A DNA stretch of 64,000 nt from Takakia lepidozioides (Eukaryota; Plantae; Bryophyta): the NCBI GenBank assembly GCA_030704615.1, contig CM060731.1, positions 86,986,001-87,050,000 on the forward strand, given 5' to 3'. This document shows, in pieces, positions 1-64,000 of this stretch. How positions within the stretch are numbered: position 1 is the first letter of the stretch; every line of letters begins with the position of its first letter. The translations under genes and the position numbers were made by a program. Below the pieces are notes generated by a model. The model was not told the origin of the DNA and did not search any database. It worked only from the letters and a program-made list of their open reading frames with translations.

Positions 1-742
1 CTGGCCTCATCCCCATACTGCCCATTATGTTTAACCACTCACCAAGCTCGTGACACCTGGCCACATCTCCTCAGCCAATGTACGCACCCGATCATACATG
101 GCCTTCATATCACGCGACACAACCAAGCAGTCTAGTATCTCCATAAGCTCTTTCTGAAACCAGATGGTTCTCACTCATAAACGCTGGTACCTACCAAGGT
201 CGGCCACCCGACCACACTGTGCCACCCTGGCTGCTACCATGCATATGTACCCGATCACCATGTTCATGCCCTGCTAGGCTTTGCCTGGACATACTCCTTG
301 TACAAGGCCTACCCATTAACACCCTACCCCCACCTCACCATCCCCACAATTCACCAATCATTTCATTGAATTCACATTTTGCCACGATCGTTACCCCAAT
401 GACTCGATTTTAGAAAAACGTCAAAAATATGCCTCGCTTATCCTTGCAATCCGACGGTATGGCTGGAAAACTGGCCCATTAACCGTCATCACCGCCGGTA
501 CTCGAGGCGGCATTCATAACGCCAGTATCAAGGAATACATGATAACTTCAAAATTCCCACTCTTCCCATCCACAAATGCTTCAAAGCAATTCACCTCACG
601 GCACTCCGTTCACTCACAGCTATTATCACCAACAAACGCCAACTGGAATCCGGCACTTCAAACGCACCCTAGGTCCCCCAGGGTACCACAGACTCCCCTA
701 CTTTCTACGGTCACTTGGTGTCCCATAGGACACCTTTCCTTT

Positions 743-824
743 TATAGGGCCCACCCCCAAAAGGGGGCAATAGCCACAAGGCGAAGTGGCTCTTAGTTAC
801 GCCGGCTTCGGCCGGAGTCTTTTC
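743..824 (+). mobile_element. Short structured SINE-like element, copy 1
   Basis: Near-identical to 61772-61865. Hairpins CCCCC-NAAA-GGGGG and CCGGC-TTCG-GCCGG, a pyrimidine tail, and imperfect CTTTCC(C)TT flanks. Confidence 0.6.
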
Positions 825-1265
825 TTTCCCTTCAACATGGATGAAAAGTCTTAGAGGCAAAATGAAAGCTGGCTTTTCATCCATCCAATTGGATGACCAG
901 TTGGCGCGAGTTGTCATTTCATCCATCCAGCTCCTCCAGGCGAATTTCAGGATTTTTCATCCATCCAAGGAGTAGAAATTCAAATAATCGACCCCCATGA
1001 GTGCCGTCGACTCAATAATTTGGCGCCGCTGCTAATCAGCTCCATAAATCACCAAACTTGGTGACAAACTACCCTGGTTATCAGCGTCACGTCCGTCAGT
1101 CAAAGTCAAATCACATCAGACCTGACGCTAACGGGACCTCCGTCACGTCAGGTTCCGGGAATATTCTAGTAAAACACATACCAGGTAAAATATTGCCACT
1201 TAAGCAGCCACATCGCTGACACGGTGGCCGTGGCAAATACATTTTGAAAAATACTAAAATGAAAG

Positions 1266-2273
1266 TGACCGCCAATTCTGGCGGTCGCTTTATATTTCGG
1301 AATTTTAGAAATAAGAGCGACCGCCAACATGGCGTTCGCTTACATTTTTTATTAAAAAAACAAAATTGTCGGTCGCATTGGCGGTCGTCTAATTTAAAAA
1401 GAAAAATAGCGACCTCCATATTGGCGGTCGCATAATTTTGAGAATATATAAAAAAACAAACGACTGCCAGAATTGGCGGTCGCTTAATTTCAATAACATA
1501 TAAAAAGCAAGCGACCACCATAATATGGCGATCGCTTTATCTTACAAATATGTAAAAAAAACCAGCGACCGCCATAATATGGCGGTCGCTATATTTTAAA
1601 TATATTTAAAAAACCCAGTGACCGCTATAATATGGCAGTCGCTTTATTTTAAATATATATATATATATACATAACCCGTGACCGCCATAATATGGTGGTG
1701 GCTTTAATTCAATTTTTTTTTTAATAAAAATGACTGCCATAATATGGCGGTTGCTTTATTTTAAAAATATTTAAAAAAACCAGTGACCGCCATAATATGG
1801 TAGTCGTTTTTATTCAAAAATTTAAAAATAAAACAGCGACTGCCATAATATGCCGGTCGCTTTATTTTAAAAATATTTTTAATTTCAAAAAATGCAGCGA
1901 CCGCCAGTAATGGCGGTCACATTTATTTTTTATTTTTAAAAAATAGAACGACCGCCATAATTGGTGGTCGCTTGTATATTTTTAATTTCTGAAAATGCAG
2001 TGACCACCAGTAATGGCGGTCGCTTTTATTTTTTATTTTTTAAAATAGAGCGACCGCCATTATTGGCGGTCACTTTTTAATAAAAAAAAAAAATAGACCG
2101 ACGGCCATTACTGGCGGTCGCTTGTATATTTTTAATTTCTGAAAATGATGCGACCGCCAGTAATGACCGTCGCTTTTATTTTTCATTTTTTTAAATAGAG
2201 CGACCGCCGTTTTGGCGGTCGCTTTTATTATTTAAGTTTTTAAATAGAGCGACTGCCATTACTGGCAGTCGTT
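1266..2273. repeat. Array of about 20 palindromic units GCGACCGCCA-N3-5-TGGCGGTCGC separated by AT-rich spacers (period about 50 bp)
   Basis: Units read directly, e.g. gcgaccgccataatatggcggtcgc at 1565-1589. Resembles DNA-transposon subterminal repeats. Confidence 0.85.
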
Positions 2274-2585
2274 ATTTTGTTTTTTTTTTAAATGTAGTTG
2301 ATGACATAAATATACACAGTGCAACACTCCACTATAGGATATTTGTCTGGGCATTGTGGAACTATAGGAAAGAGCTTTTAAGCACAAAGTTTTGGGTTGA
2401 TACCAAGTCAAATGGTCACAGAGAGGGAAAGTGAGGGGTACAGACATCACAAAAGAGTACACATTTGGCTTTTTGCAAAACAAGGGGATCTATTCAGAGG
2501 GCATTGAGGGAGTCAAGTGTCACTGCTGTTGCAGTGCCAACAAAACCCAGCTCGCTAACAAAGTACCGTTCATGGTTTAGCTATC

Positions 2586-2775
2586 TGTCGTGCGCATACA
2601 TATCGCTACACAACTACATCGCTGTCCAAAACCACACAACACATGTGCACACCACACACTAGTATACCACTAGTCTACCACTAGTCCAGCCACTAGTCCA
2701 ACCACTAGGCTACAACTAGTCAGTCACTAGGCTGCCACTACGCTGCCCACTATGGCAGTCGCTAGTCCACACAAT
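2586..2775 (-). repeat. Element 1 repeat B2 (terminal, carries the CA end)
   Basis: Direct repeat of 3104-3292, differing by one indel. Confidence 0.95.
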
Positions 2776-3101
2776 GATAAAGAAGAAGAATACAAGCACA
2801 AGCTCATGCGAGCTCACAAAGCTGAAGCATAAACTCATGCATATATAACCTCATCACTCAAATACAAGTCAAGCCAAGTGCACCCCACGCCATGGGGAAT
2901 CCACACTACGGCGCCATAGCTAGGCGCGGTGAGGCTCAACTCGAGAAAGATGAGCCTCCCGCGCTTGCCGTGAAGATAACCACTCCAGGGCCTAAATCTG
3001 CCTTGACCCCTGGATTGACACTTGGGCCAATCCCAAATGTCAATATGTAAAAGCTAGCTATTTCCTAGCTAGTTTCACACTAGTGGTAAAATAACTTGAC
3101 A
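2775..3101 (-). repeat. Element 1 repeat A2
   Basis: 327-bp direct repeat of 14156-14482 with no differences seen by eye. Confidence 0.95.
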
Positions 3102-3103
3102 GT

Positions 3104-3292
3104 TGTCGTGCGCATACATATCGCTACACAACTACATCGCTGTCCAAAACCACAAACACATGTGCACACCACACACTAGTATACCACTAGTCTACCACTA
3201 GTCCAGCCACTAGTCCAACCACTAGGCTACAACTAGTCAGTCACTAGGCTGCCACTACGCTGCCCACTATGGCAGTCGCTAGTCCACACAAT
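3104..3292 (-). repeat. Element 1 repeat B1 (follows the PPT, separated from A2 by 2 nt)
   Basis: The minus strand reads PPT-B1...CGACA-AC-TGTCA(A2). Confidence 0.95.
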
Positions 3293-3304
3293 CGCCCCCC
3301 TAGC
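3293..3304 (-). promoter_or_regulatory. Polypurine tract of element 1
   Basis: Minus strand GCTAGGGGGGCG immediately before B1. Confidence 0.7.
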
Positions 3305-3550
3305 TGGTGCTTAGGTCCCTCTAAGTCCAGGTAGCCACAAGATGTGATAGTGACCATAGCCTCACTAAGTCCTCCACCACTATCCCTACTACACTCAAAC
3401 TCGATAGATCAAGAGGCCGGGTGCAAGAGTTGCCCCATCGTTAGTCGCCGTCTTGCAACCTGTGAACTTGAGCTTGGGATCTCATGTATTGACTCCTATG
3501 AGCTTGGCCTCCCATGTCTTGTTAGCTGCCTCCAGTCATGTCCACTGCCA

Positions 3551-6500
3551 CTATCCCAAGCAGTGTGGACACAACCAATCTCCGTCAGGCACCTTCTCAA
3601 GAGGTGGTGTCAAGCATCCCATATGCCAACCCCTTGAGCACCGATCACACACCAGCATGGTGGCTGCCCCTTTGGCAGACCCACAGAGCATGCACCTCAA
3701 ACCTGCAGGTACCACTGCCAAGTTTGGGTCAACTCTGCCATCGACATTGGGAAGGTGACATGGCGCACAATTACGCACATGGTCTTTCCAAGTCATGCCA
3801 TCCCGACCCTCTAAGATCAGGACCCCTGAGGGCAACACCTCTCGAACCCTCAGAATAACACGCCCTGCAGTAACATCCAGAGTCGTAGGAGCAGTCTGCT
3901 GCAAATAAACATAGTCACCAGGGCTAAACCTCCGAACCCCAGGACGATATCCTCCACCACGTATAGTGGCATACCTCAACATATCACGGTGATGTGCAAT
4001 GGCAAGGTTCTCAAAAGCCATGGGCATGACTTTCTTGAACAACTCTGCACGCTGATCACATGCACGTACCCACACGTCCGGATCGTCAAGGTTAAGGACT
4101 TGAGCAGTGTCCCTACGAATGGCTGCAGGCAAATCCGGCTCTCGGCCAAAGAGAAGGAAATATGGTGAGAAGGAGGCAAGTGATGCTTGTTTGCTGAACC
4201 TGTAGCCCATGGCTAACCAAGGAACCTGAAGATCCCAATCTCCTAGGTGTCCCTTCTGCAAGCCATACTTGCGCAAACCCCTCTTCACCGTCTGAACAAC
4301 TCTCTCTGCTAAGCCATCGGCCTCAGGATGATCCCGAGAAGTGGTGCGGTGGTCTATCAAGGCTTTATCACACAAAGCCTGAAACTCCCCCAAGAACTCT
4401 CTCCCTTGGTCCGTGAGTACCTCAGCTGGAGCACCAAATCGGCTAAGCACACGATCCAAGAATGCATACGCAGCCCCCTCACTAGCCTTGTCAGGCAATG
4501 GAACCAACTCAATCCACTTGGAGAAGTGCTCCACCATCACCAACACATATCTGTGGTGGCGCATAGTCAGTGGCAACGGTCCTGCGAAGTCAAGACTCCA
4601 CCTGTAGCCCAATCCCATGATAGGTAAAGGATGCAACTGTGGTGTAGGGGCGTTGAATGAAGCACGCACCCTGTCACACACCATGCACCTAGCCACAAAC
4701 TGTTGCACCTCTGTATGCATACCACGCCACCAATACTGCCCCTGCAGTAAACTGTGAGTGCGTCGCACTCCAAAATGCCCCAACTCCTCATGGGCATGCC
4801 GCACTAACCGTGCACGCTGTGTGGGGTGAGGCACAATCCTCACCCGACCATCCTCCCACACTCGAAGTAGGTGTATCCCCTCCCACTTGAACCTCTTGGC
4901 TCGTTGCAGGATCCGATCCCTCTCCCTGGCAGTCACAATGGCTGCCGTGTCTCCCGTGCGGAGGTAGTCCAACACAGCCGAATCCTCATGTATATCTCTG
5001 GCACCACCTAGCTCATCACTAGCCTCAGGGTCCTCAGACACTCCGTCTACAGTCATCCCTGTTGTAGGTCCAATCTGACCTCCCGATGCCAAGATACACA
5101 AAAATGCAGATGCGTGCCATCCCGGCACCATCTCCTCGTCCGTCTCACCATGCCACCGAGCTCCAGTGTCATCCTGCTGGCTCATGCATGGATTGCGACT
5201 CAATCCATCCGCATCCCGATTGACCAAACCCGGTCGATGCACAACCTGAAAGTCATACTCCTGGAGTATAAGTGCCCACCGTGCAAGCTTCCCTGTAAGC
5301 TTGTCTGACTCCATCAACCACTTGAGTGGCTGGTGATCCGTGACAAGGGTGAAAAGATTGCCGTATAGATAGCACCTGAAGTGTGCCACGGCCCACACTG
5401 CAGCTAAGCACTCTCCCTCATATGAGCTGTACTTAGCCTCTGCAGCGTTGTTCGAGCGGCTAGCGTAAGCCACTACGAACTCTCTTCCCTCATCATCCAC
5501 CTGTGTGAGCACCGCTCCAAGCCCCAGCATGCTCCAATCCGTATGCAGCTGAAAGGGACGCCCCCTGATAGGTCGTCTCAAGATAGGCGCCGAGGTCAAC
5601 CTCGCCTTGAGCTCTTGAAAAGCTCGTTCCTGCTCATCTTCCCACTGCCACTCCTGGTCCACCTTGGTCAGCTTGGTTAGAGCCTTTGCAATGGTACTAA
5701 ATCCCTTGACAAACCGTCTATAATAGTTTGCCAACCCCATGAAAGCTCGAACTCGGCTCACATCCGTGGGGCGTGGAATTTGTGCAATGGCCTCTACCTT
5801 AGTCTGCTGTACCCCCAATCCTCCAGGATATATCATGTGACCCAGATACTCAATCTGGTTGTGGAAAAACTTGCACTTCCCCGGATGCAACTTCAATCCG
5901 TGCGCTCTCAAGCGCTCCAATACCACCTGAAGGTGTCTCTCATGCTCCTCCATCGTAACACTAAAGATGATGATGTCATCTATGTAGCACCGAGCAAAGT
6001 CCACCCCTGCTAGAATCCTATCCATGACTCTCTGAAACTCTGCAGGAGCATTCTTAAGCCCAAATGGTAAGAACCGCCACTGATATAGGCAATCCTTGCC
6101 GTGCTCATTGATCCCCCAGAATGCCGTCTTCTGCTTGTCCGCCTCCTTGATTGGCAACTGGTGATATCCGGATCGTAAATCCAAAGTGCTAAAGGCCTTA
6201 GCATGCCCGATGGCATCAAAGATCTCCTCTGGTGTTGGCATGGCATACTTATCGGACTTGGTCTGACGATTTACAGGCCGGTAATCACCGCACATACGTC
6301 TCTCCGTCCAATTGCCATAGACATCCTTCTTGGCTGGCATCACTGTGGCTGAAGCATACTCTCCACCAGAGAGCTCCACCAAACCTGCCTCCCAGAGATC
6401 TTGAGTCCTCATCTGAATCAAAGACCTCTCCATGTCACTGTATCTATAGGGTCTCCGAAAGATTGGCGTGTCAGTGGCCAACTCAATACGGATCTCTTGA

Positions 6501-6685
6501 CCCTTCAGTGCTCCCAAGTCCTTCAAACTGAAGGCAAAGCAATTCCTGTAAGCCCTCAGGAACCGCCGTATACGTCGTCTCTCTCCTCCGGTGACAATGG
6601 GTCCAATGTCAGGCTCCCAATTGTCCTCCGTAACTACAACCTTAAGTCCAGTGGGCTTAGAGGTAGAGGACGCGTCCCGTGGTTG
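3551..6685 (-). CDS. pol: Pol: reverse transcriptase, RNase H, integrase with C-terminal PHD finger
   Basis: RT motifs LDLRSGYHQ, PFGLKNAP, YIDD. RH motifs TDWS, YASR, TDHQPL. IN HHCC plus D-D-E (LDFAGP, TDQG, GLAER). PHD CMLC...CDRC..WH..C...WLCPHC. The frame is open from just after the TAG at 6686-6688; the ORF track calls 3551-6526. Confidence 0.95.
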   Translation of the reverse strand, partial: QPRDASSTSKPTGLKVVVTEDNWEPDIGPIVTGGERRRIRRFLRAYRNCFAFSLKDLGALKGQEIRIELATDTPIFRRPYRYSDMERSLIQMRTQDLWEAGLVELSGGEYASATVMPAKKDVYGNWTERRMCGDYRPVNRQTKSDKYAMPTPEEIFDAIGHAKAFSTLDLRSGYHQLPIKEADKQKTAFWGINEHGKDCLYQWRFLPFGLKNAPAEFQRVMDRILAGVDFARCYIDDIIIFSVTMEEHERHLQVVLERLRAHGLKLHPGKCKFFHNQIEYLGHMIYPGGLGVQQTKVEAIAQIPRPTDVSRVRAFMGLANYYRRFVKGFSTIAKALTKLTKVDQEWQWEDEQERAFQELKARLTSAPILRRPIRGRPFQLHTDWSMLGLGAVLTQVDDEGREFVVAYASRSNNAAEAKYSSYEGECLAAVWAVAHFRCYLYGNLFTLVTDHQPLKWLMESDKLTGKLARWALILQEYDFQVVHRPGLVNRDADGLSRNPCMSQQDDTGARWHGETDEEMVPGWHASAFLCILASGGQIGPTTGMTVDGVSEDPEASDELGGARDIHEDSAVLDYLRTGDTAAIVTARERDRILQRAKRFKWEGIHLLRVWEDGRVRIVPHPTQRARLVRHAHEELGHFGVRRTHSLLQGQYWWRGMHTEVQQFVARCMVCDRVRASFNAPTPQLHPLPIMGLGYRWSLDFAGPLPLTMRHHRYVLVMVEHFSKWIELVPLPDKASEGAAYAFLDRVLSRFGAPAEVLTDQGREFLGEFQALCDKALIDHRTTSRDHPEADGLAERVVQTVKRGLRKYGLQKGHLGDWDLQVPWLAMGYRFSKQASLASFSPYFLLFGREPDLPAAIRRDTAQVLNLDDPDVWVRACDQRAELFKKVMPMAFENLAIAHHRDMLRYATIRGGGYRPGVRRFSPGDYVYLQQTAPTTLDVTAGRVILRVREVLPSGVLILEGRDGMTWKDHVRNCAPCHLPNVDGRVDPNLAVVPAGLRCMLCGSAKGAATMLVCDRCSRGWHMGCLTPPLEKVPDGDWLCPHCLG

Positions 6686-6905
6686 CTATGCTGCAACCTC
6701 TTGAGCAGTACTCCCTACCTGCTCAGTCAATGACAAGGCATCATCCTGCCCCATCATCTCATCCTTGAGGACCTCCTCAACCGAGAAGAATCCCCAACCT
6801 CATCCATCACAGCCGCCTTGGCTGCCAACTCCCTCTGAACCTCGAGCACCTCCCACGTGTGCCATGGATGCATGCACCCCGTGGTCCTCATATGCTCGCC
6901 CCCAC

Positions 6906-9900
6906 TCACTGCCTGTACCGTCTCGGTAGGCAGAGAGACCATTGAGGGAAGTGTATTCCGCACTCTGCGTTGCTCAGCAGAGCCAAGCTGATAATCCAGG
7001 TCAAGCAATTGAGATCCATTGCTTGCCCCAACACTTGACGACGTGATGCCTCAGAAAGAGACGACACCGCCGTGGTACCAGTGGTAAAACCCATTGCCCG
7101 CTCACGCTCGTCAGCATTAGGCTCCACTAACTGCTGCAACTGAGCATCCCACAGGAGGCCAGGTCCACTATCCCGGAAAGCATGCGATCCTGGGAAGCTG
7201 AGCAGTGTAGGTAATGCTGCTCGTGGTTGACCCACCTTGTTGACCACTGCCAAAGGCGAACGGTCATCGTGTCTCACACGTTGAGACTGCCTCCCTGTGT
7301 CCAGAATGTTATCCACTGTGAGATGTGCTGGCCGCTGCACCCCATCAAATGCACGCTTGAGCAGTGCGGGTGGCATCATGTTAGTCCACCATAGCCGTGG
7401 ACGATGAGCCCGTGACCCCACTGTAGCTGCATCTAGCAACACTGCTGACCCAAGCCACGACCGGACTTGATGCACACTGGCCATCACCCTGGCCCGAGAA
7501 TCGCCCATCAGTGGCACATTCTCCAAGATGTATGCTGGAGATACAGCTTGATGAAGCTGCAAGTGGCGCAAAACCCGCACCATCTCCCAAAACAGACCCG
7601 ACCTCGAGTCTCGCAATCCATTGCCATGCCCGGCTGATGAATGCCCTTGGCAGGGCCAACCTGCCACTACCAGATCAATGGAGCCAACCCGCTCCAAATC
7701 CTGCGCCCCCAGCAACGAAATGTCTGCTGGCAAGGCCTGCTGATATCCACGAATTGCAGACACCGACAACAACTCAGGGTACCGCTGCACCAACTGAGCA
7801 ACATGGCGAAGTGAAACGCGTCGTGCAGTCTCATCCCTCTCCACATACAGGTAACGCCGAACTCGTACACCTGCCTGTAACACAGCAGCCAATCCGGTGC
7901 TGATCCCGCCAAACAAGTCCAGAAGACAAATGCCTTCATCCGGAGACTGCCACACAATAGGTGTGGTGTCCAATGGAGACAATTGAGGTGGTCCTGGTGC
8001 AATCCCCACACTCTCCTCCTCTCCTGACGGTACAAAAGCCTCCACCCAGGCTTGTTGCACCCGTCGATCAGCATCCCGCTGCAAATCCTTGCTCGTGCCC
8101 CACAATGGAGTCTGAGCAACCATGGTAGGCAACTCCGCCATACCATACATGTCATCCTGCTCTCCCGGAGGTGGTACATCCTCTGAATGAGCATTGCCCT
8201 CAAGCAACTCTCTAGGCCAACTCACTGCCGCTGTGAATGCTGCTAGTGTCGGCATCTTGCCTCGCTGGGCAACCGCAACTCCTCCTATGAACGTCACAGG
8301 GAGCTGCACACGCCGGCCCTCCCCTGACTGCCATGCAGGCCTATAGGAAGCTGACTCCTCCCAAAAATCCAGGGTGAAGCCCATGGGGTACAACACTGCC
8401 CCACCAACCAGGACATCGTATGAGACTGCGTCTGTCACAATGGCCTTGGCTCGCATCACTGAGCCATCTGTAGGGTGATCCGGCCGTAGTCTGATAGCCA
8501 ACTCACGCCGTGTCATGCCCCGAGCCTGCTCCGATCCTCCCAGAGACGTCTGTATCTGGAAAGGACAAGGCTCCATATCCGCCTCCGTGAGGCCCAAGCC
8601 TGCAATAGCAGCTCTGCCCAGCATCAATGGCTGAGCTCCCGAGTCCAACAAGACTCGCAGTGGCCGGTACCTCTTGCCTGCCGGTCCACTCAAACAGAAA
8701 ATGCCATCCTGGTTGTCTAACATGACAACTCCAGGTGTCACCATGGCGCGCTCAATGGCTGGCCTAGCTGGCAGCTCCATCAACCTGGCAGCTGCAGCTT
8801 GCCATGGCGCCGCCGTGGCAGTCTTGACCCTCAAATCCGAGGATCCCTCCGGCACTACACCTCCCACTATCTCCGCAGAAGATGAAGTAACCTCCCCACT
8901 CTCACAGAGTGTAGCTGCCAGCCTGAACACCTCAGCTGGTCTTACCCCCGGCGTCGCAATCATGGTAGCCGAGAACAATGGAGCCTGGCACACAGATGTG
9001 GCCGCTCCTAGCAGCACACTAGCTGCCGTAGCCTTGGCAACACTAGGTAGTGGTGCTACCCGTGTAGCTCTCCCCAATGGCATAGTAACCTCCGCCTCGG
9101 TAACAGTCGGGCGAGAACTAGGTGCCATGGATGGCGTCGACACTGTCTCCGCCAATGTGAATGACTGAGGAAGCCTAGCCTGACGGCTTGCCTCCCCACG
9201 CTGTGGATCCAACTCCACCTCTGCACCTCGTGGCTCAGGAACTCGTGCTGCTCCTCGAGTCACGGCTGCAGCAGACTCCACCTGCACTAGTGGTAGTGCT
9301 GCTCCACACATGAATCCCATGCCTCCCATATCTCCTCCCTCAGGAGCAGGAGGTGGACCATCCGGCCTTAGAGCCGGTACCACCTGAGCTGTAGCCATGG
9401 CAGCGAGCCTCTGCTCTAGCTGCTGAAGCCGGTTGGCCATGCCTTGGTCAACACCCTGACCTCCGCGTCCTTGGCCACGTTGAGCTTGCCCTTGGCCTGC
9501 ACCTCGTGGCTGGCCACCTCGTCCCCTCTGGGCTGCTCCACCTCGCCCCCGGCCACCATTGTTCCCTTGGAACTGGCCTGGGCGCAACTCAGGATGCAAA
9601 CCATAACACTGAGCCTCTCCATGCCCGTGTTTGCCACAATGCCCACACTGTAACTGTGCAGGCTGTGCATGTGCCGGCCCTTTGCCTCCCTCTGGACAAT
9701 CCTTCTTGACATGGGGTCCTCCACATGTCCAGCACACCACATCCGCCCGTTGTTGGCCAGCAAATGAAGGGAGAGACCCCTGCATCTGAGGTCCTCTCTG
9801 CCCTTCCCTGAGCTTCACCTGAGCCCCCTTGTTGCCTTGAGCACGTTGAGGTAGTGGTTGGCTAGGAGCACCACTACCCCGTGGTGTCTCCTTAGCAAAT

Positions 9901-10826
9901 CCCACCATGACCACTCGTTCCTCCACCATGTTGAGCTCTATCCGCTCTGCCAGCAAAAACACATTTGCTAAGGTGGGTTGGGCCGCTTGTAGGAGAGTTG
10001 CATCCCGCACCCTTCTCCTCAGCTCCTTGTCCAATATCCCATACCAGAATTGGACTGCCTGAGCTTCCGTAACCCCTTGGGTTACATTTATCAAGCGCCT
10101 CATGCGAGTGAAAGCCTCCCTCAAGCTCTCGGTCGGCTTCCGTTGGAACTCTTGCAAGCTCCGCAACTTCTCTGTCCTCACCCCTTGGTAGTTCCCTCTC
10201 AACTCTTCGAAGAACTCCACAACAGGGTTGAAGGCAGGCACGGGTGCTAGTGCTGGTGCGGTAGTGGCTTGGGTGGACGTCGTAGCTACTGTACCACCAG
10301 TCCCACTGCTGCTTGCTGAAGCTGCCGGTGCAGCGGCAGGTGTAGCCACTGCCCTCGTGGCTCTAGTGCCCCTAGTGATGGAGACATAGTCGGGTGACCA
10401 GTACATCCTCCACTCCTCGATCTCAACCTCATGCCCCCGCCTGAACTCATGGTAATCATCCATAGGCGGCCCCTCAAGGTGCTGAAACAGCCCCTTCCAT
10501 GCCATGAAAGGCGTAAATAGTTGTGGATTGCGCATTTGCTGCAAATCACACCAACTATCAAACTCTTGGATAAAATCATCCAACTCGATGGTGCCCACCG
10601 CCCCAGAGTACCTTCGTGGCCCCTTGGTAGCTCCATACATCTCCTCCATTGTGTCCCACAACAATGGCAAAGAAACAACTTGCACCGCCGGTATGAGTCC
10701 TCCTGATTCACAATCCGAATCAGAACCTTCTGTAAGACACAGGAGGTGAAGGTGGCCTAAACCGCACACCTCGTCTCGTGTACCCACTAGTATCGCTAGT
10801 GCTCGAACCGGCACTATCCCCAGCAA
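6906..10826 (-). CDS. gag: Gag (two CCHC knuckles), aspartic protease and DNA cytosine-5 methyltransferase in one polyprotein
   Basis: CWTCGGPHVKKDC and CGHCGKHGHGEAQC, protease LLDSGA, MTase motifs LFGG, GWPCQ, ENV, RPR, ERERAMGF, LGQAMD (about 6990-7940). Likely ATG at 10649. Confidence 0.93.
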   Translation of the reverse strand: MLGIVPVRALAILVGTRDEVCGLGHLHLLCLTEGSDSDCESGGLIPAVQVVSLPLLWDTMEEMYGATKGPRRYSGAVGTIELDDFIQEFDSWCDLQQMRNPQLFTPFMAWKGLFQHLEGPPMDDYHEFRRGHEVEIEEWRMYWSPDYVSITRGTRATRAVATPAAAPAASASSSGTGGTVATTSTQATTAPALAPVPAFNPVVEFFEELRGNYQGVRTEKLRSLQEFQRKPTESLREAFTRMRRLINVTQGVTEAQAVQFWYGILDKELRRRVRDATLLQAAQPTLANVFLLAERIELNMVEERVVMVGFAKETPRGSGAPSQPLPQRAQGNKGAQVKLREGQRGPQMQGSLPSFAGQQRADVVCWTCGGPHVKKDCPEGGKGPAHAQPAQLQCGHCGKHGHGEAQCYGLHPELRPGQFQGNNGGRGRGGAAQRGRGGQPRGAGQGQAQRGQGRGGQGVDQGMANRLQQLEQRLAAMATAQVVPALRPDGPPPAPEGGDMGGMGFMCGAALPLVQVESAAAVTRGAARVPEPRGAEVELDPQRGEASRQARLPQSFTLAETVSTPSMAPSSRPTVTEAEVTMPLGRATRVAPLPSVAKATAASVLLGAATSVCQAPLFSATMIATPGVRPAEVFRLAATLCESGEVTSSSAEIVGGVVPEGSSDLRVKTATAAPWQAAAARLMELPARPAIERAMVTPGVVMLDNQDGIFCLSGPAGKRYRPLRVLLDSGAQPLMLGRAAIAGLGLTEADMEPCPFQIQTSLGGSEQARGMTRRELAIRLRPDHPTDGSVMRAKAIVTDAVSYDVLVGGAVLYPMGFTLDFWEESASYRPAWQSGEGRRVQLPVTFIGGVAVAQRGKMPTLAAFTAAVSWPRELLEGNAHSEDVPPPGEQDDMYGMAELPTMVAQTPLWGTSKDLQRDADRRVQQAWVEAFVPSGEEESVGIAPGPPQLSPLDTTPIVWQSPDEGICLLDLFGGISTGLAAVLQAGVRVRRYLYVERDETARRVSLRHVAQLVQRYPELLSVSAIRGYQQALPADISLLGAQDLERVGSIDLVVAGWPCQGHSSAGHGNGLRDSRSGLFWEMVRVLRHLQLHQAVSPAYILENVPLMGDSRARVMASVHQVRSWLGSAVLLDAATVGSRAHRPRLWWTNMMPPALLKRAFDGVQRPAHLTVDNILDTGRQSQRVRHDDRSPLAVVNKVGQPRAALPTLLSFPGSHAFRDSGPGLLWDAQLQQLVEPNADERERAMGFTTGTTAVSSLSEASRRQVLGQAMDLNCLTWIISLALLSNAECGIHFPQWSLCLPRRYRQ

Positions 10827-11589
10827 CTAGTGGCACCTCCGTGTTGACACTCAACCGGTCATGAACATGTCCCTAACCCCCTCTCCACAAGGTAACCGGG
10901 TAGAGAACCTGTTGCGGCTTATGGTTTGGAATACTAAGTTCCTAACATAGCCTACACCTGTACCTGCATCCACCGCAAGCACTCCTATGGTTGGCTGGTC
11001 ATCACCTCCAACCTCACCACAGGAGAAACAATGATGGTCTGGCTGGTCATCACCCCAGCCTCACCATCGACAGCATGCTCTAGGACTGGCCGGTGATCAA
11101 ATCCGGACCAATCACCTATAAAAACAAGCGCCCACACAAAACTAGCATGGCGCACAGTCAAGCATGCAGGTATGGAGGGGATCCAAACACAAGAAATCAG
11201 AACGACAACTCCCCCACACCAAAAACAACTCCACGGTGTTGCTCCTGCAAGGACACCCCAGCCCAAACTCGGACTGACTCTTGCCTCCACCTACGGAAAG
11301 GTCTTGGCCTAATGAGAGGGTGGAAACTACGAGGAAGAGAAGCTAAAGCAATGCCTAACCCAGCATGCCCTCATCCCAACACTCTTCCTCTCCTCTCTTC
11401 CCTCACTTGCATGACCATGGGAATATCATGAAGATACTCCTCAAACCGCCCTCCACGAGCTTCAAAATTCGGCCTTCCATACCACATGCCAGTCCTTAGG
11501 CAGTCCACCAGTGCCTCCACGAGTCAGCACAGGCCGTCCACAGGTCAACACGGGCCACCACAGACCAGCACAGGCCCACACAGCTCACT

Positions 11590-12620
11590 GGTCACAGCCG
11601 TCACAGTCCCACAGGCCACTGGGCACAGCCTGTCACAGCCCCTCACAGCTCGTCACAGCCTCAAAGGCCTCAGGCACAGCCTGTCACAGCCCGTCACAGC
11701 CCCAAAGGCCTCAGGCGCGGCCTGTCACAGCCCCTCACAGCCCGTCACAGCCCCAAAGGCCATGGGCACGGCCTGTCACAGCCCCTCACAGCCCGTCACA
11801 GCCTCAAAGGCCTCAGGCACGGCCTGTCACAGCCCCTCACAGCCCGTCACAGCCCCAAAGGCCATGGGCACGGCCTGTCACAGCCCCTCACAGCACGTCA
11901 CAGCCTCAAAGGCCTCGGGCACGGCCTGTCACAGCCCCTCACAGCCGCAAAGGCCTCAGGCACGGCCTATCACAGCCCAAAGGCCATGGGCACAGCCTGT
12001 CACAGCCCGTCACAGCCCCACAGGCCTCAGGGCACAGCCTGTCACAGCCCCGCACAGCCCCACAGGGCACAGGGCATAGCCTGTCACAGCCCATCACAGC
12101 CCATCACAGCCTCAAAGGCCTCAGGCACGGCCTGTCACAGCCCCTCACAGCCCATCACAGCCCCAAAGGCCATGGGCACAGCCTGTCACAGCCCGTCACA
12201 GCCCCACAGGCCTCAGGGCACAGCCTGTCACAGCCTGACACAGCCCGTCACAGCCCCACAGGGCACAGGGCACAGCCTATCACAGCCCATCACAGCCTGT
12301 CACAGCTTGCCACAGCCTGTCACAGCCCGTCACAGCCCGTCACAGCCGCAAAGGCCTCAGGCACGGCCTGTCACAGCCCCTCACAGCCCATCACAGCCCC
12401 AAAGGCCATGGGCACAGCCTGTTACAGCCCGTCACAGCCCCACAGGCCTCAGGGCACAGCCTGTCACAGCCCCGCACAGCCCGTCACAGCCCCAAAGGCC
12501 ACTGGGCACAGCCTGTCACAGCCTGACACAGCCCGTCACAGCCCCACAGGGCACAGGGCACAGCCTATCACAGCCCATCACAGCCTGTCACAACTTGCCA
12601 CAGCCCGTCACAGCCCCACA
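11590..12620. repeat. GTCACAGCC-based minisatellite in the leader of element 1
   Basis: Dozens of 10-11 nt (G/A)TCACAGCC(C/T) units arranged in higher-order blocks. Confidence 0.9.
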
Positions 12621-14139
12621 CATGGCCGCTCTGGCAGTTTAGCCATTTCTCCAAGGGGTTTAGCCACGCCAAGCTAGGGTTTGTGTCTCTTGGACTCTAG
12701 GCTTCTTTCCACCGAGCTATGGTGGCTGTGAGGAAATCAGCAAGGTATCCTTGCTCTTTCGGCTCCCACACACCACCATAGTAGCTCTAAGCCATGAGGT
12801 GGTTGCCACAAACCAAGCCTTCTTTCTCACTTAGCCTCCCCAAACACGCCACTAAACTCAATGGCAAACAACCAAGCCCTGCTGGTTCCCAGCCCTTGTG
12901 AGCACTCATTCAAGCACTCTCATTGGCCATAACATCTGTCTTAGAGCCTATTCCAGCCCTCTACACCTGTTGCTTCAAGAGTTGCGCTCCCTTCAAGCTT
13001 GAAGTTGAAACCCCAACTCACATAGGCCCTACAAGTGCTTTTCTTTCACTCCAAGTGGAAACCAGCCCTAGACCTTCCGTTCTAGCTCTCTAAGGCTTGA
13101 AAACAAGAGCCTCAATGGGCTGAAGGCATGCTCCACACATGCCCCACTCTCACCATAAGAGAATCAGCTCCTTTGCTTCATTTCTTGCATCCACAAACCT
13201 GAAAATACAAGCTTCAGCAGGCTGAAAGCATGCTCTACATGCCCTACAGGGAAACCAGCCCCTTCCTTCCTTCCTTGCACTCCCACACCTAAAAGTGCAA
13301 GCCTTCACCAGGCTGACAGCATGCTCCACACATACATTGCCCTCACATAAGGGAAGTCAGCCCTTCCCTCTTCCTTGCTTGCCCTCCAAGCTTGAAGATG
13401 GAAGCTTCAATGAGCTGAATACATGCTCCACACATGCAACCTCTTCACACAAGAGATATCAGCCCCTATCTTGGCTCCTTGGCTCCTTGATGCTCTCTAT
13501 GACAAAACTAAGCACTCCATAGCCTTTGCCAAGCTCCTGAAACCCTAAGGCTTACATTTCCAGCCACAAGACACTTCTCTTGTGGTGCAAGAACTCTTCT
13601 TCCAAGCTCTGAAACCCTAGGTGCACATTCCATGGCCTTGCCGCACCTCTTAGCTCCTGTTCCAGCCCTGCTCTTGCCATGACAAGAGCCCTCTCAATGC
13701 TGAAGCTCGAGATTGAAACCCAATCTCACCATACTCCACAAAGTGCACTGATTTGCCCCAAGCAAAATCAGCCCTTTCGCTTGGTCTTGCAATCCTTCAC
13801 ACAATGAAAGCTCGCATTCCCAAGTCCAGTTCTCAGCTTTGCCACCAAAGCCACTATAACCTGCTCTTGACTGGTCCTCTTCCCAATCGTGCTTGCTCGC
13901 TCATGCATGTACACAATCTGAAACCATCAAGGTGCTCTGAAATTACCTGCAGCATGGTGCTTTCATCTCTGAAGCTGAAGATCGAATGCCAAGGTCTACC
14001 ACCTCGTAACCCACATCGCCTCCGCTTCTAACAACCAAGAGCTCCATGGTGCTCCTTGCATAACAACTTGGTTTCTCTCAATCTCAAGCAAAAACCACAA
14101 GTGCTACAACTAACTCGTATCTAGCACTCATAGATACGA

Positions 14140-14156
14140 GCTGATCTTTCTCGAGT
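14140..14156 (-). promoter_or_regulatory. Putative self-priming primer-binding site
   Basis: No TGG follows A1. 14144-14156 is the exact reverse complement of LTR 14320-14332 (16/17 when extended). Confidence 0.65.
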
Positions 14157-14482
14157 GATAAAGAAGAAGAATACAAGCACAAGCTCATGCGAGCTCACAA
14201 AGCTGAAGCATAAACTCATGCATATATAACCTCATCACTCAAATACAAGTCAAGCCAAGTGCACCCCACGCCATGGGGAATCCACACTACGGCGCCATAG
14301 CTAGGCGCGGTGAGGCTCAACTCGAGAAAGATGAGCCTCCCGCGCTTGCCGTGAAGATAACCACTCCAGGGCCTAAATCTGCCTTGACCCCTGGATTGAC
14401 ACTTGGGCCAATCCCAAATGTCAATATGTAAAAGCTAGCTATTTCCTAGCTAGTTTCACACTAGTGGTAAAATAACTTGACA
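14156..14482 (-). repeat. Element 1 repeat A1 (5' terminal, TG start, lacks the B segment)
   Basis: Matches 2775-3101. Confidence 0.95.
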
Positions 14483-16129
14483 TATCCTTAAAACGATTAC
14501 TTCGTAATCGTTTCTGAAAGCATACCGTCGGACAACCTCTGTTGCATGTCTTAGGAAATGGGCAGTAGTGTTAATAGCCTATTTTGTCTAAGTCATAAAC
14601 CAGCGGTTAACAGTATGCCCTCCATGCAGAATATTGAGCTTATGTGGTGAGTCTTCACCAAAGCTGAAGTCGTGAAGTCTTGTTTTGGGGGTTGTAAAGA
14701 TTGTGGATATGAGTTTGCAGCATAATACTTCTCCCAATCTGTTTTTTTTTTTTTTTTTGTCGCACGCCGGGTGTATCAAACTCCTGCAATTGTTCTTGAT
14801 CAGATACTGCCTCTTGGTCTTGCAGGCTTGTCAACTCCATTGTGTATTGATCCCAAGGCTCCTCTTCAAATGAGCACTCATCAAAGGATCCCTCCTCTGT
14901 TCAATCTAGCTCTATGGTGAGTGACTGATTTTTTTTTTTTTTTGTGAGTTAGTCAGAGCTCGGTGAAACCAGTCATCATGCACATTCTGCCCTTCTTTGA
15001 TACTTGCTCCATGACATAGTATATGCGGGGTTCCTGCCAATTCTTCACCATAGCAGCCACCTTGACAGATCTTGCCTTCTACACTAGGCTCTTCTTCTTC
15101 ATCCATTGGCATTGTGTCCAAGCAGTTAATGGTCACCGCTTCACTGCATACCACCTTTGTTGTTATCTCAGTGACATATGTTGAACATTTCCCATCCTCA
15201 TCCATTGGGGATTGCAGCTCCCCATGCTGATTATGTGCGTGTGGCCTGCCTCCCTGCAGCACACTCAACTGTTCCTCTAGCAACTCAGAAAATATAAGCC
15301 CCTTCTTGCTTCTCCTTTTTGTTCTACTGTACATCCTTCCCTTGCTGGTGACATTAGTGATCCCTTCATGGAATGTGACGTTGTCAGGCTGATCCCAGCC
15401 TGGCAAATTCCATGCTTCCTGAGTAACCTCATTGCCTTGATTTGCCTTGTGATGTGCAGTGACTTCCCTCACAACGTCACTGTTTTGGCTCACTGCCTCC
15501 CTTGTGCGTGCACACTTCTCCCCTTGCTCAAGTTCCAGCACTTCCAAGCTGAGCTCCCTTGGCAATCCTTGCTGTGCAGTTACGTATCTCACCTGTGCTT
15601 CTTTTTGTGATTGAGCCTGTAACTCACAACTTTTGATTGGAAAATACACCCTCCAGAGTATGCCTCCTTTGTGATGTAGCCATTTGACAGCCTTTCCCCA
15701 ACCTTTGATCAATGCAAATGTGGCTCTTACTGTTCTCTCAATGATCCTGTGAGATCTCTCATTGGTAGCTATGGTCATACAAATTTTTCTTTAATCCATA
15801 TGACCAGCACTAAGATGCAAATCAGAGCCCTCACTGTACTATGAAGTACCCATGCTCTCCATGGTTGTTTTTCTCTCACTGTGATATGGCTTTGATCCCG
15901 TACTACATGACCTAGGCTCTTTTTTTTTGCTCTCAGCAGTGATTGGGCTCTGGCCCGACCTTTCATGTTGTGTTCTTTTTTTTTTGCCCTCACCAGTGGC
16001 TACCTGCCCTGTATCCATTGTAATCTCACTTTCCCTCTTGTCAACCTCAATCTGATTGACCCCTAGAAAAAGCTGGAATCTGACTTTGTGCTTGGACGTC
16101 CCTTCCCTCAGATCGGATAAAGCCATATC

Positions 16130-18765
16130 CCTGCAGGCTGCTTAATCCTATTGATTAAGCCCAATCTACAGTCTCTTTAGCATAAAAGATCTTAGTCGAA
16201 AGGACTGAAGCCTCTTGGTTCATACAAACAGATGGTAGTCAAGAGAAAACAAGAACTATTATGAGATGATACACATTCTCACCATCTCACGTTCTCTCAT
16301 AATGCACATTCTCTCCATCTCACATTCACTCAACACAGAGATACTTCGAATAGCATGGCTTTACTTCAAAGCTCGTCACATCATCACAGAAGTACACACT
16401 GATCCCTGATACTCATACTGCACACTCTCTAAGTTGCGTGTAGTCTTTTTATACTATGCTCGAAAGAGCCGTTACAGTCTGTGGTCGTTAATGACCGTTT
16501 GCCTAACTGCCTACGCAACCTAAAAGGTTTGCTAAAAAGTGGCTCGTTGCAGTGGTCGTGAGCCATAGTGGTAAACGGTCCACTACTCCCTCTATTGGTT
16601 AAAGCCGATGCTAATGTGACCGTGTGATATCGTGGTTCACGGCTCACGGTTACTACACTACTCACTACTGCTCTCGTGGTAATGTACCCTTGTACCGCGT
16701 ACTTAGCCATCTCTGCCTATGGCTCAGGTAGTGTACGTCCATCACTACCCGGTATGTCCCGTTGTGACCCTCATTGTCTGTCCCTCGTAGTATAGCCGTT
16801 ATCATTTATTCCCCCCCCTCTTTTGAAATTGTGTCCGCACAATTTTGTCAGTTCCTGTACTTGCTGTATCTCTTGGGGATGTAAGGTGGTGGCATGTCTG
16901 TCTGCGAGGTAGGAAGTGTGTCCCAGGATTGTCGTGGTGGCAGCTTCTTGTTCCTGTTATCGTCACTGTCTGGTTGCTCCTCTGGTTCGTGAGTAGGCCA
17001 ACTTTCTTCATCAGGGTGTTCTGCTATCCCGTCCCCACGTACCATATCGATTTTGTTGGTCAAGGTTTTGCGGTAGGTTTGCAGCTCTTCCTTGGTCCAG
17101 GGTATAATGTGTTTTGTTGCCCTGCTACCCATTAACCAGTTAACAGCTTGGACCCCTGTTTCTCTGAAAGGGTGGTCTCTGTCCAATACCAATGGTGAAA
17201 AGTGGTCCTTCGCCTGGCGCCATGCTTCAGCATATAGTGGCCTATTCATATATATTGAAGTGCCTGTGACTCTCTCTGGTGGCTGGAATTTGGGTAATTC
17301 CCAGTGAGTATCTTTTTCAATACTCTCATGGCGCTGCCAGCTTCCCCTCATTGTCACGAACATGCGGTACAAGTAACTGCCAATATAAAAACTTGGGCAT
17401 CCCATCACAATGGTTACTGCCGGGGTAGGATTAATCTTCAATTGCCCCATTGCCCACATGTAAGCTACCAACTCCTTGTATTCCAGGGGAGCCTGGCGCC
17501 AGAATTCAACCAATTCTGCCCCTGACCATGTATCATTCTTAGCCAGTGGCCTCATCCTATATCTCAAAGGAATAAGAGTTTGATTGAGTAGATGCAATTG
17601 ACCCAATGATTTGCAAGGAGTTAAGGTTTTGAAAACCTTCTCCAGTATTTCTGGGATTTGGTGGGCTGGTACTACCATCATTTTAAAGTATTCCTCTGAA
17701 TACTTTAACCACTCCCCATCCTGCTTGCATGGCATGATTTGGAAATCATCCACTGCTACTGAAGTTAATGCTACCAGGACACTTGGTAGTGTTACAGGGT
17801 TTACCTCTTGAGTAGATGGCCCTGTTGTGGCCTGTACCAGTGTCTGTTGGCTTGGTGGTGGTTGTATTGCTGGTGGTGTTTGTGTTGGTGTTGTTGTTGT
17901 TGATTGTATTGGTGTCTCTCGTTCGTGATCTTGCTTCTCTTGATCCTCTTCGTCCATGAGTTCCTCTTGTTCTAGAATTGGTGGCAGGAACTCCTCATGA
18001 ATGTCTGTCACCAATTTCACCAACTGGCACTTCATCTGCCTCACCATTGCCCTGTTGAGTTTCTTCATCTCCAATTCACTCCCTTCATTCAACCAAGCTC
18101 TGGGTAAGGGTGCGTCTGCTGCATCCAACCCTGCTTGCAGTGTCAGCTTCACCAGTTGCTGCTTCCATTCTTGTTCATTGCCCATGACAATGTCTCTTTC
18201 TGTGGTGGCGGTAAACAGCCTGCTCTCAACATTCTCCCTTTGCTTCAGCAGTGTAGTGTTGCTATTGAGCCACTTGGTTCCCTGATCTCTGGGAGTCCTC
18301 AGCTGCCCCTTGAGTGTCTCCACCTGCTGCTTTAATGTTTGCACCTGTCCTGTGAGTGTTTCCACCTCTGTCTCTGTTTTCCGAGATCTCTCTCGCTCTG
18401 CATCGACGTCGGCTTGGACATGGCGTGTTTCGTCTCTCTGTCTTTCCCACTTTTGCTCCCACTCATCTCTGCATTGTGCCAACGTGTTGTATTGGCGGAG
18501 TAAGGTTGACTTTTGATCTTCTAATGCTGCAATTGTAACCTCATGGTTACAAACTGTTCTTGCAGTGGCCAATTCCCTCTGGTGCTTCTCTTTGATGTGG
18601 TCTAAGATCATGTTCAGGTTTTCCGGGCTGATGTAATCCTTGGCCCTGTCCATACAAACTGTCAGTTGCCCCAATGCTTGTATTTCCTGCAGAATAACAT
18701 TTTGTGGTGCTTCCTCCAACCCTGTGTCCCATGCTGTTGTATCTAGAACTTGTTGTGCTAGTAGT
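16130..18765 (-). mobile_element. 3' part of an LTR retrotransposon: extra ORF, PPT (16811-16824) and LTR starting TG near 16804
   Basis: Minus-strand AAAAGAGGGGGGGG lies just after the ORF. The ORF is homologous to the extra ORF of element 3. The LTR far end is not resolved. Confidence 0.55.
16848..18719 (-). CDS. Extra retrotransposon ORF: coiled coil, T/P-rich linker, conserved C-terminal domain of unknown function (5'-truncated)
   Basis: 623-aa open frame. The motif FWRQAPLEYKEL...IVMGC...HWEL is shared with 38430-39071. Confidence 0.7.
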   Translation of the reverse strand: MEEAPQNVILQEIQALGQLTVCMDRAKDYISPENLNMILDHIKEKHQRELATARTVCNHEVTIAALEDQKSTLLRQYNTLAQCRDEWEQKWERQRDETRHVQADVDAERERSRKTETEVETLTGQVQTLKQQVETLKGQLRTPRDQGTKWLNSNTTLLKQRENVESRLFTATTERDIVMGNEQEWKQQLVKLTLQAGLDAADAPLPRAWLNEGSELEMKKLNRAMVRQMKCQLVKLVTDIHEEFLPPILEQEELMDEEDQEKQDHERETPIQSTTTTPTQTPPAIQPPPSQQTLVQATTGPSTQEVNPVTLPSVLVALTSVAVDDFQIMPCKQDGEWLKYSEEYFKMMVVPAHQIPEILEKVFKTLTPCKSLGQLHLLNQTLIPLRYRMRPLAKNDTWSGAELVEFWRQAPLEYKELVAYMWAMGQLKINPTPAVTIVMGCPSFYIGSYLYRMFVTMRGSWQRHESIEKDTHWELPKFQPPERVTGTSIYMNRPLYAEAWRQAKDHFSPLVLDRDHPFRETGVQAVNWLMGSRATKHIIPWTKEELQTYRKTLTNKIDMVRGDGIAEHPDEESWPTHEPEEQPDSDDNRNKKLPPRQSWDTLPTSQTDMPPPYIPKRYSKYRN

Positions 18766-20600
18766 AATTGATGTGGATAGGTTCGGCTGTGGGTTCGATT
18801 GTGGGTTGAGAGGCGCCGAGTTGAGCGAGTAGGTTTGCTTCCTCATTACCATGAATGCCAGTGTGCGAGCGGAGTTGAGTAAATGGACTGGATGGTTTTT
18901 GGAAATGGCCCTTTGGACAATGGCAACAATGAGGTTGCGGTCGGGGTGATGATGATGGGAAGAAGGGCGGGAGATGTGGTTTCGAATAAGAAATAGAGAG
19001 GTGAGGCTATCAGTGAAGATATAGTATGGGGGGGAAAGGCGTCAAGTAGAGAGAGAGTGTCGTGGATGGCCATGAGCTCGGCTCTTAGAATGGTGGCAGG
19101 GCCAGGGAGCCGGAAGGCAACACCCCGACCGCTGCCGGCGTGATAAATTCCATATCCTGCATTAGGTTTGGTGAGGGATCCATCAGTGTAGTGTGAGTTA
19201 TCCGGGGGATACTTGAGGGGTGGTGTTTTGCTGATATATTGAGGGGATTGGGAGAAGGGGTGTTGTTGGTATTACTTGGGGGGGGTGCGGCTGTGCCATG
19301 CCTTAGGCTTTGTTTGTTTTGATCCGGGGAAATGTGGTGGTTGTGTGGGTGTGGAGGGGTGTAGCTGGATAATGGATGGTGGCCTTCATTTTATGAGTTA
19401 TGGTTAGCAACTGTTCTAGCTGGTGAAAAAAATGTGTCGGTATGTTTGTATGAAAGGGGATTTTGGACATGTAGAATCAGAGTTAGGGTAGGTTTTTTCC
19501 TTTTGGGGGGGGTATGAACATACTTAAGCTGATTTGGGTCAATTGTGGCATTGACCCCTTCTGGGAGTCATAGGATAGGGTGGGGGGTGCTAGGTGTGTT
19601 TTGCTATGTGAGGATGAGGAGTGTGGAGGCAAGAGGAGAGGAGTGTGCTGCGAATCTTGCCCATTGGAGAGCTTCATAAGCAAGGGGGCCATAGGGGGGG
19701 TGGGCAAAGCCCCTACCCTCCCAGGTATGCTGGGTAGCATTGCCGGTGGCTCCAAAGAGACCATCCCTGTGGTGCAGGCTGGAAAATGTGTGCAAGTTCA
19801 TAGGACATGTCAGTGGATTGGAGTAATATAAGTGAGTAAGCTGAAATGTATTGATAAGTAAGGCGAGAATATCTTGGGGTATGGCATGGTGTGCACATGC
19901 CATTTCCAGTCGGGTGAGGGATCATGGCTTCTTGGGGGGGATGTCTTTGAGGTAGCGGTCTACGAGCCAATATAATTCATGTTAATCTATTATTAGGAAT
20001 GAAGCCAATGAAGCGGCCGTGTTGAGCATAAATATTGGAAAGGCGGGGGCCCATGCGAATTAGTGGTTGGTCATGCTTGACATCTTTGTCGGGGTTACAT
20101 TCAGTTATGCAGATGTGCACGTTAGGGGCATAGATCGGCTGGTGAATGTATCGACTATCTGTAGGTTGGGCGGGGGTGGTGTGTTGTTGGTGAATGTGTG
20201 TTAAGTAGTCTGTGTTAGTATGTTTATGGAATGAGGTGAGAAGGGCAAGATTGTGTTCGGGGTCGCAATCGTCATGTGGGCCAAATAGGTCATTTTCTAT
20301 CTACCATGTGTTGTCTTCTGAGGCGTAACCAGCCCATTTACAGTGGTAGTATGTGTCAATACAGGTGGCACCAAAGGCATCGAGTGACGTTTGGGTTTTG
20401 ACTCCTAGTATGGCTTCAATGATGTATGCATTATTATTGTCATCATTTTGTGGAGAAGGTGGGGGGGACGATGTGGTGAGTGGTTGGGAGTGGGTGGGGG
20501 AGCCTTGCGTATTAGATGAGGGGTTGAATGGCATATGCAGGTTGTGGTCAGGTTCGGTATGTTGTGTGTTAGGTAAATGAGAGGGGGGGGTCGGGTTCTG
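18765..20600 (-). pseudogene. Degenerate retroelement fragment (probably non-LTR): chromodomain, PCIF1-like N6-adenine MTase, RNase H
   Basis: YIIEAIL...YYHCKWAGYASEDNTW (about 20300-20430). YYSNPLTC..FSS...DGLFG..G...W....AHPPY (19604-19903). YTDGS...AGYGIY...TILRAELMAI...IFTDS...HTGIHGNEEANLLA (about 18820-19200). Stops and frameshifts present. Confidence 0.75.
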
Positions 20601-20624
20601 TGACTGTGGGGGTATTGGCTGCAT

Positions 20625-20770
20625 GTCGCGGCCCTTTGCCTTGAGGGCAGGGGGGTCGGGACACAAGAGGGGCTGCCCCTGTGGTGGGGGCAGTGGCAAC
20701 AATAGATGCAGGGGCTGAAGCACCCTTGAGTGCCCAAGGCACTCAAGGAGGCGGAGGCGCTCACTAGGTG
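20625..20770. repeat. Dispersed GC-rich repeat, second copy at about 41023-41163
   Basis: gccctttgccttgagggc...gcgctcactaggtgg occurs in both places. 20926-20972 also recurs inverted at about 48106-48153. Confidence 0.75.
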
Positions 20771-21069
20771 GAGCCCCTCACACGGTTGCGGCGGGGGTGG
20801 TTCCACGAGGGGTGGTGGTAGCTTAGTGGGTCTTAGTGGGGGTGGCATAGGACTCACCATGGGGCGGAAACCTTGTGTTGGGAGTTGTGGGGAGTCTTGG
20901 GACTCATCACGGCCCAATGGGGCCGTGGTGGGTGGGCCAAGACTCACCGCGACTCACCACCGGGAGTCGAGGGTTTTCGTGGTGGTTCGCCATACGGTTT
21001 TGGGCTTGGAGCTCTCGCCTCACCCCAAGGGAATCACCACCGCGTTTCTTCTTCCCCCCGGTTAAGTTT

Positions 21070-22948
21070 GCCAGTACACGAATAAGTGATGAGCACACAT
21101 TCTTCTCAATATGCATGGGATCAAGGAGGTGCCGGATTTTCAGATCCTGCGCATCATGAAATTTCCATATAATTTGTCATAAACCCTGTACTTGGTGCAA
21201 TTTCATATGAATATGTCATGACATTCAATGAAATATGTATGGTCCAATGCATTTCGGACTTGTACTTCCCAATAAGGCAACTCGTAGAAGATTGAGAGCC
21301 GGGACATGCCACACCTCTTGAGCCGGCGTTTTTTATCCAGCACCTCTTGCCACCGGGCTTTCCAAAATGACCTAGGGGGACGCACGGGTGGAGGTCTCCT
21401 CTCCACGGCCCCATCAAATAATTTCTTGCCTCTCGTTCTCCATGGATGGTTGAGAGGAAGAAATTTCCGGTAGTTGGGATAGATCATTTTCGCGACGTTC
21501 TTCGAATGCTTTGCATCAAGGTTATCCGGCCCACAACATGAACATGTTGCGTACCCCTTTGTGCTTAGTCCCGAAAAACTGAAAGCCCTGCACAAAACCA
21601 TGAATTTAGTTGGGATTTAACATTCGTCGCCTCGTATAATTTCAATGAACCGAGCAAAAACATGAATTTCTAAAGAAAAATCATGACGAACACATACAAA
21701 CACATGATATACGGTAGAATATATATATATTATAGGTAATATCAAAGACATGCATCACAAGGACATGCATGGAAAATTTTGTAGCCCATCCCCACTGTGT
21801 CTAGAACCTGTCTTGCCTCTTTTCGAGAACGTGGCATTTTATGCTCCAAATGGGAGGCGAGGATGTGGTCCGCAATTGTGATTGCGGACATGCCAATGTT
21901 GCTTATGCCAAGATTGCAAATTAAGCAACAACAGTATAGTGGAAAGTCGACTCACTTTTGCTCCTTTATACAAGGGTGTTTTTGCCTCGGCTTCCATTGG
22001 ATTTGGGTCGGCATCTTCATCCAATGTGGCTGGGCAAGCCATATCCTCCCCAATTTGTTGTCCCTCCCCCAAGTGGTTCATTAACAAATCCTCCATGGCT
22101 CTCACATCGTCAGTGTCCATATTGTGTTCATTTTCCACCTCGTCACCGTCTTGGGCAATATGGTCGTCTGGGCCTTGTTCTCCGCGGCCAATACCAGTAC
22201 TGTTGTCCACCTCGGTCTACATGCCCCTTGGAGGGTTCGCTGACCTCATTTGCTCTTGTACTTGGATCTATAAATACATTCACAATTCATTTAATATACA
22301 ATGGTTGGGAATTGCTCCATTTGCATCCAAAAAATATATGTACATTGGCACATTCAGCCTACGTACATGACGATCAACGCCCAGACATACTGTCATGAAC
22401 AATCCCACACACGGGATAAGGCAGCGGGTTTGAACCCCAAACCACCAGGCGACACACTGTGCACTTACCAGCCGATGTGTTTTTTTAAAAGAAAAAATTG
22501 CATTTTGTTTTTTTTTGTTTTTTTTTAATTCATTCTAGTGGTCAGAGTCTCCGTTTTTTCAAAAATATAAATACTCATATATTATATATATAACCAGAAA
22601 AGCATGTGTCGACACGTGCAGTCATGTAGTGATTCATCCATGTGATGATCTGGCAGAATGCATTAGAGTGAGAGTCATGAAGTCATATGTCTTTCTAGCA
22701 ATATACATACGTCATTCCAGTGTAGCCATGACCGTGACTGGTAGTCATATCTGCCATGCCAATATTCGTGGTCAAACATGTTCGACTTGTGTTGCGCAGA
22801 GTCTGGAGCCATGCAGTCGCATATACGCCTTCCCCAGACCTGCATTATGACTTCAAAAGCATTTTTACGACTGCAAATGGCATTTCTGCCACGAACTGTC
22901 ATGACTGCGCACCCATGGGAGTCATAAAAGCCGCAATCTGTTGTAGTG
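21070..22948 (-). mobile_element. Truncated CACTA (En/Spm) transposon with a transposase pseudogene
   Basis: Terminus TGTAGTG ending at 22948 (CACTACA on the minus strand). Tnp2/TnpD motifs PLYKGA..SRLS, GLSTKGYATC, RKFLP..HPWR, SIFYELPYW, MHIEKN. Confidence 0.85.
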
Positions 22949-23392
22949 AGGGTATTCCATGACTGGAATTCCCAGTTACTAACCGTGCATGATGGGAAGC
23001 ACAAGATACAAATCACCACAAAGAAATCTAGTAGACTACCTGCTATGAGAAGACCTCGGGGAGTCAGAGAGTATGACTGGAGGAGAGGACTTGATGAGGA
23101 GCAGGAAGCTACCCTGTTCGCTGCACACCCAGAGTGGGAGCGGGTTGCAGAAATGCAACTGGAGGGCCTAAGTTGTTTAAAAGGTATCTACTGTGGTGTA
23201 GTGACAACAACACCAATTGAGGGTGAAACAAGCAGTTACCCACCACATTTCTATGAAGAAAAAGAGGGAGAAATGGAAATCCTAGAAGAACCAGCCACTG
23301 TGAGTTTACAGGATGAAGTAGTGACTGGTTGAACAATCACAGCTGATGAGCAGGTGAGAGAAGTGAATGTGGGAACTTAGGAGGAACCGAGA

Positions 23393-24362
23393 ATGGTGAA
23401 AGTAGGGGATGACTTAGAGCCAGAATTCTTTGAGGAAGCTAAGAGTTTGTTCATCAAATACAGAGATGTATTTGCTTGGAGCTATGAGGATCTAAAAGGG
23501 ATATCACCTGAGATTTGTCAGCATAAGATTGAACTGGAACCAGGGTCATTACCAATCAAGCAGGCAAGGTATAGAATGAATCCCAACTATGCACAGAAGG
23601 TTGGGGAAGAGATCAAGAAGTTGGCTTAGGCTAAGTTTATATACCCGATAGAGTATACAACTTGGTTGTCACCTATTGTGATAATTCCCAAGAAGAATGG
23701 TAAACTGAGAGTTTGTGTGAACTACAAGAAGTTGAATGCTTGTACAAAGAAAGATCTTTTTCCTTTGCCATTCACAGAAGCGGTATTGGACACTGTGGCA
23801 GGCTATGAGATGTACTCATTCATGGATGGCTTCAGTGGGTATAACCAAGTGCAAGTGGCAGAAGAAGACCAGGGAAAGACAGCTTTCATCACAGACTGGG
23901 GTGCTTATGCATACAAAGTCATGTCTTTTGGACTGTGTAATGCACCAACAACTTTTCAGAGAGTGATAAGTGAATCTTTCCATGAGTATCTGGATGATTT
24001 CATGCAGGTGTTCTTAGATGATTTCAGTGTGTACAGCTCTAAGAATGAGCACTTGCATAAATTGGAGTTATGTTTGGTCAGATGCAGGATGAGAGGTCTG
24101 GGCCTGAATCCAGAGAAGTGTATTTTCTGTGTGAATTCAGGTGTACTTTTGGGACACATTGTGTGTAAAAGGGGACTTCTTGTGGATCCCAGAAAGACAG
24201 AGGCCATTAAAGCCTCTCCACCACCAATTAATGTTAAGAGTTTAAGGAGATTCCTTGGTCAAATCAGTTGTTACAGAAGATTTGTCAGACGGTATGCACA
24301 GATAGCAGCACCGTTAAACAAGCTTTTGAAGAAAGATGCAGTGTTTGCATGGACAGCGGAAT
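23393..24362 (+). pseudogene. pol: Element 3 pol, RT part
   Basis: SPIVIIPKKNGKLRVC, DGFSGYNQ, FGLCNAP, FLDD, with an in-frame TAG. Removing element 2 restores WTAE-CQQAFEEL. Confidence 0.9.
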
Positions 24363-25976
24363 TGTAGTGTGAATGCAGGGGGTAAAAATTCAAGTTTTTG
24401 TTTGGCATCAGGTTTCGGCACTACTACAAAGGGAGTGCCCTTCGTGCTAATGAAGGGGAGGAATTGTCCATAACTTGAGGTAATTCCATGGAAAAACTAT
24501 GCTATTGATCTGCCAAGAACAAAATATGGCTAAGTTATGACATGCACCTTTTTCATCCCTAGGATGAATGATTTTCATCTATGATGTTGAACCCTAGAAG
24601 CAGGATGTGAAATTCGAAGGGGAAGAGTGCGTGCATCTTTTCGCAGTTGCTGCAGTGGTGTTGGCAGCACAGGATATCTGAGAAAGTTCCACCTACGCAA
24701 AGGGTATCAGCTTGCTTTAAAGAGAAACGTTAAGAGCTCCTGCTTGGCTTTCTGTGCAAGAAGAAGCGGTGCCGCCTTCTTCGTAAGCAATTATCAAACC
24801 TGAGGGATCAGGTTTGTGATAAGGGCGGTGCACCACTGTTGTCGCCATTGTCTTGATGAGCACATTAATGAGGAGATGGAGCGGCTCAGCAGGTGTTGGG
24901 GGATGAGAAGTGCAGGCTGGTGTGTATAGCGCCTCAGGTTGTCTGTGATCAAATCTTGTAGCTGCTGTCTGTTTGAGAGCTTTAGGACCAGATCACTTTG
25001 CAAGGGAAGAGAGTAAGCATCTTTTCGCAGCTGCTGCAGTGGTGTTGGCAGCACAGGATATCTGAGAAAGTTCCACCTACGCAAAGGGTATCAGCTTGCT
25101 TTAAAGAGAAACGTTAAGAGCTTGTAGAGGTGTTCCAAACATATGAATGACTGAAGTTCGCAGTTGAGGAGATGACAGGGGGTGTGATTTGAGATCTGTA
25201 GAAGGGTAGTGAAGCACCTTGACCAAACAGGATACACTTGGGGAAAGGTAGTGCAAGGACCAGTCACTGGAAAGAGAGAGAGAAAAAGACTGACAGAGGG
25301 GCAGATTATCTCTTGTGTGACCAAGGTTGACTTCAATGATGGATGCACTGGATGCCTGGCTGGATGTGCATTGCATTGCATCGTAGATGTGTTGTTGTGG
25401 AAAAGTGAGGGAATCACACACAAAGGAGAAAAAGAGAGTGAGAGAAAGAAAAAGTGAAAGAGGGAGAAAGGGTGATGAGAGATGGATAAAAAGGAGAGGT
25501 AAGGTCAAGAAGACATGAACCCTGAATGGTCAAACTAGTGGGCCTGCAGTCCATGGCAGATCTGAGTTGCCCATCCACCTAGACCGAGCTCTCATTACAA
25601 ATTGAAAGGGGCTTCCGACGTGTTGCTGACTGAGGGAACTGCCCACAAGGGCAGTGTTTCATCACTGACATAGGGCTGATTGCATCGCTGAAGACATCAT
25701 GGCAGCAGGGCTGGTGCTGTATCTGCAGGTAGAGGATGTTGAGTAAAAGGTGAAACCAAGAGTGAACGTACAACATTGGCTCCCCATCCATGTCTTCTCT
25801 TCCGATGCGGCGTGGATGAGGATTGCTTGAACTCTGATCACGAAGGAGCTGAGGGAAACCCACAGCCAAGTGACGACAAGTGGAGAAACTAGAACAACGA
25901 TTCTTTCTTTTGCTCTGCTTATAATGGAGGGAAGCACAATTGGAATTATACAGAAGGGGATTCACGCCCCTTCCTT
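24363..25976 (+). repeat. Element 2 5' LTR (A1), lacking the terminal CACACTACA
   Basis: Matches 30960-33275 apart from a block of about 700 bp found only in the 3' copy. Contains an internal duplication. Confidence 0.9.
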
Positions 25977-25988
25977 TGGTATCAGAGC
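25977..25988 (+). promoter_or_regulatory. PBS complementary to initiator tRNA-Met
   Basis: TGGTATCAGAGC. Confidence 0.9.
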
Positions 25989-26023
25989 AGATGTTAAATC
26001 TTGATTTCTACTAGCTAGGGATC

Positions 26024-26356
26024 TTGACTGGTATTGATGGTTTGATGGCAGGAAGAGACCACACACTGATTCCTGATGAACCAAGCATTGGAGATGTGCT
26101 GATTTGCTTCAGCAGACGCACACCAAATGCACACGCAGACCCTTGTTTGCACTTCTTCAACCCTGCTTGGAGAATAGCAAATGGTGATTTATGTCTTAGA
26201 GTGATACATACTGGTGGAAGAACAACCATAGCACTTTGGATAAGAGAGTTAGGAAGGTGGGTGAAGATAAATACCATGGCACGAGAGGTGACATGGGGAG
26301 GTAGAGTAGAGATGTTGCGAAATGGACAGTGGGAGTGGTATAGAGGTCAACATTAA
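26024..26356 (+). CDS. Small upstream ORF of unknown function (GD-x-R-x-H-x-G...W family)
   Basis: Homologous ORFs at 44403, 44659 and 45028. Confidence 0.55.
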   Translation: MTGIDGLMAGRDHTLIPDEPSIGDVLICFSRRTPNAHADPCLHFFNPAWRIANGDLCLRVIHTGGRTTIALWIRELGRWVKINTMAREVTWGGRVEMLRNGQWEWYRGQH

Positions 26357-26427
26357 GGGAGTTGCAGGAAAATTAGAGTCAGAATTAGGTGTTGAAACAG
26401 TTTGAACTTTGACTAGAGAGTAGAAGG

Positions 26428-28746
26428 ATGACCAGTCCAACCAGCATAGATGCGCCTTATCATGGTAGGAATAGTGAGGATGTAAATGACTGGCTGGAGA
26501 GAATTCAGATGGAGGCAGATGTCAGGGATTTGAATGAGGACAAAACTTTCAAGGTAGCAAGGCTCAACCTGAGAGCCAAGGCTGATGAATGGTACCGTAA
26601 ACAAAACCCTAGGCCAAACAACTGGGTGGACTTCAGGGCAGCAATTTCAGCCAAGTTTGGTATCGTGGACTTGGCAGAAATTAGGCTAAGAATGGATACC
26701 ATTAAACAGGAGAGTAGACAAAGGGTTCAAACATACTTCGATAGGTTGAACCGGTTATTTATAAGAAGTGGGGCGTCTGATTTGGAACAGAGGCGTAGAT
26801 TTGCAGCAGGTTTGAGACCAGAAATAGCAAGAGTAATGTTGGGCAGGCGCTTCCTTGATGTAGAGGAAGCACTTGACACAGCCATTGAGATTGAAAGGGG
26901 CCTGGGAAAGTTAGGGGAAATACCTCTAGAGCCATTGGAAGGAGATGATACAGATGAGTCAGTTGTGTTTGTTAACCCTGTGGACAGAAGACTTGATCAG
27001 CTGAACACTACCCTACAGAAGTACTTTGATAGGGGACCAGTCATAGGAGAAAGCTCGGGATCTAGAACACCACCTCGTGTTCGCCTTTGTAATGTTTGTC
27101 ACAAAGAAGGTCACATAGCTGCATATTGTCCTGAAGGAAGAACCCCAGCTAAGTGTGACAAATGTCACCGGTTCGGGCATTCCACGGAAATGTGTGGTGT
27201 GAGATGCAACTTTTGCAAGCTACTCGGGCATACGGAGAGTGAGTGCAGTAGAAAACTCGACCAGACTATGATGGGAACTCCGGGAACTAACTTTGTAGAT
27301 GTGTTCTATGATGATGAGGATGATGTACTCGCAGAGATGACAGATCTGATGTCACGAAATAGAATCAATGAAGTCAGACTTCCAAGGACACGCATACCTA
27401 TCCAGAGTCCGATTGTTGAACCTACAGGGTCACCAGAAAGGAATAGTGAGAGCAGTGAACAGCCAAGCAAGACCAAGAGTGAAATCTACCCAAAGAACAA
27501 TTTCAAGAATGCTATAGAAGGAGGTACGAAATCCAGAATCTTGAACCACTTCTACAAAGGAAGAATATCGTTGTCTCCCATGGACCTGATCATGACTGTG
27601 CCCGGAGAGCTAGACAAATTGAAAGGGCTGGTCAAAGTGGTGGAAAGAGCAATGGTCCAACAAAGGGAGACAACTCACAGTATAGAAGTTGTGAAGGATG
27701 TACCAAGGCCTTTGTACTCAGCACACGCTGAGCCCACGATCTCGTATGCTTATACTGGTAAGGTTAAAGTGCTTCATGTAATGATTACAATGGGAGATTA
27801 CCAGGTATTAGGCCAGATTGACACTGGTGCCATGCTTTCTGTAATATCAGCTAGTACAGTCAGGGATCTTGGTTTGATGGGATCTGTCATTACTAGTAAG
27901 GATGTGAATTACAGAGTAGCCTCAGGTGCTCTTGAGACTGCAATGGGCAGACTTGAGGACATCAAGGTCAAAGTAGGAGAACTGACCAATCGTTTGTCCT
28001 TTATGGTGGTGAACACGGATACATATAACATGCTGCTGGGATTAGACTTTCTCAAAAAGTTTGGCGTTGTAGTGGACACCGAAGTTGAAACAATTCGCGT
28101 ACGCTATGGGCTAGGAAAGGATTTTGCTCACTTCCCTTTGCACACCATCAATTATAATGAGCCTGCAGTTACCAAAACAGCCTACCATAGAGGGGTCGAG
28201 AGTAGAATGAGATATGCAAGCAGTACGTCAGCAGGTAATGTCTTAACCCTGACGTCAGATGAACAGTACCTAGGCTTGTGGGAGAAGAAAAGAAAACCAG
28301 AGGAAGAATATGAGGACACGGAGGAAGCATCCTCAGGTTCTGACACCTCTAAATCTGATAAAGATGAGGAGATGGGAGGCTCTGAGGAGAGTAAGGAGGA
28401 AGAAACAGCACTGAGGGATGTTGAGGAAATAATAGACGATGTCAACCTAGGGGAGGACTTGTTCGAGGACCAAGGGATGTCTGAACTCCTTCAGGAAGAG
28501 ACCCATAAGAGCATGGCTGCTGCCATAATACAGGAAGCTTACCAGAAAGCTTGGAATGGTGAACTAGGGAACAACAACCTAGAAATAGAGGATGACTTCC
28601 ATGATTGGAATCAGGTTGTCACACAAGAGGAAGGACAGAGAATGGCTAACTCTGTAAGCCAGGTGGAGGGAAAGAATTGGGAACCCAGTCAAGAGGAAGA
28701 AATGGAGAGTCGTTGGAGAAGTCTGAAATTGAAAAAGGGGAGATGA
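26428..28746 (+). CDS. gag: Gag (three CCHC knuckles), aspartic protease, acidic tail
   Basis: CNVCHKEGHIAAYC, CDKCHRFGHSTEMC, CNFCKLLGHTESEC, IDTGA, LLGLDFL. Confidence 0.9.
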   Translation: MTSPTSIDAPYHGRNSEDVNDWLERIQMEADVRDLNEDKTFKVARLNLRAKADEWYRKQNPRPNNWVDFRAAISAKFGIVDLAEIRLRMDTIKQESRQRVQTYFDRLNRLFIRSGASDLEQRRRFAAGLRPEIARVMLGRRFLDVEEALDTAIEIERGLGKLGEIPLEPLEGDDTDESVVFVNPVDRRLDQLNTTLQKYFDRGPVIGESSGSRTPPRVRLCNVCHKEGHIAAYCPEGRTPAKCDKCHRFGHSTEMCGVRCNFCKLLGHTESECSRKLDQTMMGTPGTNFVDVFYDDEDDVLAEMTDLMSRNRINEVRLPRTRIPIQSPIVEPTGSPERNSESSEQPSKTKSEIYPKNNFKNAIEGGTKSRILNHFYKGRISLSPMDLIMTVPGELDKLKGLVKVVERAMVQQRETTHSIEVVKDVPRPLYSAHAEPTISYAYTGKVKVLHVMITMGDYQVLGQIDTGAMLSVISASTVRDLGLMGSVITSKDVNYRVASGALETAMGRLEDIKVKVGELTNRLSFMVVNTDTYNMLLGLDFLKKFGVVVDTEVETIRVRYGLGKDFAHFPLHTINYNEPAVTKTAYHRGVESRMRYASSTSAGNVLTLTSDEQYLGLWEKKRKPEEEYEDTEEASSGSDTSKSDKDEEMGGSEESKEEETALRDVEEIIDDVNLGEDLFEDQGMSELLQEETHKSMAAAIIQEAYQKAWNGELGNNNLEIEDDFHDWNQVVTQEEGQRMANSVSQVEGKNWEPSQEEEMESRWRSLKLKKGR

Positions 28747-30938
28747 TTTGCAAAAGAGAAGAGTACTATGCATGTGTATGGGGCCTTTGGCACTTCAAGA
28801 AAATACTGTTGGGAAGTCATTTTTCTTTGGAAACAGATCTAGATCCATATTGGTGGCTGTACTCAGAGCACCACATAGGCATAGACTTACTTGGTGACTT
28901 TTCATTTGAGTTCGTTCCGGGCATAGTAAGATCTTCCACAGGTGGAATGTTGACCAAGGATCATGGCATATTGAAGGGAGAACTGAAACCAGGCATAATG
29001 CCAGATGGAGAAGGAAAGAGGGTGACTTTTGCTGCACAGACTTTTGCTACAAAAAAACAAGGAAAGGGTATTGATCAATCAAGCTCTGTCAATCTGGTAA
29101 GGGAGGGTATTTGGAAGGATAAGGGTGCAGGAAGGATAGAGGCTACTGCAATCAGCAACAAGGAAAGGGAGCATCTGATGCCCTCTTGTCCCACCATCCA
29201 TGTGATTACCCGAGGATCTCGTGCTCGTGATAAGGAGCTAAGCAAGGTACATCCAGCCTGTGAACTTGTGGAAGAGAGATCGAACAATGAAAAGGGAAGC
29301 TTGCAAGAGACACCATTCCTTCAACACTTGACAAGCACTCCAACAACAAGAAGAACGCGGGTGACTTCCTCATCAGAATGCCCAGCCAAGGAAAACATGG
29401 GGGGTGAGTGTTCCACCAAGACGTTTTGTTCTTCAGACAGTGATGGAACAAGTGGTTCAGAACAAGACACTTCTTCTTGCAACAAGATTGATGAAGGGGA
29501 CTGGGTACCATGGACCGCACCCACCAAAGCTACTCAGATGTCATTATTACGTGAGGCTGAAAGATGGGGGAAAAGCTCTCTCATCAGCTCTGACCATCAT
29601 ACAGCAGCTGTTAAGGAGGAAAGGCAACCTGATGTGCTTGATGATGTGGAAGTCATGCACCTCTTATGTTTTGGAGAAGTCAATGACTACCTGACAAAAG
29701 AGGAGAGCAAGAGAGCCAAGAGGCGGGCAAGGCAGTACTCCTATCTCAAAGGTGAGGTCTACTTTGATGGAAGGGTAGTTCCACCAAGAACTGACAGAGG
29801 GGCAATAATCACTGAAGTACATGAAGCCACTGGCCACTTTGGAGTCAGAAGAACACAAGAGGAGATATGCCGACGTTATTTCTGGCATGATAGAACAAAA
29901 CTCATCAGGCAAGTACTCAAGGGCTGTGGTAAATGTCAGATGGCCAAACAGAACGGAGTGTTGCGCTCAGGTAGCTCAAAACTTCACAGCATTCCAGTAG
30001 TGGATCTATTTTTCAGAGTTGCAATTGACACGGCAGGACCATTATTTATAACCAGCAGGGGCAATCAGTACTTTCTGGTGGCAATCGATCACTTCTCAAA
30101 ATGGATAAAAGCTGCACCAGTGGCAGATCATACAGCAGCCCTTGCTGCCCGCTTTCTTGAGGAAGAAATAATTGACAGGTATAGCTGCCCACATACGTTG
30201 CTCACTGACAATGGCACAGAGTGGGGAGGTGAGTTTGAAGATACATGCCACGAATACGGTATAAAGAGGGAGCATAGCGCCCCCTACTGGCCTCAGTGTA
30301 ACGGTATGGTGGAAAGGGTCATTAAGTCTCTCAAACAGAGCATCACCACCCTAGGAGTTGGAAACGACACTGAGTGGGATCAGAATCTCTATAAGGCCCT
30401 GTTTGGTTACAGAATGGGTGTCCATGCTTCCACTTTATTCTCACCTTTTCAGGTACTTACTGGTAGAATTCCAAGGCTGGGAATTGACAACAGGTTGCAT
30501 TTTCTTACAACACCAGTAAATTCTGATGGATCTGTAGCAGAGGTCACACTTATGATGCAGCAGAAAATCCAGCTTCTCACAGAAATGAAGGCAAAGCTGC
30601 GAAAGAGTGTGAAGAAAGGGCAGCGTCAACAGGCAAGAGATTATGAAAGAAGGCATCAAACAGGGCATACCTACTGCACGTTGATGGAGAACAGCAAGGT
30701 AATGATGTTGAGGCCCGGAAAGAGGTCTTCCATGACATCTCCATGGGAGGGACCCTATGACTTTTTGGGGTACAAGGATGCAGGAAGCACAACCATGACT
30801 GGAGAAGCTGCACGAAGATGCAGGTTGAGAGATGGAGCAGACAAGGAATGGGTAAGAAGTAGGAGGGATTTAAAACCCTTCATACCACCAATAGGTGTTC
30901 AGCCATTAAAGGTGGTCAGTGAGGACCCTGACACTTAA
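28677..30938 (+). CDS. RNase H remnant, linker and intact integrase (no RT)
   Basis: EYYACVWGLWHFKKILLG..F.LETD, HEATGHFG..CGKC, IDTAGP, TDNG, GMVER, WEGPY. Confidence 0.88.
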   Translation: MGTQSRGRNGESLEKSEIEKGEMICKREEYYACVWGLWHFKKILLGSHFSLETDLDPYWWLYSEHHIGIDLLGDFSFEFVPGIVRSSTGGMLTKDHGILKGELKPGIMPDGEGKRVTFAAQTFATKKQGKGIDQSSSVNLVREGIWKDKGAGRIEATAISNKEREHLMPSCPTIHVITRGSRARDKELSKVHPACELVEERSNNEKGSLQETPFLQHLTSTPTTRRTRVTSSSECPAKENMGGECSTKTFCSSDSDGTSGSEQDTSSCNKIDEGDWVPWTAPTKATQMSLLREAERWGKSSLISSDHHTAAVKEERQPDVLDDVEVMHLLCFGEVNDYLTKEESKRAKRRARQYSYLKGEVYFDGRVVPPRTDRGAIITEVHEATGHFGVRRTQEEICRRYFWHDRTKLIRQVLKGCGKCQMAKQNGVLRSGSSKLHSIPVVDLFFRVAIDTAGPLFITSRGNQYFLVAIDHFSKWIKAAPVADHTAALAARFLEEEIIDRYSCPHTLLTDNGTEWGGEFEDTCHEYGIKREHSAPYWPQCNGMVERVIKSLKQSITTLGVGNDTEWDQNLYKALFGYRMGVHASTLFSPFQVLTGRIPRLGIDNRLHFLTTPVNSDGSVAEVTLMMQQKIQLLTEMKAKLRKSVKKGQRQQARDYERRHQTGHTYCTLMENSKVMMLRPGKRSSMTSPWEGPYDFLGYKDAGSTTMTGEAARRCRLRDGADKEWVRSRRDLKPFIPPIGVQPLKVVSEDPDT

Positions 30939-30948
30939 AAAAGGGAGA

Positions 30949-33284
30949 CACACTACATATGTAGTGTGAATGCAGGGGGTAAAAATTCAAGTTTTTGTTT
31001 GGCATCAGGTTTCGGCACTACTACAAAGGGAGTGCCCTTCGTGCTAATGAAGGGGAGGAATTGTCCATAACTTGAGGTAATTCCATGGAAAAACTATGCT
31101 ATTGATCTGCCAAGAACAAAATATGGCTAAGTTATGACATGCACCTTTTTCATCCCTAGGATGAATGATTTTCATCTATGATGTTGAACCCTAGAAGCAG
31201 GATGTGAAATTCGAAGGGGAAGAGTGCGTGCATCTTTTCGCATTTGCTGCAGTGGTGTTGGCAGCACTGGATATCTGAGAAAGTTCCACCTACGCAAAGG
31301 GTATCAGCTTGCTTTAAAGAGAAACGTTAAGAGCTCCTGCTTGGCTTTCTGTGCAAGAAGAAGCGGTGCCGCCTTCTTCGTAAGCAATTATCAAACTTGA
31401 GGGATCAGGTTTGTGATAAGGGCGGTGCACCACTGTTGTCGCCATTGTCTTGATGAGCACATTAATGAGGAGATGGAGCGGCTCAGCAGGTGTTGGGGGA
31501 TGAGAAGTGCAGGCTGGTGTGTATAGCGCCTCAGGTTGTCTGTGATCAAATCTTGTAGCTGCTGTCTGTTTGAGAGCTTTAGGACCAGATCACTTTGCAA
31601 GGGAAGAGAGTAAGCATCTTTTCGCAGCTGCTGCAGTGGTGTTGGCAGCACAGGATATCTGAGAAAGTTCCACCTACGCAAAGGGTATCAGCTTGCTTTA
31701 AAGAGAAACGTTAAGAGCTCCTGCTTGGCTTTCTGTGCAAGAGGAAGCGGTGCCGCCTTCTGGTGTGTATGGCGCTTAAGCTATCTTTAATTAAGTTTTG
31801 TATTTGCTCTCTGTCTTAAGGGCCGTAGGACCAGATCACTTCATAGGGAAGAAATGCACATGTAGAAGGATAGGGTAGAGGTTGGCAGGCACAAGGATGT
31901 GCCAGCAGCTGAAGCAGAGCCATCATGCCTTAATGAGGACTGGAATCACGATAAGAAGAAACGTCGGAAATGGCTGACGAGGGAGATGACAAGGTGCCTT
32001 CTTGACAGGCAGACCCACCGCTTCAATGAGTATAAGACAGATAAGTTCGAAGAGTGTTGGCTTCCTTTTTTGGGCACTTAGGAATGACTGTGTGAAGTTT
32101 TTGGAACTGTCTCTTGTTTCTATAGAAAGGGACAGAAATGTGAGGAGTGGGGAGCTTTTGGAGAATGGAATGAAGGCACTGGAATTCAAACCAGGATGAT
32201 GTGGAGATGGATGCACCTGTTGTTTCACTGTCATTAGGAAAATGAGAGGGGACAGGGATATCTCATCTCAGGGTTAGGATGGTTGCTGTTGTTGTGTTCC
32301 TTTTCCTTATTTTTGTGTCTTCAGCCAGCAAAACAAGGCGGCCCTGGATGCTAGATCCTTGAGAAGGGATGATGTGGATGGGAAGGAAGGTCAATACTGT
32401 TTTGGGGTGTGGATCTGATTTGTAGAGGTGTTCCAAACATATGAATGACTGAAGTTCGCAGTTGAGGAGATGACAGGGGGTGTGATTTGAGATCTGTAGA
32501 AGGGTAGTGAAGCACCTTGACCAAACAGGATACACTTGGGGAAAGGTAGTGCAAGGACCAGTCACTGGAAAGAGAGAGAGAAAAAGACTGACAGAGGGGC
32601 AGATTATCTCTTGTGTGACCAAGGTTGACTTCAATGATGGATGCACTGGATGCCTGGCTGGATGTGCATTGCATTGCATCGTAGACGTGTTGTTGTGGAA
32701 AAGTGAGGGAATCACACACAAAGGAGAAAAAGAGAGTGAGAGAAAGAAAAAGTGAAAGAGGGAGAAAGGGTGATGAGAGATGGATAAAAAGGAGAGGTAA
32801 GGTCAAGAAGACATGAACCCTGAATGGTCAAACTAGTGGGCCTGTAGTCCATGGCAGATCTGAGTTGCCCATCCACCTAGACCGAGCTCTCATTACAAAT
32901 TGAAAGGGGCTTCCGACATGTTGCTGACTGAGGGAACTGCCCACAAGGGCAGTGTTTCATCACTGACATAGGGCTGATTGCATCGCTAAAGACATCATGG
33001 CAGCAGGGCTGGTGCTGTATCTGCAGGTAGAGGATGTTGAGTAAAAGGTGAAACCAAGAGTGAACGTACAACATTGGCTCCCCATCCATGTCTTCTCTTC
33101 CGCTGCGGCGTGGATGAGGATTGCTTGAACTCTGATCACGAAGGAGCTGAGGGAAACCCACAGCCAAGTGACGACAAGTGGACAGACTAGAACAACGTTT
33201 CTTTCTTTTGCTCCGCTTAGAATGGAGGGAAGCACAATTGGAATTATACAGAAGGGGATTCACGCCCCTTCTTTTCACACTACA
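30949..33284 (+). repeat. Element 2 3' repeat block: B1 (30949-30957), TA, A2, B2 (33276-33284)
   Basis: PPT followed by the perfect 20-bp palindrome CACACTACA-TA-TGTAGTGTG. Confidence 0.9.
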
Positions 33285-33288
33285 GAAT

Positions 33289-35122
33289 GTCAACAAGCTT
33301 TTGAGGAACTTACATTGTCAGTAACAACTACATCTATGCTGATTAACCCTCACTGGCATGTAGTATTTCATGTTCACTGTGATGCCTCAGGAGAAGCATT
33401 GGGAGCAGTATTAGCCCAAAATGTTACAGGAAACATAGATTCACCTGTGTATTATGCTAGCAGGTTGATGAATAGTGCTGAGAGGAACTATAGCACAACT
33501 GAAAGAGAAGCATTGGCAATGATTTATGCAGTCAAGAAATTCAGGCATTACCTATTGGGAAGAAAATTTATATTTTATGTGGATCATCAGGCTCTGATTT
33601 ATTTGGTGAACAAGCCTTTGATAAGTGGAAGGATAGTAAGGTGGTTAATAATCTTGCACGAGTTTGAGTTTGAAGTTGTTTACAAGCCTGGCCATTTGTA
33701 TCTTGTGGCAGATCACTTGTCATGCCTATCAACAGGAGAGCCCGCCACAGGAGTAGACGATCAACTACCTGATGCGAGTTTATTTGCAGTAGAGGTGCAG
33801 GGAAGTGCAGATGATTGGTTAGATTGGCAGTGGCCAATCAGATACTACCTTACTCATGGACAGTGCCTACCTAGTTATGGGAAGGAGTAGAGGAAGAGAA
33901 TAGCTATCAAGGCTTTACCCTATACTATGATAGGGGGCAGAATGTATAAGCTAGGACCTGATGGAGTACTTAAACGATGCTTGTACCACCATGAAGTAAA
34001 TAAAGTTTTGGAGGAAGTTCATAATGGAGTGGCTGGAGGTCATTTTGGAAAAGAGACTACCAGTAGAAATATACTACTTGCTGGTTACTGGTGGCCTACA
34101 TTGTTCAAGGATGTACACAAGTATTGTAAGAGTTGTGATGAGTGTCAGAGGCTAGGACCATTGCAGAGATCTGGGAAGATGGCTTTGCATCCTACGATGC
34201 CTACTGAACCATTTCAGAAATGGGGATTAGACTTTGTTGGACCAATTAACTCACCAGCCAGAAATACATAGAACAAGTATATAATCACAGCCACTGATTA
34301 TACTACAAAGTGGGTGGAAGCTAAAGCTCTGGGGGACAACACAGCTAAGTCCACAACAAGGTTCCTGTATGAGAACATACTTACAAGATTTGGCTGTCCC
34401 CTGGAATTTATCAGTGACCAGGGAAGTCACTTCATTAACGAGACCATAGAACTATTGACTAAAGAGTTCATGATTGTGCATAGGAAGAGTAAAACTTATT
34501 ACCCACAGGGTAATGGGCAGGCAGAGGCTACCAACAAAAAACTATGTACTATCTTGGCTAAGATAGTCGATGCAAACAAAACAGATTGGGATACAAAGCT
34601 GTTGACGGCTTTATGGTCATACATGACTTCATATAAAGTCACCACTAAGTATACACCATTCCAATTAGTTTATGGTATGGAAGCTTTACTTCCAGTGGAG
34701 TTCTTGTTACCTACCATGAGAACTGAATGGGGAAGGAGAATGGAATTGGAAGATTCAAAATTCAGATAAAGAGGAAGGGTCAATTTGATGAAGGTAAACT
34801 GAAAACTTTTAAGACGGGTGATTTGGTTCTGTGGTTGCAGAAGAAGGGGAAGATTAAGGCTTCTAAGCTTAAATCACCATGGAAAGGACCTTATGTCATA
34901 CAAAAGATGTATGATAACAACACCGCCATGTTACAAACCATTGACAAAGATATGCTGGGAAGAGTCAATGCCAATAAGTTGAAGGGATACAGTAGTATCC
35001 ACGACAAACCATTGCAGCACGATTTGCATATTGAAACACAAAAACAGTCACGGGCTGCACCGGTAATACCAACGGAGCCTGAAACACTTGTCGTAAAGCC
35101 GAATGTGTATGGCCTGAGCTGA
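33289..35122 (+). pseudogene. pol: Element 3 pol, RNase H and integrase part
   Basis: HCDAS, YYASR, VDHQAL, HNGVAGGHFG, CDEC, LDFVGP, SDQG, GQAEA, WKGPY. Several stops and a frameshift. Confidence 0.9.
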
Positions 35123-35146
35123 GAACACGGGTGTTCGCACAATTAT

Positions 35147-35310
35147 TACAGCCCACCACAACATCACACAACTTATCACAGCCCATCACAGCATCACACA
35201 GCCTATCACAGCCCACCACAGTGCCACACAGTCTATCACAGCCACCCACAGTGTCACACAGCCTATCACAGCTCGTCACAGTTTGACACAGCCTGTCACA
35301 ACCCCACACA
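35147..35310. repeat. (T)CACAGCC minisatellite in element 3 (also at 39755-39865)
   Basis: Tandem 10-nt units like those at 11590-12620. Confidence 0.75.
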
Positions 35311-35883
35311 ACCCACGCGGGTTACACAGTCCATAGGATCAGTGACAGGTGGCCGTGGGTTAACGTCCGAAAAGTGGCCGGCGGGTGAAAAGACAGCTTG
35401 GAAGTCAAACTCGGAGAGTGTGTCACGAGGACAGGGACAGACGGAGGTAGGTCTAGAAACGAACACGTGGTCGCCAGGGCGAAGCACACCGCAGTGCATA
35501 TATTGCAAAAGGGGTGTCATCATGCAAGAAGACAAACTGGGCCGTCAAAGTACCTACCCGGTATATCAACCCAAACTAATTGTGGGCCCATTAATGCATT
35601 CAGGGCAAGGGTAACGGAACCATTTACAAGTACAGAAAAGGGGGACTTTTGCCACATGTGCTGTCCTAGTGGACATTCCAGGGGGGGATGTCCACTGAGA
35701 GGAGATAAATTAAGAAGTTACCCAAGGAGGCAACATCCAATCACGAGCGAGAATTACATACAGGTGGTTTCCTCCAAGAAACAAGAACAAGAAATTAGCA
35801 GGGTTATGAGCGCAAAAGTCGGGGTGGTTCCGAATAACCAGTGTCTCGACAGGAGGGGCAATCAAAGCTATAGCTTTGTAGCT

Positions 35884-38800
35884 ATGGCGGAAATCACGGA
35901 TTACACATTAGCTTTACTTCTCACACAGTGGCGCAATGACGGACGGGTTGAGAGTACATTCTCTCTCACTCGATACTTGCAAGCCCCGCAGGCTTACACG
36001 CACTTACCCGTTCCATTTTGTGCCAACCATACTTTTATGCTTTGTGCCTTGCAAGCTTTCCTACAGCTGTTTCAAACAAGGCCTTTTTGTTTGTCTAGAA
36101 TGAAGAGAGTGAGGGGAATGGAGGATATCAGGGTGAAGAGCACCACGATTCTGCAGAAGCAAACAATTGCTGCACCACATGCAGTGCAGCTGCTGAGGGA
36201 GTTGCGATTGGAGGCAGTATATGATTCAATTTCTTCAGAACTTTGAGCCTCGGACGGGAGTTACCCAGGTGAGGGGAGTAGATATAGAAATTACTCCCCA
36301 GTACTTGCAGCAATTGTTTGATTTGCCATCGGGTCATGTGGATGTGGATGAGCACAGGGCAAGATTGCATATAGGGAATTTGTTCCAAGAAGGGAGTTTC
36401 TTTAAGACTCAAGGTTATACTTGCACCAAAGCCGAGTACCCAGGGCTCAGAGAAGTTGGCCAAATCTTGAACGTTCTGTTTGCCATGAAACAGAACCAAC
36501 AATATTTGAGCAGATTATTCACAGAGGAGATACTAAAAGCTTTGAGGGGAGAGGATGTAGCTTGGGCAGAGTTAATGTACAATGGTCTGGTGGAAGAGAT
36601 GAAGAGGTTACAGGGCACTGCTGCTAAGTCTCCAATCATTGTGTCTGGCCCAGTCATTGCCCAAATAATTCTTGACTCTTGCAAACTTGATGCGCGAGAA
36701 CGTAAAGAGATGGGAGTGTTTGAGGCAACAACTACTGCAATGGAGGAGCAGTGCTCTTCACATAGTGAGGGTGGACTGGAGGGGCAACACCAATCTAAGA
36801 GACAGAAGCAGAATATGACTGTAATGGTAGATCCACCGGCTTCAAGAAAACCGCAAGATGATGTTTCCATAGCTCCTGTGCAGGATGGGGCACAGCAGCA
36901 CAGAATGCTGTTATTATTGGAAGCACGACATTTGGAGAGGGAAGAAGAAGTCACTTTGGTACCACAGCCATCACAACCAGTTGACTCAGTTGTCTCAGAG
37001 GTTCCACAGTTAGTACATCCTGTGACACCAGAGCCTATTGCTCTGGATGGAGAAGGGTTGGACATTCCATCTACAGAGCAGGTCGTGGCAGAAATTGAGA
37101 AGGGTGATCTTCTCTATGAAAACTCTGGCATGGTAAGGGAACCAGTGGCACCATAGGTGCAGGGTTTGTCCAAGGAAATCCCTACTGTGCAAGTGGTTTC
37201 CAAACCTGTGGCGGAGGTTCCAGTAGTGGAATGTAGGAGCACTGCAGCACCTGTGGAGGAAGAGGTTGTTCAGGAAGAGGATATGGTGGGAACATGGCCT
37301 GAATGGTTGGTGAAACATCACATTGTGGAGGATCAGGGAGAACAACAACAAGTTCACCATGACGACCCATAGCAGGCCATGCTTATGAGTTCCATAAGCA
37401 GGACACTCAATTTGTTGGGCATTTATGGGAATCTACACAATTGGCAGTTTTGAGGGAGGAACTCAAGAAGGAGTTTGAGGCTAGAATTGCCACCGAGTGT
37501 GCAAACAAGGTAGATGAAGAGGCCAACCTCAAGTTGCAAAAAGAATTGGAGGACACAAAGGCTGCCTTGCAGTTGGCTAAGGGAGATTTGATTGAAGCAG
37601 GTTTCGAGCAGGACAAGTTGCATGAAGCACATAAGCAACAATTATACCAGTTGCAGGTGAAGCATGAGGGCAAGTTGCAGGAAATGAACGTGCTATATAC
37701 AGAGTTGGAGGCAGTTCATCAGAGAATGACCATACAGTGTGCTGCACTAACAACTGCTCTGGAGCAAACTGCATTAGAAGTTAACAAACAAGGGGAGGGA
37801 TGTACGATGGCAGAAGCTGAGATAATAGAGCAAGGGAAACTCATTGTTGATTTGAAGGCTAAAATCTGTCGCAATGAGGATACTTTCCAACAGTACAGTC
37901 AGGTTGAGGCTGACCAGGAGAGGTATATCGTGGAGTTGCAGCAAACACTCATGGTCAATAGAAATGAACTCTCTGTGGCTAACAAGGCTTGGAAGAAAGC
38001 CAATAATCTGGCTGCTGCCTATGCGGGCCTGGTTGAACCTCATGCGAAGCGCCTGGAGGCTTTACAGCAGCAGTTAGATGTGTACAGACTCAAGGAGGAG
38101 TAGACTCTCAGAGGTGCCACACATGACTTGGTGGATAATCACCTTATGCAGGTATGATTAGCACAAGGGCCGGTAGAAGGCAAAGCACCAAGGAAGCTCA
38201 CCCAATGAGAGATGAATGATATCAGATTGCAGGTACAAAACGTTACCACAACTACTATAGACAATGTCTAGAGTAGGATAGCGGAGTTACAGGATGATGT
38301 GGAAAGCCTCCAGACTCAAGTGGATGACCTGAGTTCAAATATTGACAAGAGAGTCTTTGTTCCTGAGGAGCAGCTGATGGCTACTTATTTGCATGCCATG
38401 ACTCTGATTTTTCAGTCTTCTTCGTAGGGGTGCAGGAGATGCTAGTGGTAGAAGGGCCAGTGGTGCCAATACCACAGCAGGTGCCTGTGCAAGTAGCTGA
38501 CCCAGTTGCTACTATGGCAAAGCCACAGCCTGAGGTTTGGGGGGATGCTGCTTTTAACCCACCTAGGACTCCTGGTGCACGGGAGTACAGTCGGGCTATG
38601 ATTATGTCCTTCAACCAAATTCCCATTGTGCTGGATTTGGCTTGGAAGGAATTTAGTCCTCCGCAGTCGTTGGCACATCATTACCAGATCATGCGCATTT
38701 GGTTGCCAATGGCAACTCGGACTAAGGTTCTTCCAAACAATCGACCCATTAAGGATCATCACTTTGCAAGGTATTGGTCTGAGGCAGGCACCATGCTGAA

Positions 38801-39560
38801 GGAATTAATTGTCTTCCAAGTTGTACATGGGTACATCTATACCAAGACCAAGGAGGTATCTAGTATTGTCATGGGCTGTGGATTATACTATGCTGCTTGT
38901 TTCATGGCACGTTTTCACATTGAGCAGCAGAAGATGCAATCACGATTTCTGAGCTATTCCAGTGGGGATCATTGGGTCTTATCTTCAGTGCCACCTCATA
39001 TGTACCTGTATGATGCAAAAGTTATGATGCAGAAGGATTCTCAACTTCATTCCTGGTTTAATTTGGCTTGAAACAACTTGACAATGGAGAAATTTGGCCC
39101 TGATGATATTTTCTATAAAGGACATGAAGCCTGGAAATACTTAACACTGTTCCAAAGTCATTGGCACACCTCTCACTTATACGGCTAAGGAGTTCAGGGC
39201 GTTCACTCATTTTGCTTGCATGCGCTTACAGCAAGTAGTACAGTTTAAGCTTCCAGACATGGTGGGCCAACATTGTATGCCATGTAGGATTCCGGAGAAG
39301 CCACTTAAAGTTCGTCCGTACTGGTTCTTCAGGGGATTCTTTTGACATGGCAGAGGACTATGCACTCCAGATGGCAGAGAAGAAACGACGGGGATCTCCT
39401 ATGCCTGAGCGGTTACCTCGTTATCAACCACAGGAGGGTCAGACATTTCCAGGTAGTACTCAATCGCCTCCATCAGCCAGTGACAGGGCTCGAGCTCGCA
39501 CATAGAGTCCTTCACGAGACTCTCACCGTCAGAAGGGTGTTCGCCACAACGGTTTGCTGA
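35884..39560 (+). pseudogene. Long extra ORF between pol and the PPT of element 3
   Basis: Fragments 36221-37156, 37441-38103 and 38430-39071. VRGVDIEIT..L..LFDLP resembles the extra ORFs of plant gypsy elements. Coiled coil. C-terminal domain shared with 16848-18719. Confidence 0.7.
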
Positions 39561-41829
39561 TCCTAAACAGTAAACCGTGAGGACACGACTTTTTGAGAGG
39601 GAGAGGGGTAATGTTAGAGGGCTTCTTGGGACTTAGACGCTTTTACGGGTTCTGTGGGGTACCCTTAATTTTGCGCAAACTTACGGATGGTAGACTGAGA
39701 CCAACATGAGCCTTAGGGGAGGCTTTAGGGGGGGTAGACAGCCAAACATAGCCAGTCACAACCCGTCACAGTCCAACACAACCAGTCACAGCCCGACACA
39801 GCTTTACACAGCCAAACACAGCTCGACACAGTCACAGCTCGACACAGCTTGGCACAGCCTGTCATAGCGTACATAGGGAACGGTTATCATGGACAGGGAA
39901 TGACTGTGTGGGAACGACATCTACAGAGGAAACATGTTACTTCAGGGGTGACAGTTAGTTAGTTAGGTGGTTAGAACATCTTGCGGATAGATTAGGCAGG
40001 GCGGCAACATGAGGGGGATCACTTCACGGGATCACTTCTTGGAGAGCGCGACTTGGTCAGGGAAAGAGGAGACGAAACGGAGAGCGGAAACAGTGAAGAG
40101 GAGAGGATGACTTGATTGAGGCTTAATTCATGCAAGCTGTAGAATCATACTGTAGGGTAGATTAGGGACACCATGGCAGAGGCCTGATACCTGATTAATC
40201 TTAATCTGATACTCAATCGATACAATCATACTGTGTAGAGAGATATGAGAGAAGCTATGGAATGAATGAATGCATGATTGAATAGAACTTGGTAGATACT
40301 GAAGCAATCTGATGCTTCAGTATATACAATAAGATAAATTGATAACATGAAGGCAAGAATGAATACAAATAGGAAGCACAACCATGATTCACTAACTGTA
40401 GGTCATGACTGATTGTTCTGAGCGGGCTGAGTGCTTAGAGATATCCAACTCTTCTATCTTGGAGTTTCCACCTCAGATAGCAAAGGGATGGGTGAGTAAA
40501 AGCCGCTCGACACACGTACTATAATCGTGTAGCCTCGGGACGAAGTCGTAGTGCGGTTTCAGCGTGTTCCCGTACCTCAGGCCAGCATTCCAAGGCGGAC
40601 CCAATTGTAGCGATTGGGGTGCATGGTTAGTTCAAGGATATCTTCCTAGTCAAAAAGGGTTCAAGGTGAACCCTTGCTCAAGGTGATGCCAAAAAGCGGC
40701 ATCATGAGCGGTCGCAAACAATGTTGTTGCAGTAAGGCGATTCGATCCTCGGGGAGGATCATTCCTTGGCCTTGAAAAGGGCCAAGAAGAGTGCACTGGG
40801 TGGAGCTTGAGAAGCTCCACCCTTGGCCGGGACTTGGATGAAGTCGGCCGAACTAGCTAGTGGAGAGTAGAGTCAAGTGGGGGTTTGGTTCTTTGCCATG
40901 GGACGCCATGGTACGGAAACAAACTCCTTGATGTGGGACGCCACAACTTGGATGTTAGTTTCCACAAAAAGGGACAAGTCAATGAGGACATCGACTCCTC
41001 ATTTGTAGGGGTGTGTGTCGCGACCCTTTGCCTTGAGGGCGGGGGGTCGGGACACAAGAAGGGCTGCCCCTATGGTGAGGGCAGCGGCAGCAAATCGGAA
41101 AGGGGGCTGAAGCACCCTTGAGTGCCGAAGGCACTCAAGGAGGCGGTGGCGCTCACTAGGTGGGCAAACCGGGTGGCAGTGGTGGGGGCTCCACGAGGGG
41201 TGGTGGTAGCGTTGGGAGTAGTAACCCCGAGAACGGCCATCGCCTTCGAGCATAGGGCACGTGCCTGAGGAACATAACGAGCCATCTGTAGTAACGCAGT
41301 ACAACATACCCATTGTGGAGACAAGAGTGTCGGAGTCACAGTGGAGAATTGCAAGGACATTGCCGGCATTTCGAGGGAAGTGCTGCGCAATCCGGATGGA
41401 TACAAGAGCACGTTGTGGTGAGATGATTCGGAGGAACCCACACGGTGTTGTACCTGCACCTTGTTTCGACCACCAGCGACAGCGACAGATTTTTGACTCC
41501 CAGATTTTCTCACGCCACAACGCAGATGTTTTGGTTCTGTAGGCATGACATAATGACTTGTGTATTTGGCAAGCCCAAGCACGGGATTCAGGGAATGCCA
41601 GAGCCTCCAGGCGTCTGGCCTATTGCACCGAGTTGCAACCTCTCTCAGAATGAGGCGGATGCTCTTTCTGCAGCAGGATTTTGAATGGTGCAACGCACAG
41701 ACGTCCCGACCCACCTATTTCCAGTTCCTCAGACCTAGCCATTGCAGACTGCGAGGTCCAGTAGAGACGGATTGGACAATTTTGCACATCCCACGATGCG
41801 ATTCGGAAGAGTGAAGAGACGACACCCTC

Positions 41830-42800
41830 CCAACAAGTTGAATGAGACTCGGATTGCCAATGCTCTTGGGATGGCTTGCACTATTCAGAGCTCCGTGGAC
41901 GTACCCGCACCCGGCCTTGGGCGTTGTTTATTGGATGGCAACGGCCGGTTCAGCTGTACCAGATTGTTACTGGGTTCAGCCAATTTCAATCACAAATGGA
42001 ATAGAAAATGGAGCATCGTTCTTAATGCTAGAATTCAATGGAAACAGGTCTGGAAGGATATCTGGCGCAAGGATAGGACATCTAAAGTCTCAACCTTCTT
42101 ATGGAAATTAGCTAACAGGATTCTACCAATGGCAACCCGTTGGCAACAAGAGTTTGGAGATTAATGGCAGCCTTTTATTCTAATTGGTCGCCAGTGGGCT
42201 GTCCATCACCTCTACTGCTGCTCGGAATGGGGCCAAGGCCACCTGTGGAGCTCTTGCCCAGTGTGGTCTTGCATCCAGGCTCATACGTTGTGGTCTCTTT
42301 CGAAGTCCACGTGTTCATAGGTTCGAGGGCAAGTGCCCCAGCATCAGATCATTGTTGCATAAATTTTTTGCAGATCTGATGACTGAGGGGTTCAAAACGT
42401 GGGGGTCTTTGCTTGCAACATGTGACAGGTGCAGTGAGAGGAGGCGGCACCAGCTCATTGCTTCCTTTGACCTCTCCTGGGGGAAGGATCATATCCTCTG
42501 CACCAGAACTTCAGATTCAACCATTACCTGGCACTATGTCCTCCCCGATCAATGGCAAATCCCTGATGGGCTCTGCGGATGCAGAAGTCAACTGGAGGCA
42601 CCGGAAGCAACGAATCCCGAGGGCCAAGACGCAGCTGGATTTCATAGCAGATGCCTGCTAGATCATTCTGGTCCTTTGGAGTGCTTCAGGGTGTCACAGA
42701 TTGCAGGGGTCTTTGTTACACCTCTTTGTTTCGGTTCATTGTCTCCATGTGATGGGTTTCCTCTTCTAGCATTGGAGGTTAGGCTTGCTTAGTCACTGGT
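41830..42800 (+). mobile_element. L1-like LINE ORF2 3' fragment (zf-RVT region)
   Basis: WKQVWKDIW...KVSTFLWKLANRILP. Its C-terminus is similar to 63346-63792. Confidence 0.7.
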
Positions 42801-43459
42801 CTGTCTGTCCTTTGGCTTAGGCATTGGCATCATTTTGGGGTGAGCAGCCCGTTCTTCCGAGTCTGCCATTCAGTCATCCTCGACACTTCATCTGTCTGCC
42901 TGTTATCAACTCATCTCCCTCTCGGATCTCTCTGGCCAAGCTTGGCTGTTGGTTTCCTAGTTTTTGGCTTTGTCTGAATCTCTTTTCAACTAGAGCTAAT
43001 ATCTCCAGCGTTGTGTCGCTGGGTATTCTTCGGACTTAATCTTTCTCTATTTGTTAGTCTCCGGGTTGTTCCCCATGCGCTCATGCCTTCACGGTCCCCA
43101 GAGGTTATTTTTTCCTCTTGTATCTCTCTCCATTTAATAAATATTCCAGGGCCTAACCCCCTGTTCTCCAAAAAAATAAAAAATCCAATTCTAACTACCC
43201 AATTATTCATCCCATTTGGCATCCAATTAATAATCGAATTCTAAGTCTAGCTTACAATTTATCATCCAATTTTATTTTGTCCATCCCTAATTTCTCATCC
43301 AATTCTACCCAATTTACATCCAATTGGATGATTTTGCAATTTTACTCAATAAAAGCCCAAATAATTCTATATTCAGATTTCAATGTCTTCTACTTAGCTT
43401 TCTAAACATCGTTCTAACCAAATAGAAAAATAACTATTATTCTACAAACCTTCTAACCC

Positions 43460-43852
43460 CCCTTGTGGAATGGCTCGCAAACAATGCATTTTTTGGATCT
43501 TGGGGCGACCTCTAGCAGAGCTGGATTTTGACCCTATGGAATGGTCTTGGAAATTCACTAGGTCACCATAGCTTTTCTTTAGCTACACTACCAAAAAGGG
43601 CTACATGGCACTCTCTAACTTTCAATGCTTGAAGAACAAATGGGAAGCCCGATGGGAACTCTATGGATTTCTAAACAAAAACTGGTCTACTATCTGGGGC
43701 TCTGTTTGGATTAAAACACGCCCGGCGAAGATTGTAGCGTTTCTTTGGCAGGTGGTCAATATTGTGCTTAAAGTGGGTGATTGGCTACAATTCCAGGAAA
43801 CACTCCTTTGTGACTGTTGTGCAGCAGGTATCATGGAGTCTATAGAGCATTG
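43460..43852 (+). mobile_element. L1-like LINE fragment (zf-RVT)
   Basis: WSTIWGSVW...KIVAFLWQVVN...CDCC...ESIEHC. Confidence 0.7.
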
Positions 43853-43876
43853 TAGACAAATTTGTCTATAGAGCAT

Positions 43877-46800
43877 TGCAAAGGTGTTCCCCGGAGTGGT
43901 TTCGAACACCCAGTCGATTCGGAAAAGACACGATTCCTTCTAGTGTAGAGCCCCGTGGAGATGAACTGAAAGGATAAGAACGCGTCCACAGTGGGCTGCA
44001 CAAGCTGCCTAGCCAGGCCATAAATCAGTGGATCGTGATTCCGGAACGGTGAGATGGTGAACAAACCAAGCGAGATGACGCGGAAGTGCAGGTGCCACGG
44101 GCGCGGGGCTGACGTGGGGTCCCAACATCTTTTCTGAACATCCGCCACGGGCCTGTGAACGGAACGGTTGAAGGGATAAAAAAGGGTATAATGAACCATT
44201 TAAGCGGTCCAGTCTAGGTGTCATGATGTTTTCCTGCTTCCGCTGTGGCTCATGTAGCATCGAAACTGGACTGACGGGTCATATGATTAAGGGGGAATGT
44301 ATAGATCTATCATGGGTGGTGAAACAGGGCCCCCATTTTTGGTATCAGAGCTGCTGATCGCGGCCATTCGAGTTCAAGCTGGCGGACCAAAGGGCTGTCG
44401 ATATGGTCTCACAATGGATGCATATGTCTAACTATACTACACGAACACCAGATATTGGTGACTTGGTTTTGTGTATAGAGAGTTTTGGTCGCATCTCATT
44501 TGCAGGTTTGAATCCGATGTCTCCTTACTGTACACCAGATGATATAGCAGTTCGAATTGTGCATACGGGAGGTGGTACATACGCTAAAACATGGATTCTA
44601 TGTCATGATAGGCACACCTGGGCAGATGCAGAAATAGCTGCGATAGACCACACTAGTCATGTCCGATCAGTCCATTTCGGATGACGAGTTTGAGTTTAGA
44701 AATCATCCGATAGAGCATACACTAGAAGACGTTGATCCCGAGTTGGCAGCACTGCATAGGCTTCTCGAACCCGGGGATATCTTTGTGGATCTCAGGCCAA
44801 CTGGCAACACTAGGTACACTTTTTGGACAACAGGGAATATAGTTGAGTGTAAGGAAGGAGATGTGCTGATTAGAGTAGAGCACTAAGGTTACAAATCAAG
44901 AATGTTGGTTTGGGAGTTGATCGATACGATCGGTAGAGGTAGAGAGTGGATGGTGACCAAGAGAGAGATTTTGTCTTACGAAAATAGTTTGAGAGGAATT
45001 GTTAGGCACTGACGGGTCTGGTAAGACATGCCAAGTTTGGATCAGGCTGTAGTTTCTGATCATCCAGATTTAGGAGATGTATTGATCACTTATAGCATAG
45101 ATTAACGTCATATACTAACCCAAGGCCATCATTCTTTCATCATCGTCAAAGAGCGCATAATGGTGACCTCTGTGTACGAGTCATACATGTTGGAAGTAGG
45201 GTCACTGTGGTTTTGTGGACAAGAGTAGCATATGAGTGGGTGATGGTTTCAGCATTGTCAAGGAGAGTCACTGTGAGTGGAAGAGAAGAAGTGTTGCAAA
45301 ATGGTAGCTGGCCGTCTAGGAACTAGATCATCGTAAGTTTGAGTGTGAGAAGTACACACTCCGTTAACTAACACTAACTTTACTAACAATCCGTTTAAGA
45401 GATGGCCAGTCCGTTGGGAGTCGATGCTCCATATTATGGTAGGGAGTCGGAGGATGTCGTGGACTGGATCGAAAAATTACAGATGGCAAGTGATGTGAGG
45501 GATCTATCAGATGATAAAATATTCAAGGTAGCAAGGTTGAATCTGAAAGGAAAAGCTGATGACTGGTATCGGAGATAGAATCCGAAGTCAGTTGATTGGG
45601 ATAAATTGCAAGTAGCAATGTTAGCAAAGTTCGGACGTGTGGATATGGCGGAGCTCAAGATGAAATTGGATGAGGTTAAGCAGGAACCAAAACAAAGGGT
45701 TCAGGCTTACTTCGATCATTTAAACAAACTCTTTGTCAAGGGACATATTCCCAAGCTAGAACAACATCAAAGATTTATGGGGGGTCTTAGGCATGAGATT
45801 ATGAAGCTTATGCTAGGAACCAAATTTCAGAGTGTTGATGAGGCAGTGGAAACAACTATACAGGTAGAAAGGGGATTATCCAAGATAGGGGAAACACCAT
45901 TCGAGCCTTTGGAAGGAGAAGACGTGGGAGAGGTTTTGGTGACTGGCCCAGTTAATAGACGCCTAGATGCACTCAATCTAACACTAAGCAAGTACTTGAA
46001 AAGAAGAGTGCATGTACCGAGGCTTCTGGTAGTCAGACTCCATTTCGTGGAATACGTTTGTGCAACCTTTGCCAGCAAGAGGGTCAAGTGGCTGCGTTCT
46101 GCCCTACACAAAGGACTCCAGTGAAATGTGCAAAATGCAATCATTATGGTACTCACAGGACAAAAATTGTGGAATCAGATGCACCTTTTGTAAGCTACTA
46201 GGGCACTTCGAACAGGACTGTAGGATGAAGAAAGAGCAAGGTACAAATGCATTGCCTTCTAACAATTTGCTTGAGATTATGTGTGATGATGAAGAGGCAG
46301 TCTTGGAACAGTTGAATCATCACGAGATCAAGGAGATACGTCGACTCCCAAGGGTACGAACACCGGTGGCAACCCCTAATGCTAAGGGAGGTCCAAATTC
46401 ACAAGGATATGGCTTCCTCACAAGAAGAAGTACCGGAGGAACAGGCAAGGACCTCTGGACAGTTTCTTTTCCCAAGAAGGTCTGAAAAATATCCAGAGCC
46501 AACGACAGGAAGGTCAAAAATACTAAATCATTTCTATAAAGGACGCATATCTATGTTACCGATGGATGTTATCATGCATGTACCAGGAGAGTTTGAGAAA
46601 CTGAAGAGCTTGGTCAAGGTGGTGGAAAAGAGTAAGATGGGCGTTTTTTCAGCCAATCGGGTTCAACAAGAGGTTAAACTAACAGAAAATACAAGAGACG
46701 CAGGCATGGAGGCTATATCTTATGCTTTCAATGGCAAGATAAAGGCTTTGCACGCACTGGTGACCATTGGCAATTTCTAGGTAATGGGCCAGATAGATAC

Positions 46801-47625
46801 CGGTGCTATGATATCTGTGATAGCAGCCACAACCATGACAGACTTAAGGCTCATGGGGTGTGTTTTAACAGATCGAGATATGTCATATCGAGTGGCCTCG
46901 GGTGCTGTTGAGATAGCATTGGGAGTACTTGACAACTTGAAAGTCACAGTTGGAAAACTAACTACCAGAATCAGCTTCATGGTAGTGGATACAGACACTT
47001 ACAGTATGCTACTTGGCCTAGACTTCCTGAAGAAGTTTGGAGCAGCAGTTGACACCGAGACAGAGACAGTACTACATGTCAGGTATGGGCCTGGTGTGAA
47101 TGTGACATACTTCCCACTACATACCATGAACCAAGTAAAACCGATTATAGGCAATTTCAATGAGTTTTGCAAGAGCTTGGTTGTGGAACCATTGACTGAG
47201 GATGATGAGCAACAGCCAGAGGTCATGCAGTTGATCAAACAGAGGGCCTACACACTAGGCAGAATCTATTTGTACCCATGGATGAGGATGCACTATCTGA
47301 TTACAGATTAGACATGGAAGACAGTTAGAGTTCTGACTCAAGTGATGAAAGCGATGAGGATGACGAGGAGGGATGTCAAGGCCTATACTCAGACCAGGGT
47401 GCAATAGAGGATTATCTCAAGTGCCTGGAAATCTGGGAAGATGAGGAGCAAGATCAAATCTACTGTGACATTTCTGAGGACCTCAGTCGCAAAGCAATGA
47501 CAGACAATTTAATCAAGGAGGCTTATACCAAGGCCTGGGATGGTGAGGAATTCACCAGTCCAGAATCAGATGATGAGTTCCAAGATTGGACCAAAATCAC
47601 CAACCAACAAAGAAGAGAAGCACAC
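43877..47625 (+). mobile_element. Element 5: truncated relative of element 2 (LTR part, iMet PBS, three small ORFs, degenerate gag-PR)
   Basis: TGGTATCAGAGC at 44340-44351. The gag-PR pseudogene at about 45400-47625 is colinear with 26428-28746 (KILNHFYKGRIS, GQIDTGAM, LLGLDFLKKFG). Boundaries are approximate. Confidence 0.8.
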
Positions 47626-48619
47626 TGACTAGGATCATCGGCTTTCGGGCCGTTCCGCTTTCGCTTGGTCTTGTCCGACCCCATGGTGAGGCCGATCTCA
47701 AGGACGATCGCGTACTGAACTCTAGGCTCTGAGTGTCGCGCACCTCCCTTGGGTAACTCCCCTTTAAGTCATAGTTACTCGCTTTGATGCGCGCGCCTAA
47801 CTCCCAAACTGGCCGCCGGGCCAACTCGGAGCTTCGGCTGCTCACCGGGGCATAACGGTCCCCCTTGCTCCTCCACGAGACCCTCGAACAATTCGGGCCT
47901 AGTGGAAATCCCCTTTGGTTGTTGGCAGTCCGAAATAGCTCCCCACACCTTGGTCGCTTTCCGACTCGCATGCTTGTCCTCTAGCTTTTGGTCACTAACG
48001 GGCTTGCACCGTTTTCGGGGTTGCTACTCTATGTATATACTTCTGTAGGTGTCCGCGGGGGTCTCACAAACAACCAAGTCTTTTTCTGATGAACTGCCAC
48101 CAAGACCCTCGACTCCCTGTGATGAGTCGCGATGAGTCTTGGCCCACCCACCACGAGACAGTGGACACTTGGGCCAACGACACATGTTACCCTAGTACAT
48201 AGGAAAATATCACTTTATCCCACCTGAAACATTCTACCCAAGATTAGAGAGAGAAGGTGGGTTCATCGCAATGCTTCCGCTTACTCTTTCACTTGCCACC
48301 TTGCTCTCCGGAATCATCCTTGAAGCTGAATGACTGGCCTGTCATGTTTTGTTAACTTTCTTTCAACGGTGTCTTCCTGATTCATGTCGTGTCGCCGAGT
48401 ATTACCTCCGGCGTCTGGTGGTTGAAACTCCTCTCTCCCTTTCCATGACTTGATAGCTCATTATCATTTTCCATGAATTGGACGACATCGAGATGTGCCC
48501 GAAATAAGAGCTACAACTTTCCTTTGAAAAGCCCCTTAAGTTTTAGATTTGGTGTTCTATCTGTTGCAGTTACATGGCTCATGTGGAGATTTCCTGACGG
48601 TCGTTTTGGAAATTTGGAA

Positions 48620-49414
48620 TCAATCAGTCAGCCTGGGATTCTGCTCTGCGATTTCTTTCGGTCTCAATGTACTGGACCACTTGCTTAGCAATTCATGAAG
48701 GTCTGCATCCATGCGTGTGCCAATCCCACCCCACACAAGCATGTGGGGCATATCCCGCCACGAATCTCCAGTCACCTCGTAGACCGGTTTCCATCCCAAT
48801 CTGCTGTAATAGCGCACCAGCTTTTCATGGTAGATATCAGTATCATTGATGGCAAGAAGCTCTCCCTTCTGACACCCACAATCCAATCCATGTCGCACCG
48901 ACAAAGCACCTACCAGCAATCCCACCCCAAACACTGACCGACCACTCCGAGATGCACTTGCCTTCGTCAGTCTCATGGTATCCAGGTGTAGGACTGGACC
49001 TTGGATCCATAGCTTGATGAAGCCTTCGGCTTTGCCAAGATTCTTTCCTTCAGGATCCAATGCAGTGACGCTGAATAACGGACCGATGGATTTGAGCTTC
49101 ATAACTACTCCCCTTTCTTCCGCTACTGCAAGGATTTCTGGCATAGTTGGGAGGCCATCTCCTTCTCTCCCTGGTAAAGCTTTTGCGTCGTGACGACTCG
49201 GTAGTTCCCCTCCCATCGCCCGTGCCAGTGGCTGTATCGTAGTCACACTGCCCTGACCCACTAATCGAGAGTACCGGAGAGTGCGCACGCAGTCACGAGT
49301 ACACCCAGAACTGCATGCCAAACGCAGAGACCATCTATTCATCAAAGGAATTTTCCTTCGAAAACCCACGGATAAGGGCACCGGATGCAACAACATCGCA
49401 GATGCCATAGCCAT
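48620..49414 (-). CDS. Conserved plant protein of unknown function, probable plastid transit peptide, GNAT-like region
   Basis: Intronless 264-aa ORF with an S/R-rich N-terminus and the motif ELLAIND...HEKLVRYYSRLGW...LVWGGIGTRMDA. Confidence 0.8.
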   Translation of the reverse strand: MAMASAMLLHPVPLSVGFRRKIPLMNRWSLRLACSSGCTRDCVRTLRYSRLVGQGSVTTIQPLARAMGGELPSRHDAKALPGREGDGLPTMPEILAVAEERGVVMKLKSIGPLFSVTALDPEGKNLGKAEGFIKLWIQGPVLHLDTMRLTKASASRSGRSVFGVGLLVGALSVRHGLDCGCQKGELLAINDTDIYHEKLVRYYSRLGWKPVYEVTGDSWRDMPHMLVWGGIGTRMDADLHELLSKWSSTLRPKEIAEQNPRLTD

Positions 49415-49744
49415 GTTTGAAGCTTTTGTCTACCGTACAGGAGGTATCAAAATTGGATTACGACGGGACGGAATAGGAAGTACAGTTGCTTGTAAAGAGG
49501 GTAACGATGTAAAGTGCAAAAATGGAGAAGACTCCGGATGACCGTGGCCACCCTTACGGATGGATGGCCAACGTAGATGCGAGACTTGTCTTGTGGGGCA
49601 GTAAGTTCATTGTGTAATGGGTGTGGGGGAATTGGAAGGTTCGATTTATTTCAGTTGAAGGCTTGTCTCTGCATTTGTGTTTGGGTCATACAGGCAGCGA
49701 ATTTGTCGCTGAGAGAAAAGAGAGACCACCAGCGCTGCATCAGT

Positions 49745-52700
49745 ATGAAGCGCTCTATGCCAGGCACTGGCCGCCACGAACCTGTGAGCCTCTCCATTCT
49801 CCTTCACTCAATCTCGGCTCTCTTTTTCTTCTTCACGGTTAGCTTTGCATTTTTTGTTTTCAATGGCTCAAAGGTTGCGACATGTTATACCTGCTTATAA
49901 TGTAGCTTCTCTCAAAAACTGTAAACCCCAGTTCTTAATTTTGAAAGTAATAGTTGTAACAGGCCATATTTTGAGGCAATCCTTTCCTTGCAAGTACCTG
50001 AGACGTGTTATTTCCTGTGTCCTGAAGGTATCTATCAGTGGAGGCACTGATTACACGGAGATGCATATAAACTGGTCGATCGCTAGCGCAGCCCAATTTA
50101 GTAGCTCTGCTCTTTACTGTTCGGGCACTCCTAATGTGAGGAGGGAACAGAGTGCAAGAGAGTGCAATGCTCTTGCATTATATGTCTGAGAACAATGCCC
50201 CAACCCCCCAAGCCATGGATCTGGAGGGTACAGGCACTTGGAGAGACAACCGAAGGGATAAAGTCACCCCAGCTTTGCCCCCCCTGGTTTTGGAAGTGGC
50301 AAAACCCCTCCCCAATGTCTCCCCTTAAAGTACTTACACCAGAGTTATTGGTCACCCATATGACCAGCGGTTTCAAACTGCAGTGCAGACGATGGACATC
50401 ACTATGATACCAACCAGTGCTACTTGCAAGATTCAAATCCAGCACCAAACGACTTCAACTGTTTAGACACCTTCCCATGTCTGCGCAACCTCTAGCATCA
50501 GGAAGCTGCCTACCACGTAAAGAATTTCTGAATTTCTTTGGGAAGGACAAAGACAATGTCCTCACTCACGTCCTTCAGGATCAGAGACAATCATATGTTG
50601 TTGTACATTCCCTTTCACATGATTGGTTGGGAGTCATTGGCTTATAAGGTGGTGTCCATTTTTGCTACAGGCAAGGGAAGGGCAGACATGGCTATCAAGG
50701 GCCCTCAACCCCGCCTACTTTTTACCAGGCATGGTAATAGGGTTTTTACTGGGCCTCTGGGTGGAGTTACCCAAGGGAGGGTTTGGTAGGGGCTCATCCA
50801 GTCAAGACTTGGAGGAGCCAACGGATGAGAGTAAAGGGAGTAGGGGTGGGCGGAAACGTGGCCGGCAGACCAGTGTTAGCTCAGGTTCTAGGTCTGCTGC
50901 TGACAGTGGCGGGGAGTTAAAAATGGTGAGAGATCGAGTGTCCTAACAATCTTGTTGTTTTAGAATTCACAGGTTTATGTTGCAACTCAGAGTGGGGGTA
51001 GACAGGTAAGCAAATTCAATACTTGGTTTGAAAGTTCAATTTTGGTCTTGGTGGCGCTTTCGCTTGCATGCATCAGTGAAGCAGCATTTGTTTCCCTCAT
51101 GTCGTTCCTGATGAAGTTATGTGATTTCATTGGAATGTATGCAGGTGTTTGTGGTGCGACAAGACTTGAGGATGGGAGGTGGGAAAATTGCGTCACAATG
51201 TGCACGTAAGCTCTCTGCTTGTCACACAACACTCTTTAAGGTTTGCCTTTTGTTCCTTATTTTATACCACTGCTATTCTCATCAAGCACTTGTTGTTCAA
51301 CAATGTGATGGCCTGTTTTCATGTCAGGATTCTCAATTCATCCATTCTAGCTGCTGAGGTTGGCCTTGCTTTGTCCCCACTTCATGTGAGAAACCATTCT
51401 ACATGGTGAAGTTTGATTAGCGGGGCTCAATGCTCTCCTTATCGCAAGATGATTATGGTGGTGAGGCACTGGTGGAGTCAAAGTGTCGTGAAATTTTTTC
51501 ATGGCTCCTTGCATGCACCTGACACTTTGTTGGGGTTTGCACTTCTCATGTTGTTTCATTAAATCAATAGTTCCATTTTGAATCTCTTTGGTGGGCCGTT
51601 GATCTTCATGGTTCTTATTGTCTGCAAGTCAAAACCATATGGTGGTTGACGATGTATGCAGATGCGGCTGTTGGCATCTACCATGAGCTTCTGACAAGGT
51701 GTGCAAACCCACTTTCTTCAGTTTTTTTGGCAATGGTGAATGAAAGCTAGGTTCTGGTATCATCATCACCAAATGACTTTTTCTGGGCAAGAGAACCTCC
51801 CATCCCTTCACCAGGATTGTAGGTTGTGTCAGCCTTTCATGTTCTCAGCATTTCCAAGATTCTCTTAAATTCTAGGTGGTCCAGCAATTTTGCATTCATG
51901 GAATTAAACACTAAATTATGCTACGATGCAAATTTACTGTGAGGGTGGCGCAGGCAGCGAGCTTTGTTGAACAGATGGGAGGAGTGTGGACAGCCCAAAA
52001 TTGTGGTCACCTGCAAAAACCAACAAGAAATGTGAGAGGCTCCTGTTAGGTTTGTTGAACATGATTGGCATTTTTGTATAGCTTCTTCGTCTTAGACCAT
52101 GGTTGCACTGAATGAATTTAAACCCAGCTTTTGATGATTGCAGGGGTTGTTAATTATCTCACCGTGTAGCCAGACTGAGCAGAGTCCCTGGAGTCTTTAG
52201 TTCTAGACTCGACCTCATCTCTATGTGCCAATATCATCCAGCTTATGTGTGCATGGACCTGCACCTTTGGAGGTAATTTTTTGATGGAGATGGTGGTAGG
52301 TGAGCAGGAATATGTTGCGGAGTAAGGCAGAAATTGGGGGACTCCCAACTTTTACGGTTGCAGATGCAGGACGCACCCAGGTATAGATAAGCTAAATTCT
52401 CATGTGCCAGCACTTTGACTTCTACATGTCACAAACTCAAAATGTATCAGGGTGTGGGATCAAGCAAATTTTGATCAGTTTGATGCAATAGGTGAACCTG
52501 CTTGATGGCTTCATATTACGCATTCGACATTGAGTGTAGGGTTTGAACAGATTATTGCATTTCTGGATGGTAACAGGTGGCAGCAGGGTCAAAAACTGTG
52601 CTTGTTATTGGGCCAGGTTAGTCATATAATGAAGAACTCTGTCACTCCTCTCGTCTCCTATTTCTGGACTCGCTTATCCTGCAAGTGAATGTCAACCCTT

Positions 52701-53018
52701 TAATGAATTCACCAATCAGACTGTTGTTCAGCACAAGCACTATGGTAATGTCAAACAAGATTTCATAGTGGGGGGACCCAATGACTGGCTCTGTGGGGGT
52801 TAGTACCCTTCAAAGCTTGAGCCAAATGTTGCCAATTTGGCTCCACATGGAACTTAACATGCCATTCATCTGGTTGGCAGGTGAAACTTAACAATTATTC
52901 TGGTTTTCTCAGATAGATATGAGTCCATCGTTTACATAAGATGTGGATTTTGGTGGTCACTGTCACAGGAACCAAGGCAAGAGTCGACTCTGTCACACGG
53001 CATCTTCGGCTTCTGTAA
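49745..53018 (+). CDS. PTH2: Peptidyl-tRNA hydrolase 2 family protein, 8 exons (49745-49783, 50671-50925, 51145-51205, 51662-51698, 51954-52031, 52308-52380, 52577-52616, 52969-53018)
   Basis: GT-AG introns give KMVFVVRQDLRMGGGKIASQCAHAA...WEECGQPKIVV...DAGRTQVAAGSKTVLVIGP...HLRLL*. Exon 1 is less certain. Confidence 0.9.
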
Positions 53019-54366
53019 CCTTGTTTGTACTCTGTATTTGCGGTGTGTTTTGTAGTCTAGTAGCAAAATGGGATCCTAAGGGAAGAATCGGGCTTTTAGC
53101 TGGGGTGTAAAAAGATTTCTTCTATAGCTGTTTTGTGGCCCTTGAGAGGATAGGTCATAGAGTTCTCTGATGGCCAGGTTGCAGTTCTATTTTGAGTCTG
53201 TAAATTCGCCAGAAGACAAACAAGTTTGTTGGCTCTACTCTGCAGAAGGGATTGGTGCAGGTTTTGAAATACCATAACGGTACCTTGCATGTTCCCCAAA
53301 TTCTCTGTAATTAAATGGGTCCTGCCTAGTATCAGCGAAAGGCAGTCCATCACTGATTACGAAAATCAATGTTGTCAATGCATTGTTTAGTTGATCAGTA
53401 GTGAGTAGACTTCCTGTGCCTGTCCCCTTTTCTACCTAAGAAGTCCAGTGCTGGTTTCTTAGGTTACTCTGTGTTCATATTGATGGTTTTGTTGCCATTT
53501 TACTGCACTGTCTGCGACTACTTTTCCTACACCTACCTTTCTCCTCCTCTGTGCACTGTCAGTGTGCCTCCTTTTTACCTGTGTGTTTTTCCTGTTTTTC
53601 CTTGGGTTGCGTCCTGGTTGTACCCATTTTGTAAGCCTTCTTGGCCATCGAGGTTATTTTTGAATGGAGCCCTGTAATTTGAAAGCAAGGAAAAAACAAC
53701 CTTGTGATCCGCGAGGTCCCTTTAAAAAAATTAAAAAAATAAACAGGGGACAGAGGCCCTGGTCCTTTTAATTTCATCATTGGTCCCCTAGGCTTTCAAA
53801 AATTCAAAACAAAATAAACAATCTGCATGGAATATATGCTATGAATCGTGATGGCTCATTTTCTCCTGGCTTGGCCTATTCATTATTGTCTGACAGGTTC
53901 ATCCCATGCCAGGTTCATCCCATGCCAGTAGTATTTACGGCAGTGGTATTTACGGCGGGAGATCATTATATACAGAGATCGTTATATATAGCCTGACCTA
54001 TACTTGTTTGAGGTTATCCTAGAGCTTTGTGGCTGCATCTGGCCCCTTCATTGGTCTACGGGCCAGATCTGTTTGTAATCTAGGCACCCCGTGGGGGTAT
54101 TGCCTCACCCTAGGTTTTGGGTATAAGCTTGTTCTTGACCTTGAGTCAGGGCCCTTCTTCTCGTATGTACAACTTGGTGTACGGGCTTCTGGACGTGCTC
54201 TGTGAGCTTTGGATGTATGTGTGTTAGCTCTGCATATGTTGTACGTGGGATCCTCTACATGTTCATCTCTCTTCTCGTGCTGTAAAGCCCACTCCTTCCG
54301 AGCTCTTACACCCCGAGTTTAACGTGCACTTGTGAGGACGGGAGAATCTCATTCAAGCACAAAATA

Positions 54367-54374
54367 TGGTGGAG
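54367..54374 (+). promoter_or_regulatory. PBS, probably tRNA-Ala
   Basis: TGGTGGAG directly after A1, complementary to a ...CUCCACCA tRNA end. Confidence 0.6.
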
Positions 54375-55771
54375 TCTTGTGGGTCCGCACGTACAGTGAT
54401 TTTGCGCAGTTACCTCGGGTTGAATCTGGTTTTTGAAGCAAAGTTTTTGGGCTCAAGAGGAGGTTGCGATGGCGGCGGCAGCCTCACTCTTCGCGCTGTG
54501 CAATTTCATTTCCTTGCCTTGCTTGTTTTTCTTGTGTTACAATGGCATCTGCAGTTCTATGTAGTTTGTCGAGCGAGAGAGATGACAGTGGTTCCATTTT
54601 AGTTAAGATTGAACTGAGAGTGGAGGTTGCAGGTTCTGACGTGGTTGGTTCCAGCCAGTTAGTTTTGGGCGTTCCTGTGTCTGCTTCCAATTTACAGGTA
54701 GTGGAGGGTCATCCCGTCTCGGAAGTGCCTGCAACTCCTACCACGCGTGTTCCATTGTTGATTCCAGAGGTTCCTGTTCCTGACATATCTCCTCAGGCTC
54801 TAACTACTCAGCGTATGCCAGGGCAGAAGCGGCCTTTGAAGAAAGAGCCTTGTATTCGGCTCGTGGCTCAGTGAGTTCGGGCTCTTTGCCAAGCGGTGAC
54901 CCTGACAGAGCTGATTACGGTTTGGGCTACGTTGAGCCTGCTTACACTCTTGAGGGGTTGCCTGATGTTAACTCGCAAATCCAGGACTCTCTTGTGTTTG
55001 ACAGTGAGCAGCTCGAGTTGAGCAGTGAAGACTTGGTGTGGATCGATAAATTCGAATCTCGATTTTTTGTGGACGTCTCGCGTTTCTCAACCACTGAACG
55101 GGAGAGGGTCTCTGCCTGGATCAACGATCCTGCTTTACTAGTGAGAGAAGTTCATAGTGTGATTGACAAAGAGCTAGCTTTGAGGAGACAGTTCAAGGTG
55201 CCTATCCCCGAATTCAAAAATCGATTTTTGTCTTACGGTGCCCTGGAATTCAGGCAGTTTGGGCTTTGCGAACAAATCTCCGTTCAATCCCTTGACGTTC
55301 TGCTGGTGTCTTGCAATTTTGTGGATCCGTGACATTTGGCTTTGTTCACCAGTGGCATTGGTGCGATTTTGTTACGATTGTTAAGATTTGGGAGTCTTTG
55401 CGGTGTGTACACCTACTACCCGTGACCTTGTTGATTCTCTCACGGGTCATAGTGAGAAGGCTCTTCAAGGAGATCTTGTTATTCTTCCTCACGAGCGATT
55501 CACTCTCCGCTCGATTCGCAAACTGAACGTTTTTTACTCCATCGAGCATTGGCCACCGAGCACCGTCTTGTCTCGAGAAGTGGCCGTTACTGGGGGTCAA
55601 ACTACACCTTGGTGGGTTTTTGGTTCAAGAATTCCCGCGGGTGGAATTGGTTGGCTCTTGCTGAGCATGATCAAGAGACACACAAGCTTTGGAGGATCGT
55701 GACTCCACAAGCTTGGCAGTGTACCAGTGTGGTGGAAGTTGAAGATCTCTAAAGGTGGTGATTCCTAACTA

Positions 55772-57414
55772 ATGTCCAACTCGCCCAATAGCCGTTGGTT
55801 GCGTTCAGGTAGAAATAGGATATTTGTTGCTCCTGTGTTATCTCCAGTCACTGAGCCTCGACATAGGACTTTTGTAGAGTCAGATTTGGTATCAATGGAA
55901 AAAAGATTTAGTGGGGTTGATGGTAGAAATCAGGCCAGGGCTTCCAATGGTCTTGGACTTGCGGCAGCCACTAGCACCAGGCCTGGCTTGGGTGGTAGAA
56001 TTCGGGAAAACTTGGATGTTGCAAATGATACGAGGGCCAACCTGTATGCCATGAATTTCCATGCACGACGGATGGACGGCTTGGATCGCATAGGGGAGTC
56101 ACCTGCAGGTCAGCCTAGCATCTCAGTTTCGAGTTTCGCTCTACCGGCAGAATTGAGGCCTATTTCCTTGCATGACAATCCTCAATTTCAAGGTATGCCT
56201 GTCACCTCCTCTCGTGCATCTCATCCTTTGTACGTGGCTAGTGAATCCGCTTGGTCTGGCCCTGTGCGAAGCCAAGTGCTTGCACAGAGTCAACCAGCTC
56301 TTCAATCATGGTCTAGTACCCCACCTATTATATTACCTCTCTCCCGGGCTATGGGAGGGATGGCAGTTCATGAGGATGGAGGTGCGAGGTCAGGTTACAA
56401 TAATTTGGGAATTCAGCCAGTAGCTCTTCAGGGACATGTAGATGTTGGTCATGTAGCACCGGTGATTACTTATGCCTATCCTGAGTATAGCATGGGAAAT
56501 AAGATAGAGAATTTTCAAGAATTGTTTGAAGTCAGCTCAATGAACAAAGCTACGGAAGAGGTCATGATAGGTACATTCCGCATGAGCATGTAAGGAGAAG
56601 CTAATGATTTGTTGCATGTAGCTTTAGTGGTGAAGAACACCTGACTTGGGCCAAGGTTAAAAGAAGAGCCCTCATGATCTTTAAACCTGTGGAGAGGCCT
56701 TTGGATAGCCTTGACAAACTTTGTGGCCGGCCATACAAGGAGCGTGAGTCTCTTTGGCAATACTTTTTAGAGTTAAGGGCTGCTGCTGTTGAATAAGTGC
56801 CTGAAGATGTTATTATTAGGGAGAGATTGCTAAGACAACACTTCTTGAGAGGCATGCCAGCAGAAGTTAAAGCTTGGGGACAACGTCGTACTTTCAGGGA
56901 TAGTGATGAGATGTTGCATGAGGTTAGTCTTAAGCTTAGGGACCTGGCTGAAGCTAAGCAACGGCGACACCATGTGAAATTTCAGATCCCTTATATGGAT
57001 CATGAAGACACCATGGCCGCCACATTTGATGAGAGAGAGACCTCTCCTGTTGGGTCTGAGTCTAGTGACTCTGCTTTGCAAGAACTAGTTCACACTGTAG
57101 GTGAGTTGGGAAAAAACATAGCTACTCAATTTGCAGCCTTGAAGGCTGATCAGCAGAGGACTGAGTGGAGACCCAGAGACCAGCAAAGAGCTGAATACAA
57201 GCCCAGAGATCAACAGAGAGGTAAAGGTGGAGGGTTCAGAGGTAAGACCCAAACATGGGCCACTTATGAGAGGAAGTTTGCTCCCTGTTATATTTGTGGC
57301 AGTGATGAGCATTACACTAAGGTGTGTCCTGACCGTGAGGGCTATGCTGATTATGTCAAAGAAAAGAAGAAGGCAGGGTCTTCCAACCAGGCTGCCCACA
57401 CACATTTAAACTAA
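55772..57414 (+). pseudogene. gag: Element 4 gag
   Basis: LRQHFLRGMP and knuckle CYICGSDEHYTKVC, with internal stops. Confidence 0.75.
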
Positions 57415-57464
57415 AAAGATCTCTTGGGCAGGGGACAAGAGGTCATGGGAAGCAGCACCCTGTT
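57405..57464 (+). promoter_or_regulatory. -1 ribosomal frameshift signal (T TTA AAC plus a probable pseudoknot)
   Basis: Heptamer in the correct phase before the gag TAA. The -1 frame runs into the protease ORF at 57486. Confidence 0.75.
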
Positions 57465-57485
57465 GATGCAAGTAAGAAGAGGGTC

Positions 57486-60400
57486 ATGTTGTCAACTAAC
57501 TTTAAGGCTTTGCATTGTGAACTAGCCAAGAAATGTCAAGTGCTTGACATAAGTCCCTTGATCACACAATGTCATGTGCATCATTTGAGCTTTCCATGTG
57601 TTGTAGATACTGGATGTACCATGTCTGCCATCCCCTTGCAGGTAGTGAGAGTCTTGGGCAAGTTGACCCTGCACAAGGCATGGAGGTCATCATTGCAAAT
57701 GGGTCAAGGTATGAGCCATTGGGGCTGGTCACTGTCTCTATTAGAATTCACAAGAAAGAGGTCTTGATTACTTGCATAATTACAGTAGGAGACCAGTTCT
57801 TGTTGGGATTGGATAGGATGACAGGGGCTCAAGCTACCATCAACCTTGGTGACAACTCCCTAAGATTTCCCAATGGAGAAGGACATGAAGTTGTAGTGCC
57901 TCTCAAGACTGTCAAGATGCATGCAGGGACTGCTACTGCCAACCTTTCCCAAGTTCAAGCCATGGTAAGGGAGGTAAGGCAAATGACCCACCACAACATG
58001 TCTTGGCTGGATTTTTACAAATACAAGCCAGATCTTGCCTTGATGTATGAGTGGCATGTACCTAGCTCTGGTCAAAAGTCTGGTGCTCCCATCGTGGTGC
58101 AAAAGAACAGTACTTTGATTAGAGCTCCCTGTGATGTCACTATTTCATCTATGTGCCAGAGTGTGGTCAAGACCCAATTGGCCTATCTTTGTCCTAAGGG
58201 ACACTACCTTGAGGTTGATGGGTGGAGGAGGCTTACTACCTTAAAGCATTGCCTTGTTGCTACTGGGGTTCTTGATAGAGGTTACAAAGAGGAAGTCAAG
58301 CTTCTTATAGCCAATCCTGAAAGGTTTCCTGTGACCATCAAGAAGGGGCAAGTGTTTGCTAGAATTTCTGCCCGTCCCTTAGAAGAGATTGGTGAAGTCC
58401 AGCCTGCTTTTGGTTTTGAAGCCTTAGGCATTGTCCATGATCAATCAGATCTGGTCACTGGTTTTTCCAGCCACTCTTCTCCTGCCATGAGCTTCAAGAA
58501 TAAACTCAATGCTCAAGAAAAAGAAGCCCTTGCCAAAGTCTTTGGTGAGATCAAACTCAACCTCTTGCTTGAGGCAGCCCAAAAGAAACAAGTTGAGACC
58601 TTGATAGCTCACAACCTGGATGTGTTCAGCCTTAGAGCTTCTGACCTTGGGAAGACCAATATCCTGCAGCATGACATTGAGACTGAGGGACCTCCTGTCA
58701 AACAATTTGCCTATAGGGAGAGTGTGAGTGCAAGAGGAAATAAAAAAGATGCTTGATGCTGGTGTGATTAAGCCTTCCTTCTGTCCTTGGGCCAGTCCCA
58801 TAGTCCTTGTAGGAAAGAAGGACGGAAGTACTCGCTTCTGTGTAGACTTCAAGTGCCTCAATGCAGTTACCAAGAAGATGCATATCCCCTTCCCAGGATC
58901 AATGAGACCCTTGACATGTTACATGGAGCCACTGTGTTTTCTTCCTTAGACTTGGCCTCTGGATTTTGGCAAGTGCCTCTGACTAGGGAAGCAAAAGAGA
59001 AAACCTCTTTTGTCTGTAGGATGGGCAAGTACCAGTATGAGACCATGCCTTTTGGTTTGTGCAATGCAACTTCTACCTTCCAGTGCCTAATGGATATTAT
59101 CCTTGGAAATTTGAGGTGGGAGTGTGCTTTGATATACATTGATGACATCAATGTATATTCAGCCACCTATGAAGCCCATCTTCTTGACTTGCAACGTGTC
59201 TTCAACAAACTTAGAGCTGCAGGGTTAAAGGTTAAGCCTAAGAAATGTGAATTGTGCATGCCTGAGCTTCACTTCTTGGGTCATGTCCTATCAAAAGAAG
59301 GTCTTAAGCCTGATCCTGAGAAGCTTCGCTCTGTCTGGGAGTTTCCCATTCCCAAGGACAAACATTGTGTTAAATCCTTCCTTGGTTTGGCTTTTTACTA
59401 CCGGAGGTTCATCAAACATTTTGCCATGATTGCTTTTGCTTTGACCAAGCTTCTGGCTAAGGATGTTCGCTTTGAATGGGGCACTTTCCAATAAGTTGCC
59501 TTTGACAGGTTGAAGGTTGCTTTCACCACTGCTCCAGTCCTTATGTTTCCCAATTTTCACCCTGCCTTTCAAGATGCAAACAGATGCTTCTGATGTTGTC
59601 ATCTCTGTTATTTTGTGTCAAGTAGTTGATGGGAAGGAGCATGTCATTGCTTATGCCTCTAGGAAGCTTGACAAGCATGAAAAGAACTATTCTATCACTG
59701 ACAAGGAAGGGCTAGCTTTGATCTTTGGTGTTAAACACTATAGACAGTATTTACATGGAAACAAGTTTGTGGTTGAGACTGATCATCTTCCCCTTAAGGC
59801 ATTGCTTCGGCCTCGTGAGTTGTATGGTAGACTAGCACGATGGGCAATGTTCCTGCATGAGTTTGACCTTGACATTGTCTACAAGAAGGGGAAGGAGAAC
59901 TCCAATGCAGAAGCTCTCACATGGGTTGAGCCTCATGTAGGCAAGCCTATGGTGACTTTGGAGGACTTGGCTGCTCTTGATATATCCTCTCCTAAGGGGG
60001 CAGGCCCTGTTCTCAACCTTTTGTGTGCTGATCAGCAGCCTCTTCATCTTGATCCATCTAGCTTAGAGATTGTTTGGGGCTGGTCTAGCCTTCTAGATGA
60101 TCCAGGATGAGTCCCTATATTGCTGGTGTGGGCAGTGGATCTCATGTCTAAAGCCTTTGTGAGGGGCTGATCTATCCTTCCTTGTTCCTTGTCTTTCCTT
60201 TTCAGCCTTGGTTCGGGTTTGGTGCATCTACTGCTGTACTCCGGTGTAGGTTTTGGCAATGCTTTAAGGCCTGATTTGCCTTCCCATGAGCCGTTTCAAA
60301 TGAGGCAAGGATCTAGTGGCTGGAGATAACATGAGGCAGGCACTCCATGTCACCCTTACTAAAGCCCATTGAACCTCGCTTATGTGCAGTGCAATCATGG

Positions 60401-61560
60401 ATGATATGCTGCATGTAGCGCTACTCCATCGATGTCTTCATGGACGTTCACCTGCAGGGCTCCCTGAGAAATTGAGGAAGCAAGTGTTGTACAATGTGGA
60501 TGCTCATCGTTGTAGGGATGGCAAGTTGTACAAAGTGGGCACTAAGGATGGGAGTCCTTACTACTTGGAGGTACCACCACGGAGCCACTTAGATGCTTTG
60601 TTGGAACGCTTTCATGCTTCTTTGTATGCAGGTCATCTTGGGGTCAAGAAGACCATAGCTCGCATACAAGAGGTGTATTACTGGAAGGGAATTCAAACAG
60701 ATGTGACTGCCTTCATCTCCAAATGTGAGGCATGTCGATCTAACCTTGCACTTCCTCGGGTGGGGGTCACTTATAAATTGCAATCCTTGCCTGTGACACA
60801 TGCTTTTGCTCGAGTTGGTATTGACTTGGTAGGACCTCTCACTCTCACGTTAAAGGGTCATAGCTATCTTTGGGTAGCTACAGATTACTTGACTAAGTGG
60901 GTAGAAGTTTGTCCAATGGTTACCAAGGATTCTGACTCGGTAGCACAACTCTTCTTTGAGGAGATTGTGATGAGGCATGGTTGTCCTCTTGAGGTCCTTA
61001 CTGATAATGGCCGGGAGTTTTGCAATGACCTCTTGAATATCATATGCTTTAACTTTGGAATCAAGCATGTGACTACAGCCCCTACCGTCCTCAAACCAAT
61101 GGTTTGACGGAGCGTTTCAATCAAACTTTCTGCTGAATGTTAGAGAAGAATGACGAGCTTGCAAGGGAGTGGGACATCTTCATTCCTCCTCTAGTCTTTG
61201 CTTATCGCACTGCTGTTCATGCTAGCACGAGGAAAACTCCTTTTGAGTTGCTTTATGGTAGACGTTGTGTATCTCCTTGCATCCTACTCCACTGATTTCC
61301 ACTGTTTCTGAGCCTGCCGACTTGACTGATTTTGTAGAGAGGGTGCATGCTAGGCACATGGTCTCGGTTAATGAGGCTAAGGCTAACATTGTTCATGCTC
61401 AAGCAGTACAAGCTAGGAATTTTAACAAGCGGATTAAGTACTCAGATCACTTCCATGAGGGACAGACTGTGTGCCTACGTCTTCAGCATGAGCAGCATGC
61501 ATGTAAATCTAAACGGAAGATCGATGGTCCTTATTTGTTGTACAAGTTTTTGCCGTAGGG
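57486..61560 (+). pseudogene. pol: Element 4 pol: PR, dUTPase-like domain, RT, RH, IN
   Basis: VVDTGC, GVLDRGYKEEVKLLIAN, LDLASGFWQ, YIDD, TDAS, TDHLPL, GHLG..CEAC, IDLVGP, TDNG. Frameshifts and stops present. Confidence 0.9.
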
Positions 61561-61771
61561 ACACAATACGAAAGCACATAAGGAGCCAGTGGCATTTGCA
61601 GATTTGATTCATTCGGAGCTGGTTTTTGACTTGACATGCATCAATGTTGAGGGGCGATCGGTGGTGCTCACTCCTCGTGGTGCAGGTGCTATGGAGGCTT
61701 CGGTTTCATAGGAGACCTCTCTTAGACTTAGACATCTTTTCAGTTTCAGATTGTAATATTCTTCCATAGTT

Positions 61772-61865
61772 TATAGGGCCCACCCCCGAAAGGGGGCAGT
61801 AGCCGCAAGGTGAAGTGGCTCTTAGTTACGCCGGCTTCGGCCGGAGTCTTCTCTCTCTCTCTCTC
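61772..61865 (+). mobile_element. Short structured SINE-like element, copy 2, with (CT)n tail
   Basis: 13-bp TSD TTCTTCCATAGTT at 61759-61771 and 61866-61878. Confidence 0.8.
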
Positions 61866-63339
61866 TTCTTCCATAGTTGTTTTGTAGTCTAGTTTTAGAC
61901 TTAGCATGAAGTTCCACTTGTCCACACGCGTAAGGTTTTCCTTTGTATGGGTTTTGTCCCACCGGGTTTTCCCATGAAAGGTTTTTCACCCTGCGACGTT
62001 GGGGAACTTCATGGCGGGGTAACATCCTTATATTTTACCTCGCGGAGCTCGGATTTTTAAGGGGGGAGAAGCCTTGGCCCTTCACATATGTGATGGCTCA
62101 TGTTCTCCTGGCCTGACTTTCAACCTATTCATTGCTGTCTGACAGGTTCATCCCATGCCAGTAGTATTTACGGCGGGAGATCGTTATATACAGCCTGACC
62201 TATACTTGTTTGAGGTTATCCTAGAGCTTTGTGGCTGCATCTGGCCCCTTCATTGGTCTACGGGCCAGATCTGTTTGTAATCTAGGCATCCCGTGGCATG
62301 CTACCACGTGGGGGTATTGCCTCACCCTAGGTTTTGGGTATAAGCTTGTTTCTGACCTTGAGTCAGGGCCCTTCTTCTCGTATGTACAACCTGGTGTACG
62401 GGCTTCTGGACATGCTCTGTGAGCTTTGGATGTGTGTGTGTTAGCTCTGCATATGCTGTACGTGGGATCCTCTACATGTTCATCTCTTTTCTCGTGCTGT
62501 AAAGCCCGCTCCTTCCGAGCTCTTACACCCCTAGTTTAACGTGCACTTGTGAGGACGGGAGAATCTCATTCAAGCACAAAATAAGCCTTCACAGACTTAC
62601 TGAATAGGTTGTAAAGATATCTAGAGTGCTTGGCCCTCTCTGGCTTTCTCTGGATCCTGTCTCGCTTCCTTGCTGGGCCTTTTCCCCTCGTCCCTGTCTC
62701 TGGCACCTCGGTTGCGCTTGTTTGTTGCTGTTTGCTTCGGTCCTGGGGCATTTCTCCTCTGTAAGCCTTCACGGCCCTGTTGGTGTTTTTTTTTTTTTTT
62801 TTTCACAGAATAGGGGACAGTGGCCCTGATGCTCTATCCCCTGTTCTGATGGCCCTGGTTAATTTTATTATATATTATTGGTCCACAGACTCATCACTTT
62901 AATTATTAGTCTGGTCCCCCTCAGCCTAGACTAACCTCTAGGTTGGATTTCTCTTCAATCGGGGTATCTCCCCCCGGAAATTCCGTGTTCCAGGAACATG
63001 ATTTCCTTCTTATGCATTGCAACTAGTCACTGTTCTCACACACACCGTAAGCGGTGATGCCGGGAACCCTACCTCTCAGATGGAGAGAAAGAACTAGTGG
63101 TACCGATTACTCTATCGAAAGACATCATTAACCTATCCAAGAATCACAAACCATATCAACTGGACATAAGGGTGATCCTGGGGGAATTACCATAAATAGG
63201 CCTGTTCTCAAAAGAAAATGATGAGAAAGTCGTGGCAAGAGGTTTGACAAGGATCTTCCCTAATGCAGAACTACTGTATCTGTAATGAGGCCGCGAGACT
63301 TTAGTGGTTGGTTTCAAGTGTTTCCAATTAATGTCACGC

Positions 63340-64000
63340 TCAAACTCAGGTGACACTGTGGAGGGTCGCACGGTGATCCCACCAGCAGAGGGGAGGGAGC
63401 TCAGTCCAAACACATATGTCCAGCGATGAGGTGTTGTAGATAAGACCATGTTTGCCCCAAGTGTCTTGGAACGTAGCATGAATGGTTGCTGCATTCCTCA
63501 AGTTCCGCTTGATATCTGCACATGTTTTAGACCAAACTTTTCTTGACTCCACCCCCAGATCATAGAAAACATTAGAAAGGAGGGCAGAAATGGTGGAAGT
63601 CTCTCCAGAGAAAGTTCTTACAGCAAGCTTTCCATAAGTGCCAAGGCTAAGTGTTAGGAGAGGGAGCGCTAGGGAGAGGGAGCGCTCGAGATGGAGGCTT
63701 TGGAGAGATATGAGCAAGCGATGCGGGAAGGATGAAGACCAAATCGTGGCCCATGTCCTCTTGTTGCAAGCGTTCCTGGTGTCAGGGTCCAAATACAGAA
63801 GTAGAGGTTAGAAAAAGGCGGGGCATTAAAGTTATCCGTTAAGTGACCAGCCCTTCCGCCCCTTAATACATCCCCACTATACCTCTCCTCAGCACTTTGC
63901 GCGTATCCAGGAAGTCATGCAGAAAAGACGGCAGCGGGGCCACGCACAGGTGCGCACACGTGTTCTCCTTAAAGTCAGCATATATTCTCCTTGAATCAGC
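63340..64000 (-). mobile_element. L1-like LINE ORF2 3' fragment
   Basis: C-terminal similarity to 42184-42792 (DL..E..K.W......F...WGK...W...P). Confidence 0.55.

Follow-up and report, generated by a model that had tools for sequence, protein, structure and literature searches.

A KnitGypsy-Dnmt3-type Gypsy element of Takakia lepidozioides with a DNMT3-like domain before a predicted readthrough stop and a repeat layout suggestive of an end-joined integration precursor

Introduction

The closest described system is KnitGypsy-Dnmt3 of Klebsormidium nitens (de Mendoza et al. 2018, PMC5890265), for which the accessible part of that report describes Gypsy domains, a DDE integrase, an unrearranged Dnmt3-type methyltransferase (MTase) located in the ORF of RT, DIRS-like A-coding-B-A-B repeats and purifying selection. 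Within that part, no mechanism is proposed for the repeats and self-priming is not mentioned. In a published yeast test the KnitGypsy-Dnmt3 MTase gave no methylation, a result judged inconclusive by its authors. SymbioDIRS-Dnmt3 also carries a Dnmt3 domain, which is published to methylate CG in yeast. The A-coding-B-A-B layout itself is common to the DIRS/PAT/Ngaro group of tyrosine-recombinase retrotransposons.

Tf1/Sushi and Tcn1 chromoviruses have ordinary LTRs. They combine a Gypsy pol with a self-priming primer binding site (PBS) complementary to the repeat, and Tcn1 is present in mosses and club-mosses (REXdb; PMC6317226, sections consulted). With respect to circular DNA, 2-LTR circles were long regarded as dead ends (PMC4372172); the cited portions of PMC1180852 and PMC4372172 state that foamy virus integrase cleaves LTR-LTR circle junctions and that HIV-1 2-LTR circles can feed integration.

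According to a 2019 opinion, land plants 'such as tracheophytes' lack methylase-encoding transposons (PMC6338049), and the available text of a 2026 preprint refers to 'streptophytes (Gypsy-DNMT3)' (10.64898/2026.05.21.726589). Here an element of this kind is described from a 64-kb stretch of the T. lepidozioides genome (the window).

Results

Element architecture

The features of the element are collected in Table 1. The near-identical repeats claimed in the original prediction were recovered (A1 and A2 identical at 327 of 327 bases, B1 and B2 a single indel apart), and the claim of a young insertion was likewise borne out. The A2-B2 joint corresponds to the end of A that precedes the PBS, joined to the first bases after the polypurine tract (PPT). 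One target duplication, 4 bp in length, encloses the sequence from A1 to B2, and an apparent empty site was seen in 15 contigs of public run X2, which join sequence resembling the other flank directly at 14483-14486. Chance nesting of two elements was rejected, since the single duplication spans A1-B2 and the A-B-A-B-type layout recurs in L024, L028 and L032. This permuted layout is unusual but not new, DIRS-like repeats having already been given for KnitGypsy-Dnmt3 in the accessible part of PMC5890265.

Table 1. Coordinates of the element and its components within the window
Feature	Position	Strand	Remarks
Whole element, 11,897 bp	2586..14482	-	Layout A1-internal-B1-A2-B2; ends TG...CA
Target-site duplication beside A1	14483..14486	.	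TATC on +
Target-site duplication beside B2	2582..2585	.	TATC on +
Repeat A1, 327 bp	14156..14482	-	Putative transcript start and self-primer at ~14332-14321
Predicted self-priming PBS	14144..14155	-	Abuts A1; perfect 12-nt complement of 14332-14321
Tandem repeat array	11592..12616	.	10- and 51-bp periods; in long leader
ORF1	6906..10826	-	Gag, zinc knuckles (9734, 9647), aspartic protease (motif 8651), C5-MTase; premature end in window copy
DNMT3-like cytosine methyltransferase domain	6978..7955	-	Motifs I-X unpermuted; catalytic Cys present
Linker	6779..6978	-	Two one-base frame breaks (~6977, ~6780) in window copy
Amber codon and CARYYA hexamer	6680..6688	-	TAG CAA CCA; predicted readthrough site; MTase/RT boundary
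pol	3551..6685	-	RT, RNase H, H2C2-DDE integrase, C-terminal PHD finger; 1044 codons open
PPT	3292..3301	-	Immediately 5' of B1
Repeat B1, 188 bp	3104..3291	-	Terminus ...CGACA
Two-base spacer of internal CA-nn-TG junction	3102..3103	-	B end facing A start; predicted integrase cleavage site
Repeat A2	2775..3101	-	Same sequence as A1
Repeat B2, 189 bp	2586..2774	-	

Pfam profiles detected no tyrosine recombinase in ORF1, pol or eight other element frames, while rve and H2C2 were present. With its DDE integrase and 4-bp target duplication the element thus differs from DIRS/PAT/Ngaro. No Chromo domain was matched after the integrase, where a PHD finger is found instead; the chromodomains belong to Tf1/Sushi and Tcn1 (PMC6317226, same sections), whereas the PHD finger, the MTase and the split repeats are the element's own. 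The open frames of the leader tandem array gave no Pfam match, and no tRNA genes were found within the 64-kb window.

The domain order PR-MT-RT-RH-INT is shared with K. nitens KFL_009030040, and the two MTases are 45% identical. The proposed link to the Klebsormidium element was upheld by this order and identity and by the common repeat layout (PMC5890265, accessible part). An RT tree grouped the window element with RTs of Klebsormidium and Closterium in a single clade (SH-aLRT 93-96, 42 of 153 sequences; 0.98 in another tree), with weak deep nodes and with the MTase-bearing K. nitens protein not as sister.

A DNMT3-like domain

The C5-MTase motifs of the original prediction were confirmed on the minus strand as I (DLFGG, 7919-7905), IV (GWPCQ, 7661-7647), VI (ILENV, 7529-7515), VIII (AHRPRLWW, 7409-7386), IX (ERERAMGF, 7109-7086) and X (LGQAMD, 7031-7014), all six in linear order and sharing a reading frame with the protease motif LLDSGA. 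The proposed HMM search returned DNA_methylase at 48-50 bits, the cut-off being 22. DNMT3A/3B were the closest PDB matches by both sequence and fold, in agreement with the predicted DNMT3-like assignment: by sequence they ranked above DRM2 and HhaI, and by fold above HhaI. In a second comparison of the Foldseek matches, the structure model (pLDDT 96.7) gave Z 29.4 with rmsd 2.6 over 274 residues for DNMT3A/3B, and Z 24.5 for HhaI. Fold and motif order are thus those of the animal catalytic domains, at 22-25% identity, but no PWWP or ADD domain was detectable in the element MTase, and the target-recognition region aligns so poorly to DNMT3A/DNMT3B that sequence preference is unreadable from the alignment. 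A DRM-type origin was rejected, as the motifs are unpermuted.

An alignment of 215 sequences, reaching down to ~35% identity with the window domain, showed the catalytic Cys and the motif VI Glu in 100%, and both motif VIII Arg residues in 98%, of the residues aligned at those columns. The suggested dN/dS check indicated purifying selection between families (0.12-0.19 in four unsaturated pairs; five further pairs were saturated). For Sphagnum-type copies the values were 0.35-0.71 for the MTase and 0.51-0.69 for RT, and many of these copies have stops in the MTase, a pattern which, judged from the sequences, is one of decay after insertion. The MTase domain tree took in TE-type domains only. 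Based on motifs and modelled fold, the domain is assigned as a DNMT3-like cytosine methyltransferase with predicted activity.

The 'intact' MTase of the original prediction is intact in its motifs, but the ORF1 frame is broken twice after motif X, the first break lying in the helix that follows this motif. Because of these breaks, ORF1 of the window copy stops early at 6906, short of the amber codon. At both breaks, sister sequences from public runs have one additional base, and the breaks are either mutations or assembly errors.

An amber codon between MTase and RT

The MTase had been described as in frame before RT. This did not hold: RT sits in a second ORF behind an in-frame TAG at 6688-6686, which separates it from the MTase. 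The excerpts available for PMC4132726 and PMC2194720 provide two points of comparison. The amber codon and CARYYA hexamer of TMV-type UAG-CARYYA readthrough are also present in the element, and stop-separated ORFs occur in Tca2, SIRE1 and MuLV, although the stop of the element lies behind protease and MTase rather than immediately behind gag or ahead of env. The same excerpts indicate for Tca2 that an in-frame stop need not be read through via a local signal.

Of 30 loci in which an MTase is followed by RT, 22 carry a stop and CARYY(A/C) that share the frame of RT and lie 55-62 codons upstream of its core, the pattern having been widened from CARYYA after the results had been inspected; the background is 0.02 per such interval. 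The strict CARYYA was present in seven of the 22. In fifteen of the contexts the hexamer is CAACCC, which departs from the consensus at one base, and in five of these the stop is TAA. The 22 loci represent about four lineages and are not independent cases. No CARYYA was found at the first in-frame stop upstream of RT among the RH-MT-INT and single-ORF loci listed, L040 being left out.

Among 40 of the 41 variant rows listed for four runs, none of at least 3% fell within the nine bases of amber codon and hexamer, while positions 6678, 6691 and 6692 vary. A random nonsense mutation was rejected as the origin of the amber codon, since it is fixed among sister copies and holds a conserved position. 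Marchantia ORF1 proteins terminate ~80 residues beyond the MTase. From its conserved context, the amber codon is very probably read through by a minority of ribosomes. KnitGypsy-Dnmt3 has its MTase reported in the ORF of RT (PMC5890265, accessible part), whereas in the window lineage the conserved readthrough-type codon splits Gag-PR-MTase from RT; because of this in-frame codon, the element is a variant of the KnitGypsy-Dnmt3 kind and not the same family.

Putative self-priming sites and junctions

Self-priming complements of 12 nt in the window element, 16 nt in L024, 9 nt in L006 and 15 nt in L018 were matched in length by 0, 0, 6 and 0 of 2000 shuffles, respectively. The complements have different sequences in three families. 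L028 has a complement of only 6 nt (220 of 2000 shuffles) and no target duplication that was clean by eye. PBS pairing appeared only when the RNA was folded from the predicted transcript start; when all of A was folded together with the PBS, local hairpins formed instead.

The internal CA-nn-TG junction has the same form in L006, L018, L021 and L024 and is one base off in L028. Duplications of 4 bp flank A-start and B-end in the window element and L024 (both A-int-B-A-B) and in L017 and L039 (both A-int-B). The A-B joint differs by one base in L024, by about two extra bases in L028 and by a 9-base PBS remnant in L020. A-int-B copies can also come from genomic B-B recombination.

Relatives

Close relatives of the element were found in the liverworts Marchantia, Riccia and Calypogeia and in Sphagnum, in line with the predicted range extension to land plants. 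No tracheophyte carrier was present among the named MTase matches. In Marchantia polymorpha several full-length Gag-PR-MTase genes were present, examples of full-length ORF1 being Mp_Vg00370, Mp_5g06330 and Mp_4g09160, and several Marchantia gene models annotated as 'hypothetical protein' correspond to ORF1 of this element kind. A single-protein scan of viral contigs gave no relative; 17 weak phage-like MTases from an alignment scan were not used.

Discussion

On balance we narrowly favour the reading that this is a Gypsy element of the KnitGypsy-Dnmt3 kind whose Gag-PR protein has a C-terminal DNMT3-like domain, which likely methylates newly made DNA of the element itself in the particle, and whose integration likely proceeds from a circle with joined ends that is opened at the internal junction. 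The RNA would start inside A1, and its first ~12 bases, which pair with the site after A1, would prime reverse transcription. At the conserved amber context most ribosomes would stop, yielding Gag-PR-MTase, and a minority would continue into RT-RH-IN-PHD. As the readthrough-type stop follows the MTase, the enzyme would likely be made at Gag abundance and could be released by the protease; the same placement is an argument for its packaging in the particle.

With the PBS after A and the PPT before B, LTR-type copying would produce linear DNA with the repeat B+A at both ends, whereas the inserted ends are A-start and B-end. This mismatch suggests that the integrase cuts the internal CA-nn-TG of end-joined, likely circular cDNA; cleavage inside the B+A block, with the A-B joint made by DNA end joining, is considered probable. 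With similar confidence, a two-repeat circle opened at this site would give A-int-B-A-B and a one-repeat circle A-int-B, and both forms were found. It is rather more tentative, at somewhat below even chance, that the MTase marks the cDNA or circle before insertion. The PHD finger has a putative role, likely in steering target choice.

The same structures could arise by copying of the PAT/TOC1 type, known from the DIRS literature, in which RNA would extend from A1 into B2, with the internal B1-A2 junction as the template on which the ends are rebuilt into a circle; the A2-B2 joint would be inherited rather than remade each cycle, with a DDE integrase in place of the tyrosine recombinase. A-coding-B-A-B is a DIRS-type layout, and such copying, which likewise requires cleavage at the B|A junction, accounts for the retention of B2. 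It is nevertheless judged unlikely, because the self-priming PBS abuts A and the PPT abuts B exactly, the two predicted cDNA ends together reproduce the A-B joint, and this joint varies slightly between copies (L024, L028 and L020; few cases). Sequence cannot separate a circle from an end-joined linear dimer or longer tandem cDNA cut at its internal junctions, for which the inserted product would be identical, and L036 contains a tandem duplication of element sequence (99.9% identical; possibly an assembly artefact). Joining both ends of one molecule is simpler, and the A-int-B copies fit one-repeat circles, so that the dimer route seems improbable and end-joined circles are preferred.

As to the enzyme, it might instead act in trans or at its target, methylating host chromatin, the insertion site or other element copies and thereby adjusting silencing or copy number, an option with some appeal given the high predicted MTase dose upstream of the stop and an integrase PHD finger that points to chromatin reading; such options were listed in the 2018 discussion (PMC5890265, accessible part). 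The element also shows no extra CpG loss: its observed/expected CpG is 0.47-0.52, compared with 0.18-0.33 in three MTase-less Gypsy neighbours, and CpG depletion did not distinguish MTase-bearing elements, leaving no footprint of extra CpG self-methylation. Against this, the MTase always lies within the polyprotein, which favours a role on cDNA, and in a sister lineage it lies between RNase H and integrase, with 72 of 146 new proteins having it there or directly before the integrase. Action away from the element's own cDNA is accordingly rated as rather unlikely. A neutral passenger or non-catalytic DNA-binding scaffold, which would fit the inactivity of the algal relative in yeast and the many broken copies, is hard to reconcile with the invariant catalytic Cys and Glu across the 215 sequences, the purifying selection and the maintenance of the MTase at two different polyprotein positions, and is regarded as very improbable.

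The element kind and its repeat layout were already known from Klebsormidium (KnitGypsy-Dnmt3, 2018; PMC5890265, accessible part). New are the bryophyte relatives, the readthrough-type stop, and the self-priming site and PPT with their mismatch between B+A and A-start/B-end. The literature covered, which did not extend to Repbase, theses or most subscription journals, yielded no account of this element family from bryophytes and none describing readthrough or a circle mechanism for it; bryophyte copies may already be in a tree of the 2026 preprint.

The bryophyte copies narrow the 2019 claim of absence, and the range of transposon-borne DNMT3 now reaches land plants. It has long been asked whether circular LTR-element DNA can normally serve as an integration precursor; the end structure of this element appears to require an end-joined precursor cut internally, from which defined oligonucleotide substrates follow. 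Tentatively, and with slightly less than even confidence, we propose a widespread green-lineage Gypsy clade, carried into land plants, whose DDE integrase would normally use end-joined circles, cutting them at an internal att junction. A copy able to transpose again would come from the two-repeat circle only, the one-repeat circle leaving a repeat-less A-int-B that LTR finders miss, and a Gag-level DNMT3-like enzyme, set by the amber readthrough switch, would methylate the cDNA or circle before landing. The ORF1 gene models matter for counting the DNA methyltransferases of Marchantia, a genetic model in which the function of a retrotransposon DNMT3 becomes testable.

Domain content and reading frames

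The Gypsy retrotransposon on the minus strand of the window contained two long open frames. ORF1 matched Gag weakly and carried a pair of zinc knuckles, a protease motif and, in unpermuted order, six C5-methyltransferase (MTase) motifs, in agreement with the linear succession of motifs I to X first noted; Pfam DNA_methylase scored 48 bits on it. The pol frame encoded RT, RNase H, an H2C2-DDE integrase and a PHD finger (Pfam); Gypsy elements with a PHD finger have been described from Chlamydomonas (10.1101/2022.06.16.496473). When PDB sequences were ranked against the MTase domain, DNMT3A was best, followed by DNMT3B/3C, DRM2 and HhaI. An AlphaFold2 model (68-sequence input) had a mean pLDDT of 96.7, and the Foldseek matches listed for it were exclusively DNMT3A/3B/3C. 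With VIA-align, Z was 29.4 against DNMT3A/3B (rmsd 2.6 over 274 residues) and 24.5 against HhaI, which upholds the DNMT3-like assignment.

Features of the window
Feature	Position	Strand	Description
Whole element	2586-14482	minus	A1-internal-B1-(2 bases)-A2-B2; TATC on both flanks
ORF1	10826-6906	minus	1306 residues, stop to stop
pol	6685-3551	minus	1044 residues
10-bp tandem repeats	11592-12616		element leader
Similar 10-bp repeats	~35137-35290		unrelated site, 23 kb away
Array	1240-2295		~50-53 bp AT-rich units, GC-rich hairpin core in each; like subterminal repeats of a DNA transposon
Young Gypsy-type element	24363-33275		within older RT-RNase H gene; two repeat blocks (760 bp at 99.6%, 856 bp at 98.7%), adjacent at left end, 700 bp apart at right
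Older Gypsy-type element	53848-62583		LTRs 84% alike; dUTPase domain (Pfam 37 bits) between protease-like region and RT
Long open frame	16848-18842	minus	664 residues; no Pfam match
Long open frame	14912-15790	minus	292 residues; no Pfam match

The original prediction of an intact element with the MTase in frame before RT did not hold for the window copy: RT lies in the second frame behind an in-frame TAG, and ORF1 is frame-broken. The tails of Marchantia homologues resumed in a different window frame directly past motif X, and in four public runs, from at most three samples, contigs had one extra base at ~6977 and at ~6780. Both were present in a single 2173-base contig of run X12, placing ORF1 and pol in one frame. 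The window copy is broken and the family unbroken; mutation or assembly error may account for the breaks. In run X1, 115,643 contigs matched the element, a depth that does not equal copy number. They covered the MTase as they did the remaining parts, so variant copies are numerous.

A stop codon between MTase and RT

The in-frame sequence TAG CAA CCA precedes pol. No variant at or above 3% fell in these nine bases among the 40/41 rows listed, while neighbouring bases were variable. Stop contexts were analysed in the window and the best 59 of 80 kept metagenome loci with relatives; in 30 loci, window included, the MTase end was followed by RT. A stop plus CARYY(A/C), a pattern broadened from CARYYA after first inspection of the contexts, stood in the RT frame 55-62 codons upstream of the RT core in 22 of the 30, representing about four lineages (background rate 0.02 per such interval). 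Strict TAG-CARYYA occurred in seven of the 22 and the CAACCC context in 15, all of Sphagnum type and five after TAA; L006, of this type, was 100% identical along 141 residues to a protein from Sphagnum fallax. The RT frame had no stop in the MTase-RT interval of L033 and L054-L056, and this interval was degraded in L017, L027, L028 and L032.

The stop is a feature of the family. CARYYA is the readthrough signal of tobacco mosaic virus (PMC4132726, PMC2194720), and the amber codon is predicted to be read through by ribosomes, which would leave the MTase at Gag abundance and RT-integrase scarce. In KnitGypsy-Dnmt3 of Klebsormidium nitens the domain reportedly shares an ORF with RT (PMC5890265); in the window lineage the stop separates the two.

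Repeats, priming and integration

The split end repeats were near-identical, as expected: A1 equalled A2 over 327 bases and the B copies differed by one indel. The 12 bases directly past A1 complement a mid-A site (reached in 0/2000 shuffles). Self-complements of different sequence followed A in L024 (16 nt), L018 (15 nt) and L006 (9 nt; 6/2000 shuffles); in L028 the complement was just 6 nt and not significant (220/2000). Tf1/Sushi elements are known to self-prime, and the same is predicted for Tcn1 (PMC6317226). A polypurine tract adjoins B1.

Four of the five distinct elements with both ends visible started with A, ended with B and had a 4-bp duplication: the window element and L024 as A-internal-B-A-B, L017 and L039 as A-internal-B. 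L028/L032 had the repeats, with a clean duplication absent by eye. Within the B+A block the two insertion ends face one another as CA-nn-TG; the A2-B2 joint corresponds to the two predicted cDNA ends joined together.

Standard LTR-type copying from the self-primer and polypurine tract would give DNA with B+A at either end; the cDNA ends would then join into a circle, and integrase would cleave its internal CA-nn-TG junction. This is the simplest reading of the sequences, since inserted copies run from A to B, CA-nn-TG lies inside B+A and A2-B2 corresponds to joined cDNA ends. Cleavage of circle junctions by integrase is documented for a foamy virus, and circles can feed HIV-1 integration (PMC1180852, PMC4372172). 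An identical inserted product would result from end-joined dimers as precursor or from a PAT-type template scheme, and A-internal-B copies can also arise by B-B recombination. At L020 (5538-5819), a short relic joins A to B through a 9-base primer-binding-site remnant and 7 bases, without the internal region; it is possibly a product of the circle junction.

Distribution and relatives

Searching with the MTase gave 59 proteins, from Marchantia polymorpha (61-76% in well-covered matches), Sphagnum fallax, Closterium, Chromochloris, Monoraphidium and unnamed sources. With pol as query, further matches came from Calypogeia fissa (77%), Riccia sorocarpa (79%), K. nitens, Tetraselmis and Tetrabaena, and an MTase fragment was also found in Calypogeia. 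The anticipated extension into land plants was supported by relatives bearing the MTase in M. polymorpha, S. fallax and Calypogeia; neither protein search returned an MTase-bearing protein from a named vascular plant. Of the window's sequence words, 70% were present in a plant-metagenome run, and with the affinities of the element a land-plant host is likely, probably a non-seed one.

A 50%-cluster library gave 266 matches at E < 1e-30. In the 146 new proteins whose domain order was read among the best 150, the MTase stood either between RNase H and integrase or immediately ahead of integrase in 72, between protease and RT in 15, and without any other domain in 59. K. nitens KFL_009030040 had the domain order of the window element. 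A tree of 215 MTase sequences placed the window in one clade with Marchantia and Sphagnum (support 1.0). In trees of RT-RNase H, built from 153 sequences of which 42 were re-run, it came out just outside a liverwort-plus-Sphagnum group (SH-aLRT 97 for both together with a single unnamed protein). The type whose MTase sits between RNase H and integrase formed a separate clade (99.6); deep nodes were weak. Loci of this sister lineage (L036, L037, L041, L044, L045) had open frames, and the four measured were strongly depleted in CpG (0.29-0.52) despite a G+C content of 52-60%. A pol protein of the window element's family, P0387 (cluster of P0227), carries the NCBI label uncultured cyanobacterium; it probably stems from plant DNA that was mis-binned in a metagenome.

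Selection and role of the MTase

Several Marchantia ORF1 proteins of ~1280 residues kept motifs I, IV, VI, IX and X and both motif VIII Arg; in one, His replaced the first of these. Among aligned residues of the 215 sequences, the catalytic Cys and motif VI Glu were invariant and the motif VIII Arg 98% conserved. The proposed dN/dS comparison was made on 15 pairs. Of nine between-family pairs, four gave 0.12-0.19, indicating purifying selection, and five had saturated dS. Four pairs among decayed Sphagnum-type copies gave 0.35-0.71, similar to RT; the remaining two were a near-identical pair and one without a full MTase. The conserved catalytic residues and low between-family dN/dS suggest that, as long as it is active, the element retains the domain for catalysis.

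The element's own cDNA or circle is a tentative candidate for the MTase target, at slightly below an even chance. It is favoured by the place of the MTase in the particle polyprotein. Against it, the element is not CpG-poorer than its MTase-less neighbours (0.47-0.52 versus 0.18-0.33), and the MTase of the algal KnitGypsy-Dnmt3 was without activity in yeast, an inconclusive result (PMC5890265).

Relation to published elements

KnitGypsy-Dnmt3, described by De Mendoza et al. 2018 (PMC5890265), unites Gypsy domains with a Dnmt3 domain and has DIRS-like repeats; MTase capture and the repeat layout are already published for an alga. The searched supplements of that paper do not mention Marchantia. 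Two further sources mention streptophyte elements, with bryophytes unnamed in the parts examined (PMC12344493; 10.64898/2026.05.21.726589), methylase-type transposons are said to be absent from land plants such as tracheophytes (PMC6338049), and the parts consulted of PMC11982613, PMC8616336 and PMC2864245 held nothing further on the family. Within the literature searched, no report was found of the bryophyte range, the amber readthrough position or end-joined-precursor integration for this family. The range, the predicted readthrough position and the evidence for an end-joined precursor thus appear to be new, and all three are testable in Marchantia.
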